From assembly GCA_020425485.1 (NCBI GenBank), contig JAGQRL010000029.1, positions 1-46,424 of the forward strand: a stretch of 46,424 nucleotides of DNA. The letters run 5' to 3'. The translations under genes were made by a program, and so were the position numbers. Below the pieces are notes generated by a model. The model was given only the letters and a program-made list of their open reading frames with translations, was not told where the DNA came from and made no database searches. This document shows positions 1-46,424 of the stretch, in pieces (position 1 is the first letter of the stretch; every line of letters starts with the position of its first letter). The DNA comes from Rhodospirillaceae bacterium (GTDB taxonomy: Bacteria > Pseudomonadota > Alphaproteobacteria > DSM-16000 > Inquilinaceae).

Positions 1-930
1 GCCAAGAACATGCGCATCACCGTCAACGGCGACCTGGCGCTGGGGGTGACGGCGAAGGACATGATCCTGGCGATCATCGGCACCATCGGCACGGCGGGCG
101 GCACCGGCCATGTGATCGAATATGCCGGCGATGCGGTGCAGGCACTTTCCATGGAAGGGCGCATGACCGTGTGCAACATGTCGATCGAAGGCGGCGCCCG
201 GGCCGGGCTGATCGCACCCGACGACACCACGTTTGCCTATATCAAGGGCCGCCCCATGGCGCCCAAGGCCGGCCAGTGGGAGCAGGCGGAAGCCTATTGG
301 CGCACCCTGCCCAGCGATGCCGGGGCGGCCTACGACAAGGAAGTCACGCTGGATGGCCCGGCGATCCCGCCCACCGTCACCTGGGGCACCAGCCCGCAGG
401 ATACGGTGGCGATCACCGGTGCGGTGCCCGACCCCGACAGCTTTGCCGATGCCGGCCGCCAGGCCGCGGCCAGGCGCTCGCTGGACTATATGGGCCTGAA
501 GCCCGGCACGCCGATGACCGAGATCCCGTTGGACAAGGTGTTCATCGGCTCGTGCACCAACGGCCGCATCGAGGATCTGCGGGCGGTTGCCGCGGTCTGC
601 GAGGCCCAGGTGAAGCAGGGCCGCAAGGTGGCCGACAGCGTGCACGCCATGATCGTGCCGGGCTCCGGCCTGGTGAAGGAACAGGCCGAAGGTGAGGGGC
701 TGGATGCGCTGTTCCGCGAGGCCGGGTTCGACTGGCGGGAGCCGGGCTGTTCCATGTGCCTGGCGATGAACGCCGACCGGCTGGAGCCGGGCGAGCGCTG
801 TGCCTCCACCTCCAACCGCAACTTCGAAGGCCGCCAGGGCCGCGGCGGGCGCACCCATCTGGTCAGCCCCGCCATGGCCGCCGCCGCCGCCTTTGCCGGC
901 CACCTGACGGATGTACGAGAGGTTGTGTAG
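1..930 (+). CDS. leuC: 3-isopropylmalate dehydratase large subunit, C-terminal part (5' end lies outside the window)
   Basis: The frame is open from base 1. Aconitase-superfamily motifs are present: [46 protein letters not shown]. The C-terminal tail is typical of LeuC. Confidence 0.95.
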
Positions 931-1080
931 CCGGCCCCGTCTTCGTCCCGCCGCCATCCTCCGGTTAATTTCCAGCGCGACAAATCCACACAAACAAAGG
1001 GTTTGAGCGCCATCGGAGGTGTTGGTTAGGCTTCTCCCAGGCGGTCCGCTCGCGGCCGCCGGCGATGGGGAGGGGCCGCC

Positions 1081-2742
1081 GTGCAGCGCATCCAACCGAC
1101 CCACCTGGCGTCACGGAGATCCCATCCTGCCGGCAGCACGCCGCTGCCGCCGGGCCTGCGCGCCAGCCTGGAAGCCCGCTTCGCCGCCTCCCTCGATGCT
1201 GTGCGCCTTCACCGCGGCAACACGGCCGCCGCCGTCGCCGGCCTGCTCGGTGCCGATGCGGTGGCGGTGGGCTGCCACATCCTGCTGTCGGCCGATCTGG
1301 CGGCGGTGGCGGACCCGGGGGACCGTGCCGTCCGCCTGCTGGCGCATGAGATCTGCCACACCCTGCAAGGCCGCCGCCCCGGCCCGCTGCATCTGGAACC
1401 GCCGGGAAGCCCGGCCGAACGGGAAGCCGAACGGGTGGCCCGCCGCGTTGCCCGCGGGCTCGCCGCCGGCCCCATCCGCCAGCGCCATGCCGGTATCGCC
1501 TGCAACACCTGGACGGCCGACCGCATCATCTACGAGCTGTCCTATGCGGCCAACGACTGGGCCGTGACCGCCGATGAGGAGATCGAGATCCTCGGCCTCG
1601 TCCGCCGCGATTCCAACTTCGACAAGACGGTCAACGACCTGGACAGCGAGGACATGCTGGACGCGCTGGTCTCCCGCGTCGACGATTCCGAAAATCGCAT
1701 CAAACTGATCCAGATGAGCGGGGCCAAGCTGACCACGCGCGCCGCCTTCGACAAGATGTTGAAGCAGATCAAGATCATGATGTTCGACGAAGGCGAAATG
1801 TTCATGGGCTTCAACTACGCCCAGACCTTCACCTTCAGCTTCGAAATGCACCAGGGCATGCGCGCCATGGGCGGGCTGGGCACCAGCACCGCACTGGACC
1901 CCAAGCACTACAAGAAGCTGTTCGGTGCCGCCGATCAGCCGTTTTCCGGCGTCGGCGCCACCGGCGTGAACCCGCATTCGCTGAGCATCGGGGTGACCGA
2001 CAAGTACAAGCTGGCCCGCGGCGAGAAGAACTACCCGAAGGTCTACCAGAAATACTCCAACCCGATCCCCGGCAGCCTGCCCGACTATCTGCGCACGCTG
2101 ACGCCGCGCCAGCGCAAGGACCAGGCGCTGGTGCTGATGAAGCAGGCCATCGTCACCAGCATGCCCCACTCCTACGTGAACGGGCTGCCGACGCGGGCGG
2201 ACATCGCCAAGCTCGCCGGCAAGAAGCACAACCTGGAACCCGCCCTGATCGCCGGCTTCATGCTGGCCGAACAGCGCGACCAGTCGAAGAACGAGGACGC
2301 CAAGGACCTGACCGCGGCGCTCTCGATCATGGAGGGCAACACCTCCATCGGGCTGGGCCAGGTGGTGGTTTCCACCGCGCGCAAGAACGAGCTGTTCCGC
2401 GACCTGCTGTGGCCGGCCACCTGGGGGGCCCTGTCGCACAAGGACATCGCCCATCTGCTGGTGTGCGACGAGTTCAACATCTTCGCCACCGCCCGCTACA
2501 TCAGGAAGGTCGCCGACGCCGCCACCAAGCTGGACATCGGCAAGCTGCCCAACACCAAGGCCAAGTTCCCGCTGATCAACCTTCCGGCCTACGCCAAGCA
2601 TTCCAAGGATTGGCCGGTGCACAACATCATGGCGCTGGGATCGGAATACACATCGACCGCCTGGGACGACACGCTGTCACCAGGCTGGGGCGGCTTCGTC
2701 TACGAAGCCTATGGCGACGTCCTGGCCGCCGCGATCTTCTGA
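1081..2742 (+). CDS. DUF4157 (zincin HExxH) N-terminal domain protein with a possible lysozyme/SLT-like C-terminal domain; polymorphic-toxin-like
   Basis: GTG start with GGGAGG 8 nt upstream. The N-terminus matches the DUF4157 pattern (LPPGLRASLEARFAASLDAVRLHRG ... LLAHEICHTLQG), with HEICH at nt 1345-1359. The C-terminal region (aa about 372-540) has FMLAEQRDQS ... SIGLGQV ... NIFATARYIRK ... ALGSEYTSTAW, which resembles the E / GLxQ / aromatic motifs of lytic transglycosylases. Confidence 0.7.
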   Translation: MQRIQPTHLASRRSHPAGSTPLPPGLRASLEARFAASLDAVRLHRGNTAAAVAGLLGADAVAVGCHILLSADLAAVADPGDRAVRLLAHEICHTLQGRRPGPLHLEPPGSPAEREAERVARRVARGLAAGPIRQRHAGIACNTWTADRIIYELSYAANDWAVTADEEIEILGLVRRDSNFDKTVNDLDSEDMLDALVSRVDDSENRIKLIQMSGAKLTTRAAFDKMLKQIKIMMFDEGEMFMGFNYAQTFTFSFEMHQGMRAMGGLGTSTALDPKHYKKLFGAADQPFSGVGATGVNPHSLSIGVTDKYKLARGEKNYPKVYQKYSNPIPGSLPDYLRTLTPRQRKDQALVLMKQAIVTSMPHSYVNGLPTRADIAKLAGKKHNLEPALIAGFMLAEQRDQSKNEDAKDLTAALSIMEGNTSIGLGQVVVSTARKNELFRDLLWPATWGALSHKDIAHLLVCDEFNIFATARYIRKVADAATKLDIGKLPNTKAKFPLINLPAYAKHSKDWPVHNIMALGSEYTSTAWDDTLSPGWGGFVYEAYGDVLAAAIF

Positions 2743-2785
2743 GCGCGGTTCGGGAGGTGTGGAGGGGCTGGGGGCGGTGCAAAAC

Positions 2786-5524
2786 TCAGTCGAAAATCGC
2801 TTCCGCGCGTTGCTTCTTCGTGAGTCTGACGCCGTCGAGGTTCGCGCGTCTTAGATCAGCGCCGTCAAGGCTGGCCCCGACAAGATTGGCGTGACCAAGG
2901 TTCGCACCCTCAAGGTTCGCACGCCGAAGGTCTGCACAGTAGAGCTTTGCGTCCCGTAGGTTTGCGCCACCGAGGTTCACGTTTCCAAGATTCGCACGCC
3001 GAAGATTGGCGCCCACAAGGTTGGCACCCACGAGATTGGCTCTCCGTAGGTTCGCGCGCCGCAGATTGGCAAGTCCGAGCTTTGCACGTCGCAGGTCAGC
3101 GCGTCTCAGATCCGCGTGCTGGAAATCTGCACGCCGCAGATCCGCGCCGCCCAAGTCAACGCACCAGAGGCCCTGTCGAGCGAGTGGCATCCCACCGAGC
3201 AGTGTCAAACTGAGAGGCATGGCCACCGCCGCCAGCCCCCGCCTCAAACGGCCTATGAGCTTGGCTGCAGCGCAAGGATCGTCACCCCAATCTAGCGTCC
3301 AGACCGATTCTGTCGCCAGAGCACAGGCATTTATTGCTGCCAGCAGCGCCTCTTCTGCGTTCAAGGCACGAGCGACTGCCTGTCGATACGACCTAGCCCC
3401 GTCAAATGCCGGCATACCTTCGTCCAGATTGAGCTTGAAGAGCATTTCAAGCGTAGTCTTCCAGTTGATTATTTTGTTGGTCTCCGGTTGTTGAGCATGT
3501 CGCCATCTGATTTCATCTCGAAGAAAAGCAACAATCTCGCGCGTCACCGGCTGCAAACCACACATACGGAGCCATTTTTTCAGGCCCATCCTTAATAAAT
3601 CCTGGTCCTTTCCATCTCCTGAGGACTTGAATATTGTATCAATTTCACGCACAAGCCGGCGGGCAGTCAGATATTCTCGAAATGATCTATGGGTAAATTC
3701 GAAGGCCGGGTTCCTACCAATACTCTCTACACTGTGCATATAGGAAGCCGCGAGCAGACGAAGCGCTTGCCCGCTCTCATCCATAAAAGTATTTATCTTT
3801 TCGCCAAGCTCGTTCGTAGAACATAGCGCAACTGCCTGCCTAATTGTTGCAGTCCTTCCGTTGCCATACCATGCCGCCAACGCGAGCGTTTCCATGATTT
3901 CATCAAAATCTTCGCCAAGCTCAATCCTAGTTTTTCTACGGCCTCCGCCGTGCATGCCCTTGGACACTTGTGTGAATAGCAAACGATAGACACCGTTCAG
4001 ATTTGTTCTTTCTCGAGCAATCTCTTGATTGTGGTAGCCGCTGAGGACGAGGAGATAGAGCAACAGTGGTTCGGAAGACAGCGAGTCTAGGCGTGAGTCG
4101 AGAAGGCGTCGCCGCGCAGCGCCGTCTGCCTTGGGCTTGAGCGCGGTATAACGGCGCCACCAATCCTCGCGTTGATCGGCGCTTGTACCTGTCAGAAGAC
4201 CATGGGGATCGTTCAGAACATTTCGTTCTGCGCTACCGACTCTGTAATAGTATCGTAGAACCTCAAGATTCCGCGGCCCTTTCGGTGATGCTGTCTTCGC
4301 TACCGCCTGAATAACTGCTGGGCGACCCGTTACCAGTGCTTGTACAAGACAACGACTTTGATTCCAAATCTCTAACTGATCATGGATTCTATCCAGCAGA
4401 CGCTCAGCATCCCTGGCTGCCTCGCGTTCCTCGCCTCCAAATTCGTCGAGTCCGTCGAAGATCAATAAATATCGACGCGAGGCACTTGCAGGATTCCAGT
4501 CGGTAAACATTCGCATGGGGAAATGGGCTGAAGCGCACCATTCTCCGAGGTATTGATCAAGGCTCTGCCCAAGCCTTTCCTTAATGATAAGGCTGCGCTG
4601 AAGGGGTACATGGACAACGCGGACAACATTTTGCTCTGCTAGTTCCGAAGCTAACATTCGCGTGAAAGAAGACTTGCCACTGCCCGGACCACCGCGAACC
4701 AGCATGACAGCATGGTCTTTGTCAGGTTTCTCAAGCCAGCTCTGCACGGCGCTGTGCAAATCTACAACAGTTGCTGATTTTTCATCTTGTTTGTACGCAG
4801 CCCGCAACCGGACATAGATGTCCTTCAACGAAAAGGTCTCTCCGAAAATCGGAGTTTCGCGAAGCTTGATCAATTCAAGTCTGTGGCGCGCCCAGGCTCG
4901 TTCGATCTGATCGGCTCTAGCGAACGGGCTGCTTAGTGCCTCCAGAACAGGCTTGTACGCCTCGGCATGCCGGCGCCATTCGTCGTGCAGCGCAGCAGCC
5001 CAAAAACTGTCAAACCGCCCGACGACCGTTCGGACCTCTATGGTCGGCAGATGAATGTCGCGCAGCCAGGATTCAAATGTACGTTTGATCGCTTGCGCTA
5101 TTGGAAGTGCTACTGGCTGATCAAAAAAATCGACTGCGATCTCGAACTCCGCATCCTTCAGATTGACGTTGGGAAGCCTACCTAATTCTTTACCGTAGTC
5201 GTCTTGTATCTCGGGATGCATCTCCACTACTGGAGCCATTAGTTCTAAGATTGCTTGGCCAGCAGCACGATGGACCAGCGTCCAAGCTCTGGATTCAGGG
5301 CGCATGCCCTCTACGAATTCCGCAGGGATTTCGAGCACACTGTCGATGACGCTGGCGATGGACTCGCTACCGGCGGGGTACAACGCTATTCCATTGGCGA
5401 TCGCTCGGCCGAGGTGTTTGAAGGACCTCTTTAGTCCAGTGACTACGTCATCCTTGTCGAAACGCTTGGCGACTAGCGATGTCGCTTTAGTCGTTGCATC
5501 GAGTTTCTGGGCGTCGTCATCCAT
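2786..5524 (-). CDS. NACHT/STAND P-loop NTPase with C-terminal pentapeptide-repeat domain and an unassigned N-terminal domain (NLR-like)
   Basis: 912-aa ORF. Walker A GGPGSGKS (aa 278-285, nt 4670-4693) and Walker B LLIFDGLDEF (aa 352-361) are present. A helical region follows, then 23 consecutive A(D/N)LxR pentapeptides. GC is about 50-52% in sampled lines versus about 70% in flanking genes. Confidence 0.85.
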   Translation of the reverse strand: MDDDAQKLDATTKATSLVAKRFDKDDVVTGLKRSFKHLGRAIANGIALYPAGSESIASVIDSVLEIPAEFVEGMRPESRAWTLVHRAAGQAILELMAPVVEMHPEIQDDYGKELGRLPNVNLKDAEFEIAVDFFDQPVALPIAQAIKRTFESWLRDIHLPTIEVRTVVGRFDSFWAAALHDEWRRHAEAYKPVLEALSSPFARADQIERAWARHRLELIKLRETPIFGETFSLKDIYVRLRAAYKQDEKSATVVDLHSAVQSWLEKPDKDHAVMLVRGGPGSGKSSFTRMLASELAEQNVVRVVHVPLQRSLIIKERLGQSLDQYLGEWCASAHFPMRMFTDWNPASASRRYLLIFDGLDEFGGEEREAARDAERLLDRIHDQLEIWNQSRCLVQALVTGRPAVIQAVAKTASPKGPRNLEVLRYYYRVGSAERNVLNDPHGLLTGTSADQREDWWRRYTALKPKADGAARRRLLDSRLDSLSSEPLLLYLLVLSGYHNQEIARERTNLNGVYRLLFTQVSKGMHGGGRRKTRIELGEDFDEIMETLALAAWYGNGRTATIRQAVALCSTNELGEKINTFMDESGQALRLLAASYMHSVESIGRNPAFEFTHRSFREYLTARRLVREIDTIFKSSGDGKDQDLLRMGLKKWLRMCGLQPVTREIVAFLRDEIRWRHAQQPETNKIINWKTTLEMLFKLNLDEGMPAFDGARSYRQAVARALNAEEALLAAINACALATESVWTLDWGDDPCAAAKLIGRLRRGLAAVAMPLSLTLLGGMPLARQGLWCVDLGGADLRRADFQHADLRRADLRRAKLGLANLRRANLRRANLVGANLVGANLRRANLGNVNLGGANLRDAKLYCADLRRANLEGANLGHANLVGASLDGADLRRANLDGVRLTKKQRAEAIFD
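2819..3163 (-). repeat. Coding tandem array of 23 pentapeptide repeats (15-nt periodic DNA) inside the NACHT gene
   Basis: Translation reads CVDLG GADLR RADFQ HADLR RADLR RAKLG LANLR RANLR RANLV GANLV GANLR RANLG NVNLG GANLR DAKLY CADLR RANLE GANLG HANLV GASLD GADLR RANLD GVRLT. Confidence 0.9.
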
Positions 5525-5599
5525 GGTAGGCGGGCTCGTCCAATAGGTTTCGCTCTTAGCGAGCGTATCCTGTTGGAGCGCGCCAGAAAAGGATGCCCC

Positions 5600-8179
5600 T
5601 CACTCTCCCGACAGCACGGTGCGGAGGCGTTGGGCCAGTTCTTCCATCCGGTAGGGCTTGGACAGCACGGTGGCGCCGAACTCGCTTTCCAGCCCGTCGC
5701 CGGCGGCCGTGGCCGCATAGCCGGTGGTCAGCAGGATCTTCAGCTCCGGGTGGCGCCGCCGCGCCTCGCGCGCCAGCTCGAAGCCGCTCATCCCGCCGGG
5801 CATGACGATATCGGTGAACAGCAGGTCGACTGCGGCGTCCTTCGCCAGGTGGTCGAGTGCTGCCTTGGCGTGGCCGACCGCCTCCACCTTGTAGCCGAGA
5901 TCGATGAGCTGGGCGCCCACCGCCTCGCGCAGTTCCGGGTTGTCCTCCACCAGCAGAACGCGCTCGCCGCCGCCCGGTGCGGCCCCTTCGGCCACCGCGC
6001 TCGCCGGATGGTCGCCGTCCGGGGCGGAGGTGCGCGGCAGGTAGATCTTCACCGTCGTGCCGTGGCCAAGCTCGCTGTAGATCCTCAGATAGCCACCCGA
6101 TTGCTGGGCAAAGCCGAACACCATGCTGAGGCCGAGCCCGCTGCCGCGCCCCACCTCCTTGGTGGTGAAGAAGGGCTCGGTGGCGTGCTCCAGCACCTCC
6201 GGCGACATGCCGGTGCCGGTGTCGGTCACGGCCAGCATCACGTAGTCGCCGGGCGACACGTCCTGGTCCTTGGCGGTCACGGTGTCGTCGATGGTGAGGT
6301 TGGCGGTCTCGATCACCAGGGTGCCGCCGCCGGGCATGGCATCGCGGGCGTTGATGGCCAGGTTGAGGATGGCGTTGTCCACCTGGGACGGGTCGGCGAT
6401 GCACCACCACAGCCGCCGGCCCGGCGCCACCTTCACCACGGTGGCTTCGCCGAGCATGCGGGTGAGGATGGCTTCCAGCTCCGGCAGGCGTTGGTTGAGG
6501 TCGATGGCTTGCGGTTCCAGCGGCTGCTGGCGGGCAAACGCGAGCAGCCGGCGCGTCAGTTCCGCCCCGCGGAGCGCGCTGTCCATCGCCGCCTGCAGCC
6601 GCTTGGCGACCCGCGTATCGCCCTGCACCTGCGGTTCGATCAGATCGAGGTTGCCGACGACGACGCTAAGCATGTTGTTGAAATCATGGGCGATGCCGCC
6701 GGTGAGCTGGCCGATCGCCTCCATCTTCTGGGCCTGGCTGAGCTGCTTTTCCATGGCGATCCGCTCGGTCAGGTCGCGCACGGTGGCGGCAACCACCGTT
6801 TCCTGGCCGGAGGCCAGCGGCGTCAGGCTGATGTCGGCACGGAAGGTGGAGCCGTCCTTGCGGCGGCCGCGCAGGTCCAGGCTGCCGGCGGCCATGGTGC
6901 GCCGCTGCGGCGCGTTCACATAGGCGTTGCGCAGGCCGACATGGCTGCGCCCCAGCGTCTCCGGCACCAGGATCTCCACGGGCTGGCCGACGATCTCATC
7001 GTGGGCGAACCCGAAGGTTGCTTCGGCCTGCTGGTTGACGTCCTGGATCTTGCCGTCGGCCCCGACCATGACGATGGCGTCCGGCGCATAGGCGAAGAGG
7101 TCGCGGAACTTGGCCTCGATGTTCTCCCGCGTGCGCGCCATGGATTCCGCCAGGCGCACCGCCCGCCCCCGCGCGCTGGCCAGCGTCCACACGGTGCCGA
7201 ACACCAGAACGGTGACGACCAGTCCGCCCACCAGCAGCACGGTGGAGAGCGGCGACTGCATCTCCTCCACGAAGGCGGGCGTGGAGCGGAAGGCGATGGT
7301 CCAGGGCCGGCCGGCCACCTCGATGGTGGCGGTCTGCACAAGCTCGGGCGACAAGGCGGCGGCGGCGGCGTCAACGTTGGAGAAGAGCAGTTCCGCCTCG
7401 TCGGCGGCCGGACCGTCGAACACTTCCAGGTCGATCTGCGGGAACTCGCCCTGCAGGATGCCGCGCATCAGGTCGGTGGCGCGGAAGGGGCTGTAGACGT
7501 AGCCGGACAGTGCTTCGCGCCGCGCCTCGGCGGTTTGCGGATCGCTGCCCGGCGCATAGACCGGCAGGTAGAGCAGGAAACCCGCCTGCCGCTCTTCGGT
7601 GATCTCCTGCAGCAGCTCCACCCGGCCCGACAGGGCGGCCTGCCCGGTGTCGCGCGCCCGCTCCATGGCGGCGCGGCGGATCTCGTTGGAAAACATGTCG
7701 TAGCCGAAGGCGGCGCGGTTGCGCGCGTCGAACGGCTCCAGAAAGACGATGGAGGTCAGCTCCTCGCGGTCGCCCGGCGGCCGGATGTCGTAGTCGGGGA
7801 AGCCGTCGGCGCGCACCGCCGCCACATGGTTCGCCCGCTCGTCGGGCCGAATCCGCTGGGCGAAGCCGACCCCCTGGATGCCCGGATATTCGCGGTCGAG
7901 ATCGAGGAGGTAGACGTAGTTGCGCCAGTCCGCCCGGGTGACCGGCTGAAACACCGAAAACACCGCCACGCCGCCGCGCAGCACCTGTTCGTAGGCGGCC
8001 ATGCGGTTGACGATGCGCGCCTCGATCAGCCGGATGCGGCTGGCGAAAGCTTCTTGCATCACCTGGCGTTCGAGGTCGCGTTCGACCCGCCAGACGACAA
8101 GGGTCACCGCCAGCGCTACGGCGGCGACCGCAACTGCGAGAAACCGTCGACCGCCGACTTTCTCAATCAAATCATCCAT
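5600..8179 (-). CDS. Hybrid sensor histidine kinase (TM - CHASE-like periplasmic domain - TM - PAS - HisKA - HATPase_c - receiver)
   Basis: Motifs present: H-box GGIAHDFNNML, N-box NLAINARDAM, G-boxes DTGTGM and GSGLGLSMV, receiver VLLVEDNPELR ... DLLFTDIVMPGGMSG ... ILLTTGY. Two hydrophobic segments flank a periplasmic domain of about 270 aa. Confidence 0.9.
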   Translation of the reverse strand: MDDLIEKVGGRRFLAVAVAAVALAVTLVVWRVERDLERQVMQEAFASRIRLIEARIVNRMAAYEQVLRGGVAVFSVFQPVTRADWRNYVYLLDLDREYPGIQGVGFAQRIRPDERANHVAAVRADGFPDYDIRPPGDREELTSIVFLEPFDARNRAAFGYDMFSNEIRRAAMERARDTGQAALSGRVELLQEITEERQAGFLLYLPVYAPGSDPQTAEARREALSGYVYSPFRATDLMRGILQGEFPQIDLEVFDGPAADEAELLFSNVDAAAAALSPELVQTATIEVAGRPWTIAFRSTPAFVEEMQSPLSTVLLVGGLVVTVLVFGTVWTLASARGRAVRLAESMARTRENIEAKFRDLFAYAPDAIVMVGADGKIQDVNQQAEATFGFAHDEIVGQPVEILVPETLGRSHVGLRNAYVNAPQRRTMAAGSLDLRGRRKDGSTFRADISLTPLASGQETVVAATVRDLTERIAMEKQLSQAQKMEAIGQLTGGIAHDFNNMLSVVVGNLDLIEPQVQGDTRVAKRLQAAMDSALRGAELTRRLLAFARQQPLEPQAIDLNQRLPELEAILTRMLGEATVVKVAPGRRLWWCIADPSQVDNAILNLAINARDAMPGGGTLVIETANLTIDDTVTAKDQDVSPGDYVMLAVTDTGTGMSPEVLEHATEPFFTTKEVGRGSGLGLSMVFGFAQQSGGYLRIYSELGHGTTVKIYLPRTSAPDGDHPASAVAEGAAPGGGERVLLVEDNPELREAVGAQLIDLGYKVEAVGHAKAALDHLAKDAAVDLLFTDIVMPGGMSGFELAREARRRHPELKILLTTGYAATAAGDGLESEFGATVLSKPYRMEELAQRLRTVLSGE

Positions 8180-8472
8180 TGGGGGAATTGTGCAGAGCTT
8201 GCCGGAATTTTCTCAATGTAGCGCCGCCCTCTGAGGGCCACAACTGGAACGTGGGCAGAACTTTGAGTAGAACCGACCTGGCTCTCACTATTATATTTGC
8301 CCAGGGGCGTCGAAATCCCAATATTATCGCTAGATCTTAAAATTTTGTTTGAGGTGATGGCATTCATTCCGGGCGATTCGCCGGCCAAGGTGCGCCGGAT
8401 GATCGCGGCGCGGCCTATTGCAGCGGTTTGCAGGCAATACCATTGGGGATGCCTACCCGCCGGCGCCCGGCC

Positions 8473-9057
8473 TCAGGCCCCGCCGGGCCGCAGGGTGGCG
8501 CGGATGGTGTCCATCACGTCGGTAAGCTGCTGCAGGTCGCCGGTGGCCCGCTTGGCCAGCAGTGCACCCTGCAGCGCGCAGAACAGGAAGCGCGCCATCT
8601 TGTCCGGGCGGTCGGCCAGGCGGAACAGCCCGGCGTCGGCACCGCGCCGCAAGATGCCCTCCAGCCAGCGTTCATGGCCTTCGAAGAACAGCGCCAGTTC
8701 GTGGCGCATCTCCACCGGCAGGGCCATGGCCTCGCCGGCCAGGGCGCCGCACAGGCACACCTTGTCGGGCGTGCCGGCAAAATCCAGGTACGGGCCGAAA
8801 TAGATCTCCAGCGCGTCCCACACCGTCTTGTCGGGATCGGCGTCCACACCGGCCAGCACCGCGGCGAAGGTTTCCCGGTAGCGCCGTACCACGGCTTCAC
8901 CCAGCGCGTTCTTGGACGGGAAGTGGTGGACGATGCTGGGCTTGCGGATGCCGACCTTGAGCGCGATGTCCTGGAAGCTCATGGCGGAATAGCCGCGGGT
9001 CTGGATCAGCTCCTGGGCGGCATCGAGGATCTGGTTGCGGCGATCGGGCGCGGTCAC
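8473..9057 (-). CDS. TetR/AcrR family transcriptional regulator
   Basis: The HTH region is RNQILDAAQELIQTRGYSAMSFQDIALKVGIRKPSIVHHFPSK. I chose the GTG at 9057 as the start. The longer ORF to 9666 has an R/G/P-rich N-terminus and overlaps the cupin gene. Confidence 0.8.
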   Translation of the reverse strand: MTAPDRRNQILDAAQELIQTRGYSAMSFQDIALKVGIRKPSIVHHFPSKNALGEAVVRRYRETFAAVLAGVDADPDKTVWDALEIYFGPYLDFAGTPDKVCLCGALAGEAMALPVEMRHELALFFEGHERWLEGILRRGADAGLFRLADRPDKMARFLFCALQGALLAKRATGDLQQLTDVMDTIRATLRPGGA

Positions 9058-9062
9058 GCTGG

Positions 9063-9731
9063 TCAGCCCCGCCCCGGCAGATGGCCGCGCTTGGCCCACC
9101 AGGCAGCCCCGGTGCCGCTGGCCAGCGCCACGCCGGTGTCGGCCGGCACGCGCAGCCAGGTGTGGCGGCCGCGGGGCACCCCGTCCACCGTCAGCACGCC
9201 GTCCAGCACCAGGATTTCCAGCCCGCCATGGCCGGCCTCTTCCCCCAGATCGGTACCCGGCGCCAGCCGTTCCAGCACCACGGTTTCCGCCTCGCCCGCG
9301 TAAAGCGCCAGCACCTCGTGGCCGGCGCAGCGCCCCGGCTGCCAGCGGCCGGCCCGCGTGTCCACCGCCACATGTGGCTCGCCCGGCTGCATCTGGCAGA
9401 GCTTGACGAACAGGGTGCAGCCCGGGCGGCTGAACGGGGCATGGCGCGACCCCGGCGGGTTGCGCACATAGAAGCCGGCGGAAAAGTCGCCGTCGCCGTC
9501 GGAGAAGGTGCCGTCCAGCACCAGGTATTCCTCGCCGGCCGGGTGCAGATGCTGGGAGAACGACGCCCCCGCCGCATAGCGCACGATGGAGGTGGCGCGG
9601 CCGTGTTCCGCCGCCTCGCGCTCCAGGCGCCGGCGGTCCACACCGGGCAGCGGCGACGGTGCCCACTCCACCGTTTCGGCATCGATCGCCACCGGCTGGG
9701 CGAGGTCCATGTTGAGGCTGCTGTCAGGCAC
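9063..9731 (-). CDS. Cupin domain protein (ChrR-like bicupin)
   Basis: Cupin-like motif FSQHLHPAGEEYLVLDGTF ... RHAPF. The start overlaps the stop of the upstream SDR gene at 9731. Confidence 0.7.
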   Translation of the reverse strand: MPDSSLNMDLAQPVAIDAETVEWAPSPLPGVDRRRLEREAAEHGRATSIVRYAAGASFSQHLHPAGEEYLVLDGTFSDGDGDFSAGFYVRNPPGSRHAPFSRPGCTLFVKLCQMQPGEPHVAVDTRAGRWQPGRCAGHEVLALYAGEAETVVLERLAPGTDLGEEAGHGGLEILVLDGVLTVDGVPRGRHTWLRVPADTGVALASGTGAAWWAKRGHLPGRG

Positions 9732-10426
9732 TAGAAGCTCTCCTTCGCCACCCGCAGGTCGATCTCATGGCTCCAGCATGATGGCGGCTGATCGGCCAGC
9801 GCCAAATAGGCATCGGCGATGGCACCGGGGTCGAGGCAGTCCTCCTGCGCCATGCCGTGGCGTTCGGCCACGCTGTCGGACCAGATGATCCCGTCGATCA
9901 CCACATGGGCCACATGGATGCCACGGGCGCCATAGGCGCGGGCGAGCGACTGGGCCAGTGCCCGCACCGCGAATTTGGAGGAGGCAAAGGCGCTGAAGCG
10001 GGCGCCGCCGCGCAGCGAGCCGGTGGCGCCGGTGAAGATCAGCGTGCCGCGCCCGGCCGCCAGCATGTCCGGCAGCACCTGCTGCGCGCAGAGCACGGCA
10101 CCCAGGCAGGCGGTGCGCCACAGCCGCTCGAAATCCTCCGGTGCGGTCTCCAGGAAGTCGCCGATCACCCGCTGGGAGGCGTTGTGGATGTAGAGGCTGG
10201 GGGCGCCCAGCTCGGTGCGGATGGCGGCAAAGGCGGCGGCCACCGCTGCGGCATCGGCGATGTCGCAGGCATAGCTGCGGCAATCCGGTGCTGCGGCCGG
10301 CGGCGGCGTGCCGCGGCGCGACAGGCCGGCCACGCGATAACCGCGCGCCGCCAGCCGGGCGGCCAGATGGGCGCTGAGGCCGGTGCCGAGGCCGCCGATC
10401 ACGGCAACTGGGGTCGGGTCCGTCAT
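9731..10426 (-). CDS. Short-chain dehydrogenase/reductase (SDR) family oxidoreductase
   Basis: Rossmann segment VAVIGGLGTGLSAHLAARL and catalytic region SAFASSKFAVRALAQS. The ATG at 10426 has GGGGAG 6 nt upstream. An alternative start lies at 10462. Confidence 0.8.
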   Translation of the reverse strand: MTDPTPVAVIGGLGTGLSAHLAARLAARGYRVAGLSRRGTPPPAAAPDCRSYACDIADAAAVAAAFAAIRTELGAPSLYIHNASQRVIGDFLETAPEDFERLWRTACLGAVLCAQQVLPDMLAAGRGTLIFTGATGSLRGGARFSAFASSKFAVRALAQSLARAYGARGIHVAHVVIDGIIWSDSVAERHGMAQEDCLDPGAIADAYLALADQPPSCWSHEIDLRVAKESF

Positions 10427-10528
10427 CGCAAGCTCCCCAACGTGCTTTCCGTCAAATGGCACCAGCCACCGGACCGGAGATCGCCCGGCACGGCGGCTGA
10501 TGCCGTTTCCAGTGCGCCTTCGATCAGA

Positions 10529-10951
10529 CTACACCGCACTCAGCAGCACGATGGCGATGGCCACGAAGGCGCCGAGCCCGGCGAAGAAGGACAGCGTGCG
10601 CAAGAGCGGGATGCCCAGCCAGTAGCACACGGCGTGGCCAAGCCGGGCGAAGAAGTAGACGGCCGCGGCGGTGGTGACGACGCCTTCGGCCAGGCCCGCC
10701 ACATGGGCGGTGAGCACCAGGGCCACGAACACCGGGAAGCTTTCCGTCACATTGGCGTGGGCGGCATGGGCGCGGCGCGCCCAGGCGGGCGGCGTTTCGT
10801 CGGCCTGCCTGAAGCCGGCGACACCGCTGTCCGGGTTGTAGCCGGTGGCGCCGATGAGGCCGATGCGCAGGATGCGTTCCAGGGTGTAGGGCAGCCACAT
10901 CAGGCCAACGAGGACGGCGGTGAGGGTGAGCCAGGTCAGGTCTGCGGTCAT
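10529..10951 (-). CDS. MAPEG family membrane protein
   Basis: 140-aa hydrophobic protein with a MAPEG-like core (RAHAAHANVTESFPVFVALVL). The ATG at 10951 is preceded by GGGAGG. The longer ORF to 11065 is not supported by any RBS. Confidence 0.7.
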   Translation of the reverse strand: MTADLTWLTLTAVLVGLMWLPYTLERILRIGLIGATGYNPDSGVAGFRQADETPPAWARRAHAAHANVTESFPVFVALVLTAHVAGLAEGVVTTAAAVYFFARLGHAVCYWLGIPLLRTLSFFAGLGAFVAIAIVLLSAV

Positions 10952-10992
10952 GGGAACCTCCCGATGGGACTGTTGATGCGCCCTTTGTCTAC

Positions 10993-11006
10993 CTACCGTT
11001 CGGTAG
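10993..11006. promoter_or_regulatory. Perfect 14-bp palindrome CTACCGTTCGGTAG in the divergent promoter region; candidate TetR operator
   Basis: 6-bp arms around a central TT. It lies between the MAPEG start (10951, minus) and the TetR start (about 11087, plus). Confidence 0.4.
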
Positions 11007-11086
11007 AGAGTCAAGCGGAGTTTTGCGGCCCTGGCCCAGCAGGCAGGCCGCCGCCTCTGTTTCATTCGATTGACTTAATCGGTCGT

Positions 11087-11809
11087 ATGATCTATAACCG
11101 CACCATGGACCGCGAGATCGACCCATCGCCCCCGCCCGAAGCCCCGACGGATCGCGGCGACATCACCCGCCAGAAGCTGCTGGATGCCGCCATCGACGTG
11201 TTCGGCCGCCAAGGCTACGACGGCACCACCACGCGGCGGCTGGCCCAGGCGGCCGGCGTCAACCTCCAGGCCATCCCCTACTATTTCGGCGGCAAGGAAG
11301 GCCTGTACGTCGCCGCGGCGGAGCATCTGGTCGTCCGCATCTCCGCCCATGTGGCAGCCAAGCGCGAGCGACTGCGCGGCCGCATCGCCGAGGCCGACCG
11401 CGCCGGCGGGCTCAGCGTCGGCGAAGCGCGGGCGCTGCTGGCGGAACTGGCGGATACCGTGGTCGGGCTGTTCATCAGCCGGGACTCCGAAGCCTGGGCA
11501 CGCTTCATCATCCGCGAGCAGATGGCCCCCACCGAAGCCTTCCGGCGCATCCAGGGCGGCGTCATGCAGCCGATGATGGAGGTGGCCGGCCGGCTGGTCG
11601 CCACCGTCCTCGGCGAAACGCCCGACAGCCCGCATGTGCGCCTGCGCACCCTGGCGCTGTTCGGCAGCATCCTGATGTTCCGCACCGGCCGCGCCACCGT
11701 GCTGGCCCGGCTGGGCTGGGAGGAAATCGGCCCGCGCGAGGCCGACGCCGTTCGCGCGCTGGTGGGCGAGCTGGTGGCCACGCTGTCGCCTGGGGAGGTT
11801 GTTCCATGA
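11087..11809 (+). CDS. TetR family regulator (CecR/YbiH-like) heading the efflux operon
   Basis: HTH region ITRQKLLDAAIDVFGRQGYDGTTTRRLAQAAGVNLQAIPYYFGGKEGLY. The start is ambiguous (ATG at 11087 or 11105). The stop overlaps the HlyD start (ATGA). Confidence 0.8.
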   Translation: MIYNRTMDREIDPSPPPEAPTDRGDITRQKLLDAAIDVFGRQGYDGTTTRRLAQAAGVNLQAIPYYFGGKEGLYVAAAEHLVVRISAHVAAKRERLRGRIAEADRAGGLSVGEARALLAELADTVVGLFISRDSEAWARFIIREQMAPTEAFRRIQGGVMQPMMEVAGRLVATVLGETPDSPHVRLRTLALFGSILMFRTGRATVLARLGWEEIGPREADAVRALVGELVATLSPGEVVP

Positions 11810-12825
11810 AGCGCCGTCTCGCCGTCCTGGTCATCCTGCTCGCCGCGGCCGGCATCGCCGCCTGGCAGTTCGACGTGCCGGCCCGCCTGGGCTGGACGGA
11901 TGGGGACACCGGCCGGCTGACCCTTTACGGCAATGTCGATATCCGCCAGGTGGAGCTGGCCTTCCGGGTCGGCGGGCGCGTCGCCGATATGGCGGTGGAC
12001 GAAGGCGACCGGGTGGACGAGGGCCAGGTGCTGGCCCGCCTGGATGCCCGGCCCTACGAGGACACGCTGCGCGCCCAGCAGGCCCAGGTGGCCATCCGCA
12101 CCGCCACGCTGGACGAGCGCGTCGCCGGCCCGCGCGAGGCGGAAATCGCCCAGGCCCGCGCCACCGTGGCGGAACGGCGGGCGGCCCTCGACAACGCCGA
12201 ACAGGCGCTGCAGCGCGCCAGCCGCCTGCGCGAAGGCACCACCATCTCCCAGGCCAGCCTGGACGAAGCCCTGGCCTCGCGGGACCAGGCGGCCGCCCGC
12301 GTCACCTCTGCCGAAGAAGCCCTCAACCTGCTGGAAGAAGGCACACGGCCGGAAGAAATCGCCGCCGCCCGGGCGGAACTGGAACTGGCGGACGCCAACC
12401 TGGCCTCGGCGCGCACCGCGCTGGACGACACCGCGCTGGAAGCGCCCTCCACCGGCACCATCCTGTCGCGGGTACGCGAGCCGGGGGCCGTGGTGGCGGC
12501 GGGCGAGACGGTCTATGTGCTGTCGCTGGAAACCCCGGTGTGGGTGCGCGCCTACATCTCCGAACCCGATCTCGGCCGCATCCACCCTGGCCTGGCGGTG
12601 GAGGTGGTGACCGATACGGCGCCCGACCATCCCTATGCCGGGCAGATCGGCTTCATCTCCCCGGTGGCGGAATTCACCCCGCGGGCGGTGGAGACCACCG
12701 ACTTGCGCGCCGATCTCGTCTATCGCCTGCGCGTGGTGGTGGATGCGCCGGACAGCGGCTTGCGCCAGGGCATGCCGGTAACCGTGCGGGTGCCCGACGC
12801 CGCGCCGGCGGACGCCTCCCAATGA
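11806..12825 (+). CDS. HlyD-family membrane fusion protein (YbhG-like)
   Basis: N-terminal TM, a coiled-coil-rich centre (AQQAQVAIRTATLDE ... ARAELELADANLASA) and a beta-barrel C-terminus. Start and stop overlap the flanking genes. Confidence 0.85.
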   Translation: MKRRLAVLVILLAAAGIAAWQFDVPARLGWTDGDTGRLTLYGNVDIRQVELAFRVGGRVADMAVDEGDRVDEGQVLARLDARPYEDTLRAQQAQVAIRTATLDERVAGPREAEIAQARATVAERRAALDNAEQALQRASRLREGTTISQASLDEALASRDQAAARVTSAEEALNLLEEGTRPEEIAAARAELELADANLASARTALDDTALEAPSTGTILSRVREPGAVVAAGETVYVLSLETPVWVRAYISEPDLGRIHPGLAVEVVTDTAPDHPYAGQIGFISPVAEFTPRAVETTDLRADLVYRLRVVVDAPDSGLRQGMPVTVRVPDAAPADASQ

Positions 12826-14567
12826 CCGCCGCCGCGGAGGCGCCGGACCTGGTGCGCCTGGAGGCGGTAAGCAAGCGCTTCGGCACCGCCCCGCCGGCGC
12901 TCGACGCCGTGTCCGGCCACATCCGCGGCGGCGAGATCACCGGGCTGGTGGGCCCCGACGGCGCCGGCAAGACCACGCTGATCCGCCTGATGACCGGGCT
13001 GATGCAGGCCGACGGCGGCAGGCTGGAGGTACTGGGCTTCGACACCGGGCGGGAGGCCGCCCGCATCCAGCGCGCCATCGGCTATATGCCCCAGCGTTTC
13101 GGCCTCTACGAAGACCTGTCGGTGGCGGAAAACCTGCGCCTCTATGCCGATCTGCGCGGCCTGCCCAAGCCCGAACGGCCCGCGGTGTTCGATCAGCTCC
13201 TCACCTTCACCGACCTGAAGCGCTTCACCTCCCGGCTCGCCGGCCGCCTGTCGGGCGGCATGAAGCAGAAGCTGGGGCTGGCCTGTGCCTTGTTGCGCAA
13301 GCCGCGGCTGCTGCTACTGGACGAGCCCAGCGTCGGCGTCGATCCGATCTCGCGCCGCGACCTCTGGGCCATGGTGGACGACCTGACGAAGGAGGGCATC
13401 GGCGTCGTCTGGTCCACCGCCTATCTGGATGAAGCGGAAGCCTGCGACCGGGTGCTGCTGCTGAACCAGGGCAAGCTGCTGTTCGCCGGCCCGCCCGCGG
13501 ACCTGACCGCCCGTGTTGCCGGCCGCGTGTTCAAGCTGGCCGGCGGCAACGGGCAGCGCCGCCGGGTGCTGGCCGCAGCATTGGACCGCGACGGCGTGGT
13601 GGACGGCGTCGTCCAGGGCGATGCGGTGCGCCTGGTGCTGGCCCCGGCGGAGGACGAAGCGGCACTGGCCCGCCAGGTGGCCGGCGAAGGCCACCGCATC
13701 CAGCCGGCCGAACCGCGCTTTGAGGATGCCTTCGTCGACCTGCTGGGCGGCGGCCCCGGCGGCCGCTCCGCGCTGGCCGATGCCGCCACCCCGCTGCCGA
13801 TGGAAGACACCGCACCGGTGATCGAAGCGCGCGGGCTGACCAAGCGCTTCGGCGATTTCACCGCGGCGGAGGACATCACCTTCGCCATTCCCCGCGGCCA
13901 GATCTTCGGGCTGCTCGGCCCCAACGGTGCCGGCAAGTCCACCACCTTCAAGATGCTGTGCGGCCTGCTGAAACCGACCGCCGGCGAAGGCCGGGTGGCG
14001 GGGTTCGACCTGCGCCACGCCGGCGCCAAGGCGCGCAACCGCCTGGGCTACATGGCGCAGAAATTCTCGCTCTACGGCGATCTCTCCGTCGCCCAGAACC
14101 TCGCCTTCTTCGCCGGCGTGTACGGGCTGTCCCGGCGGCGGCGGCGCGAGCGCAGCCAGCTCATGGTGGAGATCTTCGATCTCGGCCCGCATCTTAGCAT
14201 GTCGGCCAAGGACCTGCCGCTGGGCCTGAAGCAGCGCCTGGCGCTGGCCTGTGCGGTGCTGCACGAGCCGGAAGCCCTGTTCCTCGACGAACCGACCTCC
14301 GGCGTCGATCCCATCACCCGGCGGGAGTTCTGGTCGCACATCAACGGGCTGGTGGAAAAGGGCGTCACCGTGCTGGTGACCACCCATTTCATGGACGAGG
14401 CGGAATACTGCGACCGCATCTCGCTGATCTACCGCGGCCACTCCATTGCGCTGGGGTCGCCCGACGAGCTGAAGGCCCAGGTGGCCGGCCCCGCAGCACC
14501 CGACCCCACCATGGAGGATGCCTTCGTGGCGCTGGTCCGCCGGTCCGAAGCGGCGGTGGCGGCATGA
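12822..14567 (+). CDS. ABC transporter ATP-binding protein with two fused NBDs (YbhF-like)
   Basis: Two sets of motifs: GPDGAGKTT / LSGGMKQKL / LLLLDEP and GPNGAGKST / LPLGLKQRL / ALFLDEP. The ATG at 12822 overlaps the HlyD stop. Confidence 0.9.
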   Translation: MTAAAEAPDLVRLEAVSKRFGTAPPALDAVSGHIRGGEITGLVGPDGAGKTTLIRLMTGLMQADGGRLEVLGFDTGREAARIQRAIGYMPQRFGLYEDLSVAENLRLYADLRGLPKPERPAVFDQLLTFTDLKRFTSRLAGRLSGGMKQKLGLACALLRKPRLLLLDEPSVGVDPISRRDLWAMVDDLTKEGIGVVWSTAYLDEAEACDRVLLLNQGKLLFAGPPADLTARVAGRVFKLAGGNGQRRRVLAAALDRDGVVDGVVQGDAVRLVLAPAEDEAALARQVAGEGHRIQPAEPRFEDAFVDLLGGGPGGRSALADAATPLPMEDTAPVIEARGLTKRFGDFTAAEDITFAIPRGQIFGLLGPNGAGKSTTFKMLCGLLKPTAGEGRVAGFDLRHAGAKARNRLGYMAQKFSLYGDLSVAQNLAFFAGVYGLSRRRRRERSQLMVEIFDLGPHLSMSAKDLPLGLKQRLALACAVLHEPEALFLDEPTSGVDPITRREFWSHINGLVEKGVTVLVTTHFMDEAEYCDRISLIYRGHSIALGSPDELKAQVAGPAAPDPTMEDAFVALVRRSEAAVAA

Positions 14568-15751
14568 GCACGACCGGCCCCACGGGCTCCGCAGCCCCCG
14601 CAGCCCCCGCCCACAGCCCCGGCACCTCCGGCCGTATGCGCCGCTTCGCCGCCCTGGTGCTGAAGGAAAGCACCCAGGTGGTGCGCGATCCCTCGTCGAT
14701 CCTGATCGCCCTGGTGCTGCCGATGATCCTCTTGTTCCTGTTCGGCTACGGCGTTTCGCTGGATGCCACGCGCACGCGCATCGGCGTGGTGATGGAAGCG
14801 GCCACCCCGGTGATCCGCGACCTCGCCGCCAGCTTCCAGGCCTCGCGCTATTTCGAGGTGGAGGTGGGCCAGGACCGCCGCCAGTTCGAAGACCGGCTGA
14901 TCCTGGGCGAGGTGCGCGGCATCGTCGTCATCCCCGCCCAGTTCGCCGCCGAAGGGGCCGGCCGCGGCACGCCGACCATCCAGGTGATCGTCGACGGCTC
15001 GGAACCCAACACCGCCAGCTTCGTGGAAAACTACGCCCAGGGCGTGGTGTCCGGCTGGGCGCGCATGCGCATGACCGACGTGACCGGCGGCACCGCCGGC
15101 CAGCCTGCCATCAGCGTGGAGCAGCGCTTCTGGTTCAACCCGGAACTGGCCAGCCGCAACTTCCTGGTGCCCGGCTCCATCGCCATCGTGATGACGCTGG
15201 TGGGCACGCTGCTGACCGCCCTGGTGGTGGCGCGGGAATGGGAGCGCGGCACCATGGAAGCGATGATGGCCACCCCGGTTACGGCAGCCGAGCTGCTGGC
15301 CGGCAAGATCCTGCCCTACTTCCTGCTCGGCCTGGCGTCCATGACCGTGTGCGTGCTGGTGGCAGTGTTCGTGTTCGCCGTGCCCTTCCGCGGCTCGGTG
15401 CTGGCGCTCTATGCCGTGTCGGCCTGCTTTTTGGTGCCGGCCTTGGGCCAGGGGCTGCTGATTTCCGCGGCCACCAAGAACCAGTTCCTCGCCTCCCAGC
15501 TCGCGATGTTCACCGGGTTCCTGCCGTCCTTCCTGCTGTCAGGCTTCCTGTTTGAGATCTCCTCGATGCCGGAGATCATCCAGTACCTCACGCTCATCGT
15601 GCCGGCGCGCTACCTGATCCCGTGTTTGCAGAGCGTGTTCCTGGCCGGCGACATCTGGGCGATGTTCCTGCCCCACATGGCGGTGATGCTGGCGATCGGC
15701 GCGCTGCTGTTCGTGCTGGCCGCCCGCAACATGCGCAAGCGGATCGCCTGA
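14564..15751 (+). CDS. ABC-2 type transporter permease (YbhS-like)
   Basis: Multi-pass membrane protein with ABC-2 family architecture. ATGA overlap with the ATPase gene. Confidence 0.85.
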   Translation: MSTTGPTGSAAPAAPAHSPGTSGRMRRFAALVLKESTQVVRDPSSILIALVLPMILLFLFGYGVSLDATRTRIGVVMEAATPVIRDLAASFQASRYFEVEVGQDRRQFEDRLILGEVRGIVVIPAQFAAEGAGRGTPTIQVIVDGSEPNTASFVENYAQGVVSGWARMRMTDVTGGTAGQPAISVEQRFWFNPELASRNFLVPGSIAIVMTLVGTLLTALVVAREWERGTMEAMMATPVTAAELLAGKILPYFLLGLASMTVCVLVAVFVFAVPFRGSVLALYAVSACFLVPALGQGLLISAATKNQFLASQLAMFTGFLPSFLLSGFLFEISSMPEIIQYLTLIVPARYLIPCLQSVFLAGDIWAMFLPHMAVMLAIGALLFVLAARNMRKRIA

Positions 15752-15752
15752 G

Positions 15753-16862
15753 ATGTGGCGCACCCGGCTCAGAGCCCTGATCGTGAAGGAGCTGCTGGCG
15801 ATCCTGCGCGATCCGCGCGGCCGCATGGTGCTGATCGTGCCGCCGATCATGCAGCTCGTGATCTTCTCCTTCGCCGCGACGCTGGACGTCACCAATGTCG
15901 ACGTGATGGTGCTCAACCGCGATGCCGGGCGCTGGGGGGTGGAGCTGATCCAGCGCATCGAAGGCGCTCCCACCTTCAACACCGTGGCGACGGTGGACAG
16001 CCTGGACGCGCTGCAAGCCGGCATCGACGAACAGAGCGCCATCGCCGCCATCCAGATCGGCCCGGAGTTTTCCCGCGATATCGCCGCCGGCCGCCCGGCG
16101 GAGGTGCAGATCATCCTCGACGGCCGCCGCTCCAACGCCGCCCAGATCGTCGCCGGCTACCTCAGCCGCATCGTCAACACGCTGGCCCGCGAGGTGGCGC
16201 CCGCCAACCCCAACATCCCCGATCTCCAGGTGGTGCCGCGCACCTGGTTCAACCCCAACCGCATCTACCAGTGGTTCATGGTGCCCAACCTGGTGGCGGC
16301 CATCGCCCTGCTGGTGGGGCTGGTGGTGACCGGGCTGTCGATCGCCCGGGAACGCGAGCTGGGCACGTTCGACCAGCTCATGGTCTCGCCCCTGCGCACG
16401 CATGAGATCCTCATCGGCAAGGTGATCCCGCCGATGATGATCGGCACGGTGCACATCACCGTCTACATCCTGGCGGCCGTCTACGTGTTTGGCGTGCCGC
16501 TCAGGGGATCGCTGGTGCTGCTCTATGGCAGTGCCATGTTCTACCTGCTGGCGGTGATCGGCGTCGGGCTGTTCGTCTCCGCCCTTTCGGCAACCCAGCA
16601 GCAGGCCATCCTCGGCGCCTTCCTGTTCATGGTGCCGGCCATGCTGCTGTCCGGCCTGGCCACGCCCATCGACAACATGCCGGACTGGCTGCAGCCGATC
16701 ACGCTGATCAACCCGCTGCGCTACTTCCTGGAAATCGTCTGGGGCGTGTTCCTGAAGGACCTGCCACCCGAGGAAATTCTGGCCGACACCATACCGTTGG
16801 CGCTGATCGCCGTGGCGACGCTGGGCACCGCCTCGTGGCTGTTCCGCCGGCGCATGGAGTAG
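15753..16862 (+). CDS. ABC-2 type transporter permease (YbhR-like)
   Basis: Paralog of the preceding permease. It starts 1 nt after the preceding stop. Confidence 0.85.
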   Translation: MWRTRLRALIVKELLAILRDPRGRMVLIVPPIMQLVIFSFAATLDVTNVDVMVLNRDAGRWGVELIQRIEGAPTFNTVATVDSLDALQAGIDEQSAIAAIQIGPEFSRDIAAGRPAEVQIILDGRRSNAAQIVAGYLSRIVNTLAREVAPANPNIPDLQVVPRTWFNPNRIYQWFMVPNLVAAIALLVGLVVTGLSIARERELGTFDQLMVSPLRTHEILIGKVIPPMMIGTVHITVYILAAVYVFGVPLRGSLVLLYGSAMFYLLAVIGVGLFVSALSATQQQAILGAFLFMVPAMLLSGLATPIDNMPDWLQPITLINPLRYFLEIVWGVFLKDLPPEEILADTIPLALIAVATLGTASWLFRRRME

Positions 16863-16895
16863 AAGAGGGCAGGAACCGCCCTACCCGCGCCCCTC

Positions 16896-18689
16896 TCAGG
16901 TGCTATAGGCGGTGAAATTCTTCAGCACGGCATCGGCGATCAGCCGCTTGGAGATCACGCCCACCACGTCGTCGATCCGCGGCACGCCCTCGCCGCGCAC
17001 CACCAGCGCGCGCTCCGCCCGCCCGCGGGAGAACCGCTGGAACAGCACGAACATGCTCTCGTCGGGGCGCGTCAGCACGTAGCGGTCGTCGCCGATTTCG
17101 CCGAGCGTGGTGTCTCCCACCGCCCATTGCAGGTCCCCCATGGGCTGGCGCAGCGCCACCACGCCGCCCACATGGCCATCGCGGTCGACGATGATGTGGG
17201 TGATCCGCTTGTCTTCCGGCAGGTCGTGCAGCTCTTCCACCGCCTCGCGCAACAGCTTGTCCGCCGGCATCACGGTGATGGAGCGGGTCATCACCTCCTC
17301 GGCGTGGCGCACCAGGAACATGTTGGAGTGGCGTTCCCGCGGGATGCGCTTGCCGCGCCAGGCCAGCTTGATGGTGTAGATGTTTTCCTTCGACAGCAGG
17401 CGGCGCACGCCGATGCCGAGCGACACCGCCAGGATCATCGGCACGATGATGTTGTAGTCCCGCGTCATCTCGAAAATCATGACGATGGCGGTCATCGCCG
17501 CCCCGGTGCCGGCGGCCACCATGCTGGCCATGCCGACCACCGCGAAATCGGGGATGGTGAATTCCGTTTCCGGCAGCATCGGCAGCAGCAGGGCGCCGAA
17601 GGCGGCCCCCAGCGTCGCCCCCATGAACAGCGAGGGCGAGAACACCCCGCCTGAAGCGCCGGAGCCCAGGCTCAAGGTCGTCGCCACCAGCTTGGCGACG
17701 AACAGCAGCGCCAGCAGGCCCAGCCACGTCATGTCGCCCTGCAGGATCGACTGGATGGTGCCGTAGCCGACGCCGTCGATGAAGTAGTGCCCGAAGCCGA
17801 GGTGGAGCCCGTACATCATCAGGCCCAGCACCAGCATGCCGACGGCGTGGGAGAGGTAGGGCCGCTTGGACCAGAAGGACCCTTCGAAATAGTCCTCCAT
17901 GGCGGTGAGCAGCCGCACGAAGGCCCAGGCGGCAACGCCGCACAGCAGCCCCAGCACCACGAAGCCCGCCAACGTCGACAGGTGGATGGGATGCAGGAAG
18001 CCGGGGTCCAGCACCGGCACGGCAAAGGCGGGATCGAGCCCGTAGGCCAGCCGGCCGATATAGGTGGCCGAACCGGTGGCAACCACCACCGGCAGGAAGG
18101 TGCGGGTGCTGAATTCCGGCATCATCAGCTCGATGGCGAACATCACCGCCCCCAGCGGCGTGTTGAACGTCGCCGCGATGCCGGCACCGGCACCGGCCGC
18201 CACCAGGGTGATGCGCTGCCAGGTGGGGATGCGCGCCAGCTGCCCGAGCGTGGAGCCCAGCGACGCGCCGATCTGGATGATCGGCCCCTCGCGGCCCACC
18301 GAGGCGCCGCTGCCGATGGACAGGGCGGAGGCCACCGACTTGACGAAGGCCACCACCGGGCGGATCCGCCCCTCGCGATAGTAGATCGCGTCCATCACCT
18401 CCGGCACGCCGTGGCCCTTGGCTTCCGGCGCGAAGGTGCGGACAAGGAAGACCACGCCCATGCCGCCGATCACCGGCACCAGGATCACCAGCGGCCCCCA
18501 GGCGCTCGGCGTTTCAAAGGCATTGCCCTGCCCGACCCAGCTAAATTCGCCGTAGAACAGAATATTGTGCACGATGGTGATCAATGACCGGAAGACCACC
18601 GCACCGCACCCGGTGACGACGCCGACGATCAGAGCAAACAGGCCAAGCATCCAGTAATTGGTGTGGCCTTCTTCTTCGGTCTTCTCCAT
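16896..18689 (-). CDS. ClC family chloride channel/antiporter with C-terminal CBS domain pair
   Basis: ClC selectivity motifs GSGASVGREGP, GKEGP-like EAKGHGVPE, and GGVFSPSL. The C-terminal region resembles a CBS pair. The ATG at 18689 is preceded by AGGA. The upstream extension of the ORF is P/R-rich. Confidence 0.9.
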   Translation of the reverse strand: MEKTEEEGHTNYWMLGLFALIVGVVTGCGAVVFRSLITIVHNILFYGEFSWVGQGNAFETPSAWGPLVILVPVIGGMGVVFLVRTFAPEAKGHGVPEVMDAIYYREGRIRPVVAFVKSVASALSIGSGASVGREGPIIQIGASLGSTLGQLARIPTWQRITLVAAGAGAGIAATFNTPLGAVMFAIELMMPEFSTRTFLPVVVATGSATYIGRLAYGLDPAFAVPVLDPGFLHPIHLSTLAGFVVLGLLCGVAAWAFVRLLTAMEDYFEGSFWSKRPYLSHAVGMLVLGLMMYGLHLGFGHYFIDGVGYGTIQSILQGDMTWLGLLALLFVAKLVATTLSLGSGASGGVFSPSLFMGATLGAAFGALLLPMLPETEFTIPDFAVVGMASMVAAGTGAAMTAIVMIFEMTRDYNIIVPMILAVSLGIGVRRLLSKENIYTIKLAWRGKRIPRERHSNMFLVRHAEEVMTRSITVMPADKLLREAVEELHDLPEDKRITHIIVDRDGHVGGVVALRQPMGDLQWAVGDTTLGEIGDDRYVLTRPDESMFVLFQRFSRGRAERALVVRGEGVPRIDDVVGVISKRLIADAVLKNFTAYST

Positions 18690-18921
18690 CGGTTTCCTAT
18701 CGAACTGCGAAACAGGCGCCAGGTCTTGGGAGGGCCGGCAGGGGCAATCGGGGGGAGCGACGCTGCCAAGGATATAGGCCGGAACTTGGGGTTGCGCCAA
18801 CCCGCGGCGCCTGCCGTGGGTCAGCCGCGGCGCCGCGTCTGGCCGGCCACTCTCTCCAAAGTGGTGGCGGCACGCCGCGCCGGCCGGTCCTGGCGGTTTG
18901 ACCCGGCCGGGTGCGGATGGC

Positions 18922-19494
18922 ATGTCTTCGGGCATGCAACGCAGTCTGATCTCCCGGATGCAGCGCCTGCCGACGACCGTCTGGCTGGGCGCCGGTGCCG
19001 CCGTTCTGTTCGTGCTCTATTTCGGCTTCGTGGAACTGATGGAAGCGCGGGAAGCTGCCCGCATCGCGGCGGAACGCCAGGAGGACCCCGCGCGCTATCT
19101 GGACGAGGTGCGCACCCGCCACGGGCTGGATGCCTATATCGAAGCCCTGGCCGACGTGCGCGATTTCGATACCTGGCGGGATCAGGCGCCGACCTTCCTG
19201 GTGGGCGCCTGGGCGCTGGTGGATGCCGACGCGGACACCGTGGGGGAAGACCCCGGCGCCCATTGCCTCACCGGGCTGGTGGTGGAGGACGGGCGGCTGC
19301 GCTATTTCGGCGACCGCCGCGACAGCTTCGCTGCCCGCTACCGCATCGAGGACACCACCATCCTGGTGGACCTGGCGGACGGCGGGGAAATCACCATGCG
19401 GTCGCCGCCCGATCCCTGGCACCCCCACCAGCTTGAAATCACCCTGCCGGGCAGCGAGGAGCCCTATTATGGCTTCCGCTGCGAGGTGTACTGA
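18922..19494 (+). CDS. Hypothetical membrane-anchored protein
   Basis: ORF with one N-terminal TM (TTVWLGAGAAVLFVLYFGFV) and an acidic soluble domain. Composition looks like real coding sequence. The start is uncertain (TTG 18898, ATG 18922 or ATG 18934). I recognise no family. Confidence 0.5.
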   Translation: MSSGMQRSLISRMQRLPTTVWLGAGAAVLFVLYFGFVELMEAREAARIAAERQEDPARYLDEVRTRHGLDAYIEALADVRDFDTWRDQAPTFLVGAWALVDADADTVGEDPGAHCLTGLVVEDGRLRYFGDRRDSFAARYRIEDTTILVDLADGGEITMRSPPDPWHPHQLEITLPGSEEPYYGFRCEVY

Positions 19495-19556
19495 GCGGGG
19501 TTTTCGGTGTTGGCGGCACCAGCCCGCTCCTCCACCCGGCCACCCAAACGCAAACA

Positions 19557-19595
19557 CGGCCCGCCGGGAGCATCCCGAACGGGCCGCGCTTTGTT
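19557..19595. terminator. GC-rich hairpin with T-rich or A-rich flanks between convergent genes; candidate bidirectional terminator
   Basis: CGGCCCG (19557-19563) pairs with CGGGCCG (19580-19586), with additional inner pairs. It is followed by CGCTTTGTT on the plus strand and by TGTTTGCGTTTGG on the minus strand. Confidence 0.45.
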
Positions 19596-19618
19596 GGTGC
19601 CGGAGGGGAGCCCGGCTC

Positions 19619-19646
19619 GCTGCCGTCACGCCGTCATGACGGCAGC
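19619..19646. terminator. 10-bp perfect stem hairpin 20 nt downstream of the tctC stop
   Basis: GCTGCCGTCA - 8 nt - TGACGGCAGC. There is no clear U-tract. Confidence 0.35.
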
Positions 19647-19666
19647 GTCAATCGATTTGCCGGGGC

Positions 19667-20623
19667 TTATTCCGACAGGTCGATATTGGCCAGCAGGTCG
19701 GCGAAGAACGCGTCTTCCGCCGCCAGGATTTCCGCCAGCTCGGCGGCCGGAGCGTAGTCGATCTCCGTCAGCGTGGTGCGGCCGTATTCCTGGAAGCTCT
19801 CGGCGTTCACCGCCACGTCGAAGGCGTGCGACAGGGTCTCGACCACCTCGTCCGGCGTGCCGGCCGGCACCCAGACGGCGATATTCGGCGGCAAGGCCAG
19901 GTCGATGCCCACTTCGCGCAGGGTCGGCACGTCGGGCGCCACCGAAGCGCGCTCTTCGCTCAACTGGGCCAGCGGCACCAGGTTGCCGCCGTCCGCCTGG
20001 GGCATGATCGCCGAGGCATAGCCGAGCACCAGGTCGACATCGCCGGCCACCGCCGCGGCGATCGCCGGGGTCACGCCGCCGAAGGGAATGTGGAACAGCT
20101 CGATCCCGGCGGCCCGGGCAATGGCTTCCGCCGCGATATGGGTGGCACCGCCGGTACCGGCACTGCCGTAGCTCACCTCATCGGGATGGGCCGAGGCGTA
20201 TTCCACCATGCCTTCGATGGTGTCGAACGGCGCGCCGGTGCGCGCGGCAATGACATTGGGACCGACGGCGACGCGGGCCACCGGCACCAGGTCATCGAAG
20301 CCATAGGGCAGCTCGCGCTGGTGCGGCGCCACGGTCTGCACCGAGCTGACGGCGAACAGCAGCGTGTAGCCATCGGGGTCGGCACTGGCGACCGAGGCGG
20401 CCCCCACCGTGCCGCCGGCACCCGGCCGGCTTTCTACCACCACCGGCTGGCCCAGCTCTGCCGACAGGCCTTCCGACAGGGTGCGGGCCAGCGTGTCGGT
20501 GGCGCCGGGCGAGTAGGGCACCACGATGGTGATGGCGCGATCGGGGTAGTCCTGGGCATTGGCCGACGCTGCCCCGAGGGCCAGCGCCGTGCCGATCATC
20601 ACTGCGGTAAGCTTGCGTGTCAT
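19667..20623 (-). CDS. tctC: Tripartite tricarboxylate transporter (TTT) substrate-binding protein, Bug/TctC family
   Basis: Signal peptide MTRKLTAVMIGTALALGAASANA, then Bug-family signatures ITIVVPYSPGATDTLAR ... VVVESRPGAGGTVGA ... DGYTLLF. AGGAGAGG RBS. Confidence 0.9.
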   Translation of the reverse strand: MTRKLTAVMIGTALALGAASANAQDYPDRAITIVVPYSPGATDTLARTLSEGLSAELGQPVVVESRPGAGGTVGAASVASADPDGYTLLFAVSSVQTVAPHQRELPYGFDDLVPVARVAVGPNVIAARTGAPFDTIEGMVEYASAHPDEVSYGSAGTGGATHIAAEAIARAAGIELFHIPFGGVTPAIAAAVAGDVDLVLGYASAIMPQADGGNLVPLAQLSEERASVAPDVPTLREVGIDLALPPNIAVWVPAGTPDEVVETLSHAFDVAVNAESFQEYGRTTLTEIDYAPAAELAEILAAEDAFFADLLANIDLSE

Positions 20624-20674
20624 CGTACCTCTCCTGATCGGGTTGGGAGTTTTGGATCCTTCGTCATTCAGCCC

Positions 20675-22078
20675 TCATGCGGCGGCCGACAGGCGGTCGC
20701 GCACCGCTGCGGTGCCGGCGATCTGGCCGAGCCCCAGCGCCCCCAGCAGCCCGTTGCCCGAGGCATAGCCGCGGCTGCCGGCAAGCCCGCTGATCCCCAC
20801 CGCCGCCCCGCCGCCGGCATAAAGCCCGGGGATCGGCTCGCCCGCGGCGGTCAGCACGCGGGCCTCGCGGTCCACCATCAGGCCGCCCTGGGTGTGCAGC
20901 ACGGCGGGTGCCACGCGGGTGGCGCGGAGATGGCCGTGCGACAGGCCACCGCCCCAGGCGCTGCGGCCGAACGGGCAGGCCAGGGTGCCATCGGCCGCCA
21001 GGGCCACTTCCGCCAGCGTGTCGGCCAGCAGGTCGGGATCGGCGCCGATCTTGGCGGCGAGCGCTTCGGGGCTGTCCCCGCCGGCAAAGCCGCCCATGGC
21101 GCCAAGTTCGGCGAAATCGGGTTGGCCGGCGCCCACCAGGTCGGCGATGCGGTCGTCGTAGATCACGAAGAAGGGGCCGGAGCGGGCCAGCTCCTCATCG
21201 GCGAAGGCGGAATAGCCCAGCGTCTCGTCGCCGAAGCGGCGGCCGGCGGCATCCACCACGATCCCGCCCTTCTCCACCACCGTCCAGGTCACCAGCGTGC
21301 CGTGGGGATCGGCGAAGGAGGCATGGGCCTGGTAGGCGCCCAGATTGCCGAAACCGGCCCCCAAGGCGGCCCCCCAGCGCAGCGCTTCGCCCTGGCTGCC
21401 CGGTGCCCCGGCATAGGGGGCGCCGGCGGCCACCGGGCAATGGGCGGCCAGCAGGTCCGGTGCGGCGGCAAAGCCGTTCACCGCCAGCACCACGGCGGCC
21501 GCACCGATGCGCGCGGTATCGCCATGGGCGGTTTCGGTGACCGCCCCCACCACGCGGCCGCCGTCCACCAGCAGCTCGCGCGCCGGGTTGCCGAAGGCCA
21601 CCGGGATGCCGCGCACGTCCGCCGCCTTCAGCAGGCCGGCCATCAGGGTTTCGCCGCGCCGGTCCGGCGGCGCGTGCAGCCGGTGCACGCTGTGGCCCAC
21701 ATGCTTGTAGGTGTCGATCAGCGTCAGCTCGATGCCGACGCGGTCGACCAGCCATTCCACCAGCGGGGCGGACTGGGCCGCCAGCCGTTCGGTGAGGTGC
21801 ATGGCTTCGTGCGGGCCGGTCACCGCCGCCAGGTCGGCCACGTAGGTTTCCGGGGAATCGACGATGCCGGCGGCGCGCTGGAAACGGGTGCCCGCACCGG
21901 GGATGGAGCCGCTGGACAGCACCGTGTTGCCCATGGGCCGGTCCTGCTTTTCCACCACCGCGACCTCGGCCCCCAGGTCGTTGGCGGCGAGCGCGGCAAC
22001 GAGCCCGCAACCGCCGGCTCCGATCACCAGCACATCCACCGTGGCGTCGTGGGGGGAGGCGCCGCCGCCTGGCATCAT
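20675..22078 (-). CDS. FAD-dependent oxidoreductase of the succinate dehydrogenase/fumarate reductase flavoprotein superfamily (FAD_binding_2; TcuA/KstD-like)
   Basis: Dinucleotide fold DVLVIGAGGCGLVAALAA ... VVEK and C-terminal HTQGGL ... GLYAGGG. 467 aa. ATGA overlap with the upstream gene. Confidence 0.8.
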   Translation of the reverse strand: MMPGGGASPHDATVDVLVIGAGGCGLVAALAANDLGAEVAVVEKQDRPMGNTVLSSGSIPGAGTRFQRAAGIVDSPETYVADLAAVTGPHEAMHLTERLAAQSAPLVEWLVDRVGIELTLIDTYKHVGHSVHRLHAPPDRRGETLMAGLLKAADVRGIPVAFGNPARELLVDGGRVVGAVTETAHGDTARIGAAAVVLAVNGFAAAPDLLAAHCPVAAGAPYAGAPGSQGEALRWGAALGAGFGNLGAYQAHASFADPHGTLVTWTVVEKGGIVVDAAGRRFGDETLGYSAFADEELARSGPFFVIYDDRIADLVGAGQPDFAELGAMGGFAGGDSPEALAAKIGADPDLLADTLAEVALAADGTLACPFGRSAWGGGLSHGHLRATRVAPAVLHTQGGLMVDREARVLTAAGEPIPGLYAGGGAAVGISGLAGSRGYASGNGLLGALGLGQIAGTAAVRDRLSAAA

Positions 22079-23019
22079 GGCCCCCCGTCGCGCTGGGCGT
22101 ATTTCTGGTCGAAGGCTTCGGTGGTCAGCAGCCGCTTTTCCAGGGCGCGCGCCTCCGCATAGCCCATCAGGTCCATGATGTCGTCGATGCTGGCCAACAG
22201 GTCCGGCCGGTCGATCGGCTCGCCCGTCTCGATCACGCCGCGCATCAGGCTGAGTGCGGTCGTCATGGCCTTGATGGCGGCGGCCGGCAGCATGCGCGGC
22301 AGGCTGACCCGGCGCACCCCCAGCTCACGCAGCCGCGGCAGTGCGATCAGCGGCGTGGTGGGGCGCGAGCGGATGCCGAAGCCCATGTTGACGGACACCG
22401 GCACGCCGGCGGCTTCGACGATGCGGGCGATGTCGTCCTCGGTCTTCACCGCATCGGGGAAGATCACATCGGCGCCGGCGGCCACATAGGCGGCGATGCG
22501 GGCGCACGCCCCCTCGATCCCTTCCATCGCCAGGGCATCGGTGCGGGCGACGATGACGAAATCGTCGTCGCGGCGGGCCAGGCACGCCGCTTCGATCTTC
22601 TTCACCATCTCCGCGGCCGGCACGACTTCCTTGCCCGGCATGTGGCCGCAGCGCTTGGGGCTGACCTGGTCTTCGATGTTGATGCCGACGGCACCGGCAT
22701 CCTCGAACTCGCGCACCGTGTGGTGCACGTTCACCGGATTGCCGTAGCCGGTATCGGCATCGCAGGTGACGGGGATGGACACGGCACGCACGATGTTGCG
22801 GCACTGGTCCACATTCTCCGCCAGCCCCATCACCCCCATGTCGGCGATGCCGAGGCGCGAGTTGGAGATGGCGGCCCCGCTTGTCGCCGCCGTCTTGAAC
22901 CCGGCGGCTTCCACCAGGCGGGCGCTGTAGCCGTCATAGACACCGGGGGAAACGACCAGGTCGTCGCCGGCCAGGAGCGTGCGGTAGGCTCGCGCTTTCG
23001 TTTCAACCATCTGCAGCAT
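22075..23019 (-). CDS. Isocitrate lyase/PEP mutase family enzyme (2-methylisocitrate lyase or carboxyvinyl-carboxyphosphonate phosphorylmutase-like)
   Basis: Motifs VSPGVYDGYSARL, PVTCDADTGYG, GINIEDQVSPKRCGHMPGKEV, ARTDA. The ATG at 23019 is preceded by GGAG. Confidence 0.85.
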   Translation of the reverse strand: MLQMVETKARAYRTLLAGDDLVVSPGVYDGYSARLVEAAGFKTAATSGAAISNSRLGIADMGVMGLAENVDQCRNIVRAVSIPVTCDADTGYGNPVNVHHTVREFEDAGAVGINIEDQVSPKRCGHMPGKEVVPAAEMVKKIEAACLARRDDDFVIVARTDALAMEGIEGACARIAAYVAAGADVIFPDAVKTEDDIARIVEAAGVPVSVNMGFGIRSRPTTPLIALPRLRELGVRRVSLPRMLPAAAIKAMTTALSLMRGVIETGEPIDRPDLLASIDDIMDLMGYAEARALEKRLLTTEAFDQKYAQRDGGP

Positions 23020-23710
23020 TGGGGCTCCGTTGCCGGCGGCCGGCGGCCGGCCGGTCGGTCGTGGCAGCCGCGCCATCGCCATCGGCGGCTTCCAGCCGGG
23101 CCGACAGGTGGGCGGCCGCCCGCTTGATGTGCGAGCGCATCAGGGATTCCGCCAGATCCTCGTCGCGCATCTGGATGGCGCGGAGGATCTGCCAGTGTTC
23201 GTGGTAGGCATCGGTGCGGCGGTTGCCTTCGTCGCCCGAGCGGCGGCGGTAGAGCCGGAACAGGTGGTAGAGGTCGCCGCACAGGGCATCGATGATGCGG
23301 GTGTTGCCGCTGGCCATGGCGAGCCGCGCATGCAGGTCGAAGGCCGGCCGGCCGCCATTGCTGCTGCGCGCCGCTTCCAGATCCTCAAACAGCTTGTCCA
23401 GCTCCACCTCGCTGACGCGGCGGGCGGCCAGGCGCGCGGCGTAGCCTTCGATGGCCTCGCGCATCTGGAACAGCTCGATCATCTCGCGCGGCGACAAGGT
23501 GACGACGCGCGCGCGCATATAAGGTTCGCGGGTGACGAGCTGGATGCCCTGCAGGCGCCGCACCGCTTCGCGCACCGGGCCGCGGCTGACGCCGAATTCC
23601 TGCGCCAGGCTGGTTTCGTTGATGATCTCGCCGGGCGCGATCTCGCAGGCATCGATCTTCGCGAGCATGCGCTGAAACACGTCCTCGCCCAGGGAAACTG
23701 CCTTGTCCAT
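23003..23710 (-). CDS. GntR family transcriptional regulator (FadR/FCD subfamily)
   Basis: wHTH region INETSLAQEFGVSRGPVREAVRRLQGIQLV followed by a helical FCD-like domain. The 3' end overlaps the next gene by 17 nt. Confidence 0.85.
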   Translation of the reverse strand: MDKAVSLGEDVFQRMLAKIDACEIAPGEIINETSLAQEFGVSRGPVREAVRRLQGIQLVTREPYMRARVVTLSPREMIELFQMREAIEGYAARLAARRVSEVELDKLFEDLEAARSSNGGRPAFDLHARLAMASGNTRIIDALCGDLYHLFRLYRRRSGDEGNRRTDAYHEHWQILRAIQMRDEDLAESLMRSHIKRAAAHLSARLEAADGDGAAATTDRPAAGRRQRSPNAADG

Positions 23711-23734
23711 GCCGCCTCAATGCCCCGCCAAACC

Positions 23735-23930
23735 GTCAACACTTTTCGTTTGATCAAGCAATGTGTCAACGTTTTTTGCCGTAGGGTTATCTGGGCATGA
23801 CACCGGGGCCGGTTCAGTTGCCACAAAACCCTATATATTTCAGACGATAGTATGCCTTTCCATAAGATCCATCTCAAGATCCGCCTCGCAGAGGCGCTGT
23901 AAGAGAGAACGATACAGCAAAAGAGTTGAC
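23735..23930. promoter_or_regulatory. AT-rich divergent promoter region with repeated GTCAAC/GTTGAC boxes and a TTGATCAA palindrome; candidate GntR operators
   Basis: GTCAAC at 23735-23740 and 23765-23770 flank TTGATCAA (23750-23757). GTTGAC is at 23925-23930. Each box fits the GT-N2-AC core. This is the lowest-GC stretch of the cluster. Confidence 0.35.
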
Positions 23931-24003
23931 AGTTTTGCCACCGGCCGGACACACTGAAGAGCGGGTCATCCACAGGCCCCGCACTTCTTTTCCGGAGGAC
24001 GGC

Positions 24004-26715
24004 GTGACCCGGTCGTGCGCCCGCGCACACAGCAGGGATGGCTTCAAGCGGTTTGCCGATATCGCGGCTGCCGCCCACCGCCACACCCGCCCGGTCGAAG
24101 AGCTGCCCTACGCCATCCGCGTGCTGCTGGAAAACCTGGAACGCCAGGTCCTCACCCGCCCGGCCACCGCCGTGTCCGAAGCCGATATCGCCGCCACCGT
24201 GGCGTTCGAGGACTTTTCCGGCCGCGGCCTGGCGCTCGCCGTCCCTCGGGTGATCCTGCCGGATTCCAGCGGCGTGCCGGCCTTGCAGGATCTGGCCGCC
24301 CTGCGCGATGCCATCCACCGTGCCGGCGGCGACGCCGCGGCCGTCGAGCCGCGGGTGCCGGTGGACGTGATCGTCGACCACTCCTTGCAGGTGGACCGCG
24401 CCGGCAGCCCCGACGCGCGCGTGCACAACATGAAGCTGGAGCTGGAGCGCAACGCCGAGCGCTACCGCTTCCTGCGCTGGGCCCAGGGCGCCTTCACGGC
24501 GGTGCGGGTGTTCCCGCCGGGCTCCGGCATCATCCACCAGATCAATCTGGAGCATATCGCGGAGGTCGTGCGCGTCGATGCGGACGGCCTCGCCTACCCC
24601 GATTTCGTCATCGGCGGCGATTCCCATACCCCCATGGTGAATGGGCTGGGCGTGCTTGGCTGGGGCGTCGGCGGCATCGACGCCGTCGCTGCCATGCTGG
24701 GCCAGGACTACGTGTTCTCCCTGCCCGGCGTCGCCGGTGTGGAGCTGGTGGGCACCTTGCCCGCCGGCTCCACCACCACCGATCTGGCCCTGCACGTCAC
24801 CCAGGCGCTGCGGGCCGAGGATGTGGTGGGCTGCTTCGTGGAATTCTTCGGGCCGGCGGCCGCCGCCCTGTCGGTGCCCGAACGCGCCACCCTGGCCAAC
24901 ATGGCGCCGGAATACGGCGCCTCGGCCGGCTATTTCCCCATCGATCGGCGCACCGTGGACTATCTGGCCGCCACCCGCTCGCCGGCGAAGGCCCGGCTGG
25001 TGGAAGCCTATGCCCGCGCCAACGCGCTGTTTCGCGACGCTGCGGGTGCCGCGCCGGCCTATCCCCGCGTGGTGCGCATCGACCTGGGCGATGTGCGACC
25101 CTCCGTCGCCGGGCCGAAGCGCCCGCAGGACCGGCTGGACCTCGCCGCCATCCGCCCGGACTTCGAAGCCCGGCTTGCCCGCCCGCTGGCGGAGGACGGG
25201 TTTGCCGCCGCCGATCCCGGCCGCCGCACCCAGAAGGGCCGGCTCGGCCACGGCAGCGTGGCCATCGCCGCCATCACCTCGTGCACCAACACCTCCAACC
25301 CGCGGGTGATGCTGGCCGCCGGCCTGGTGGCGCAGAAGGCCGCCGCCCTGGGGCTGACGGTGCCGGCGCATGTGAAAACCTCCATGGCCCCCGGCTCCCG
25401 CGCCGTCACCTTATATCTGGAGGAAACCGGGCTGCTCGCCCCCCTGGAGCGGCTGGGCTTCCACGTGGTGGGCTATGGCTGCACCACCTGCGGCGGCAAG
25501 TCCGGCCCGCTCAGGGCGGACATCGCGGCGGAAATCGAAGCCGGCGGCCTGGTGGCCGCCGCCGTGCTGTCCGGCAACCGCAATTTCGAAGGCCGCATCC
25601 ACCGCCTCGTGCGGGCCAACTACATCATGTCGCCGCCGCTGGTGGTGGCCTTCGCGCTGGCCGGGCGGGTGGATATCGACCTGACGGCAGCCCCGCTGGC
25701 CCACACCGCGGACGGCCGCGCCGTCCACCTGGCCGATCTGTGGCCGACGGAGGACGAGATCGCCGCCCACCTCGCCGTGGCGGAGGACGGGGCCTGCCTG
25801 CACCGGGCCTATGCCGCCGCGGACACCGGCGCTGGCGCCTGGGCCGGCGAGGCTGAGGAGGGGCAAGCGGGCTCGGCCCTGTTCCCGTGGGATCCGGCCT
25901 CGCACTACCTGGTGGAACCGCCCTTCCTGGCCGCCGCCCAGGCCGGCACCTGTTCGTCCCGCGATCTCGCCGGGGCGCGCGTGCTGGGGCTGTTCGGGGA
26001 TTCGCTGACCACCGACCACATCTCCCCCGGCGGCGAGATCCCGGTGGACAGCGAAGCCGGCCGCTACCTGCTGGCCCAGGGCATTCCGCGCGAAGCCTTC
26101 AACAGCTATGTCGGGCGGCGCGGCAACCACCATGTGATGACGCGCGCCACCTTCGCCAATCTGCGCATCAAGAACCGCCTGGCGCCGGGCCGCGAAGGCG
26201 GCTGGACACGGCATTTCCCCAGCGGCGAGGTGGTGTCGATCTTCGAAGCCGCCCGGCGCTACCGCGACGCCGGCGTGGCGATGATCGTCATGGCGGGCAG
26301 CGAATACGGCACCGGCAGCAGCCGCGACTGGGCCGCCAAGGGCACCGCGCTCTTGGGCGTGCGCGCGGTGATCGCCGGCTCGTTCGAGCGCATCCACCGC
26401 TCCAACCTGATCGGCCTGGGCGTGCTGCCGCTGGCCTTCGACGACGGAGCGACGGCCGACAGCCTGGGGCTTGACGGCAGCGAGACCTACGATTTCGCCG
26501 ACACCGCCGAAGCCATCGCCGGCACCTGCCCGGTGGCCGTGACCGTCCACCACGCCGATGGGCGCCGCACCGGCTTTACGGCGACGCCGCAACTCCTCAA
26601 CGATGCCGAACGGCGCATCCTTCTGGACGGCGGGGTGCTGCCCCGCGTCTTCCACGCCATCCTCCGCGACCAGAGCGAAACGCGGGCACCAAGCCACGGA
26701 GCGTGTCTTGCTTGA
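24004..26715 (+). CDS. Aconitate hydratase A-type (monomeric, about 903 aa) aconitase-family paralog
   Basis: Motifs LPYAIRVLLENLER, IGGDSHTPMVNG, ITSCTNTSNP, GYGCTTCGGKSGP (Fe-S cysteines), SGNRNFEGR and a swivel domain. GTG start at 24004 with GGAGGA 4 nt upstream. Confidence 0.85.
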   Translation: MTRSCARAHSRDGFKRFADIAAAAHRHTRPVEELPYAIRVLLENLERQVLTRPATAVSEADIAATVAFEDFSGRGLALAVPRVILPDSSGVPALQDLAALRDAIHRAGGDAAAVEPRVPVDVIVDHSLQVDRAGSPDARVHNMKLELERNAERYRFLRWAQGAFTAVRVFPPGSGIIHQINLEHIAEVVRVDADGLAYPDFVIGGDSHTPMVNGLGVLGWGVGGIDAVAAMLGQDYVFSLPGVAGVELVGTLPAGSTTTDLALHVTQALRAEDVVGCFVEFFGPAAAALSVPERATLANMAPEYGASAGYFPIDRRTVDYLAATRSPAKARLVEAYARANALFRDAAGAAPAYPRVVRIDLGDVRPSVAGPKRPQDRLDLAAIRPDFEARLARPLAEDGFAAADPGRRTQKGRLGHGSVAIAAITSCTNTSNPRVMLAAGLVAQKAAALGLTVPAHVKTSMAPGSRAVTLYLEETGLLAPLERLGFHVVGYGCTTCGGKSGPLRADIAAEIEAGGLVAAAVLSGNRNFEGRIHRLVRANYIMSPPLVVAFALAGRVDIDLTAAPLAHTADGRAVHLADLWPTEDEIAAHLAVAEDGACLHRAYAAADTGAGAWAGEAEEGQAGSALFPWDPASHYLVEPPFLAAAQAGTCSSRDLAGARVLGLFGDSLTTDHISPGGEIPVDSEAGRYLLAQGIPREAFNSYVGRRGNHHVMTRATFANLRIKNRLAPGREGGWTRHFPSGEVVSIFEAARRYRDAGVAMIVMAGSEYGTGSSRDWAAKGTALLGVRAVIAGSFERIHRSNLIGLGVLPLAFDDGATADSLGLDGSETYDFADTAEAIAGTCPVAVTVHHADGRRTGFTATPQLLNDAERRILLDGGVLPRVFHAILRDQSETRAPSHGACLA

Positions 26716-28093
26716 TATCCTCTTCCAGAATGCCCGCATCGTGTTTCCCGGCGACGGGGTGGTTCCCGGTGCCGTCGGCGTGAAGGACGGCCGCATCGCC
26801 GCCATCCTGGCACCCGGCGAAACCGAAGCGGCGGCCGAGGTGATCGACTGCGGCGAACAGTTCCTGATGCCGGGGCTGATCGATCCCCACACCCATTTCG
26901 GCTTCGGCTCCAACGAAACCGACTTCCGCACCGAAAGCCGTTCCGCCGCCTTGGGCGGGGTGACCATGGCGTTCACCTTCCACCGCTCGCCCGACCTGCG
27001 GGAGTCCACCGGGCCGTGGCGCGACCGCGGCAACGAGCAGAGCTGCATCGACTTCGCGTTCCACTACGGGCTCACCAGCCAGCTGCATGTGGAGACGCTG
27101 AAGGAGTGTGCGGAAACCTTCGGCGTGAACTCCTTCAAGTTCTACCTGATGTACAAGGGCGAGGCCGGGGCGGCGAAGGGCTTCACGGAAATCGACGACG
27201 CGCTGCTGTTCTCCACCATGCAGCAGGTGGCGCGCATCAAGGGCGGGGTGCTCGGCGCCCATTGCGAGAATGTGGAGGTGATCCGCGCCCTGCGCCCGCC
27301 GGTGAAGGCGGCCGGCCGCGACGACCTGAAGGCGTGGGACGACCAGAGCCCGGACTATCTGGAAGCGGAGAACGTGTTCCGCGTCGGCTACTTCGCCGAC
27401 AAGGCGGAATGCCGCGCCAACATCGTCCACCTGTCCAGCCGCGAAGGGCTGGAGGTGACGGACTATCTGCGCTCAAAGCCGCGCTCCGCCCCGCTGCATG
27501 TGGAAACCTGCACCCACTACCTGTTCATGACCACCGATTGGCCAGCACCGGTGGGCAAGGTGAACCCGCCCCTGCGCAGCCAGCGCGATGTCGATGCCCT
27601 GTGGCAGGCGGTGGTGGACGGGCGCATCGAAACCGTGGGGTCCGACCACGTGCCGCGCAAGCGCGCCACCAAGGGCCCGGACATCTGGACCGCCACCGCC
27701 GGCTTCCCCGGCATCGCCACGGTGCTGCCCATCCTGATCACCGAAGGCTATCACCACCGCCGCGTGCCCATCGAACGCATCGCCGCGGTCACCAGCGCCA
27801 ATGTGGCGCGCCAGTACAACGTGCCGAACAAGGGCCGCATCGCGCCGGGCATGGATGCCGACCTGGTGCTGGTGGACCCCGACTGCGAGCGGGTGGTGGA
27901 CCCGGCCACGCTGGAGTCCTTCTCCGACTATTCCACCTACGAAGGCATGCCGCTGAAGGGCTGGCCCACCGGCACCTGGGTGCGCGGCCGCCGTGTGGTT
28001 GCCGACGGTGCGGTGCTGGCCGATGTGGCCGCAGCCCCCGGCGGCCGCTTCGTGCCGCGCTGGGGCGATCTTGCTGCCCGCCCCGCCAACTGA
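26708..28093 (+). CDS. Cyclic amidohydrolase of the dihydropyrimidinase/D-hydantoinase family
   Basis: Metal-site motifs GLIDPHTHF, SFKFYLMYKG (carbamylated Lys position), GAHCEN, IVHLSS, GSDHVP. TTG start with GGAG 7 nt upstream. It overlaps the aconitase stop by 8 nt. Confidence 0.8.
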   Translation: MLDILFQNARIVFPGDGVVPGAVGVKDGRIAAILAPGETEAAAEVIDCGEQFLMPGLIDPHTHFGFGSNETDFRTESRSAALGGVTMAFTFHRSPDLRESTGPWRDRGNEQSCIDFAFHYGLTSQLHVETLKECAETFGVNSFKFYLMYKGEAGAAKGFTEIDDALLFSTMQQVARIKGGVLGAHCENVEVIRALRPPVKAAGRDDLKAWDDQSPDYLEAENVFRVGYFADKAECRANIVHLSSREGLEVTDYLRSKPRSAPLHVETCTHYLFMTTDWPAPVGKVNPPLRSQRDVDALWQAVVDGRIETVGSDHVPRKRATKGPDIWTATAGFPGIATVLPILITEGYHHRRVPIERIAAVTSANVARQYNVPNKGRIAPGMDADLVLVDPDCERVVDPATLESFSDYSTYEGMPLKGWPTGTWVRGRRVVADGAVLADVAAAPGGRFVPRWGDLAARPAN

Positions 28094-28121
28094 GAACCGG
28101 AACCACGGGATCCGACGCGCG

Positions 28122-28841
28122 ATGAAACGCATCTGGGACGACTTCCTCACCGAGCGGGACCAGCAGGTCCTGGCCGCCGCCGGCTATGGCAAGCGCGGCG
28201 GCTTCGGCACACGCCCGGCCCTGTTCATCATCGATACCCAGTACAATTTCTGCGGCGATCAGCCCGAAGACATCCTGGACGGGCTGAAGACCTACCGCAC
28301 CCATTGCGGCCGTGAAGGCTGGGCGGCGGTGGAGCGCATCGTGCCGCTCCTGGAACTGGCGCGGCAGAAGAACATCCCGATCTTCTATACCGAAAGCGAA
28401 CGCCGCCCCGACCTGATCGACAGCGGCGTGCAGGTGGGCAAGAACTATCGCGGCACCGAAAAGACGGTGGTGGAAGGCACCCACGCCACCCGCACCGTGG
28501 AACCGCTGGCGCCGCGGCCGCAGGATATCCGCATCGGCAAGCGCAAGCCGTCCTGCTTCTTCGGCACCATCTTCATGAGCCACCTGAACTTCTTCGACGT
28601 GGACACGCTGATCCTGGTGGGCTGCACCACGTCGGGCTGCCTGCGCGCCACCGCGGTGGATGCCTATTCCTTCAACTTCAAGGTCGTGATCCCCGAGGAG
28701 TGCTCGTTCGACCGCTTCCAGGCGAGCCACGCGGTGAACCTGTTCGACCTCAACTGCAAATACGCCGACGTGATCCCCACCGACGAGGTGGCCACCTACC
28801 TGGAAGCCCTGCCGCGGCGCGAGCTGCCGGCGGGGGCCTGA
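28122..28841 (+). CDS. Isochorismatase-family cysteine hydrolase (N-carbamoylsarcosine amidase/amidase-like)
   Basis: D-K-C triad context: ALFIIDTQYNF, IGKRKPSCFFGT, LILVGCTTSGCLRATAVDA. Confidence 0.8.
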   Translation: MKRIWDDFLTERDQQVLAAAGYGKRGGFGTRPALFIIDTQYNFCGDQPEDILDGLKTYRTHCGREGWAAVERIVPLLELARQKNIPIFYTESERRPDLIDSGVQVGKNYRGTEKTVVEGTHATRTVEPLAPRPQDIRIGKRKPSCFFGTIFMSHLNFFDVDTLILVGCTTSGCLRATAVDAYSFNFKVVIPEECSFDRFQASHAVNLFDLNCKYADVIPTDEVATYLEALPRRELPAGA

Positions 28842-28847
28842 CGCGCC

Positions 28848-29597
28848 ATGGCCAGCCAGATCCAGCGCGCCGTCGTCACCGGCACCTCATCGGGCATCGG
28901 CTGCGCCGTCGCCACCCGCCTGCTCGGCCACGGCTGGCAGGTGACGGGGCTCGACCGCGTGACGGGGCCGCTGGCCGGCCAGCCCGACTTCACCGAGATC
29001 CTCGCCGACCTCGCCGACGTGGTGGAGCTGGAAGTCGCCACCGCGCGGCTGGAGGACCAGACGTGGCACGCCCTGGTGCATGCCGCCGGCATCATGCGCG
29101 ATGACCGCGACGCGGAAACCGCGCGCTGCCACGGCACTAACCTGTGGGCGCTGCATGTGGCCGCCGCCGCCAGGCTGGCCGCGGCGGTGCTGCCGCACAT
29201 GCCCAAGGGGCGCGGTCGCATCGTCTTCCTGTCCAGCCGCGCGGCCGCCGGCCGGCCGGGGCGGGGCTACTACGCGGCCTCCAAATCGGCCCTCGACGGG
29301 CTCGCCCGTACCCTGGCTGCGGAATATGTGGGCTGCGGCATCACCGTGAACGTGCTCGCCCCCGGCGCCACCGATACCCCGCAGCTCAGCGATCCTGCGC
29401 GGGCGGCAAGCCCGGTGCGCCTGCCGCCCTTGGGCCGCCTGATCAGCGCCGAGGAGGTGGCGGCCACCGTCGCCTTCCTGGTGGGGGCGGAAGCCGGCGC
29501 CATCACCGGGCAGACCATCGTGCAATGCGGCGGCGCCTCCCTGGCCGCTGCCTGGCCGGCGGCGGTGTGGTCCGGGCAGATGGAGCCACGGGCGTGA
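28848..29597 (+). CDS. SDR family oxidoreductase
   Basis: VVTGTSSGIGCAVA Rossmann motif and YYAASKSALDGL catalytic YxxxK. Confidence 0.85.
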   Translation: MASQIQRAVVTGTSSGIGCAVATRLLGHGWQVTGLDRVTGPLAGQPDFTEILADLADVVELEVATARLEDQTWHALVHAAGIMRDDRDAETARCHGTNLWALHVAAAARLAAAVLPHMPKGRGRIVFLSSRAAAGRPGRGYYAASKSALDGLARTLAAEYVGCGITVNVLAPGATDTPQLSDPARAASPVRLPPLGRLISAEEVAATVAFLVGAEAGAITGQTIVQCGGASLAAAWPAAVWSGQMEPRA

Positions 29598-30037
29598 GGG
29601 CGCGCACCAGCCTGGCCGAAACCGTTGCCGCCGGCGTGGTCGTCGCCTTCGGGCTCGCCACCATCTGGCTGTCGTCTGATTTCCCCATGGGCACCGTCAC
29701 CCGCATGGGGGCCGGCTACGTGCCGATGGCGCTGGGCATCATCATCACCGCACTGGGCATTGCCATCGCCCTGTTCGACCGGTCCGACGAACGGCCGCGC
29801 ATCGTTATCGCGCTGAAGCCCTTCGCCATGATCCTCTTAGGCATCCTCTTGTGGGCGCTGACGGTGGACCGGCTGGGGTTCTTCGCCGCCTCGGCCATCC
29901 TGGTGGTGTGCTGCGCGGTGGTGGAGAAGGGCAACACCTGGCGCTCGGTGCTCGCCCTCGTCGTCTTCATGTGCGTTGCCGGCTACCTCGTCTTCATCGA
30001 GGGGCTCGGAATTCCGCTTTCGGCCTTCGGAGAGTAG
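29594..30037 (+). CDS. tctB: TTT small membrane subunit, TctB family
   Basis: 147-aa protein with 4 TM segments. The GTG overlaps the SDR stop (GTGA). It sits immediately upstream of tctA. Confidence 0.7.
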   Translation: MRARTSLAETVAAGVVVAFGLATIWLSSDFPMGTVTRMGAGYVPMALGIIITALGIAIALFDRSDERPRIVIALKPFAMILLGILLWALTVDRLGFFAASAILVVCCAVVEKGNTWRSVLALVVFMCVAGYLVFIEGLGIPLSAFGE

Positions 30038-30043
30038 CCAATC

Positions 30044-31567
30044 GTGGATCTGATCAGCGGCCTTGCCCTCGGCATCGACACCGCCATCACCGGCGAAGCG
30101 CTGCTGTACTGCTTCATCGGCGTCACCGTCGGCATGTTCATCGGCGTGCTGCCGGGCATCGGCCCGCTGGCCGCGGTGTCCATGGTGTTGCCCATCACCT
30201 TTCACCTGGACCCGATGAGCGCGCTGATCATGCTGGCCGGCATCTTCTACGGCGCGCAGTACGGCGGCTCCACCGCGTCCATCCTGCTCAACCTGCCGGG
30301 CACCTCGACGACGGCGGTCACGGCCATCGACGGCTACCCCATGGCCAAGCAGGGGCGCGCCGGCATTGCCCTGTTCATCACCACCATCGCGTCGTTCCTC
30401 GGCGGCTGCTTTGCCATCGTGCTGCTGATGAGCTTCGCGCCGGTGCTGGGGCGCCTGGCCCTGCGGTTCTCCTCCGCCGAATACTTCTCCATCATGCTGC
30501 TGGGGCTGGTGGCCGCGTCCACCATGTCGCTGGGCTCCACCTTCAAGGGCCTGGTGTCGGTGGCGGCGGGGCTCTTGATCAGCATGGTCGGCATGGACCC
30601 CACCTCCGGCTACATCCGCTTCACCTTCGGCATCCTGGAATTGCAGGACGGGCTGAGCCTGGTGGCCATCGCCATGGGCCTGTTCGGGGTGGCCGAGATC
30701 CTGAAGAACGCCGGCTCCCCGGAACGTGACACCAGGGCCTTGCAGAAGGTGCGCATCCGCGACCTCATCCCCACCCGCAAGGACATGTCGCAATCCTGGA
30801 TGCCCATCCTGCGCGGCGCCGGCATCGGCTCCTTCGTCGGCATCCTGCCGGGGGCGGGGCCGACCATGGCGGCCTTCATGGCCTATGCCATGGAAAAGCG
30901 GGTGGCGCGCGACAAGAGCCGCTTCGGCCGTGGCGCCATCGAGGGCATCTCCGCCCCGGAAAGCGCCAACAACGCCTCCACCCAGGCGGCCTTCATCCCC
31001 ACCTTGTCGCTGGGCATCCCCGGCGATGCCGGCATGGCGGTGCTGCTGGGGGCGATGATGATCCACGGCATCGTTCCGCGCCCGGAATTCTTCTCCACCA
31101 ACCCCGACCTGTTCTGGGGCCTGGTGGTCAGCTTCTGGGTCGGCAACCTGATGCTGCTGGTGCTGAACATCCCGCTGATCGGCGTGTGGGTGCGCATCCT
31201 GGCGATCCCGCAGCGGCTGCTGTTCCCGGCGATCATCTTCTTCATCTGCGTTGGGGTGTATTCCATCAACAACAACCCCTTCGACGTGATGGTGGTGATC
31301 GTCTTCGGCATCGTCGGCTACTTCATGAACATCTTTCAGTACCCGCCCGCGCCGCTGCTGATGGGTTTCATCCTGGGGCCGATGATGGAGCAGCACTTCC
31401 GCCGCGCGCTGCTGTATTCCCGCGGCGATCTGTGGACGTTCATCGACCGGCCGGTGAGTGCGGCCTTCCTGGCCTGCTCGGTCGCCCTGATGGTGGTGGT
31501 GGCGCTGCCGTCCTTGCGCCGGCGATCGGGCAGGGGGCGCCGCGCGGCTTTGGAAACGGAGGACTGA
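30044..31567 (+). CDS. tctA: TTT large membrane subunit, TctA family
   Basis: 507-aa polytopic protein with TctA signatures GVLPGIGP, YGAQYGGSTASILLN(L)PG, GILPGAGPTMAAF. Confidence 0.9.
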   Translation: MDLISGLALGIDTAITGEALLYCFIGVTVGMFIGVLPGIGPLAAVSMVLPITFHLDPMSALIMLAGIFYGAQYGGSTASILLNLPGTSTTAVTAIDGYPMAKQGRAGIALFITTIASFLGGCFAIVLLMSFAPVLGRLALRFSSAEYFSIMLLGLVAASTMSLGSTFKGLVSVAAGLLISMVGMDPTSGYIRFTFGILELQDGLSLVAIAMGLFGVAEILKNAGSPERDTRALQKVRIRDLIPTRKDMSQSWMPILRGAGIGSFVGILPGAGPTMAAFMAYAMEKRVARDKSRFGRGAIEGISAPESANNASTQAAFIPTLSLGIPGDAGMAVLLGAMMIHGIVPRPEFFSTNPDLFWGLVVSFWVGNLMLLVLNIPLIGVWVRILAIPQRLLFPAIIFFICVGVYSINNNPFDVMVVIVFGIVGYFMNIFQYPPAPLLMGFILGPMMEQHFRRALLYSRGDLWTFIDRPVSAAFLACSVALMVVVALPSLRRRSGRGRRAALETED

Positions 31568-31568
31568 G

Positions 31569-32006
31569 ATGGCCGAAACGACCGGGGCCGAAACGACCGC
31601 TGCCGAAACCCTGGTGCGCGACTTCCTGGCCGCGGTGGAACGCCGCGATGTCGCCGCCTGCCAGGCGGTGATGGCGCCCGACATCGTGATGACCTTCCCC
31701 AGCGGCGTGCGCCATGCCGATATCCAGGCGCTGTTCGCCTCGTCGGGCAAGCGCTACCGCGCCGTCGCCAAGACCATCGAGCAGGTGGACGTGCTGCCGA
31801 CGGGGGCGGAGGCCGCCATCGTCTACTGCTTCGGCACGCTCTACGGCACCTGGATGAACGGCCAAGCGTTCGACGGCATCCGCTTCATCGACCGGTTCGA
31901 GATCAAGGGCGGGCTGATCACGCGCCAGGACGTGTGGAACGACAGCGCCATCTTCCGCCCGGCCGAAGAGCCGTCGACGCCGGCCTCCCGGGCCACCCTG
32001 CTGTAG
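31569..32006 (+). CDS. SnoaL-like / NTF2-fold small protein
   Basis: 145 aa. The pattern (LVRDFLAAVERRDVAA ... DRFEIKGGLITRQDVWND) is typical of the NTF2-like polyketide-cyclase fold. It starts 1 nt after the tctA stop. Confidence 0.6.
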   Translation: MAETTGAETTAAETLVRDFLAAVERRDVAACQAVMAPDIVMTFPSGVRHADIQALFASSGKRYRAVAKTIEQVDVLPTGAEAAIVYCFGTLYGTWMNGQAFDGIRFIDRFEIKGGLITRQDVWNDSAIFRPAEEPSTPASRATLL

Positions 32007-32030
32007 AGCATTTTCTGTTCAGTCTGCTCC

Positions 32031-32096
32031 GCCCTCACCCCCGCCCGGCCGCCCAAGCCATTGTAAAATATTGGGTGGCCGGGCGGAGGTGAGGGC
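32031..32096. repeat. Long imperfect inverted repeat (26-nt arms, 14-nt AT-rich loop) between convergent genes; terminator or REP-like element
   Basis: GCCCTCACCCCCGCCCGGCCGCCCAA - GCCATTGTAAAATA - TTGGGTGGCCGGGCGGAGGTGAGGGC, with two mismatches. Confidence 0.7.
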
Positions 32097-32127
32097 CGGG
32101 ACCGAGTCAACAAGGCGCGAAAGCCCC

Positions 32128-32685
32128 CTAGATATCGATGTTCAGCGTCAGCTCGTAGACGGCCTGCTTGCTGACGCTCCACTTGCCGGAATTGTAGACG
32201 TGGCGGGCGAAGTTCACATGCGCCCAGAAGGCCGATTCCAGCACGGATTCGCCCATGAACTGGTCGGTGGTGTTCTTCTCCGGGATCAGCGCCAGTAGCT
32301 GCGGCAGGTTTTCCAGGTCGCTGCCGTCGTTGATCCGGTAGGTGCCTTCGAAATCGCCCGTCAGGGTGACGACGATGTCGCACACCATCAGGCCCTGCTC
32401 GGCGCGCGCCCGGTTGATCTTCATCAGGTTTTCCGCGATGAGCTGGCCGGCCGCGGCCCCCAGGCCCTGTAGCGGCTTGGTGACGATGTCCGCCACCGTG
32501 ACCACGATCCCGGCCGGGCCGCCAACCACCGCGGCCGCACCCTTCTTCATGATCTGCTTCAGCACCTGCTTGGCCGCGAATTCCTTGGCCTTGCTTTCCA
32601 GCTTCGGGCTGCCTTCGAACCAGCCGTCATAGATGCGCGAATAGCCGAAATCCTGGTTCGTCGCGGTGATCTTGTAGCCAATCAT
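32128..32685 (-). CDS. Hypothetical protein (185 aa), no recognisable family
   Basis: ATG at 32685 with GGGAGA upstream. Composition is balanced and K/E-containing, unlike the spurious high-GC ORFs. It has a central Gly/Ala-rich hydrophobic segment GAAAVVGGPAGIVVTVADIV. GC is about 60%. Confidence 0.55.
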   Translation of the reverse strand: MIGYKITATNQDFGYSRIYDGWFEGSPKLESKAKEFAAKQVLKQIMKKGAAAVVGGPAGIVVTVADIVTKPLQGLGAAAGQLIAENLMKINRARAEQGLMVCDIVVTLTGDFEGTYRINDGSDLENLPQLLALIPEKNTTDQFMGESVLESAFWAHVNFARHVYNSGKWSVSKQAVYELTLNIDI

Positions 32686-33519
32686 GACCGACGGTCTCCC
32701 CCCATCCCGGCGGCGGCGATAGCGGGCCGCCCAGTGGCCCGGCGCGCCGCGCCTCGTCGATTGATCGAACCCAACGTGCTCGGAAGGGAAATTTGCCCGG
32801 CAATAGGGCAACGGCACGGCTTCTTCTTGCCGGCAATGCCTGGCTGCCGCCCCTCCCGCCAGCCGCCCGGCCCTGCGTGCGCGGACCATACCATCGCGCC
32901 ATGCGGGCCCGAAGGGTGGTGCGACGGGTGCGCCGATTGGTCTAAGTGTGATCACAGATCACCGATCAACAATCATTGATCTTGACCATGCTTCGGACCT
33001 ATGGCACCGTTTTGCCAAGAGCTGGAAACGGTCATGAAAGGCAATCGCCAAAGCCGCACGTCCGTTGGCGGGTTGAACGCGGCCAGACCCTACTAATCCT
33101 TCAGTATTACACCGGGCGCTTGTCAGAATCAGGGCTCGCGGCACGGACGAATTATAGCCCGTGGACTGCGCGAGATCATGGCAGCGGGCCGGGCACTGGC
33201 GGGGCATCTGGCGAAGACGGGCACAGCGGCCGAGCGGCCGCCGGCAAGCTGCGGGTCGCCGGGCAGTGCCAGCCAGCCGAAAGGTTTGGCGGTGCGCGCG
33301 GTGCGGCGCTACCAGGGGGCCAATGCGGTGCCCGGACCAATCCAACGGCCAACCCTGCCGCGTGCGGTCTTGCGGCAGGCACGGCCCCGATCCCATCCCC
33401 AGCCAGGGAGGTGAGTGACCGCCACGAAGCCCACCCAGATCCGACTTCCAACAGCCGTCGCCCAATCCCGAATGGCGGCGGCGCCAAGAACAAAATCGGA
33501 CACCAGGAGGAACACCGTC

Positions 33520-34749
33520 ATGAGAAGACTTGCAGCCGTTTTGCTGGCATCCACCGCCGTCGCCGTGGCCGCCCCAGCCCAGGCCGAACCCCTGCGCATC
33601 GGCATCATCGAGAGCCTGTCCGGCTCACAGACCTCCACCGGGCGCCTCTATTCCGCCGCCGTGCAGTACGGCGTGGACATCATCAACGCCGCCGGCGGCT
33701 TCAACGGCGAGCCCATCGAGGTGATCGAATACGACAATGCCGGCGGCAGCACGGGCGCTGCCGACGAGTTCCGCCAGGCGGTGGCCGACGGCATCCACAT
33801 CGTCTTCCAGGGGGCGTCCTCGGCCGTGGCCGGGCAGATCACCGAAGACGTGCGCCGCCACAACATCCGCAATCCCGGCGACGAGATCATGTACATCAAC
33901 CTCGGTGCCGAGGCGATGTCGCTCACCGGCGACCAGTGCCACTTCTACCATTTCCGCTACGCCACCACCGCGCCGATGCGGGTGAACGCCCTGGTGAATG
34001 CCATGGCGGCGGCGGGCGACCTGGGCACCCGGGTGTTCTCCATCAACCAGAACTATTCCTGGGGCCAGGACATGCAGGCCGCCATCGAGGCGGCTGCGGA
34101 TATCGGCGGCTACGAGGTGGTCGAGGAGGTCCTGCACGACGTCAATTCCATCCAGGACTTCGCCCCCTACGTCGCCCGGATCAACGCCGCCGACCCCGAC
34201 ACGGTGATCACCGGCAACTGGTCCAACGACCTGCTGCTGCTGATGCGGGCGGCCAGCGAAGCCGGCCTGGACGTGCGCTTCGGCACCACCTTCCTCGACC
34301 AGCCGGGCAACATCGCCAATGCCGGCGACACCGCCATCGGCCACTACCTGGCCAACAACTACGTGCCCGCCGCCGGCCCCGCGGAGTTCAACGACGCCTA
34401 CCGCGACGCGGTCGGCCACTACCCGATCTTCGTCGAACCGCCCACCATCTTCGCCGTGGGCGCGCTGGCTGAGGCGCTGGAGGGCCTCGATTTCGGCGGC
34501 GGCGACATCAACGTGACCGACATCGCCCTGGCGCTTGAGGGCGTGGTCTACGAAAGCCCCATCGGGCCGATCTCGGTGCGCGCGGAAGACCACCAGACGA
34601 TCCGCCCGGTGGTGGTGTCCCACGTGGTGGAGGATGCCGAATACCCGGTGGACGAAACCACGCTGGGCTTCGAGCCGGTGGCCATCGTGGCCGGCGAAGA
34701 TGCGATCTATCCTGTGCAGGACTCCTGCGAGATGGAACGGCCCGAATAA
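33520..34749 (+). CDS. ABC transporter substrate-binding protein, LivJ/Peripla_BP_6 (branched-chain amino acid type) family
   Basis: AGGAGG RBS (33505-33510). Signal peptide MRRLAAVLLASTAVAVAAPAQA, then LRIGIIESLSGSQTSTGR. Confidence 0.85.
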   Translation: MRRLAAVLLASTAVAVAAPAQAEPLRIGIIESLSGSQTSTGRLYSAAVQYGVDIINAAGGFNGEPIEVIEYDNAGGSTGAADEFRQAVADGIHIVFQGASSAVAGQITEDVRRHNIRNPGDEIMYINLGAEAMSLTGDQCHFYHFRYATTAPMRVNALVNAMAAAGDLGTRVFSINQNYSWGQDMQAAIEAAADIGGYEVVEEVLHDVNSIQDFAPYVARINAADPDTVITGNWSNDLLLLMRAASEAGLDVRFGTTFLDQPGNIANAGDTAIGHYLANNYVPAAGPAEFNDAYRDAVGHYPIFVEPPTIFAVGALAEALEGLDFGGGDINVTDIALALEGVVYESPIGPISVRAEDHQTIRPVVVSHVVEDAEYPVDETTLGFEPVAIVAGEDAIYPVQDSCEMERPE

Positions 34750-34765
34750 GGCCACCCCGTCTACC

Positions 34766-34794
34766 GACCCGGCCGGGACCCCCCGGCCGGGGTC
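34766..34794 (+). terminator. Strong GC hairpin between the SBP and permease genes (intra-operon attenuator or mRNA stabiliser)
   Basis: GACCCGGCCGG - GACCCC - CCGGCCGGGGTC. There is no downstream T-tract. Confidence 0.45.
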
Positions 34795-34824
34795 TCGCCG
34801 ACCTCTGCATCCAGCGGGATCGCG

Positions 34825-35766
34825 ATGGAATTCATCATCATCTCCACGCTGAACGGCGTGATCTACGGCCTGCTGCTGTTCATGGTGTCGGCCGGCCTCA
34901 CGCTGATCTTCGGCATGATGGGCATCCTCAACTTCGCCCATGCCTCCTTCTACATGCTGGGTGCCTATGTCGGGTACACCCTGTCGGCACTGGTCGATTT
35001 CTGGGTCGGGCTGATCGTCGCCCCCTTGCTGGTGGGGGCCGTCGGCATCCTGGTGGAACGCTACATGCTGCGCCGGGTGCACAGCTTCGGGCATGCCCAT
35101 GAGCTGCTGCTGACCTTCGGCCTGGCGCTCATCTTCGAAGAGCTGATCAAGCTGTTCTTCGGCGATTTTCCGGTGAACTACCGGATGCCGGAAGAGCTGC
35201 ACTTCGCCGCCTTCACCGTGTTCGGCACCGACTATCCGTTCTACCGGCTGTTCATCGGCGTGGTCGCGGTGATCATGTTCGTCGCCCTGTTCGTGCTGCT
35301 GGCGCGCACCCGCATCGGCATCGTGGTGCGGGCGGCCGAACGCCTGCCGAAGATGGCCGAAAGCCTGGGCCACAACATCCCGCTGGTGTTCATGGGCGTG
35401 TTCGGCGTCGGTGCGGCGCTGGCCGGGCTGGCCGGTGCGGTGGCCGGTGCCTACTTCCCCACCAACCCCAACATGGCGCTGGAACTCGGCGTCATCGTGT
35501 TCGTGGTGGTGGTGGTCGGCGGGCTGGGATCGCTCAAGGGCTCGCTCGTCGCCTCGCTGATGATCGGGCTGTTCTCGTCCTTCTCCATCGGGCTCGACTG
35601 GTCGCTGGCCAGCCTGCTCAGCCTGATCGGCCTCGGCGACTGGGCGGAATCCGTGGGCGGGCTGCTGACCATGACCATCTCCTCGATCAGCGGCACCATC
35701 CCCTTCCTCCTCATGCTCATCGTCCTGCTGGTGCGCCCGGCGGGCCTGATGGGCGACCGCAATTGA
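34825..35766 (+). CDS. Branched-chain amino acid-type ABC permease (LivH family)
   Basis: 313-aa polytopic protein with a typical LivH N-terminus (INGVIYGLLLFMVSAGLTLIFGMMGILNFAH). Confidence 0.9.
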   Translation: MEFIIISTLNGVIYGLLLFMVSAGLTLIFGMMGILNFAHASFYMLGAYVGYTLSALVDFWVGLIVAPLLVGAVGILVERYMLRRVHSFGHAHELLLTFGLALIFEELIKLFFGDFPVNYRMPEELHFAAFTVFGTDYPFYRLFIGVVAVIMFVALFVLLARTRIGIVVRAAERLPKMAESLGHNIPLVFMGVFGVGAALAGLAGAVAGAYFPTNPNMALELGVIVFVVVVVGGLGSLKGSLVASLMIGLFSSFSIGLDWSLASLLSLIGLGDWAESVGGLLTMTISSISGTIPFLLMLIVLLVRPAGLMGDRN

Positions 35767-35782
35767 GGAGGCCGCGGGTCCC

Positions 35783-37063
35783 GTGAAAACGCCGCTCATC
35801 ATCGCCGCCGTCCTGGCGGTCCTGGCAGGGCTGCCGCCCTTCCTGGACCTCGGCCTGCAGAACGCCCTGGTGAACGTGCTGATCGCCAGCCTGTTCGCGC
35901 TCGCCTTCAACCTGCTGGTCGGCCAGGCCGGGCTGCTCTCCTTCGGCCATGCCGCCTATTTCGGCGTCGGCGCCTTCGCCACGCTGCACCTGATGCGGGT
36001 GGTGGAGGACGGGCTGGGCTTCCCCACCCCGCTGCTGCCGCTGGCCGGCGCCCTCACCGGGCTGGTGGTGGGCGCCATCGCCGGCTTCTTCGCCACCATG
36101 CGCTCCGGCGTCTATTTCGCCCTGGTCACGCTGGCGATCGCCGAGCTGTTCCACGCGCTGGCGCCGCGCTGGCAGGGGCTGTTCGGCGGCGAGGCGGGGC
36201 TGTCGTCCATGCGCATGCCCTGGCAGGGCATCACCTTCGGCTCCACGCTGGAGGTCTATTACCTGGCGCTTGGCTGGGTGGTGCTCTCCATCTGCCTCCT
36301 ATGGGCCTACACCCGCACGCCCTTCGGCCGGCTGACCCTGGCCTTGCGGGACAACGAACAGCGGGTGCGCTTCCTGGGCTACGACGCCCACGCCACCAAG
36401 GTGATCGTGTTCGCCATCTCCGCCATGTTCTCCGGCATCGCCGGGTCGTTGCAGGCGATGTCCAACGAGGTGGCCAACTACTCCCTGTTCTCCTCGCATG
36501 TGTCGGCCGAGGTGGTGCTCTACGCCTTCGTCGGCGGTTCCACCGTGTTCTTCGGGCCGCTGCTGGGAGCCGCCATCTTCACCCTGTTCGCCTATCTGAT
36601 TTCCGACCTCACCCGGTCGTGGCTGCTCTATCAGGGCCTGATCTTCGTGCTGGTGATGCTCTACGCCCCCACCGGCATCGGCGGTGTCGTGCAGTACCAC
36701 GCCCGCCACTGGCCGCGGCTGGACTGGTCGCGGCTCACCGGCCCCTACGCGCTGGGCGGCCTGGGCGGCGTGCTGGTGGCGGGCGCGGCCGTGTTCCTCA
36801 CCGAAACCCTGAGCGTGCTGTTCGACGAGCCCTACGCCGTGGCGCGCCGCGATGCCGGCGGCGGCTACCCGCCGTTCGAGGCGTTTGGCACTGCGTGGGA
36901 TCCGCTGAGCGTGCTCACCTGGCTGGTACCGGTGGCGCTGTTCGCCGCCGGACTGTTCGTGCTGGCCCGTGCGCGCCGCACCATCGCCGAGGAGTGGGAC
37001 GCCATCCGCAGCGACCCGGCCGCCGAGGCGGCGGGAGACGCGGCGGGCGAGGCAACGAGGTGA
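35783..37063 (+). CDS. Branched-chain amino acid-type ABC permease (LivM family)
   Basis: Motif LLVGQAGLLSFGHAAYFGVGAF. GTG start. It has a C-terminal extension. Confidence 0.85.
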   Translation: MKTPLIIAAVLAVLAGLPPFLDLGLQNALVNVLIASLFALAFNLLVGQAGLLSFGHAAYFGVGAFATLHLMRVVEDGLGFPTPLLPLAGALTGLVVGAIAGFFATMRSGVYFALVTLAIAELFHALAPRWQGLFGGEAGLSSMRMPWQGITFGSTLEVYYLALGWVVLSICLLWAYTRTPFGRLTLALRDNEQRVRFLGYDAHATKVIVFAISAMFSGIAGSLQAMSNEVANYSLFSSHVSAEVVLYAFVGGSTVFFGPLLGAAIFTLFAYLISDLTRSWLLYQGLIFVLVMLYAPTGIGGVVQYHARHWPRLDWSRLTGPYALGGLGGVLVAGAAVFLTETLSVLFDEPYAVARRDAGGGYPPFEAFGTAWDPLSVLTWLVPVALFAAGLFVLARARRTIAEEWDAIRSDPAAEAAGDAAGEATR

Positions 37064-37067
37064 GCCG

Positions 37068-37829
37068 ATGACCGCACCCGCCCCCACCCTTCAGTTCGTC
37101 GGCGTCACCAAGTCCTTCGGCCAGGTGTCGGTGATCCGCGGCGTCGATCTCGATGTCCTCGCCGGTGAGCGCCACGCGGTGATCGGCCCCAACGGTGCCG
37201 GCAAGTCCACGCTGTTCAACCTGGTCTCCGGCCTGTTTCCGTTGAGCGACGGCGACATCCTGCTCAGGGGCCGCAGCATCGCCGGCCAGCCGCCCCACCG
37301 CATCAACCGCAGCGGGCTGGCGCGCTCCTTCCAGATCACCAACATCTTCCACCGCCTCAGTGTGTTCGAGAACCTGCGCATCGGCGTGCTGGCACGCCAC
37401 GGCGTGCGCTACGGGCTGTTCCGCCCGGTTTCCCGCCTGCGCCGGATCAACGAGGAAACCCGCGAGATCCTCTCGCTGGTGCGCCTGGAGGCGCGGGCCG
37501 ACGACATGGCCGGCGACCTCACCTATTCCGAACAGCGGGCGCTGGAGATCGGCATGACGCTGACCACCGGTGCCGACGTGATCCTGCTGGACGAACCCAC
37601 CGCCGGCATGTCGCGCGACGAAACCGCCCGCGCCGTGGAGCTGATCCGCGACGTCACCCAGGGCAAGACCCTGCTGATGGTGGAACACGACATGAGCGTG
37701 GTGTTCAGCCTGTGCGACCGCGTGTCGGTGCTGGTGTACGGCGAGATCCTGGCCACCGACACGCCGCAGGCCATCAGCGCCAACCGCGAGGTGCAGCAGG
37801 CCTATCTGGGCGAGGAGGCCGCCCCATGA
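37068..37829 (+). CDS. ABC transporter ATP-binding protein (LivG family)
   Basis: Motifs GPNGAGKSTLFN, YSEQRALEIGM, ILLDEPTAGM. Confidence 0.9.
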   Translation: MTAPAPTLQFVGVTKSFGQVSVIRGVDLDVLAGERHAVIGPNGAGKSTLFNLVSGLFPLSDGDILLRGRSIAGQPPHRINRSGLARSFQITNIFHRLSVFENLRIGVLARHGVRYGLFRPVSRLRRINEETREILSLVRLEARADDMAGDLTYSEQRALEIGMTLTTGADVILLDEPTAGMSRDETARAVELIRDVTQGKTLLMVEHDMSVVFSLCDRVSVLVYGEILATDTPQAISANREVQQAYLGEEAAP

Positions 37830-38536
37830 GCCTTCTGGAACTCAGCGGCCTGCACGCCCATTACGGCAAGAGCCACATCCTGCACGGCGTCGACCTGGCG
37901 GTGCCGGAAGCCACCATCGTTTCCCTGCTCGGGCGCAACGGCTCGGGCCGCTCCACCACCTTGAAGGCGATCATGGGCCTGGTGCGGCCCTCGGCCGGCA
38001 CGGTCACCCTGGCCGGCCGCGACCTGACCGGCCGGCGGCCCTACGACATCTGCCGCCAGGGCATCGGCTTCGTGCCGGAAGAGCGCCTGGTCTTCCCCAA
38101 CCTCACCGTTGAGGAAAACCTGGTGATGGGCGTGCAGAAGGCCCCGGCCGGCGTGCCCGCCTGGACCATCGCGGAAATGTACGACTACTTCCCGCGCCTG
38201 AAGGAGCGCGGCACCATCCGCGCCGGCTACCTGTCCGGCGGCGAACAGCAGATGCTGACGATCTGCCGCTCGCTGCTCGGCAATCCGCGCGTGCTGCTGA
38301 TCGACGAGCCGACGGAGGGCCTCGCCCCCCAGATCGTCGACGTCGTCATGGAAGTGATCCTCGACATCGGCCGCCGCGGCATCGCGGTGGTGCTGGTGGA
38401 GCAGAAGCTGACCATCGCGCTGAAGGTCGCCGCCCGCGTGATGGTGATGGGCCACGGCGAGATCGTGTTCAACGGCACCCCCGATGAATTGGCCGAGAAC
38501 CCGGATGTCCGGCACGCCTGGCTGGAGGTGGCCTGA
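37826..38536 (+). CDS. ABC transporter ATP-binding protein (LivF family)
   Basis: Motifs GRNGSGRSTTL, LSGGEQQML, LLIDEPTEGLAP. ATGA overlap with the livG-like gene. Confidence 0.9.
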   Translation: MSLLELSGLHAHYGKSHILHGVDLAVPEATIVSLLGRNGSGRSTTLKAIMGLVRPSAGTVTLAGRDLTGRRPYDICRQGIGFVPEERLVFPNLTVEENLVMGVQKAPAGVPAWTIAEMYDYFPRLKERGTIRAGYLSGGEQQMLTICRSLLGNPRVLLIDEPTEGLAPQIVDVVMEVILDIGRRGIAVVLVEQKLTIALKVAARVMVMGHGEIVFNGTPDELAENPDVRHAWLEVA

Positions 38537-38620
38537 CATGGCGCCCCGGCACAGCCCGACGGCACCGCGGCCCGGCACCCCCATGCGGCAACCCGCCGGC
38601 GTGAAGCGAGGACGTGAGTG

Positions 38621-39409
38621 ATGAACCTGATTGACCGGATGCGCCCGCGGCCCCGGCTGCGCGTGCTGGTAACCGCGGGGGCCGCGGGGATCGGCGCGGT
38701 GATCGCAGAGGGGTTCCTGCAGGCGGGCGCCCAGGTTCTGATCTGCGATATCGATGCCGCCGCCCTGGCCGGCTTCGCCGCAGCCCACCCCGAGGTGCTG
38801 ACCAGCGAGACCGACGTGTCCGATGCCGCAGCGGTGGAGCACCTGTTTGAGGAGGTCACCGCGCGCCTCGGCGGGCTCGACGTGCTGGTTAACAATGCCG
38901 GGGTGGCCGGCCCCACCGGCCCGGTGGACCAGCTTGCGATCGACGAGATCCGCCGCACCTTCGATGTCGACCTGATGGGCCAGTTCCAGGTGGTGCGCCT
39001 GGCGGTGCCGATGCTGCGGGCCAGCGGCGACGGGGCGATTATCAACATGTCGTCGGTGGCCGGCCGCCTCGGCTACCCGCTGCGCACACCCTATGCGGCG
39101 GCCAAATGGGGCGTGGTGGGGTTCACCGCCAGCCTGGCCAAGGAGCTGGGGCCTGACGGCATCCGCGTGAACGCCATCCTGCCCGGCGTGGTGCGCGGCC
39201 CCCGCATCGAGCGCGTGATCCGCGACCGCGCGGTGGCGGCCGGCGTATCCTACGAGGATATGGAAGCCCAGTACCTGAAGCTCAGCTCGCTGCGCCGCAT
39301 GGTGGAACCGGAGGATATCGCCACCATGGCGCTGTTCCTGTGCTCGCCGGCCGGGGCCAACATTTCCGGCCAGGCCATCAGCGTGTGCGCCAACGTCGAA
39401 ACCCTGTGA
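38621..39409 (+). CDS. SDR family oxidoreductase (3-hydroxyacid/3-oxoacyl reductase-like)
   Basis: Motifs VTAGAAGIGAVIA, NNAGVAG, SSVAG ... YAAAKWGVVG. A GTG one codon upstream (38618) is an alternative start. Confidence 0.85.
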   Translation: MNLIDRMRPRPRLRVLVTAGAAGIGAVIAEGFLQAGAQVLICDIDAAALAGFAAAHPEVLTSETDVSDAAAVEHLFEEVTARLGGLDVLVNNAGVAGPTGPVDQLAIDEIRRTFDVDLMGQFQVVRLAVPMLRASGDGAIINMSSVAGRLGYPLRTPYAAAKWGVVGFTASLAKELGPDGIRVNAILPGVVRGPRIERVIRDRAVAAGVSYEDMEAQYLKLSSLRRMVEPEDIATMALFLCSPAGANISGQAISVCANVETL

Positions 39410-39453
39410 GTTTCAAGAAGCCCGCGTAAGAGACCGCGTCAGAGAGAGAACCC

Positions 39454-40389
39454 ATGGCCCAGAGCCCCCGCAAGGTCATCATCACCTGTGCCGTCACCGG
39501 CGGCATCCACACGCCCAGCATGTCGCCGCACCTGCCGATCACCCCCAACGAGATCGCCGAGGCGGCCATCGGTGCTGCCGAAGCGGGGGCGGCCATCATC
39601 CACCTGCACGCACGCAACCCGGAGGACGGCCGGCCCAACCAGTCCCCCGAAGCGTTCGGCGAGTTCCTGCCGCGCATCAAGCAGTCCACCAACGCCGTGG
39701 TGAACCTGACCACCGGCGGCAGCCCGACCATGCTGGCCGAAGAGCGGGTGCAGCCCGCACTGCGCTTCAAGCCGGAGGTAGCCTCGCTCAACATGGGCTC
39801 GATGAACTTCGCGCTGTTCCCCATGCTGAACCGCTACAAGGAGTTCAAACACGCCTGGGAGCCGGAATACCTGGAAAAGACGCGCGACGTGGTGTTCCGC
39901 AACACCTTCAAGGACATCGAATACATCCTCAGCTCGTGCTCGGACAACGGCACCCGCTTCGAGTTCGAGTGCTACGACATCAGCCACCTCTACAACCTCG
40001 CCCATTTCCTCGACCGCGGGCTGGTGAAGCCGCCGCTGTTCGTGCAGTCGGTGTTCGGCATCCTCGGCGGCATCGGCACCCACCCCGAAGACGTGATCCA
40101 CATGCGCCGCACCGCCGACCGGCTGTTCGGCGATGCCTATCGCTGGTCGGTGCTGGGTGCCGGGCGCGCCCAGATCCCCATCCTCACCATGGCCGCGGCA
40201 ATGGGCGGCAATGTGCGCGTGGGGCTGGAGGATTCGCTGTGGATCGGCCCCGGCCAGCTTGCCGAAAGCAACGCCGCCCAGGTGCGCCGCATCCGCCAGG
40301 TGCTGGAAGGGCTGGGCCTGGAGGTGGCGACGCCGGACGAGGCGCGCGAGATCCTCTCGCTGAAGGGCGGCGATCAGGTCGAATTCTGA
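39454..40389 (+). CDS. Beta-keto acid cleavage enzyme (BKACE/DUF849; 3-keto-5-aminohexanoate cleavage enzyme family)
   Basis: Family N-terminus VIITCAVTGG ... PITPNEIAEAAIGAAEAGAAIIHLHARNPEDGRP with the zinc HxH motif. TIM-barrel length of 311 aa. Confidence 0.85.
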   Translation: MAQSPRKVIITCAVTGGIHTPSMSPHLPITPNEIAEAAIGAAEAGAAIIHLHARNPEDGRPNQSPEAFGEFLPRIKQSTNAVVNLTTGGSPTMLAEERVQPALRFKPEVASLNMGSMNFALFPMLNRYKEFKHAWEPEYLEKTRDVVFRNTFKDIEYILSSCSDNGTRFEFECYDISHLYNLAHFLDRGLVKPPLFVQSVFGILGGIGTHPEDVIHMRRTADRLFGDAYRWSVLGAGRAQIPILTMAAAMGGNVRVGLEDSLWIGPGQLAESNAAQVRRIRQVLEGLGLEVATPDEAREILSLKGGDQVEF

Positions 40390-40504
40390 GGCCCGGTGCC
40401 GCCGGCCCGTGCAGTTCTGGCCTGCGCCTTGCGCGCCCGCTCCCAGGTCGTGAGGCGCAGCATCACCGTGCTACCTAAGATGGTCCCCGCCGCGGAGCCG
40501 ACCG

Positions 40505-40948
40505 ATGCCCGATGACGCCAAGCCCGAGCTGCCGACCCTCGACCAGTTCGCCCACCACAGCTACGACAAGCTGCGCTACCGCGATACCGACCGGCAGGGC
40601 CATGTGAACAACGCGGTGTTCGCCACCCTGCTGGATACCGGGCGCACCGAGCTGTTCTACAACCCCGACCGCCCCTTCGCGGATATCGGCTGCAGCTTCG
40701 TCACCGCGCGGCTGACCATCGATTTTCTGGCGGAGATCCACTGGCCCGGCCGTGTCGATGTCGGCACCCGCATCGGCCGCATCGGCCGCAGCTCCACCAC
40801 GGTGGAACAGGCCCTGTTCCAGGATGGCCGCTGTGTGGCCACCGCCACCGCCATCGTCGTCCAGGTCGGTGCCGATGGCCGCGGGCATCCGTTCTCCCAG
40901 CATGCCGTCGACGTGCTGACCGGCTACGCCCCCAACCTGGCGCAATAG
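40505..40948 (+). CDS. Hotdog-fold acyl-CoA thioesterase (4HBT/YbgC-like)
   Basis: RYRDTDRQGHVNNAVF catalytic Asp context. 147 aa. Confidence 0.8.
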   Translation: MPDDAKPELPTLDQFAHHSYDKLRYRDTDRQGHVNNAVFATLLDTGRTELFYNPDRPFADIGCSFVTARLTIDFLAEIHWPGRVDVGTRIGRIGRSSTTVEQALFQDGRCVATATAIVVQVGADGRGHPFSQHAVDVLTGYAPNLAQ

Positions 40949-40975
40949 GCTCCCGCCGATCGGCACCGCCGCCCC

Positions 40976-41692
40976 TCAGGGCAGCTTGGGCAGGCCCGTG
41001 GCCGCGGCCGCTTCGTATTCCGATTTGTAGTACCGGTGGATCCAGAAATGGGCCGAGCGGATATCCAGCGCGATGGCCCGCCTGGCCGAGGCCCGATCGC
41101 GCCGCGCAATGGCGTCGATGGCGTCGTCGTGCACCTTGTAGCCGATCTCGAAGATCTTGAAGAACTTGTCGGTGTCGGACCGCAGCATGGCGAGGATCGG
41201 CCCGGTCCGCAGCCACAGGCTGGAGATGATGTCCAGAAGCTGGGGATAGGCCGCCGCCTTGTAGATTTCGAAATGGAAGGACTGATTGCCCGACAGCGCC
41301 CCTTCCAGGTCCGACGCCCTGAGGGCCTCGCGCATGGCGTTGTTGTGGAATTTCAGGCGATCGACGAGCAACGGATCCTTGGACGAGCACGCCTTTTCCG
41401 TGGCAAAGCCCTCAACCTCGATCCTGATGCGAATATATTCTTCGTGGACGCTGTCCACGTAGGACGCGACGCGCAGCAGCCGGTCGGACGACTGTTCCAG
41501 CGCCTTTTCCGCCACCAGCCGCTTGGTCGCCTCGCGCACCGGCATGGGGCTGGTGCCGAACGCCTCCGCCAGCCGCCGGATCGACACCGGCTCGCCCGGC
41601 AGGAACTGGCCCTTCAGCAGAGCCAGGCGAAGGCTCTGGTAGACCCGTTCCTGCACCGTGGTCACATCCACCGGTGCCAGCTCGATGTTCAT
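40976..41692 (-). CDS. GntR family transcriptional regulator (FCD subfamily)
   Basis: wHTH region VSIRRLAEAFGTSPMPVREATKRLVAEKAL plus a helical C-terminal domain. Confidence 0.85.
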   Translation of the reverse strand: MNIELAPVDVTTVQERVYQSLRLALLKGQFLPGEPVSIRRLAEAFGTSPMPVREATKRLVAEKALEQSSDRLLRVASYVDSVHEEYIRIRIEVEGFATEKACSSKDPLLVDRLKFHNNAMREALRASDLEGALSGNQSFHFEIYKAAAYPQLLDIISSLWLRTGPILAMLRSDTDKFFKIFEIGYKVHDDAIDAIARRDRASARRAIALDIRSAHFWIHRYYKSEYEAAAATGLPKLP

Positions 41693-41906
41693 GTCACGCT
41701 TCCGAGACGTTCAACGCGCGAAATCCCACCCCCGTCGTCCCCACGAGAGTTAGAGCGTTCTTGCCCGTAGGAGTTATAGCGAAAATCACCACTGGCCACT
41801 CAGGTCAGACCCGCCACTCGCCAGCCCATCCAATATCTTACAAAGGCTTACATGGCTAGGTTGCTCGGGATTGTTCAAGGGCAGCTCGTCTAGTGTGGGC
41901 TCTGAC

Positions 41907-42962
41907 CTAGTAGTCTCTCGCGACTCTGAAGCCGATATCGTTGAGGCCAGTGGTCGAACTCCAGGGAAATCGGATCATGGTTCGAACCGTCATCAACGGA
42001 CGGTATGCCCATGAAACGCCAAAGGGCATGCGCTGAGAGCAATCGCCCTCTAGCGAAGGGCGCGCCGTCTCCGACGGATATCTGAACATCTGCCCATTCC
42101 AGCAATCCTCTGTCCACTCTCGAACATTCCCGGCTATGTCATAGAGGCTGCGGAAATCCGGGTCAAACTGATGAACGGGAGAGGTATGGCTAAATCCATC
42201 CTGACAGCCAGCCAACTCCCAGCCTTGATAATATTCCTCAGCAGATTGGTCCGGAATATTAGCTCCAGGACAGACGGTTTCTGCAAAGAATATTGTAAAA
42301 TATGTCTCTAAGCTTGAAGAGTACTCGACTTCAGCTTCCGTCGGCAGGCGATAGGACTGAGATGTCAGGTTCGAGAGCCATTGTGCGTAGGCCTGGGCGT
42401 CGTCCCAACTCACGCAGACCACCGGGTGATCCTGCCCTTGCGAAAACCCCGGATTCTGCCAGTTCAAACTCAGCGATGGGTCATATGACACCGGGATCTC
42501 GCGGCCGACAGCGTTGGTCCAGGCGCTGCACTGGTCGGCACTCCTGTGCCCGGTAGCGGCAACAAATGTCGCGTACTGCTGGACCGTGACTTCGGTCCGA
42601 GCGAGGGCAAACCGGCCGATCGAGGTGTAGGTTACCGGTGCATCGTCGTCGATCACCCGGCCCCCAACGATGGTGGGCGGATTGGGCATCGTGCCCGACT
42701 GGATGGCGACCATCTCAGGACAAGCCGGACAATCGCGAAAGGTTTGCCCGGGTACAGGTGCCGGCCTTGACGGATACTCCGGTTGGCCATAATCCGGACC
42801 AAGAAGATCTTCGAAGGATTGCGCGACGGCCGGCGCATTCAGCGTCGCAAGAACAACGACGGCCGCCAATGCAAAGATCGTTCGCCCCCAGATAGATCGA
42901 TTGCCCATCCGGCGGATAGTCGCACGCGCTGGCGATGACGTAGGCCCCTTCTTGTCAACCAT
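41907..42962 (-). CDS. Secreted FGE-sulfatase-fold (SUMF1/EgtB/PvdO family) protein lacking the FGE catalytic Cys pair
   Basis: Signal-like segment IFALAAVVVLATLNAPAVAQS. Family motifs FRDCPACPEMVAI, ARTEVTVQQYATF, HPVVCVSWDDAQAYAQWLS, YRLPTEAEVEY, GNVREWTEDCW, IGFRVARD. The start is 5 nt after the kinase stop. An alternative ATG lies at 42908. Confidence 0.8.
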   Translation of the reverse strand: MVDKKGPTSSPARATIRRMGNRSIWGRTIFALAAVVVLATLNAPAVAQSFEDLLGPDYGQPEYPSRPAPVPGQTFRDCPACPEMVAIQSGTMPNPPTIVGGRVIDDDAPVTYTSIGRFALARTEVTVQQYATFVAATGHRSADQCSAWTNAVGREIPVSYDPSLSLNWQNPGFSQGQDHPVVCVSWDDAQAYAQWLSNLTSQSYRLPTEAEVEYSSSLETYFTIFFAETVCPGANIPDQSAEEYYQGWELAGCQDGFSHTSPVHQFDPDFRSLYDIAGNVREWTEDCWNGQMFRYPSETARPSLEGDCSQRMPFGVSWAYRPLMTVRTMIRFPWSSTTGLNDIGFRVARDY

Positions 42963-42967
42963 GGTCG

Positions 42968-45478
42968 CTACCCCCTCTCATAGCAGGCAAGATTGTCCGG
43001 TGATCCCAGAAGCCGGAGCGCCCGGTCGGCCTCCTCCAGTCCCTGGGCTGCCGCAAGTTCCAGCAGCCGGCGCGCCTCCCCCCGGTTCATCGCAACGCCG
43101 GTGCCGGTGGCGTACATGCTGCCTAGGATATGTTGGGATTGTGCTTGCCCCGCCTCCGCCGCCAACTCGACGACCAGCACGCGTTGCTGAGGCGTCAGTT
43201 CGCCCGTGTCCGCTTCGCCAATCTCGGACTGGAAAGCTCGTATGGCCGCCCTGCTTGCCGGACCGATGATCCCATCATTTCTACCGGAATAGTAGCCAAG
43301 CCCTTGCAAGGCTTGCTGAATAGCGCGCGGTGGAATCGATGCCGCGCGATCGAGCGCCGCTGCGTCACGGGGATCTTCGCCACCGGCTTGGCGCCCGATG
43401 GAAATGGCGGCGGTGGCTATCTGCGCTTCTAGATGCCACACGTCGTCCGCGTCCACCGACAGGAGCCGCCGGTACCAGCCTTCGGCCTCCTCAATGCGGC
43501 CAAGGCAATGGGCGATCTGGCCGGCAACCAGCATCAGCTCCGGCGCCTGAGCTTCGGCCGGAAACTCGGTGAAGACGGCGTCCAGCCTCGATGCCGCCTC
43601 GGGAAGGTTACCCACACGGATTGCTTGCCAAACCTCGGCAAGGCGCCTCGAAGGTAGACTGCCGGTGGCAGATGCCATGGCGGCGACAGCCTCATCGATA
43701 CTGTCTGCGACCTGCTGCGCCAGCTCGTCGTCTCCACTGGTCTGCGCCCGCGCGTTCGCCAACTCCAGGACTACCGCCGACTGGGACAGTCGGCCTTCTT
43801 CGAACAGTGCCTCACCTGCCTGCATCAATGTGCCGGCACTCTCCAGGTCGGGAACAGCGGGGGCCAAGGCCTCAATGCCAGCGGGAGCAGGATCGACCGC
43901 GAGACCACTGGCAGGACCAACGGGCGCACCGCCATCTGGCCTCTCCGGCTCCGGTTCGGCGGCGGTCAACTGGTCCACCTCGCCATCGGCACTTGCAGCA
44001 GCCGGCTCCGGTGCAGCCACAGGGGAGCGCGTTGGCGGGTCGGCGGGCACCGGAACGATGTCCAAGTTGTTTGGCGGCGGAGGCATTTCCTGCGGTGCCG
44101 CCGTCGGTGGTATGGCCACAACGTCGCTTTCGTTGACCTGCCCCTCGGCAAGCGACAACGGCACAGGATCGCCGTCCTCGATGCCGGCGAATTCATCGTG
44201 GTCCGCCACCGTGATTGGATCGGACGGCGGCTCCTGGGTCGGTGTAAGCTCCTCAGCGGCGGTTCCGGTGTCAGGCTCCGGCTCCGATGGGGAGATGGCA
44301 CCGCTTTCGCCATCCCATCCCCGATCATCCAAAGACGATTGGCGCTCAACGTCCGGCCCCATCGCTTCCTCCGACGTGTCGGGGACCGCCGGCCACCAAC
44401 TTGCGATGACAACCGCCAAAGACGCCACCGTTGCCCCACCGCCCACGGACGCCCAAAGCACAGCCCGGGAGTGAGGCCGCTTGCTCTCCGGTTCGTCCAC
44501 CGGCGTTGGCCGGTCCTGTTGGCCGATCGCCGACCTGAACACCTCTGCAAACGCACTTGCACTACCGAACCGGTCCGCCGGATCGCGAGCGGTTGCCTTG
44601 GCCACCGCGTCATCAAGCCAATCCGGCAGATCCGGTCGCAGCGTCTTGGGGCGAAGGCAATCGGTCTCAAGCTTGGATTTGATGATTTGGGGAGTTGTCT
44701 TGCTCGAAGCGAACGCTCTGCGCCCGGTCAGGATTCGGAACAGAACGAGGCCGAGGCTGTAGATATCCGACCTCGCATCCCCCTCCTGTCCTTGATCATA
44801 AAGCTCCGGTGCGATGTATACTGTTGTCCCCACCGGCGAGCCGGTAAGAGTCAATCTGGTGTCATTCTCTATTCTGGCAATTCCAAAATCCGCCAACTTG
44901 ATCGACCGATCAGCGCCCACCAGTATGTTGTCCGGCTTGATGTCTCGGTGATACACACCTTTGGCGTGAGCGTGCTGAAGCGCATCGAGGACTGTCGAAG
45001 CAATTCGCACCGCTTCGTCCACTGTGGCCGGCTTGCCGACGGGGCAGAATGCCTCTAGCGACTGCCCGTCCACATACTCCATGACGAGGTACGGAGCCCC
45101 GTAGAGCGGCGGGCCATCTTCCGCACTGCCAGTGTCGTACACTCTCACGATTGCATTGTGGTCGAAGCGGCCCACCGCCTTGCGTTCCACATTGAACCGA
45201 CGCAGCAGATCGGCCCATTGGCTACTATTGGCCTGGCGGTCCGGATGGACCACCTTGATAGCAACAGGCCGGCCCATGCCTGCGTCGTAAGCTTTGAGCA
45301 CGTTCCCCATGCCGCCCTTGCCGATCCACGCTTCGATTCGATAGCGACCGATCGTCTTCGGCAGGACATGATCGCGGTTTTTTGACTCGAGTTGCGAATC
45401 GCTGAAGGTTTCGTTGGCTTTGCTGCGCTTCTCAACCAACGTTGTCGCTCCGCCAGACGGCCCACCACACTTTTTCAT
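42968..45478 (-). CDS. Hanks-type Ser/Thr protein kinase, single-pass receptor with Pro/Glu-rich linker, helical repeats, PG_binding_1 and Sel1-like C-terminal modules
   Basis: Kinase motifs IGKGGMGNV, VAIKV, HRDIKPDNIL, DFGIA, YIAPE. TM at aa 339-362. PG_binding_1-like IQQALQGLGYYSGRNDGIIGPASRAAIRAFQ. Sel1-like LGSMYATGTGVAMNRGEARRLLELAAAQG. Confidence 0.9.
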   Translation of the reverse strand: MKKCGGPSGGATTLVEKRSKANETFSDSQLESKNRDHVLPKTIGRYRIEAWIGKGGMGNVLKAYDAGMGRPVAIKVVHPDRQANSSQWADLLRRFNVERKAVGRFDHNAIVRVYDTGSAEDGPPLYGAPYLVMEYVDGQSLEAFCPVGKPATVDEAVRIASTVLDALQHAHAKGVYHRDIKPDNILVGADRSIKLADFGIARIENDTRLTLTGSPVGTTVYIAPELYDQGQEGDARSDIYSLGLVLFRILTGRRAFASSKTTPQIIKSKLETDCLRPKTLRPDLPDWLDDAVAKATARDPADRFGSASAFAEVFRSAIGQQDRPTPVDEPESKRPHSRAVLWASVGGGATVASLAVVIASWWPAVPDTSEEAMGPDVERQSSLDDRGWDGESGAISPSEPEPDTGTAAEELTPTQEPPSDPITVADHDEFAGIEDGDPVPLSLAEGQVNESDVVAIPPTAAPQEMPPPPNNLDIVPVPADPPTRSPVAAPEPAAASADGEVDQLTAAEPEPERPDGGAPVGPASGLAVDPAPAGIEALAPAVPDLESAGTLMQAGEALFEEGRLSQSAVVLELANARAQTSGDDELAQQVADSIDEAVAAMASATGSLPSRRLAEVWQAIRVGNLPEAASRLDAVFTEFPAEAQAPELMLVAGQIAHCLGRIEEAEGWYRRLLSVDADDVWHLEAQIATAAISIGRQAGGEDPRDAAALDRAASIPPRAIQQALQGLGYYSGRNDGIIGPASRAAIRAFQSEIGEADTGELTPQQRVLVVELAAEAGQAQSQHILGSMYATGTGVAMNRGEARRLLELAAAQGLEEADRALRLLGSPDNLACYERG

Positions 45479-45650
45479 TGTGCCACTGGGACGGGCGCAC
45501 CGCCAACCGTGCTAAAGGCGTTTTCCACTCACCCGCGGCCGACCCGGCGGCGGGCAGAGCCTTGTGATCTCCTTGCAACGCTCTCCGGGGACCGGCCCGC
45601 ACCCCCACGACCGGCAGACGGTCCCGTCGTCCGCTCCGTGCACCGCCGGC

Positions 45651-46424
45651 TCACTGCCAGTCCAGCACCACCTTGCCCGCCTTGCCGGCGGCGGCGATGG
45701 CGAAGGCCGCCTGGTAGTCGTCCACCTTCATGCGGTGGGTGATCACCTTGCGGACATCGAGCCCGGACTCCAGCATGGCCAGCATCTTGTACCAGGTCTC
45801 GAACATCTCCCGGCCGTAGATGCCGCGCAGCGTCACCAGGCGGAACACCACCTTGCCGAGATCGAAGATGAAGGGCCGGGAGGGAACCCCTAGCAGCGCC
45901 ACGCGCCCGCCCATCACCAGGCTGTCGATCATCTGCTCCAGGGCGGCAGGCGCGCCGCTCATCTCCAGCCCGACGTCGAAGCCTTCCGTCATCTTCAGCT
46001 CCGCCATCACGTCGCGCAGGTCCTCCTTGGTCACGTCGACCGTGCGCAGGTCGCCCACCACCGCTTCGGCCAGCTTCAGGCGCTCGGGATTGACGTCGGT
46101 GATCACCACGTGGCGCGCGCCGACATGCTTGGCCACGGCCGCCCCCATGATGCCGATGGGCCCGGCACCGGTGACGATGACATCCTCGCCGACGAGATCG
46201 AAGGCCAGGGCCGTGTGCACGGCATTGCCCAGGGGATCGAGGATGGCGCCGATCTCGTCGTCCACCGCATCGGGCAGCGGCACGATGTTGAAGGCAGGGA
46301 TGCGGGCGTAGTCGGCAAAGGCGCCGGGAATGTTCACGCCGATGCCCTTGGTTTCGGGGTCGAGATGGTATCTGCCGGCGCGCGCGGCCCGGCTCTTCAT
46401 GCCCACCACATGGCCTTCGCCGGA
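45651..46424 (-). CDS. tdh: L-threonine 3-dehydrogenase, C-terminal part (5' end outside the window)
   Basis: Near-identical blocks to known Tdh: [76 protein letters not shown]. The frame is open to the window end. Confidence 0.95.

Follow-up and report, generated by a model that had tools for sequence, protein, structure and literature searches.

NLR-type receptors are common to animal, plant, fungal, and bacterial immunity, and the bacterial NLR-type proteins assayed so far represent few clades, mostly enterobacterial. Avs1 to Avs5 combine an effector, a STAND NTPase, and a C-terminal repeat sensor, and they undergo ligand-induced oligomerization. Proteins with the layout NNH3/NNH4+NACHT+Pentapeptide constitute NACHT clade 9 in Table S1 of Kibby et al. 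(bioRxiv 10.1101/2022.07.19.500537), where the clade is known bioinformatically and its variants include EAD10+NNH3+NACHT+Pp, +REC, and +Ntox49 forms. That source defines NACHT by the D[GAS]hDE Walker B signature, classes pentapeptide repeats as "antigen-receptor type" sensors, demonstrates antiphage activity for other NACHT clades, and reports that the genes normally stand alone and that bNACHT01 needs Walker A for defense. The proteins assayed in that study carry LRR, HEAT, REase, TIR, TM, NNH1, and NCH1 domains. None of its 27 assayed proteins is an NNH3 or pentapeptide member, and the bNACHT tag stands on no clade 9 row among the Table S1 rows covered.

We analyzed a window of 46,424 nucleotides from a Rhodospirillaceae bacterium (the whole of contig JAGQRL010000029.1), in which the ORF list and translation gave an intact ORF of 912 aa with an ATG start (Table 1). 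The start codon was backed by the MDDDAQ start, which was conserved in the alleles on the related loci L084 and L089. The 912-codon frame was undisrupted and kept all catalytic and structural motifs, and an identical protein was present on three independent metagenome contigs. Pfam placed NNH3, NACHT, and Pentapeptide in this order, each above its cut-off. The full-length AF2 model (pLDDT, 84.7; pTM, 0.85) had NOD2, NLRC4, and NLRP3 as its top Foldseek matches, and NAIP was also retrieved (probability, 1.0; E, ~1e-9). The initial annotation had proposed a stand-alone NTPase of the NACHT/STAND type that carries a pentapeptide beta-helix at its C terminus, and both the Pfam matches and the NLR-like model agree with this proposal. 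Judged from its sequence, the gene product is such a stand-alone NTPase, related to the NLR immune receptors of animals, and its domain architecture points to membership in NACHT clade 9. The protein had no signal peptide or transmembrane segment (top 19-residue hydropathy, 1.7, at the beta-helix cap), and a Pfam search of the 912 aa found no DNA-binding or other regulatory output domain.

Table 1. Positions of the NACHT gene, its encoded domains and motifs, and the upstream neighbor in the window
Feature	Residues (aa)	Position (nt)	Strand	Basis or remark
NNH3-NACHT-pentapeptide protein gene, complete		2786..5524	-	Stop codon 2786-2788
NNH3 (NACHT N-terminal Helical domain 3)	42-233	4826..5401	-	Pfam PF22735
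NACHT nucleotide-binding domain	271-405	4310..4714	-	Pfam NACHT and motifs
Walker A, GGPGSGKS	278-285	4670-4693	-	Agrees with GxxxxGK[ST]
Walker B, LLIFDGLDEF	353-362	4439-4468	-	Motif position
Sensor-1 motif, TGR	399-401	within 4310..4714	-	Motif position
Helical domain 1 and winged-helix domain	406-635	3620..4309	-	Alignment A1, structure
Helical arm (HD2-like spacer), NACHT module to repeats	636-778	3191..3619	-	Model
Pentapeptide-repeat beta-helix	789-903	2816..3160	-	Register analysis and Pfam
Short C-terminal helix after repeats	903-911	2792-2815	-	Model
75-bp spacer, kinase stop to NACHT start		5525..5599	-	Three-way alignment
CHASE-PAS hybrid histidine kinase gene		5600-8179	-	Upstream neighbor of NACHT gene

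The NACHT match (PF05729; aa 273 to 380) exceeded its gathering cut-off by a modest margin (32.8 versus 26.7 bits). Walker A lay exactly where the initial annotation had put it. For Walker B and for the run of 23 uninterrupted repeats, the features themselves had been read correctly, but the positions given (aa 352 to 361 and aa 788 to 902, respectively) were one residue short of those in Table 1. The NACHT signature D[GAS]hDE was present as DGLDE (aa 357 to 361), with all five positions invariant in alignments A1 and A5. Among 65 homologs, the invariant residues were G278, P280, G281, G283, K284, S285, D357 to E361, G400, and R401. The motif FTH(K/R)SFxEYLTA was also conserved, i.e., H612 and L619 were invariant and F610, T611, and K613 to F615 were nearly so (alignment A1). 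Structural alignments with NOD2 (5irm), NLRC4 (4kxf), and NLRP3 (7pzc) spanned 750 to 1,000 columns (probability, 1.0), and the model predicts an NLR-like NBD-HD1-WHD-HD2 fold with a C-terminal winged-helix extension. The helical arm that had been noted ahead of the repeats was present in the AF2 model, in which helices covered aa 613 to 635, 641 to 655, 662 to 678, 684 to 702, 713 to 738, and 752 to 762.

The N-terminal module, initially described as unassigned and possibly undescribed, proved to be NNH3 (aa 42 to 233; E = 2e-17; 64.3 bits; gathering cut-off, 27). Both this domain and the overall domain layout are already catalogued (Pfam; Table S1 of Kibby et al., clade 9). No Pfam family other than NNH3 matched the N-terminal region at E ≤ 1. 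AF2 modeling on 37 sequences (pLDDT, 79.8) gave an all-alpha bundle of about ten helices for NNH3; in the protein, aa 1 to 23 are disordered and aa 234 to 270 form pre-NACHT strands. Foldseek searches of the PDB and BFVD returned no structural relative of NNH3 (nothing below E = 0.3), and the domain had no transmembrane segment, evident membrane-inserting helix, or catalytic-looking invariant polar residues. NNH3 and the arm were among the most variable regions of the family (mean pairwise identity, 0.32 and 0.34, respectively). Given that NNH3 shows no transmembrane segment, catalytic-looking residues, or structural analogue, its putative role as the output module is argued purely by exclusion.

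The repeat run consisted of 23 A(D/N)LXX units in an uninterrupted single register (VDLGG ... VRLTK; ~5.75 coils), and two more degenerate pentapeptide units were found at aa 779 to 788. The run matched Pfam Pentapeptide (PF00805) with E = 3.8e-32 and was predicted to form a regular beta-helix with one strand per five residues (pLDDT, 94 to 98). A PDB profile search with the repeat domain retrieved pentapeptide proteins only. The repeat domain of the window protein had a net charge of +10 (23 K/R versus 13 D/E), compared with a family median of -5. Across homologs, the repeat number ranged from 10 to 61 and the net charge ranged from -22 to +10, and 51 of 65 homologs had a net acidic repeat domain. 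The domain failed to match the NCBIfam equivalogs for Qnr (41.9 bits versus a cut-off of 240) and MfpA (34 versus 360), and, on the basis of these scores and the net charge, we rejected assignment to the Qnr/MfpA class of DNA mimics.

We found 90 close homologs with almost exactly the same architecture, and the NNH3 profile matched 1,398 representatives of 50%-identity clusters; in all of the best 150 of these 1,398 representatives, the NNH3 match started within the first ~64 residues. NNH3 and Pentapeptide each occurred in 50 of 50 full-length representatives and NACHT (E ≤ 1e-4) in 37, while an enzymatic effector domain was detected in none of the 50, the additional domains being one TPR and one GAF. 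Since an enzymatic effector is almost never present in the family and NNH3 is always N-terminal and paired with repeats, NNH3 may be the constant output module. A few relatives carry an added EAD10, TIR, REC, or Ntox49 domain, showing that NNH3 does not suffice in every case or does not act as the effector at all. Some homologs adjoined an nSTAND1 gene and a transposase, a GT4-conflict glycosyltransferase, or an IS21 fragment, and several were solitary among housekeeping genes, outside recognizable defense islands. As for the defense candidacy raised in the initial annotation, PADLOC returned no significant match to the 912-aa protein (PADLOC-DB v2.0.0; best, mad8 with E = 1.2e-3, in the P-loop region only), and NCBIfam DS8_antiphage scored 13 bits against a cut-off of 790. 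The family is thus missed by PADLOC-DB v2.0.0, though Pfam names all three domains.

The G+C content of the NACHT gene was 54.1%, versus 69.1% for the adjacent kinase gene and 67.2% for the whole window. A contrast between the two genes had been reported initially with figures that were a few points off. The GC3 of the NACHT gene was 0.541, versus a mean of 0.894 (SD, 0.027) for the 31 other genes in the window (z = -13), which marks the gene as compositionally foreign in its host genome. The same site held three deeply divergent NACHT alleles in related Rhodospirillaceae, with kinase adjacency and strand kept and with a spacer of equal length and partly conserved sequence. Between the window and MAG GCA_020638575.1, the flanking proteins were 82 to 95% identical, while the NACHT proteins were 46% identical. 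The dS values were 0.22 to 0.49 in the flanks versus at least 3.3 (saturated) in the NACHT gene, these estimates being inflated by the GC3 shift between alleles, and the dN/dS of the NACHT gene was about 0.1 to 0.2. The L089 allele, which had an in-frame stop at codon 74, tracked the L084 allele to ~aa 680 and then continued into a low-GC segment encoding a short pentapeptide run and TIR_2. Neither a sigma-70-type promoter nor an intrinsic terminator consensus was found in positions 2500 to 5900.

The horizontal acquisition proposed earlier is thus correct for the window allele, but a gene of the same family already stood at this locus; most likely, recombination brought the window allele in as a xenologous replacement of a resident family member. 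Mobile-element hallmarks were missing from the window locus (no tRNA gene, no bracketing repeats, and no integrase), and its neighbors (kinase, muramidase, and aconitase) do not form a defense island or mobile cargo. The initial annotation had regarded conserved synteny of homologs as evidence against a defense function. Homologs do formally sit at the same position in three related genomes or contigs, but the low identity of the alleles, the different C-terminal module of one of them, and the saturated dS point to allelic replacement at a variable immune-type locus rather than to a housekeeping gene. This hypervariable-locus argument draws on three alleles. The immune or conflict role originally suggested fits circumstantially with the hypervariable locus, the TIR-fusion sister allele, and the mobile or conflict genes near some homologs.

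Our preferred reading, which we hold with moderate confidence, is that the gene product is an NLR-type STAND switch made of one polypeptide, a member of the NNH3-NACHT-pentapeptide family (clade 9), and that it most likely serves in biological conflict as antiphage or anti-mobile-element immunity. That the protein has an immune role, that its repeats sense a ligand, and that NNH3 delivers the output are inferences, and we draw the mechanism by analogy from characterized NLR/STAND proteins. At rest, the protein would be a nucleotide-bound monomer kept in a closed form by the helical arm together with the beta-helix at its C terminus. A ligand would engage the hypervariable pentapeptide beta-helix; given that the helix of the window allele is unusually basic, an acidic protein or nucleic acid would be the likeliest ligand. 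Ligand binding would lift autoinhibition, and nucleotide exchange at Walker A/B would then drive NACHT oligomerization. The oligomerized NACHT modules would cluster the N-terminal NNH3 bundles, which would deliver the output by induced proximity; NNH3 would then either execute the response itself, without enzymatic activity, or serve as a platform for a host factor.

We consider it unlikely that the protein is instead a non-immune signaling or regulatory STAND switch, perhaps coupled to the CHASE-PAS hybrid histidine kinase encoded 75 bp upstream; MalT, GutR, and AfsR are comparison cases for a switch of this kind. The kinase adjacency, strand, and 75-bp spacing were kept in all three related loci, and cotranscription with the kinase is possible because the interval separating the genes has neither a promoter nor a terminator consensus. 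This adjacency is nevertheless of little weight because the three loci come from close relatives and the whole neighborhood is collinear, and no kinase was found next to homologs in five other genomes. The C-terminal REC of one clade 9 protein in Table S1 of Kibby et al., the GAF of one family representative, and the existence of bacterial NLR-type proteins in non-immune roles, as documented in the abstract of bioRxiv 10.64898/2026.09.02.748808, are consistent with signaling. The window protein, however, has no DNA-binding or regulatory output domain, and an identity of 46%, saturated dS, foreign GC3, and a TIR swap would be unexpected for the partner of a kinase that is 83% conserved. A reversed polarity, in which the pentapeptide beta-helix is the effector, a solenoid that mimics or competes with DNA and upon oligomerization blocks DNA-binding enzymes such as gyrase or phage replication proteins, and in which NNH3 is the sensor, appears no more probable. 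Its appeal is that the gyrase-binding DNA mimics MfpA and Qnr are sequence and structure matches of the C-terminal domain, that most homologs have a net acidic, DNA-mimic-like repeat domain, that the 50 representatives have no other effector, and that Kaur et al. 2020 (PMC7159879) describe other NTP-dependent conflict systems in which pentapeptide repeats occupy the "effector position" and may inhibit DNA-binding proteins. The charge of the window helix is the opposite of that of a DNA mimic, though, and its Qnr/MfpA scores are far under the cut-offs; moreover, the wide variation in repeat number and charge is expected for a sensor. C-terminal repeats are the sensor in characterized NLR/STAND proteins, Kibby et al. 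class pentapeptides likewise, and the TIR effector appended after the shortened repeat on L089 suggests that the output of that allele does not come from the repeat.

The divergent alleles at one site, with a low dN/dS and a dS far above that of the flanks, also carry the signature of long-lived allelic lineages, as would be expected for a self/non-self or kin-discrimination receptor, similar to fungal het NLRs, with an allelic series under balancing selection and a role in interbacterial antagonism. A polymorphic-toxin-like muramidase (eCIS_core + Tse3) inserted directly beside the window gene and missing at the sister locus would suit this role. We regard such a receptor as quite improbable: the protein is predicted to be cytoplasmic, the GC3 of the muramidase gene is native (0.90), this gene does not accompany the NACHT gene at L084 or in the five other homolog neighborhoods examined, and the low GC3 of the NACHT gene speaks for import from another lineage and against a polymorphism of long standing. 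The least probable of the explanations, and a very improbable one, is that the gene is a functionless passenger, i.e., a recent import heading to decay. Strongly foreign codon usage, the in-frame stop of the L089 allele, and the lack of a PADLOC call are what such a passenger might show, but the intact frame with all of its motifs conserved, the dN/dS between alleles, and the identical protein on three independent contigs argue against decay.

Beyond the preferred immune-switch reading, we tentatively raise a broader proposal that is possible but doubtful. The kinase-to-aconitase interval of this Rhodospirillaceae lineage may be a fixed-position, allelically hyperdiverse NLR locus at which recombination exchanges whole alleles and C-terminal sensor/effector cassettes (e.g., pentapeptide versus pentapeptide+TIR), with purifying selection acting on each allele. 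NNH3 may represent a novel type of domain that NACHT oligomerization activates and that works, without enzymatic activity, as an executioner or in assembly. The suggestion for NNH3 stems from its being always accompanied by repeats, never replaced by an enzyme, and without a structural relative. If true, the locus would be a bacterial counterpart to plant R-gene and fungal het-locus polymorphism. New in the present data are the co-occurrence of NNH3 and repeats in 50 of 50 representatives, the lack of a structural relative of NNH3 in the databases searched, and the three-allele site. The clade is large and widespread (~1,400 NNH3-matching 50%-identity cluster representatives) and has no recognizable enzymatic effector. 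Defining the ligand of the beta-helix and the way in which the all-helical NNH3 gives an output would extend bacterial immunity by another type of sensor and perhaps also by another type of effector. For specificity mapping, the three alleles provide natural chimeras, i.e., a whole-gene replacement and a C-terminal TIR swap.

Compared with known systems, the clade 9 examples from Anabaena sp. (WP_168505314.1) and Nostoc sphaeroides (WP_118166576.1) have the same NNH3+NACHT+Pentapeptide layout, and the lengths of clade 9 proteins (850 to 1,050 aa) are similar to that of the window protein. The listed NNH3 examples are cyanobacterial and the NNH4 rows come from Vibrio, Nitrospirae, and other phyla, whereas the window gene is in a high-GC member of the Rhodospirillaceae. 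bNACHT01 (clade 14), bNACHT11, bNACHT25, and bNACHT09 (TIR-NACHT) share the NACHT module and the single-gene system with the window protein. The bNACHT01-type proteins have a short SNaCT C-terminal domain without repeats and other N-terminal domains, and no sequence similarity to the bNACHT proteins was detectable beyond the P-loop, nor was there a PADLOC match. A comparison with the covered rows of Table S1 of Kibby et al. indicated that the window gene is not among the experimentally assayed bNACHT genes. Avs1 to Avs5 have a domain logic in common with the window protein, but their NTPase is outside the NACHT subclade, and they have TPR-like sensors and nuclease, protease, or SIR2 N termini in place of the pentapeptide repeats and NNH3. 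We rejected Avs membership given that no PADLOC Avs model matched, that the sensor is a predicted pentapeptide beta-helix, and that the N terminus is NNH3.

Plant CC-NLRs (e.g., the ZAR1 resistosome) and fungal HeLo/HELL-NLRs have an all-helical, non-enzymatic N-terminal domain that acts after oligomerization. Their likeness to NNH3 is a hypothetical functional analogy, and we found no similarity in sequence or fold. HetL, Np275/276, Rfr23, Qnr, and MfpA have the same A(D/N)LXX repeat and right-handed quadrilateral beta-helix as the window protein, whose repeat domain was 35 to 44% identical to Np275/276 and designed beta-solenoids. Stand-alone pentapeptide proteins are single-domain proteins of 150 to 250 aa, whereas the window repeats are fused to a NACHT module, and Qnr and MfpA are acidic DNA mimics, unlike the basic repeat domain of the window protein. 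In the model, the best structural matches over NBD, HD1, WHD, and HD2 are NOD2, NLRC4/NAIP, and NLRP3. Animal NLRs are 11 to 14% identical to the window protein, use a leucine-rich repeat sensor rather than a pentapeptide beta-helix, and have N-terminal CARD, PYD, and BIR adaptors unrelated to NNH3; the D-G-h-D-E Walker B and the winged-helix histidine are common to both.

The 912-aa ORF of the NACHT gene and the motifs claimed for it in the initial annotation were confirmed on re-reading, with small numerical corrections. The Walker A motif lies where it had been placed, the count of 23 uninterrupted pentapeptides holds, and LLIFDGLDEF is present but shifted by one residue from its reported position. 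Two degenerate pentapeptide units precede the run at the C terminus, and a short helix follows it. The reported GC contrast with the neighboring CHASE hybrid-kinase gene is real and strong (54.1% versus 69.1%), and the GC3 of the NACHT gene is 0.541, compared with 0.894 ± 0.027 for 31 further window genes (z = -13). What does not survive is the description of the N-terminal module as unassigned: this region matches Pfam PF22735 and is thus a named family (NNH3), so the headline of an undescribed N terminus fails, given that both the architecture and the N-terminal domain have already been described.

Features of the NACHT gene, its homologs, and neighboring genes (nucleotide positions refer to the window)
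Feature	Position	Strand	Details
NACHT gene	2786..5524	-	Intact ORF, 912 aa
NNH3 (NACHT N-terminal Helical domain 3, PF22735)	aa 42-233		Pfam E = 2e-17, 64 bits (cut-off, 27)
Walker A GGPGSGKS	aa 278-285		NACHT protein
LLIFDGLDEF	aa 353-362		Includes DGLDE, aa 357-361
NACHT (PF05729)			Second of three domains; Pfam 32.8 bits (cut-off, 26.7)
Pentapeptide repeats			Third of three domains; Pfam E = 3.8e-32
Pentapeptide run	aa 789-903		23 A(D/N)LXX units, single register, uninterrupted
Muramidase gene	1081-2742	+	553 aa; eCIS_core (formerly DUF4157) at aa 21-99, Tse3 N-terminal domain
Low-GC islet, two genes	41907-45478	-	Second low-GC islet of the window
L086 homolog			Neighbors: nSTAND1 gene, transposase, SRAP
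L090 homolog			Neighbor: GT4-conflict glycosyltransferase
L091 homolog			Neighbor: IS21 fragment
L092 and L093 homologs			Neighbors: housekeeping genes

The protein is a bona fide NACHT protein. In an alignment of 65 homologs, the Walker A residues, D357-E361, G400-R401 (sensor 1), and H612 in the winged-helix motif FTHxSFxEYL were invariant. The AlphaFold2 model of the whole protein (pLDDT, 84.7; pTM, 0.85) comprises, from the N to the C terminus, a helical bundle, an alpha/beta nucleotide-binding domain, helical and winged-helix domains, a helical arm, and a regular beta-helix. Its Foldseek neighbors were NOD2, NLRC4, NLRP3, and NAIP (E of ~1e-9; probability, 1.0), together with pentapeptide proteins, the latter being the only matches of a sequence-profile search against the PDB. 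PADLOC yielded no significant match to the protein, and membership in the Avs family was rejected on this basis. The NCBIfam search returned only pentapeptide matches, all below threshold; these results and the net charge of the repeat domain (+10) led us to reject membership in the Qnr/MfpA family as well.

A word-indexed search identified 90 homologs; nearly all of them share the three-domain layout, and the best match other than the protein itself is 47% identical. A profile built from the first 268 residues, searched against 1.84 billion cluster representatives, gave 1,398 matches (673 at E ≤ 1e-30), and in all of the best 150 of these the match started within the first ~64 residues. When 50 full-length representatives were surveyed with Pfam, NNH3 and Pentapeptide were detected in 50/50 and NACHT in 37/50 (E ≤ 1e-4), the Walker motifs were invariant in every representative, and no enzymatic effector domain was found, the only extra domains being one TPR and one GAF. 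Judging from the profile starts and the domain census, NNH3 is a constant N-terminal partner of the NACHT-pentapeptide combination and not a swappable effector cassette.

Modeled alone with AlphaFold2, NNH3 forms an all-alpha bundle with roughly ten helices (pLDDT, 79.8), for which Foldseek searches of the PDB and the viral BFVD gave no match below E = 0.3. Likenesses to BAR domains, ClyA/AhlC, and nuclear-receptor ligand-binding domains were dismissed as generic helical-bundle noise (TM-scores, ≤0.2). Among 37 NNH3 fragments, NNH3 was the sole Pfam match at E ≤ 1. Membrane insertion by NNH3 was rejected because the domain has no transmembrane-grade hydrophobic segment; the peak 19-residue Kyte-Doolittle value (1.7) falls at aa 764-782, in the beta-helix cap outside NNH3. 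The strict coupling of NNH3 to pentapeptide repeats without an enzymatic effector, and the lack of a structural relative of NNH3, are new here. The repeat domain varies widely among the 65 homologs, with 10 to 61 pentapeptide units and a net charge of -22 to +10 (median, -5). It is acidic in 51 homologs and most basic, at +10, in the window allele and P0034. Such variability in repeat number and charge is as expected of a ligand-binding surface.

The closest homolog, P0002, is the sister allele, encoded on contig L084 of a Rhodospirillaceae MAG (GCA_020638575.1). The gene order there (ABC transporter, HlyD, TetR, MAPEG, SDR, cupin, TetR, CHASE hybrid kinase, NACHT, and aconitase) is that of the window; the flanking proteins are 82 to 95% identical, and the NACHT proteins 46%. 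Nucleotide homology covers the kinase gene as well as the 75-bp spacer, fades within the NNH3-coding part, and returns weakly in the last 45 NACHT codons. At the protein level, identity is 60 to 85% at NNH3 aa 81-200 and 26 to 57% at aa 241-760, where some parts of the nucleotide-binding domain and of the helical domains reach only 26 to 34%. For the nucleotide-binding domain plus helical domain 1, the window allele is no nearer to P0002 than to distant lineages (0.41 to 0.45), and the NNH3 and arm of the window allele group with P0002, P0004, and P0003. Third-position identity is ≤0.5 along the whole NACHT gene. Nei-Gojobori dS is 0.22 for the aconitase and 0.49 for the kinase gene, and at least 3.3 (i.e., saturated) for the NACHT gene, an estimate inflated by the GC3 shift between alleles, with dN/dS of ~0.1 to 0.2. 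Fast protein evolution in situ was rejected as the source of the 46% identity because of this low dN/dS; the excess divergence is synonymous and accompanied by a GC3 shift from ~0.9 to 0.54.

A third allele, encoding P0004, lies at 829-4227 of the 4.3-kb Logan contig L089, in which the kinase 3' end and the 75-bp spacer are again present. Compared with the L084 allele, it is ~90% identical in the kinase part (dS, 0.25, versus 1.14 in the NACHT gene) and retains ~77% nucleotide identity up to ~aa 680. Past this point, it consists of an unrelated low-GC (0.42) segment with a short pentapeptide run and TIR_2 (aa 852-978). The step in GC from ~0.6 to ~0.42 over the C-terminal 350 aa marks a recombination joint near aa 680. 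Owing to an in-frame stop at codon 74, in the NNH3 region, this allele is called as ORFs of 73 and 1,031 aa; the allele could be a pseudogene, or the stop could be programmed or a sequencing error. As a separate observation, GC3 in the P0002 allele (L084 10001-12835) is 0.75 to 0.95 over most of the gene and 0.40 to 0.65 at aa 681-840, where the arm ends and the pentapeptide region begins, which is suggestive of a recombination patch of its own in the sensor part of this allele.

The kinase-NACHT spacer (window 5525-5599) has an identical length in 3/3 alleles. Two stretches in it are conserved, the decamer CATCCTTTTC just past the kinase stop and GCTCGC, the remainder being divergent. Since neither a promoter nor a terminator consensus was detected at the window NACHT locus, including this spacer, the spacer could be a conserved element for regulation or recombination. 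No mobile-element scars (tRNA gene or bracketing repeats) were seen at the locus. The kinase protein search revealed one close ortholog only (P0092, 83% identical, encoded like P0002 in GCA_020638575.1), the second-ranked match (P0093) being 54% identical and in an unrelated context; locus occupancy was accordingly sampled at three alleles only (window, L084, and L089). A kinase-query synteny search of the GTDB genome collection returned paralogous histidine kinases, with no ortholog among the matches listed, and JGI metagenome scans with the NNH3 protein and with a 35-nt kinase 3'-end pattern gave no match. Our reading is that the locus has long been occupied by the NNH3-NACHT-pentapeptide family, that its alleles either predate the host split by far or came in from elsewhere, that recombination replaces both whole genes and C-terminal modules, and that the window allele, with its low GC3, was imported recently. 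Also new here is the series of three alleles at one fixed chromosomal position, which provides natural chimeras for experiments.

The muramidase gene has native GC3 (0.90), encodes a Tse3 peptidoglycan-muramidase catalytic domain (E = 3.6e-54), and sits between the aconitase and NACHT genes in the window. It is absent from the otherwise collinear L084, where 44 bp separate the NACHT and aconitase stops, and looks like a polymorphic-toxin-type insertion; no obvious immunity gene was seen at the window locus. In the second low-GC islet, one gene (GC3, 0.63; z = -10) specifies an FGE-sulfatase-domain protein of 351 aa, and the other (GC3, 0.69; z = -8) specifies a Ser/Thr kinase of 836 aa with TPR, PG_binding_1, and Sel1. 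The kinase domain matches PADLOC PD-T4-6 models (E = 2e-78), which may be generic kinase similarity only. Pairs of a kinase and an FGE-sulfatase-type sensor occur in conflict systems, and the islet may hence be another imported defense or signaling pair. In tblastn, the second TetR-family protein of L084 matched window 8491-9057 (-) at 86% identity; the plus-strand ORF at 8297-8803, which had no Pfam match, is therefore probably spurious, with a TetR regulator gene on the minus strand instead.

NLR/STAND proteins are autoinhibited monomers whose repeats bind ligand, after which nucleotide exchange and oligomerization bring the N-terminal domains into induced proximity. Considering this mechanism together with the intact NTPase, the NLR-like fold, the constant NNH3, the hypervariable repeats, the occasional TIR/EAD/Ntox49 additions, and the allelic replacement at one locus, the best-supported model is that the window protein would act as a one-protein conflict sensor. 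The pentapeptide helix would sense an invader-derived or invader-perturbed molecule, and clustered NNH3 domains would deliver the output. NNH3 is assigned the effector role by exclusion only and may be a scaffold instead, since rare TIR or EAD10 fusions exist.

Other roles are conceivable. The protein might be a regulatory STAND switch tied to the CHASE kinase encoded 75 bp upstream, which we regard as unlikely, and we give marginally less credence to the repeat domain itself being the effector, as the +10 charge speaks against Qnr/MfpA-like DNA mimicry in the window allele. A kin-recognition receptor is less probable again, and a decaying passenger gene is the least plausible of these readings, with very little probability. 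Outside this locus, homologs are single genes in unrelated neighborhoods, and these contexts lend a defense-island association no more than modest support.

Kibby et al. defined the NNH domains and sorted NACHT modules into 25 clades (bioRxiv 10.1101/2022.07.19.500537). Clade 9 in their Table S1 combines NNH3 or NNH4 with NACHT and Pentapeptide in sources including Nostoc, Anabaena, Vibrio, and Runella, with EAD10, REC, and Ntox49 as rare extras, and pentapeptide repeats are placed among "antigen-receptor type" sensors. In the examined part of Table S1, no clade 9 row carries a bNACHT tag; the legend of the tested set names only LRR, HEAT, REase, TIR, TM, NNH1, and NCH1, and part 1 of 3 of Table S2 holds Klebsiella, E. 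coli, and Vibrio genes. A STAND survey from 2026 makes no mention of pentapeptide repeats in its main text. The single-gene homologs match the "stand-alone gene" habit described for bacterial NACHT proteins. Unlike the DNA mimics Qnr/MfpA, the window allele has a basic repeat domain. The window protein has the same NNH3, NACHT, and Pentapeptide layout as clade 9; judged by its domains, the architecture is already catalogued and the gene is a new member of that known clade.

Follow-up and report, generated by a model that had tools for sequence, protein, structure and literature searches.

A widely conserved divergent gene cluster links a specialised aconitase to a ring hydrolase and a cysteine amidase and may degrade a carboxylated nitrogen heterocycle

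The window, a 46,424-nucleotide stretch of DNA from a Rhodospirillaceae bacterium, carries a real, locally regulated and widely shared bacterial gene set that is undescribed. In literature searches we found no account of a pathway that unites these genes, which supports what had been stated from the sequence alone in an earlier annotation (the sequence-only reading). Most likely, a small acid with a nitrogen-containing ring is imported, its ring is opened by water and its nitrogen is stripped off, and the resulting multi-carboxylic acid is split by a specialised aconitase and a lyase.

Results

Organization of the gene cluster

Pfam and NCBIfam scans of the window confirmed eleven genes with the coordinates and domains that had been assigned previously:

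19667-20623, minus strand: TctC, periplasmic solute receptor of a TTT transporter, last gene of the minus operon (Pfam TctC, 195.8 bits)
20675-22078, minus strand: FAD_binding_2 flavoprotein, accessory oxidoreductase (Pfam FAD_binding_2, 158.9 bits)
22075-23019, minus strand: PEP_mutase/ICL-family lyase, a PrpB-like C-C lyase (Pfam PEP_mutase, 190.6 bits)
23003-23710, minus strand: GntR regulator with FCD domain, first gene of the minus operon (Pfam GntR and FCD)
23733-23932, no strand: divergent control region with three operator copies
24004-26715, plus strand: AcnA-type aconitase paralog (acn), 903 aa from the GTG at 24004, preceded by GGAGG (TIGR01341, 1044.2 bits)
26708-28093, plus strand: hydantoinase-like cyclic amidohydrolase (hyd) of the binuclear-metal type (nearest structure 1GKR, 216 bits)
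28122-28841, plus strand: isochorismatase-fold cysteine amidase (iso) of the N-carbamoylsarcosine amidase/maleamate amidase group
28848-29597, plus strand: SDR oxidoreductase, accessory (adh_short_C2, 116.8 bits)
29594-30037, plus strand: TctB, small membrane subunit (Pfam TctB, 59.6 bits)
30044-31567, plus strand: TctA, large membrane subunit (Pfam TctA, 540.9 bits)
31569-32006, plus strand: SnoaL/NTF2-like protein, candidate isomerase or tautomerase (SnoaL_2, 39.7 bits)

The gene inventory, the intact catalytic residues and the tight junctions of the sequence-only reading were all recovered in these scans, in alignments and in a check of the junctions. In the plus operon, acn and hyd overlap by 8 nt, hyd and iso are separated by 28 nt and iso and sdr by 6 nt, sdr and tctB share a GTGA overlap, and gaps of 6 nt and 1 nt precede tctA and snoaL, respectively. 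The minus operon starts with an overlap of gntR and the lyase gene of 8 or 17 nt, depending on the choice of ATG, followed by an ATGA overlap between the lyase and flavoprotein genes and a 51-nt gap before tctC, which has a AGGAGAGG ribosome-binding site ahead of its ATG at 20623. The lyase reading frame stays open up to 23082, and that of the aconitase is open already from 23926.

Conservation of the core genes

Conservation was counted in 80 related loci from Alpha-, Beta- and Gammaproteobacteria, 60 of them at least 20 kb long. The genes acn, hyd, iso and that of the lyase co-occur in 62 of the 80 loci (52/60 among those of at least 20 kb), so this gene set recurs beyond chance, and the neighbourhood proved to be conserved across three proteobacterial classes; the refuting condition named in the sequence-only reading, a neighbourhood without conservation in other genomes, thus does not hold. 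The core consists of the PrpB-like lyase, the GntR regulator, the aconitase, hyd and the CSHase/NicF-like iso, and its carriers include Bosea, Rhodoplanes, Shinella, Gluconacetobacter, Bordetella, Achromobacter, Advenella and a Steroidobacteraceae MAG. What had been called a supercluster resolves into these five genes and a set of variable accessories, namely the flavoprotein (20/80), the SDR (33/80), the SnoaL-like protein (13/80) and the TTT transporter (TctA, 11/80). The usual partner of the core is a CobW/COG0523 GTPase (49/80 loci), which is missing from the query cluster.

Neither a deaminase nor an aminotransferase nor an oxygenase was found in the conserved core, which favours a ring of the imide type. 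In loci of the Bordetella bronchiseptica type, the cluster also contains PrpD/MmgE paralogs, which fits tricarboxylate chemistry. In 24 loci further genes accompany the core; they encode a monooxygenase resembling PnpA/HspB, a maleate-isomerase-like protein, an aldehyde dehydrogenase and a HemL-like aminotransferase. Their roles are hard to place, and they count against an imide pathway.

In nearly all loci acn and hyd are same-strand neighbours, and in Shinella and Mesorhizobium acn, hyd and iso extend into a single same-strand gene string. This arrangement, together with the 8-nt overlap of acn and hyd, the co-travel of four core genes in three classes and the single operator type that serves both operons (see below), argues against two modules under one regulator, in which hyd, iso and CobW would use a small amide or ureide as a nitrogen source, and the aconitase and lyase (with the flavoprotein and PrpD where present) would catabolise an imported nitrogen-free tricarboxylate (for example tricarballylate, an aconitate isomer or an acid similar to methylcitrate), the product of the hydrolases not being the substrate of the aconitase. 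We consider such a division of labour quite improbable. It would agree with carboxylates being the typical cargo of TTT systems, with the distant similarity of the flavoprotein to TcuA and with the PrpD paralogs of some loci. It would also account for two loci with hyd and without iso (L036, L037) and for a second cluster in the same genome (contig C81), which comprises a lyase, a flavoprotein, a GntR regulator and two PrpD paralogs and lacks hyd and iso. Three long loci (L061, L069 and L079) contain hyd and iso with neither acn nor the lyase gene nearby, an observation that is in line with separate modules and also speaks against the imide reading.

Regulator and operator

With its wHTH and FCD domains and an inverted-repeat operator with a core of the GT-N-AC type, the regulator belongs to the FadR/FCD subfamily of the GntR family, and its orthologs adjoin the core in 66 of the 80 loci. 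The divergent gntR/acn intergenic region harbors a conserved 16 bp element with the consensus AAAGTGT-CA-ACACTTT, the predicted operator of the cluster GntR. Its centres (GTCAAC) lie at 23735-23740 and 23765-23770, with a minus-strand copy at 23925-23930. Of 42 gntR/acn intergenic regions of Alpha- and Betaproteobacteria, 41 contain the element, in one to four copies per region and in at least two in all but five of this set. In the whole 3.8-Mb genome GTCAACNNTTTT occurs three times, every time in the divergent control region. That both operons share one operator type supports the earlier view of one co-regulated unit, and the region is best explained as a self-contained catabolic divergon under its own predicted GntR repressor of the FCD type.

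The aconitase is a specialised paralog

The aconitase has the full four-domain length and exceeds the cut-offs of two AcnA models (TIGR01341, 1044.2 bits, cut-off 945; NF006757, 1119.6 bits, cut-off 686). It remains below that of the AcnD model TIGR02333 (749.9 bits, cut-off 1419.85), and no prpF-like neighbour was seen beside it. Among 36 aligned AcnA-type proteins, the Fe-S ligands C427, C493 and C496 are invariant, as are D125-H126, D206-S207-H208, N299, E303, R526, R531, R706, S772 and R774; all three carboxylate-binding sets and all substrate-binding arginines are retained in the cluster enzyme. The cluster aconitases form their own clade, apart from housekeeping AcnA and from AcnD-like paralogs. 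The motif GTDSHT is changed to GGDSHT or GCDSHT in 70 of 70 of them, and GRIHP to GRIH(R/K) in 69 of 70, the exchanged proline adjoining the substrate arginines. By its separate clade and altered motifs the enzyme is not an ortholog of the housekeeping AcnA of the TCA cycle. Fragments of a housekeeping-type AcnA are located on two other contigs of the genome (C103 and C432) and share 60-65% identity with housekeeping-clade AcnAs, compared with 45-48% for the cluster aconitase. Five further cluster-bearing genomes encode two to four AcnA-type proteins each, of which the cluster copies fall into one clade. The aconitase is thus an extra, specialised paralog, as had been proposed, and not the organism's only housekeeping acnA.

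The PrpB-like lyase

All cluster lyases examined contain the motifs of the PEP-mutase/isocitrate-lyase superfamily, namely the catalytic loop KRCGH (residue 143) with the general-acid cysteine and the Mg-binding motifs EDQ and DADTG. The query lyase scores 243.6 bits against the prpB model TIGR02317, below the cut-off of 354.4, and the DMML structure 3FA3 is among the matches of the cluster lyase. Orthologs are 69-75% identical, paralogs at most 46%, and the cluster lyases form a clade of their own. In these enzymes the tyrosine ahead of SG is replaced by alanine or cysteine, and a cluster-specific four-residue insertion, GIRxRP, places two arginines (RxR) in the distal-carboxylate loop. Positive charge has thus been gained both in the aconitase (Pro to Arg/Lys) and in the lyase (RxR), which hints at a longer or additional carboxylate arm on the substrate. 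Cluster aconitases and lyases have kept their catalytic machinery, and judged from the clade-specific changes their pockets appear remodelled.

These data bear on a methylcitrate-cycle variant or housekeeping function, in which the two enzymes would be the organism's AcnA and PrpB, serving propionate or TCA metabolism as chance neighbours of amide hydrolases. The aconitase does pass the generic AcnA models, prpB is the best model of the lyase, and no lyase in the 89.7%-complete genome reaches the prpB cut-off. Nevertheless, this explanation is largely refuted and highly improbable, given the housekeeping-type AcnA elsewhere in the genome, the lack of prpC and prpD in the window, the conserved neighbourhood, the distinct clades and altered motifs of both enzymes, and the presence in Bordetella bronchiseptica of a separate AcnD-like gene beside a separate PrpB-like gene.

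Ring hydrolase and cysteine amidase

The ring hydrolase displays the HxH motif, carboxylated lysine, two histidines and aspartate of the binuclear-metal amidohydrolase superfamily, and these ligands (H61, H63, K144, H185, H241 and D313) are invariant in 16 sequences. The Asp-Lys-Cys triad of iso aligns with that of N-carbamoylsarcosine amidase (CSHase), and triad and closest characterised members place iso among the isochorismatase-fold cysteine amidases. The alignments agree with the sequence-only reading, which had found metal ligands and triad intact. Against curated models hyd remains below every cut-off (allantoinase TIGR03178, 263.4/357.85; dihydropyrimidinase/D-hydantoinase TIGR02033, 260.5/393.25; ErtD NF058538, 222/600). 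Curated equivalog cut-offs are reached by no cluster enzyme save for the generic AcnA models, so that the specificity of the cluster enzymes is putative, which weighs against the imide reading.

In structure comparisons, hyd is nearest to the L-hydantoinase 1GKR, followed by D-hydantoinases and allantoinases. The best-conserved cluster gene is iso (73-97% identity), whose product falls between the ureido and carboxamide amidase groups and matches no curated model. Its nearest structures are CSHase 26st (125 bits), Pseudomonas 4L07/4L08 (93 and 89), the Arthrobacter CSHase 1NBA (86) and 3OT4/3UAO (75), with weak matches to BiuH and RutB. In the PDB, 4L07/4L08 and 3OT4/3UAO are labelled as isochorismatase-family proteins only; we take them to be the maleamate amidases Ami and NicF. 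The closest solved relatives of iso accept H2N-CO-X-Y-COO- substrates, namely N-carbamoylsarcosine and, if these identities hold, maleamate. Both a ureide and an imide ring would be compatible with hyd and iso.

By homology alone, the pairing of an L-hydantoinase-like with a carbamoylsarcosine amidase-like enzyme resembles a ureide route, and this is the main rival to the imide reading. Here the ring of a carboxylated hydantoin or (dihydro)pyrimidine would be opened by hyd, giving an N-carbamoyl or ureido acid, and iso would be a carbamoylase in the manner of N-carbamoylsarcosine amidase or RutB, releasing NH3 and CO2; the amino or enamine acid left behind would need further deamination before the aconitase and lyase. 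A class-III aminotransferase, which could deaminate an amino-acid product, occurs in 12 loci, and a protein of the Asp/Glu/hydantoin-racemase superfamily lies beside the core in 24. However, the core, including that of the query window, contains no enzyme for the remaining amino group, and the aconitase and lyase, which it always includes, require a nitrogen-free acid. Further, all models of ureide enzymes score well below their cut-offs, and since the presumed maleamate amidase entries 4L07/4L08 outscore 1NBA, iso is not clearly a carbamoylase. Overall, we regard a ureide substrate as unlikely.

Accessory proteins

The flavoprotein reaches 136.3 bits against the TcuA model NF006130 (cut-off 369) and 88.8 against TIGR02485 (372.55), and was thereby rejected as TcuA. 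Among solved structures, flavocytochrome c3 and urocanate reductase come closest to it. All 21 orthologs compared have Y, W and V/I in place of R402, E378 and R381 of Fcc3, and His365 is kept; with catalytic arginine and proton relay replaced, a role as soluble fumarate reductase or urocanate reductase was also rejected. The SDR matches no equivalog above cut-off. The SnoaL-like protein shares about 50% identity with residues 66-184 of PDB 9MUA, named 'Tautomerase', and numerous relatives are fused to an N-terminal 4-oxalocrotonate tautomerase domain. The protein is a candidate isomerase or tautomerase that would act ahead of ring opening by hyd; in L020, L023, L025, L043, L045, L067 and L077 its gene immediately precedes hyd. 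The TTT transporter is complete, with TctA, TctB and TctC divided between the two operons; only four TctC-like genes are present in the genome.

Proposed pathway

From gene content, paralogy, conservation, operator, residues and pocket changes we infer the substrate, the chemical steps and their order. In the reading that we prefer, at a probability of about 0.5, a carboxylated cyclic imide is converted via a half-amide to a tri- or tetracarboxylate, to which the aconitase adds water before the lyase cleaves it. A carboxylated N-heterocycle would enter via the TTT transporter and be brought to the level of a cyclic imide by the accessory SnoaL-like isomerase, SDR and flavoprotein; the imide may be of the succinimide/maleimide type or a 2,6-dioxopiperidine with a carboxylate arm. 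Hydrolysis of one imide C-N bond by hyd would give a half-amide, H2N-CO-C-C-COO-, from which iso would free ammonia, leaving a substituted maleate or succinate, that is an aconitate-like tri- or tetracarboxylate. The AcnA paralog would hydrate or isomerise this acid to an isocitrate-like 2-hydroxy acid, and the PrpB-like lyase would split the latter into a 2-oxo acid and a dicarboxylate.

Two hydrolases can remove all nitrogen and lead directly to an aconitase-type acid only if the ring nitrogen lies between two carbonyls and has no bond to the carbon skeleton. Cyclic imides are converted to monoamides by enzymes of the hydantoinase family (PMC13098106), and fungi degrade nicotinate through an SDR, a cyclic imidase and an amidase that work one after another (PMC9304392). 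Such precedent and parsimony point to a putative cyclic-imide pathway with an imidase (EC 3.5.2.16) and a half-amidase. Of the logic of the sequence-only reading, import, hydrolytic opening, deamidation, aconitase and lyase stand as the most economical account of the core. Its desaturation step is not obligatory, because the flavoprotein is present in so few loci, and a TcuA-type flavoprotein is unsupported.

Comparison with known systems

In the tail of nicotinate fermentation in Eubacterium barkeri, an enamidase is followed by dimethylmaleate hydratase (DmdAB) and 2,3-dimethylmalate lyase (Dml). To our knowledge, this is the only described pathway in which a ring opener of the amidohydrolase superfamily, an aconitase-family hydratase and a PEP-mutase/ICL-family lyase act on one N-heterocycle, the same three kinds of enzyme as in the cluster. 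In contrast to this tail, the hydratase of the cluster is monomeric and AcnA-type rather than LeuCD-type, a separate cysteine amidase is present, and the hosts are mostly aerobic proteobacteria. A B12 mutase, methylitaconate isomerase or 6-hydroxynicotinate reductase was not seen in any locus examined.

The methylcitrate cycle (AcnA/AcnD, PrpB) likewise combines an AcnA-type hydratase, its arginines kept in the cluster, with a PrpB-type lyase with a KRCGH loop. The cluster enzymes, however, score below the AcnD and prpB cut-offs, form separate clades, have altered GTDSHT and GRIHP motifs and the lyase RxR insertion, and are not accompanied by PrpC. TcuABC resembles the cluster in having a FAD_binding_2 flavoprotein near tricarboxylate enzymes and a carboxylate transporter, but the cluster lacks TcuB, and its flavoprotein falls below the TcuA cut-off and is absent from 60 of the 80 loci.

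Hydantoinase-carbamoylase pairs, as in the creatinine route to N-carbamoylsarcosine amidase, comprise the nearest solved relatives of hyd and iso; these routes end in an amino acid, without aconitase or lyase. The methylhydantoin hydrolase of the creatinine route is ATP-dependent and belongs to another family.

Cyclic-imide catabolism by an imidase and a half-amidase is known from Blastobacter sp. In such routes, as in the proposed path, a dehydrogenase first makes the imide, which two successive hydrolyses turn into ammonia, from the ring nitrogen, and a (hydroxy)dicarboxylate, but these routes end at succinate, maleate or 2-hydroxyglutarate without a dedicated aconitase or lyase. The fungal nicotinate route employs the HxnW dehydrogenase, the HxnM cyclic imidase and the HxnN amidase (PMC9304392). 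Its hydrolases differ in family from those of the cluster, HxnM being PuuE/deacetylase-like and HxnN an amidase-signature enzyme.

The maleamate branch of aerobic nicotinate and nicotine degradation proceeds through NicC or HspB, NicX, NicD, NicF or Ami, and NicE or Iso. It shares with the cluster the relatedness of iso to the entries presumed to be Ami and NicF, and with 24 related loci the PnpA/HspB-like monooxygenase and the maleate-isomerase-like protein. As neither a ring-cleaving dioxygenase nor a formamidase was found in any related locus, ring opening must be hydrolytic here. The product of the maleamate branch passes to fumarate, whereas that of the cluster would pass to the aconitase.

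Organization of the cluster

Pfam and NCBIfam scans identified eleven genes in two divergent operons at 19667-32006, in agreement with the gene content that a sequence-only reading had assigned to this stretch. The operons and their flanks are listed below.

Genes of the cluster and its flanks
16896-18935, upstream flank: CLC channel gene
18697-19629, minus strand, flanking ORF: no credible Pfam match
Within 19667-32006, minus strand, operon: GntR/FCD regulator, PEP-mutase/ICL-family lyase, FAD_binding_2 flavoprotein, TctC (Pfam/NCBIfam)
Within 19667-32006, plus strand, operon: AcnA-type aconitase, binuclear-metal cyclic amidohydrolase, isochorismatase-fold amidase, SDR, TctB, TctA, SnoaL-like protein (Pfam/NCBIfam)
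32128-32955, minus strand, flanking ORF: no credible Pfam match

The tight gene junctions described earlier were borne out by the start codons, which give an 8-nt overlap of the aconitase and hydrolase genes, GTGA and ATGA overlaps and gaps of 1-28 nt; a single wider junction, a gap of 51 nt, precedes tctC. Likewise, the catalytic residues of the aconitase, the hydrolase and the amidase proved intact as stated. The flanks are unrelated to the cluster, with the CLC channel gene upstream and an orphan ORF downstream. ORF 18697-19629, which overlaps the end of the CLC gene, is possibly an artefact of high GC content. Further upstream, at 1081-2742 on the plus strand, the window encodes a 553-aa protein with an eCIS core domain and the N-terminal and catalytic domains of a T6SS Tse3-type muramidase.

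Both operons share one operator

The inverted repeat AAAGTGT-CA-ACACTTT was detected in 41 of 42 intergenic regions between gntR and the aconitase gene, in one to four copies per region and in two or more in all but five. Three copies of the 16-bp operator, AAAGTGTCAACACTTT, are present in the window, at 23735, 23765 and, on the opposite strand, 23925. The pattern derived from it, GTCAACNNTTTT, has three matches in the whole 3.8-Mb assembly, all within the cluster region, while the reversed pattern, used as control, has one match in the assembly. Co-regulation of the two divergent operons, as proposed earlier, is thus supported by a single control element common to both. Such a distribution would be expected if a local GntR repressor of the FadR type controlled a single locus, its binding to the repeat being predicted from sequence. 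In Bordetella bronchiseptica (L084) and four further loci (L033, L071, L085, L086) the regulator lies about 10 kb away from the core genes, with two PrpD/MmgE paralogs, a flavoprotein gene and two TctC genes in between.

Conservation of the core

To define the conserved part of the cluster, 80 loci were collected by a hydrolase-alignment scan with one genome per species, and neighbourhoods were rebuilt around related loci by tblastn and ORF clustering. Of these loci, 70 contain the aconitase, 75 the amidase, 64 the lyase and 66 the regulator. The four core enzymes (aconitase, hydrolase, amidase and lyase) are found side by side in 62 of the 80 loci, and in 52 of the 60 loci of at least 20 kb, so that conservation of the neighbourhood, on which the first reading depended, holds across proteobacterial classes. 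Hosts include the alphaproteobacteria Bosea, Rhodoplanes, Chelatococcus, Shinella, Mesorhizobium, Gluconacetobacter, Azospirillum and Salinarimonas, the betaproteobacteria Bordetella (including B. bronchiseptica, B. holmesii and B. hinzii), Achromobacter, Advenella and Pigmentiphaga, and a Steroidobacteraceae MAG. The conserved core consists of lyase, GntR regulator, aconitase, hydrolase and amidase, and the remaining window genes are accessory.

A complete set resembling that of the window (core, flavoprotein, SnoaL-like protein and TctA) was found in five loci: a Rhodospirillaceae MAG whose hydrolase is 95% identical to the window copy (L008), a Hyphomicrobiaceae MAG (L015) and three Rhodoplanes species (L016, L034, L035). 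The SDR is absent in L015 and L034.

A few loci carry the hydrolase and amidase genes without aconitase or lyase, as would be expected if the cluster joined two modules, one for nitrogen scavenging and one for an unrelated tricarboxylate pathway, under one regulator. This explanation is weakened by the overlap of the aconitase and hydrolase genes and by the fact that the four core genes are inherited together, and we regard it as improbable.

Despite its conserved neighbourhood the cluster is uncommon, and an amidase ortholog was found in no other genome of an even 400-genome sample of the phylum. Distant amidase homologs in this sample (35-38% identity) mostly belong to NicF/NicE-like pairs or unrelated contexts, and a hydratase-lyase partner was found beside none of them. 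The best of these homologs (38% identity; L123, G029:C1:269424-286065) lies in a different, CoA-dependent context, together with an acyl-CoA dehydrogenase, an ADP-forming CoA ligase, a 3-hydroxyacyl-CoA dehydrogenase, an NMT1-type ABC system and two PEP-mutase-family genes.

Aconitase and lyase belong to clades of their own

The host assembly is a MAG of 454 contigs with 89.7% completeness, in which fragments of a second AcnA were found on contigs C103 and C432. These fragments share 60-65% identity with housekeeping-clade AcnAs of Gluconacetobacter, Rhodoplanes and Bosea and only 45-48% with the cluster aconitase, which is thus an extra paralog, as had been claimed, and not the sole acnA of the organism. 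Five other cluster-bearing genomes encode two to four AcnA-type genes each, and in a tree the cluster-linked aconitases form one clade, apart from housekeeping AcnA and AcnD-like paralogs. The contig itself begins inside an aconitase-family large-subunit gene (window 10-930, plus strand; Pfam Aconitase positions 167-463, LeuC-like), which shares 31% identity with the cluster aconitase.

The cluster aconitase passes generic AcnA models and fails AcnD, and its Fe-S ligands are retained together with the full set of residues binding the three carboxylates. Clade-specific changes adjoin carboxylate-binding or Fe-S residues: GTDSHT is replaced by GGDSHT in 68 of 70 cluster aconitases and by GCDSHT in the other two, TATD by a TTTD-like motif, and GRIHP by GRIH(R/K) in 69 of 70.

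With the prpB model the cluster lyase scored 243.6 bits (cut-off 354.4). It keeps the KRCGH and metal motifs, the Tyr ahead of the SG motif is replaced, and a four-residue insertion, GIRxRP, brings two arginines into the loop that reads N-I-T-E-F-G in PrpB. Lyase orthologs are 69-75% identical, compared to at most 46% for paralogs of the same genomes. The extra positive residues in aconitase and lyase suggest that the substrate may have a longer or additional carboxylate arm compared to 2-methylisocitrate. That these are housekeeping or ordinary methylcitrate enzymes is largely refuted and highly improbable.

No lyase reaching the prpB cut-off was found in the host assembly. A second tricarboxylate-type cluster, without hydrolase or amidase, is located on host contig C81 at about 12300-31500. 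It encodes a PrpB-like lyase (274 bits, under the prpB cut-off), a FAD_binding_2 paralog (26% identity), two PrpD/MmgE proteins, a GntR paralog (41%) and an aldehyde dehydrogenase.

A proposed cyclic-imide route for the core enzymes

The hydrolase stayed under every curated cut-off tested (allantoinase, D-hydantoinase, ErtD and dihydroorotase), and its nearest structure is the Arthrobacter L-hydantoinase 1GKR. The amidase is the most conserved protein of the cluster (73-97% identity, compared to 52-88% for the aconitase and 57-95% for the hydrolase), possibly because it forms a tight complex or because its pocket is under strong constraint. Among solved structures it is nearest to two N-carbamoylsarcosine amidases, to 4L07/4L08 from Pseudomonas and to 3OT4/3UAO from Bordetella, the last two being named in the PDB as isochorismatase-family proteins only. 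We take 4L07/4L08 to be the maleamate amidase Ami and 3OT4/3UAO the maleamate amidase NicF; on this assumption the nearest relatives all act on H2N-CO-X-Y-COO-.

The core comprises two hydrolases, one hydratase and one C-C lyase, and no oxygenase, deaminase or aminotransferase was found in it. Because the amidase requires a carboxamide or ureido group at the end of its substrate, the nitrogen of the original ring should be flanked by carbonyls on both sides, the arrangement found in imides and ureides. A ureide route is what plain homology of hydrolase and amidase suggests, and it fits loci with an aminotransferase and a racemase-superfamily protein; it fits the core less well, because a ureide leaves an amino acid for which the core has no enzyme, and we consider it unlikely. 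The imide is favoured, as aconitase and PrpB-type lyase need a nitrogen-free polycarboxylate and only an imide sheds all nitrogen by two hydrolyses, directly leaving such an acid.

We therefore favour, with a probability of about 0.5, a catabolic sequence by way of a cyclic imide, in which each chemical step is predicted. The TTT system would import the substrate, and SnoaL-like protein, SDR and flavoprotein would adjust its tautomer and oxidation state. The hydrolase would open the imide by hydrolysis and the amidase would deamidate the ring-opened product; the aconitase paralog would then hydrate the nitrogen-free acid, and the lyase would cleave the hydrated acid. Apart from the composition of the core, this sequence is favoured because each step has a precedent. 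Nicotinate fermentation of Eubacterium barkeri ends with an aconitase-family hydratase followed by a PEP-mutase-family lyase, and the likeness lies in this tail. Hydrolysis of 3-substituted glutarimides to monoamides is a known activity of hydantoinase-family enzymes (PMC13098106). The proposed route also resembles a series of Aspergillus nidulans, in which a nicotinate-derived imide is processed by a dehydrogenase, a cyclic imidase and an amidase (PMC9304392).

Searches of the open-access literature brought up precedents and no description of the cluster, consistent with the original view that the gene combination is not recognisable as a described pathway. The locus is thus a catabolic cluster of known enzyme families whose pathway and substrate are without description in that literature. 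The proposed pathway would be a new hydrolytic way to remove ring nitrogen, and two textbook families, the AcnA-type aconitases and the PrpB-type lyases, would each gain a new specificity. It would also explain a conserved cluster of Bordetella (bronchiseptica, holmesii, hinzii), Achromobacter xylosoxidans, Bosea, Rhodoplanes, Shinella and others. The pathway is open to direct testing through its conserved operator and dedicated regulator, since the substrate itself or an early intermediate is expected to act as inducer.

Accessory genes

Among the 80 loci the flavoprotein was found in 20, the SDR in 33, the SnoaL-like protein in 13 and TctA in 11. In 49 of 80 loci a CobW/COG0523 GTPase gene comes after the core, directly behind the amidase gene (e.g. 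L040:12129-13121). This GTPase, which probably serves the hydrolase as a metal chaperone, is missing from the window and was not found in the host assembly. PrpD/MmgE-family paralogs accompany loci of the B. bronchiseptica type.

The flavoprotein resembles flavocytochrome c3 fumarate reductase (Fcc3) and urocanate reductase. The parallel with TcuA-type flavoproteins drawn in the sequence-only reading was not upheld, as the score was far under the TcuA cut-off, and Fcc3 residues R402, E378 and R381 are replaced by Tyr, Trp and Val/Ile in all 21 orthologs. It is thus an oxidoreductase, neither TcuA nor fumarate reductase.

The SnoaL-like protein, whose gene lies directly upstream of the hydrolase gene in seven loci, shares about 50% identity with residues 66-184 of PDB 9MUA ('Tautomerase'). 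In many relatives a 4-oxalocrotonate tautomerase (4-OT) domain is fused to the N terminus; those of many marine Rhodobacterales (P0129, P0140, P0142, P0174, P0208) have 185-190 aa, the length of 9MUA, and a 4-OT domain starting with Met-Pro. A functional assignment from the name of 9MUA was rejected, as this name most likely stems from the N-terminal domain, which is absent in the window gene. A separate 4-OT gene was found neither in the window nor in the 80 loci; one is present on host contig C66.

An extra module, defined by a PnpA/HspB-like FAD monooxygenase and a maleate-isomerase-like protein, is shared by 24 loci. Often it also has an aldehyde dehydrogenase (16 loci) and a class-III aminotransferase of the HemL-like kind (12 loci); a HutC-type regulator is present in some loci, and an ABC system or amino-acid permease belongs to the module as well. 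This aminotransferase was the sole haem-pathway-like gene detected among the families that recur in at least 4 of the 80 loci. In Shinella and Mesorhizobium the module runs on directly after the aconitase, hydrolase and amidase genes on the same strand, and in Gluconacetobacter a module of this type is interleaved with the core, so that in these hosts an amine precursor seems to feed the same pathway.

Candidate substrates

More tentatively, the cluster could be a so far missing route by which bacteria use carboxylated cyclic imides of pyrrole or pyridine origin, a proposal that we consider doubtful. Candidate substrates would be maleimides with propionate or acetate arms from oxidised haem, chlorophyll, bilins and excreted porphyrins, such as hematinic acid and a uroporphyrin-type maleimide. 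If so, the AcnA paralog would have a new specificity for a substituted cis-aconitate or homoaconitate, and the lyase a specificity new to the PrpB family, its products being pyruvate, oxaloacetate or 2-oxoglutarate together with succinate or glutarate. A pigment-derived imide as substrate would fill a gap in the recycling of tetrapyrrole debris. The added Arg/Lys residues in aconitase and lyase are compatible with such substrates without proving them. In the same way, the combination of aminotransferase, aldehyde dehydrogenase and ipso-hydroxylase in the module of 24 loci would suit an aminomethyl-pyrrole, e.g. porphobilinogen, and is not proof of it.

An alternative candidate is 2,6-dihydroxypyridine-4-carboxylate, which would yield an aconitate skeleton. 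Histamine, vitamin B6, thiamine-pyrimidine and dipicolinate were rejected by reasoning, as their skeletons give no vicinal-dicarboxy alkene with a third carboxylate arm. Citrazinate, for which the trans geometry would call for an isomerase, is still a candidate only.

Follow-up and report, generated by a model that had tools for sequence, protein, structure and literature searches.

A gene pair encoding a receptor Ser/Thr kinase and a predicted secreted, non-catalytic FGE-fold protein in a foreign islet of a Rhodospirillaceae genome

Introduction

By analogy, the closest characterized counterpart of the gene pair described here is TagR–PpkA, which provides the input to the threonine phosphorylation pathway that serves the H1-T6SS of Pseudomonas aeruginosa. 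The link to TagR runs through COG1262, which we take to be the FGE fold, and is drawn from the COG number given in a review, not from sequence comparison. TagR is assigned to COG1262 (PMC13584744), as is ToxD (PMC9040811). The gene of TagR, a secreted periplasmic accessory protein, shares an operon with that of the single-pass Hanks-type kinase PpkA (PMC6082577, PMC13584744). TagR is described as activating PpkA, probably by touching its periplasmic domain (PMC6082577); it acts upstream of the kinase, probably triggering dimerization and autophosphorylation (PMC6082577, PMC13584744).

FGE-sulfatase domains are recurrently fused with kinases, caspases, STAND NTPases, and TIR domains (PMC7159879, PMC3501461, PMC13581612, bioRxiv 10.1101/2025.01.12.632604), and a kinase–TM–FGE-sulfatase architecture is given for the “Proteo1” family of bacterial STKs (bioRxiv 10.1101/2025.01.12.632604). 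The FGE fold has been proposed to act as a non-enzymatic binder, the FGS sensor or neutralizer (PMC7159879). In STAND, vWA-MoxR ternary, and DGR-linked systems, the FGS domain is a non-catalytic C-terminal recognition module that is combined with exchangeable N-terminal caspase, trypsin, TIR, and STAND signaling or effector domains (PMC7159879, PMC10907252, PMC13581612).

Layout of the gene pair

The window, that is, the whole stretch of 46,424 nucleotides of Rhodospirillaceae DNA analyzed here, contains two adjacent genes on the minus strand:

42968..45478, minus strand: Hanks-type Ser/Thr kinase gene (836-aa ORF; Pfam Pkinase, 2.2e-45)
41907..42962, minus strand: FGE-sulfatase-fold (PvdO-like) gene, product predicted to be secreted and non-catalytic (351-aa ORF; PF03781, 2e-44, 152.6 bits)
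42963..42979, minus strand: gene junction (Shine-Dalgarno-like run, TAG, and 5-nt spacer, read from the sequence)

In public gene calls, the kinase starts 13 codons later and has 823 aa. The kinase stop codon TAG (42970–42968) is separated from the ATG of the FGE-like gene (42962–42960) by 5 nt (42963–42967), and the purine-rich GAGAGGGGG (42971–42979), which lies inside the 3′ end of the kinase gene, stops 8 nt ahead of this ATG. No terminator-like site was seen between the two genes. From this junction geometry we infer that the genes are co-transcribed, and translational coupling is possible. The ORF placements, the 5-nt spacing, and the two domain calls of the first-pass annotation agree with the ORF list (exactly), our reading of the junction, and the Pfam matches, respectively.

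Composition and boundaries of the islet

GC content in 500-nt windows is 0.536–0.622 across 41501–43000 and 0.58–0.60 across 44501–45500, and the central linker-coding stretch (43001–44500) is near host level at 0.66–0.67. GC3 is a cleaner signal of foreignness than windowed GC: it is 0.628 in the FGE-like gene and 0.686 in the kinase gene, compared with a mean over 28 Pfam-validated native genes of 0.896 (SD 0.025, minimum 0.855), corresponding to deviations of −10.6 and −8.3 SD. Therefore, the pair is a foreign islet located between tdh and the GntR gene, in line with the low-GC island described in the first-pass annotation. The same aberrant GC3 indicates a shared origin of the two genes, which counts in favor of a functional sensor pair. 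The flanking genes, a tdh-like gene (ADH_zinc_N) upstream and a GntR/FCD regulator gene downstream, match the Pfam families expected from the earlier placement and have native GC3 values (0.87–0.91). The proximal border of the islet and the spacer on its other side are as follows:

41791..41906, no strand: proximal islet boundary (blastn against a sister genome, L089, and composition)
45479..45650, no strand: spacer upstream of the kinase gene, up to tdh (host-like GC of 72.7%)

Nucleotide homology to the sister genome (blastn against L089) stops at ~41790, 98 nt past the GntR start, and the spacer at 41693–41906 has 56.5% GC. At the corresponding locus, tdh is missing from the sister genome. 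A search of the islet flanks for direct or inverted repeats, tRNA, and Rfam matches found none. A promoter presumably lies within the upstream spacer, where no sigma-70-like consensus was found. The kinase–FGE–GntR junction recurs in three independent metagenome assemblies with 99.9–100% identity and is therefore not a chimera. As previously stated, the window encodes no partner of the expected kind: about 35 ORFs gave no Pfam match to a PP2C phosphatase, an FHA protein, or an obvious effector.

Architecture of the kinase

The kinase includes a cytoplasmic catalytic domain, a single transmembrane helix, and a composite ectodomain:

44549..45343, minus strand: cytoplasmic kinase domain, residues 46–310 (Pfam Pkinase and motifs)
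44396..44464, minus strand: single transmembrane helix, about residues 339–361 (hydropathy and flanks)
43754..44383, minus strand: periplasmic low-complexity linker, residues 366–575 (composition)
43379..43735, minus strand: TPR-like helical repeats of the ectodomain, residues 582–700 (sub-threshold Pfam matches and AF2)
43184..43327, minus strand: PG_binding_1 domain, residues 718–765 (Pfam 9.8e-11, 42.1 bits, cutoff 23)
43040..43144, minus strand: Sel1 repeat, residues 779–813 (Pfam 3.3e-4, below cutoff)

All kinase motifs are present (GKGGMG at 53, VAIK at 72, HRDIKPDN at 177, DFG at 197, APE at 223, and DIYSLG at 238), which predicts a domain capable of catalysis. Kyte-Doolittle windows exceed 1.5 only at 339–343; the helix is flanked by basic residues on its N-terminal side and acidic residues on its C-terminal side, and this positive-inside pattern predicts an N-in/C-out topology. 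The linker of 210 residues contains 34 P, 32 A, 25 E, and 19 D, and had no match in a Pfam search. The following residues 582–700 match TPR_16 and TPR_19 below the Pfam threshold. An AF2 model of the ectodomain is all-helical (mean pLDDT 85), with Sel1/TPR proteins as the best Foldseek matches, and the helical-repeat ectodomain is colinear with the caspase–TPR–PGB–Sel1 protein P0254, to which it is 39% identical over 238 aa. The Sel1 repeat is also kept in homologous caspase–PGB–Sel1 proteins. In the data searched, the kinase gene has no full-length homologue besides itself. The protein is a single-pass Hanks-type receptor kinase with intact motifs, in keeping with the transmembrane receptor Ser/Thr kinase of the first-pass annotation, in which its own PG_binding_1/Sel1 ectodomain had been overlooked.

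The FGE-fold protein

The protein encoded by the downstream gene contains two regions:

42819..42962, minus strand: signal peptide region, residues 1–48 (hydropathy, sequence, and AF2 model)
41916..42722, minus strand: FGE-sulfatase domain, residues 81–349 (PF03781 and alignments)

In the signal peptide region, a basic n-region precedes the hydrophobic core IFALAAVVVLATL; the motif AVA|QS is of the cleavage type. Hydropathy peaks at residues 23–32, and the AF2 model has a helix at 24–40 followed by a disordered stretch. Export is predicted, in agreement with the earlier description of a secreted protein. The domain retains the eight Cys residues conserved in the family alignment (78, 81, 145, 183, 231, 253, 287, and 308). 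However, alignment to human FGE revealed that both copper-binding catalytic Cys residues of FGE have no counterpart. Therefore, an active formylglycine-generating enzyme, the alternative that had been named as refuting the earlier non-maturase view, is excluded at the sequence level. Several near-invariant family positions are also changed (MGSP to NPP, EAEWEY to EAEVEY, and RGGSW to FGVSW), and the PF03781 score is 152 bits compared with 180–226 for relatives, which counts against a sensor role; given these two features, the protein could be drifting.

The top PDB sequence match is PvdO (5HHA, 5.5e-29), and PvdO also leads the Foldseek matches (TM 0.76, target-normalized) of the AF2 model, a moderate-quality model with a mean pLDDT of 69.5. 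The protein also matches the ToxD structure 7SPQ. Its nearest homologues are just 35–44% identical, several stand-alone ones falling at 41–44%. The gene of one close homologue, P0071, lies in an array that adjoins IS21 and SIR2_2.

Comparison with related systems

Compared with TagR–PpkA, (i) the window has no T6SS genes, TagQ/S/T, PppA phosphatase, or Fha target; (ii) the PpkA periplasmic domain is von Willebrand-A-like and not TPR-like/PG_binding_1/Sel1; and (iii) the two window genes are directly adjacent and lie in a foreign islet. The first-pass annotation had missed this precedent, which supports its idea of a pairing.

A homologous two-gene cassette (L092/L093) occurs in the sister genome (GCA_020638575.1, a Rhodospirillaceae MAG), the flank of which has 86–90% nucleotide identity to the window. 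Its FGE-like protein (P0012, 42% identity) is the closest stand-alone homologue found on a multi-megabase contig and is encoded 45 nt 3′ of a caspase-like–PG_binding_1–Sel1 gene (L092:8418-9956), compared with 5 nt in the window. The C-terminal 132 aa of this caspase-like protein, its PG_binding_1–Sel1 module, are 48.5% identical to kinase residues 684–815. The cassette likewise has a GC3 of 0.68–0.69 among neighbors at 0.89–0.94, and its locus is another one (lepA/aldehyde dehydrogenase, compared with tdh/GntR). The N-terminal modules differ: that of the cassette is a caspase-like domain, secreted and with its catalytic Cys lost (DAG, not DAC), whereas the window protein has a cytoplasmic kinase, a TM helix, and a linker. 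A fused form of the cassette (caspase–PG_binding_1–FGE, P0007) and a PG_binding_1–FGE fusion (P0037) also exist.

Four kinase–TM–FGE fusions (L051, L052, L067, and P0137) have the same domain order as the pair and the same predicted topology, with the kinase in the cytoplasm and the C-terminal FGE fold outside it. By contrast, the FGE-fold part in the window is a separate, predicted-secreted protein, the window kinase has its own helical-repeat/PG_binding_1/Sel1 ectodomain, and the kinase domains are just 32–35% identical. The L052 fusion has PP2C and FHA partners next to it, whereas the window has neither. Of 36 multidomain genes at 80 FGE loci, the fusions include 12 caspase, 4 kinase, 2 nSTAND1, 1 TIR, and 2 PG_binding_1 cases, as expected from the recurrent fusions cited in the first-pass annotation; relatives of the subfamily are overwhelmingly C-terminal modules of signaling or effector proteins.

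Conservation of the pair itself is a different matter. The data searched contain no orthologous kinase–FGE pair in another genome and no orthologue of either protein; the conserved neighborhood raised in the first-pass annotation has a counterpart only in the caspase-like cassette and the domain fusions. Several observations count against a sensor pair: (i) the sole homologous cassette is confined to a single sister lineage in these data (L092/L093, identical sequence); (ii) no FGE neighbor was found beside other proteins with the ectodomain module where contigs permit checking; (iii) stand-alone FGE-like genes elsewhere, which generally have heterogeneous neighbors, have unrelated metabolic or transport genes as their tight upstream neighbors; and (iv) the genes near the pair include none for a phosphatase, an FHA protein, or a substrate.

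Alternative explanations

The FGE-like protein might be a Tsi3-type periplasmic immunity protein, a binder that neutralizes an incoming type VI or other effector, with the kinase as independent cargo of the transferred fragment or as a reporter of attack. Tsi3 of Acinetobacter baumannii is likewise a stand-alone exported FGE-fold protein that has no FGE/EgtB/PvdO catalytic residues and binds protein, and its T6SS immunity by effector binding was demonstrated experimentally (bioRxiv 10.1101/2021.05.21.445229). Tsi3-type genes occur in variable, transposase-associated regions, and the P0071 homologue belongs to a tandem array of four FGE-like genes. The window also encodes an eCIS_core–Tse3-type muramidase toxin (1081–2742), and the organism therefore engages in contractile-injection warfare. 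However, this gene is 39 kb off and native in composition. Tsi3 homologues typically occur in arrays of at least two next to tse3/vgrG/PAAR, often on the opposite strand and with no kinase link, whereas the window has a single copy 5 nt past a kinase gene and no T6SS Pfam match in about 35 ORFs; moreover, Tsi3 is placed in a clade apart from other FGE-domain proteins (bioRxiv 10.1101/2021.05.21.445229). We consider immunity unlikely. We find it quite improbable that the protein is a PvdO/SUMF1/EgtB-superfamily enzyme maturing or oxidizing a metabolite or peptide in the periplasm, with its kinase neighbor reflecting co-transfer or regulation instead of a sensor complex. PvdO, periplasmic and also devoid of the FGE catalytic Cys residues, leads the NCBIfam (1.5e-38), PDB sequence, and structure searches, and the P. 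aeruginosa protein (pvdMNO context) is 31.6% identical and shares the N-terminal FRDCxxCPEMV motif. The NCBIfam score of 132.5 is nevertheless far under the PvdO cutoff of 500, the window has no pyoverdine, siderophore, or NRPS genes, catalysis by PvdO itself was never demonstrated in vitro, the protein has neither a DinB domain for EgtB/OvoA-type chemistry nor the two catalytic Cys residues of FGE, and the predominance of C-terminal signaling modules among relatives does not fit an enzyme.

An anti-phage or other cell-autonomous conflict system of the abortive-infection type, with the kinase as effector, is similarly improbable. The kinase domain reaches up to 262 bits on PADLOC PD-T4-6 models and also scores high on the mad6, MkoA, and PglW kinase models, but these matches are limited to the generic kinase domain, PknB-type and other housekeeping kinase models score equally, so that the matches have no discriminating power, and the FGE-like protein matches no PADLOC model. 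The pair is a foreign islet, a second islet of the window encodes an NNH3–NACHT–pentapeptide STAND protein, and FGE-like domains are sensors in STANDs associated with defense (PMC13581612) as well as in conflict systems that have been proposed (PMC7159879). Yet the NACHT islet is 37 kb off, the neighbors are metabolic and not a defense island, and no effector gene is present. FGS systems are cytoplasmic, single-polypeptide, NTPase-centered, and often DGR-diversified, whereas a periplasmic location and a tie to peptidoglycan are predicted for both putative sensing parts here, the FGE fold is a separate protein linked to a kinase, and the window has no reverse transcriptase or template/variable repeats. 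Accordingly, of the “signaling or conflict module” first proposed, the periplasmic sensor with kinase signaling is retained, and conflict or defense has no positive support. The islet could also be a recently acquired, decaying remnant in which the ORFs are intact and the FGE-like protein has no specific function. The altered near-invariant residues, low family score, and moderate AF2 model would fit, as would the lack of nearby partner genes and of orthologues; but both ORFs (836 and 351 codons) are uninterrupted, the conserved Cys residues and fold core are all kept, the kinase motifs are intact, the Shine-Dalgarno-like junction is preserved, and the sequence is identical across several samples, which makes decay very improbable.

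Proposed function

We favor, with moderate confidence, a horizontally acquired operon in which a cell-wall-anchored periplasmic sensing unit is coupled to cytoplasmic Ser/Thr phosphorylation. The kinase would span the inner membrane, its active Hanks-type domain facing the cytoplasm, and its long flexible Pro/Ala/Glu linker would carry the helical-repeat (TPR-like)/PG_binding_1/Sel1 module outside the membrane for peptidoglycan binding. The co-expressed FGE-fold protein, its FGE chemistry lost, would be exported, act as a ligand- or protein-binding module through its C-type-lectin-like FGS fold, and dock onto the repeat surface of the ectodomain. Ligand binding may then alter kinase dimerization and autophosphorylation, as TagR activates PpkA in Pseudomonas aeruginosa, with phosphorylation targets probably encoded elsewhere in the genome. 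Export and topology, this contact, the kind of ligand, and the output are inferred, whereas the gene geometry, the domains, the intact kinase motifs, the missing FGE catalytic Cys residues, the foreign composition, the homologous cassette with its different N-terminal domain, and the natural domain fusions were observed. The pair is most likely a split variant of known designs and not a new kind of system.

Organization and base composition of the gene pair

The two genes of the pair lie on the minus strand, and the coordinates given for them by the first-pass annotation were reproduced exactly:

42968..45478, minus, kinase gene, uninterrupted ORF of 836 aa
41907..42962, minus, FGE-like gene, uninterrupted ORF of 351 aa

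The kinase ORF ends with GAG AGG GGG TAG, which is followed by CGACC and then by the ATG of the FGE-like ORF; the 5-nt gap noted earlier between the kinase stop and the FGE-like start can thus be read directly in the sequence. A single kinase–FGE fusion polypeptide is ruled out, because the two ORFs are in different frames and are separated by a stop codon and these 5 nt. The end of a purine-rich run, GAGAGGGGG, is located 8 nt from the FGE-like ATG. A promoter/terminator scan detected no signal at the islet formed by the two genes, and no terminator-like hairpin between or within them. The 5-nt gap, the GAGAGGGGG run and the lack of a hairpin make co-transcription and termination–reinitiation coupling plausible from the gene geometry.

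The decisive composition measure for the islet is the GC content at third codon positions (GC3). In 28 Pfam-validated native genes, GC3 is 0.896 ± 0.025 with a minimum of 0.855, versus 0.628 for the FGE-like gene (−10.6 SD) and 0.686 for the kinase gene (−8.3 SD). The neighboring GntR, thioesterase, BKACE and tdh genes are native by GC3, so the islet consists of the two genes alone. The low overall GC content claimed for this region holds for 41.5–43.0 kb and 44.5–45.5 kb, but not for the linker-coding middle, which is near the host level. By Pfam, one flanking ORF encodes a regulator of the GntR/FCD type and the other a tdh-like zinc-dependent dehydrogenase, in agreement with the position first assigned to the islet, and the kinase–FGE–GntR junction was recovered at 99.9–100% identity in three independent metagenome assemblies.

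No direct or inverted repeats bracket the islet. The 15-nt sequence ACGGGCGCACCGCCA is repeated exactly and in direct orientation, at 43920–43934 in the linker-coding region of the kinase gene and at 45491–45505 just upstream of the kinase start, probably by chance in GC-rich sequence. A target of a diversity-generating retroelement (DGR) should have a nearby reverse transcriptase and a template repeat matching its C-terminal variable region; no reverse transcriptase domain occurs in the window ORFs and no repeat longer than 29 nt within 41400–45900, so the pair does not qualify as a DGR-diversified FGS/C-type-lectin target.

The kinase is a predicted transmembrane receptor with a putative peptidoglycan-binding ectodomain

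On its sequence, the kinase is assigned to the Hanks-type (eukaryotic-like) Ser/Thr protein kinases, which we defined by a Pkinase match above the Pfam gathering score together with a Gly-rich loop, the VAIK lysine, HRDxKxxN, DFG and APE. Pkinase scores 155.5 bits (2.2e-45; cutoff 31.7), and all Hanks motifs were located (GKGGMG at 53, VAIK at 72, HRDIKPDN at 177, DFG at 197, APE at 223 and DIYSLG at 238). The only hydrophobic segment (residues 339–361) is preceded by basic residues and followed by acidic residues. The protein is therefore predicted to be a receptor-type (single-pass transmembrane) bacterial kinase, that is to say, one in which a single transmembrane helix separates a cytoplasmic kinase domain from an extracytoplasmic C-terminal region.

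The transmembrane segment is followed by a linker of 210 residues rich in Pro, Ala, Glu and Asp, and residues 577–836 form a confident all-helical predicted structure (pLDDT 85). Pfam places a PG_binding_1 domain at residues 718–765 (9.8e-11) and a Sel1 repeat at residues 779–813, the Sel1/TPR matches being weak; a Foldseek search with the ectodomain model returned nothing beyond generic Sel1/TPR proteins. With this domain composition, the outer part of the kinase should reach and bind peptidoglycan.

The FGE-like protein retains the fold but lacks the catalytic cysteines

By score and predicted fold, the 351-aa protein qualifies as a member of the FGE-sulfatase domain family: PF03781 matches with 152.6 bits against a gathering threshold of 23.3 (2e-44), and the AF2 model retrieves structures of PvdO and FGE with E values of 1e-15 to 1e-19. 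A signal-peptide hydrophobic core (residues 23–41) is followed by AVA|QS. Eight cysteines are invariant or nearly so across the family, which fits an oxidizing periplasmic location. The protein is divergent within its subfamily (152 bits versus 180–226 for relatives), and several nearly invariant family positions are changed.

Three enzymatic assignments were rejected. (i) Formylglycine-generating enzymes of the SUMF1 type depend on a catalytic pair of copper-binding cysteines (C336/C341 in the human enzyme) within a C-terminal GGS(Y/F)xC...C motif. The region aligned to this segment of human FGE, FGVSWAYRPLMTVR, is devoid of Cys, so the protein cannot be a formylglycine-generating enzyme, and the possibility raised earlier of an active enzyme with a sulfatase partner elsewhere is disposed of at the sequence level. 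No sulfatase gene occurs among the window ORFs. (ii) PvdO is the best curated family (NCBIfam NF051459) and the best solved structure (5HHA; sequence 5.5e-29; fold E 1.7e-19, TM 0.76 on target). An orthologous PvdO should exceed the curated equivalog cutoff and reside in a pyoverdine (pvdMNO) cluster, in the order pvdM-pvdN-pvdO; at 132.5 bits, the score falls far short of the 500-bit cutoff, and no pvd genes occur among the window ORFs. (iii) EgtB/OvoA sulfoxide synthases combine an N-terminal DinB_2 domain with an FGE-like domain and score above their cutoffs; here the scores, 41 and 34 bits, stay far below the respective cutoffs of 360 and 400, and there is no DinB domain.

Relatives of the two proteins occur in diverse architectures

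Both proteins are orphans, with no full-length ortholog in the homolog search. The best FGE-like homologs are 35–44% identical, and all kinase matches other than the protein itself cover the kinase domain only. In most of the FGE relatives, the FGE domain is C-terminal and preceded by a caspase, trypsin, cyclase, TIR, PG_binding_1, SH3 or TPR module. In a census of 80 FGE loci from species-representative genomes, the FGE gene is stand-alone at 43 loci and multidomain at 36; by Pfam, the latter include 12 caspase, 4 kinase, 2 nSTAND1, 1 TIR, 1 PP2C, 3 SH3_3 and 2 PG_binding_1 architectures. The statement that FGE-sulfatase domains are recurrently fused to kinases, caspases and STAND NTPases is borne out by these counts. 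A kinase lies within 8 kb of 7 of the 80 loci (tblastn). Three of these seven are kinase–FGE fusions that were confirmed individually, where the Pfam census of multidomain ORFs counts four; the other kinase matches lie far from the FGE gene or on the other strand, in numbers close to chance expectation.

The close upstream neighbors of stand-alone FGE-like genes are heterogeneous. The pairing with a kinase, which the first-pass annotation had proposed to check in other genomes, did not recur beside the other close stand-alone homologs (P0035, P0064, P0071 and those on Azospirillum plasmids), but a homologous cassette with a caspase-like domain is present in a sister genome (described below).

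In an exhaustive HMMER search, the kinase ectodomain found its best colinear relatives among caspase-(TPR)-PG_binding_1-Sel1 proteins and a few proteins of kinase-PG_binding_1/Sel1 architecture. No FGE neighbor was found for five ectodomain-sharing proteins (P0254, P0248, P0345, P0365 and P0287), most of whose contigs are short, and tblastn of the ectodomain against plasmids gave no match. In the caspase-like domains of the proteins nearest to the ectodomain (P0311, encoded at 8418–9956 of the sister-genome locus L092, P0254 and P0345), DAG or DAS replaces the catalytic DAC, and P0345 also lacks the His; these proteins are thus probable pseudo-caspases. More distant relatives and the caspase–FGE fusions retain DAC.

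Two further loci were observed. At locus L052 (6061–12363), a PP2C phosphatase, a kinase–FGE fusion, a glycine-zipper protein and a kinase–FHA protein are encoded in this order, forming a complete-looking Ser/Thr signaling cluster around the fusion; it contrasts instructively with the window pair, which has no PP2C, glycine-zipper or kinase–FHA partners. At locus L099 (1077–8112), four tandem FGE-like genes and an ankyrin-repeat gene adjoin a SIR2_2 gene and transposition genes of IS21, an arrangement reminiscent of the arrays in which immunity genes of the Tsi3 type occur.

A homologous cassette with a different N-terminal domain in a sister genome

Cluster look-ups with the native GntR and TctA proteins revealed relatives at least 90% identical in the Rhodospirillaceae MAG GCA_020638575.1, whose chromosome is 86–90% nucleotide-identical to window positions 30160–41790. 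Homology ends 98 nt past the GntR start, with unrelated genes beyond, so that the proximal edge of the islet falls somewhere from 41790 to 41907. At the syntenic locus, this genome has no FGE-like gene, kinase or tdh; a clean empty site with tdh adjoining GntR was not found there, and a metagenome scan with the GntR protein for such a site yielded only short, distant contigs. The window segment at about 32104–32945 is missing from the sister genome, although synteny holds around it, and is thus another small indel separating the two genomes; a 275-aa ORF without a Pfam match lies at 32128–32955 (minus strand).

Away from this locus, between lepA and an aldehyde dehydrogenase gene, the sister genome encodes P0012, which is 42% identical to the FGE-like protein and is the closest stand-alone homolog found on a multi-megabase contig; several other stand-alone hits are 41–44% identical. 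The P0012 gene begins 45 nt downstream of a gene for a 512-aa caspase-like-PG_binding_1-Sel1 protein, the last 132 residues of which are 48.5% identical to kinase residues 684–815. The two genes are compositionally foreign, with GC3 values of 0.686 and 0.681 versus 0.89–0.94 for their neighbors. By P0012, the upstream PG_binding_1-Sel1 homology and the low GC3, the sister genome carries a homologous two-gene cassette with a different N-terminal domain. The same parts occur in one polypeptide in P0007 (caspase-PG_binding_1-FGE).

Gene content of the remaining window

Among the products of about 35 further window ORFs, Pfam recognized transporters (TctABC and ABC), a CLC channel, aconitases and dehydrogenases, a CHASE-PAS hybrid histidine kinase and the like. 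Consistent with the earlier statement that the window has no cognate phosphatase or FHA protein, the scan matched neither a PP2C phosphatase nor an FHA protein; T6SS components, reverse transcriptases, integrases and transposases were likewise absent from these ORFs. The window has no matches to tRNA genes or Rfam families.

Three other genes near one end of the window were recorded:

1081..2742, plus, 553-aa protein with eCIS_core and the N-terminal and catalytic domains of a Tse3-type peptidoglycan muramidase
2786..5524, minus, 912-aa ORF with NNH3 (NACHT N-terminal helical domain 3), NACHT and C-terminal pentapeptide repeats
5600..8179, minus, hybrid histidine kinase with periplasmic CHASE, PAS, HisKA/HATPase and receiver domains

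The 912-aa product is a bacterial NLR-like STAND protein, and its gene (GC3 0.54, −14 SD versus native genes) is a separate low-GC islet. The muramidase gene directly adjoins this islet and has native composition (GC3 0.90); its product is likely a contractile-injection or T6SS-type cargo toxin, and no immunity gene for it was identified. The hybrid histidine kinase gene is native in composition and unrelated to the kinase–FGE pair.

Comparison with known systems and alternative explanations

To our knowledge, TagR–PpkA, the input branch of the Pseudomonas aeruginosa H1-T6SS, is the only kinase-linked FGE-fold case with genetics behind it, and it is tied to type VI secretion; it is also the nearest functioning precedent for the window pair. 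TagR is periplasmic and listed as COG1262 (PMC13584744), and is described as probably activating PpkA, a transmembrane kinase, via the periplasmic domain of PpkA (PMC6082577). ToxD is in COG1262, as is TagR (PMC9040811), and its structure (7SPQ) is matched by our FGE-like protein in sequence and fold searches. The window pair resembles TagR–PpkA in that a predicted periplasmic FGE-fold accessory protein is co-encoded with a transmembrane Hanks kinase, the fold of TagR being taken from its COG number. By contrast, the T6SS core, TagQ/S/T, PppA (PP2C) and an FHA target (Fha) are absent from the roughly 35 window ORFs. We therefore claim likeness to TagR–PpkA and not membership: by analogy, the pair may work like that system without belonging to its pathway.

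The best-supported reading is that the pair comprises a periplasmic FGE-fold co-sensor and a peptidoglycan-tethered receptor kinase, in which the FGE-fold protein would act as a binder and would work together with the kinase. FGE folds serving as non-enzymatic binding scaffolds have experimental backing from Tsi3 immunity proteins (bioRxiv 10.1101/2021.05.21.445229) and comparative backing from STAND and ternary conflict systems (PMC7159879, PMC13581612, PMC10907252). A Tsi3-type immunity protein does not itself fit the context, since such genes lie beside tse3/vgrG/PAAR and commonly in tandem arrays, whereas the FGE-like gene is a single copy beside a kinase and the window has no T6SS genes. 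A PvdO-like enzyme fits neither in score nor in context. An anti-phage kinase system is improbable: the PADLOC matches (PD-T4-6 and other defense-kinase models, at most 262 bits) cover only residues ~40–340, the generic kinase domain, and do not discriminate, housekeeping PknB-type models scoring 270 bits on the same kinase; moreover, the neighbors in the window are metabolic genes, not a defense neighborhood, and the sensing parts are predicted to be periplasmic. The defense or conflict label of the first-pass annotation finds no support. The checkable parts of its interpretation as a sensor plus a transmembrane kinase hold, and three elements are added to it, namely the PG_binding_1/Sel1 ectodomain, the caspase-like cassette of the sister genome and the TagR–PpkA precedent. 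A decaying remnant would be at odds with the intact state of both ORFs and all motifs.

A broader proposal, which we regard as improbable, is that the window pair and the sister pair represent an undescribed family of small mobile low-GC cassettes for periplasmic surveillance, with exchangeable output and capture of foreign molecules. A peptidoglycan-tethered PG_binding_1-Sel1 scaffold would carry an exchangeable N-terminal output module, namely a transmembrane Ser/Thr kinase in the window and a caspase-like domain in the sister genome, and the secreted FGE-fold recognition protein would capture foreign molecules that enter the periplasm, for example an effector (T6SS or bacteriocin), a lytic enzyme or a component of a phage. 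If true, such cassettes would do in the cell envelope what the STAND/caspase–FGS conflict systems do in the cytoplasm, and would generalize TagR–PpkA beyond the T6SS.

The pair is an incremental, uncharacterized variant that introduces no new principle. Few unexplained "sensor" modules are attached to bacterial kinases, caspases and STAND NTPases as commonly as FGE-fold domains. Outside any T6SS cluster, a version split into two proteins would make it simple to ask what such domains bind and how they switch a Hanks kinase; its attractions are the predicted peptidoglycan-anchored kinase ectodomain and the sister cassette with a different N-terminal domain. The pair also shows how small signaling cassettes travel between genomes and exchange their output domain.
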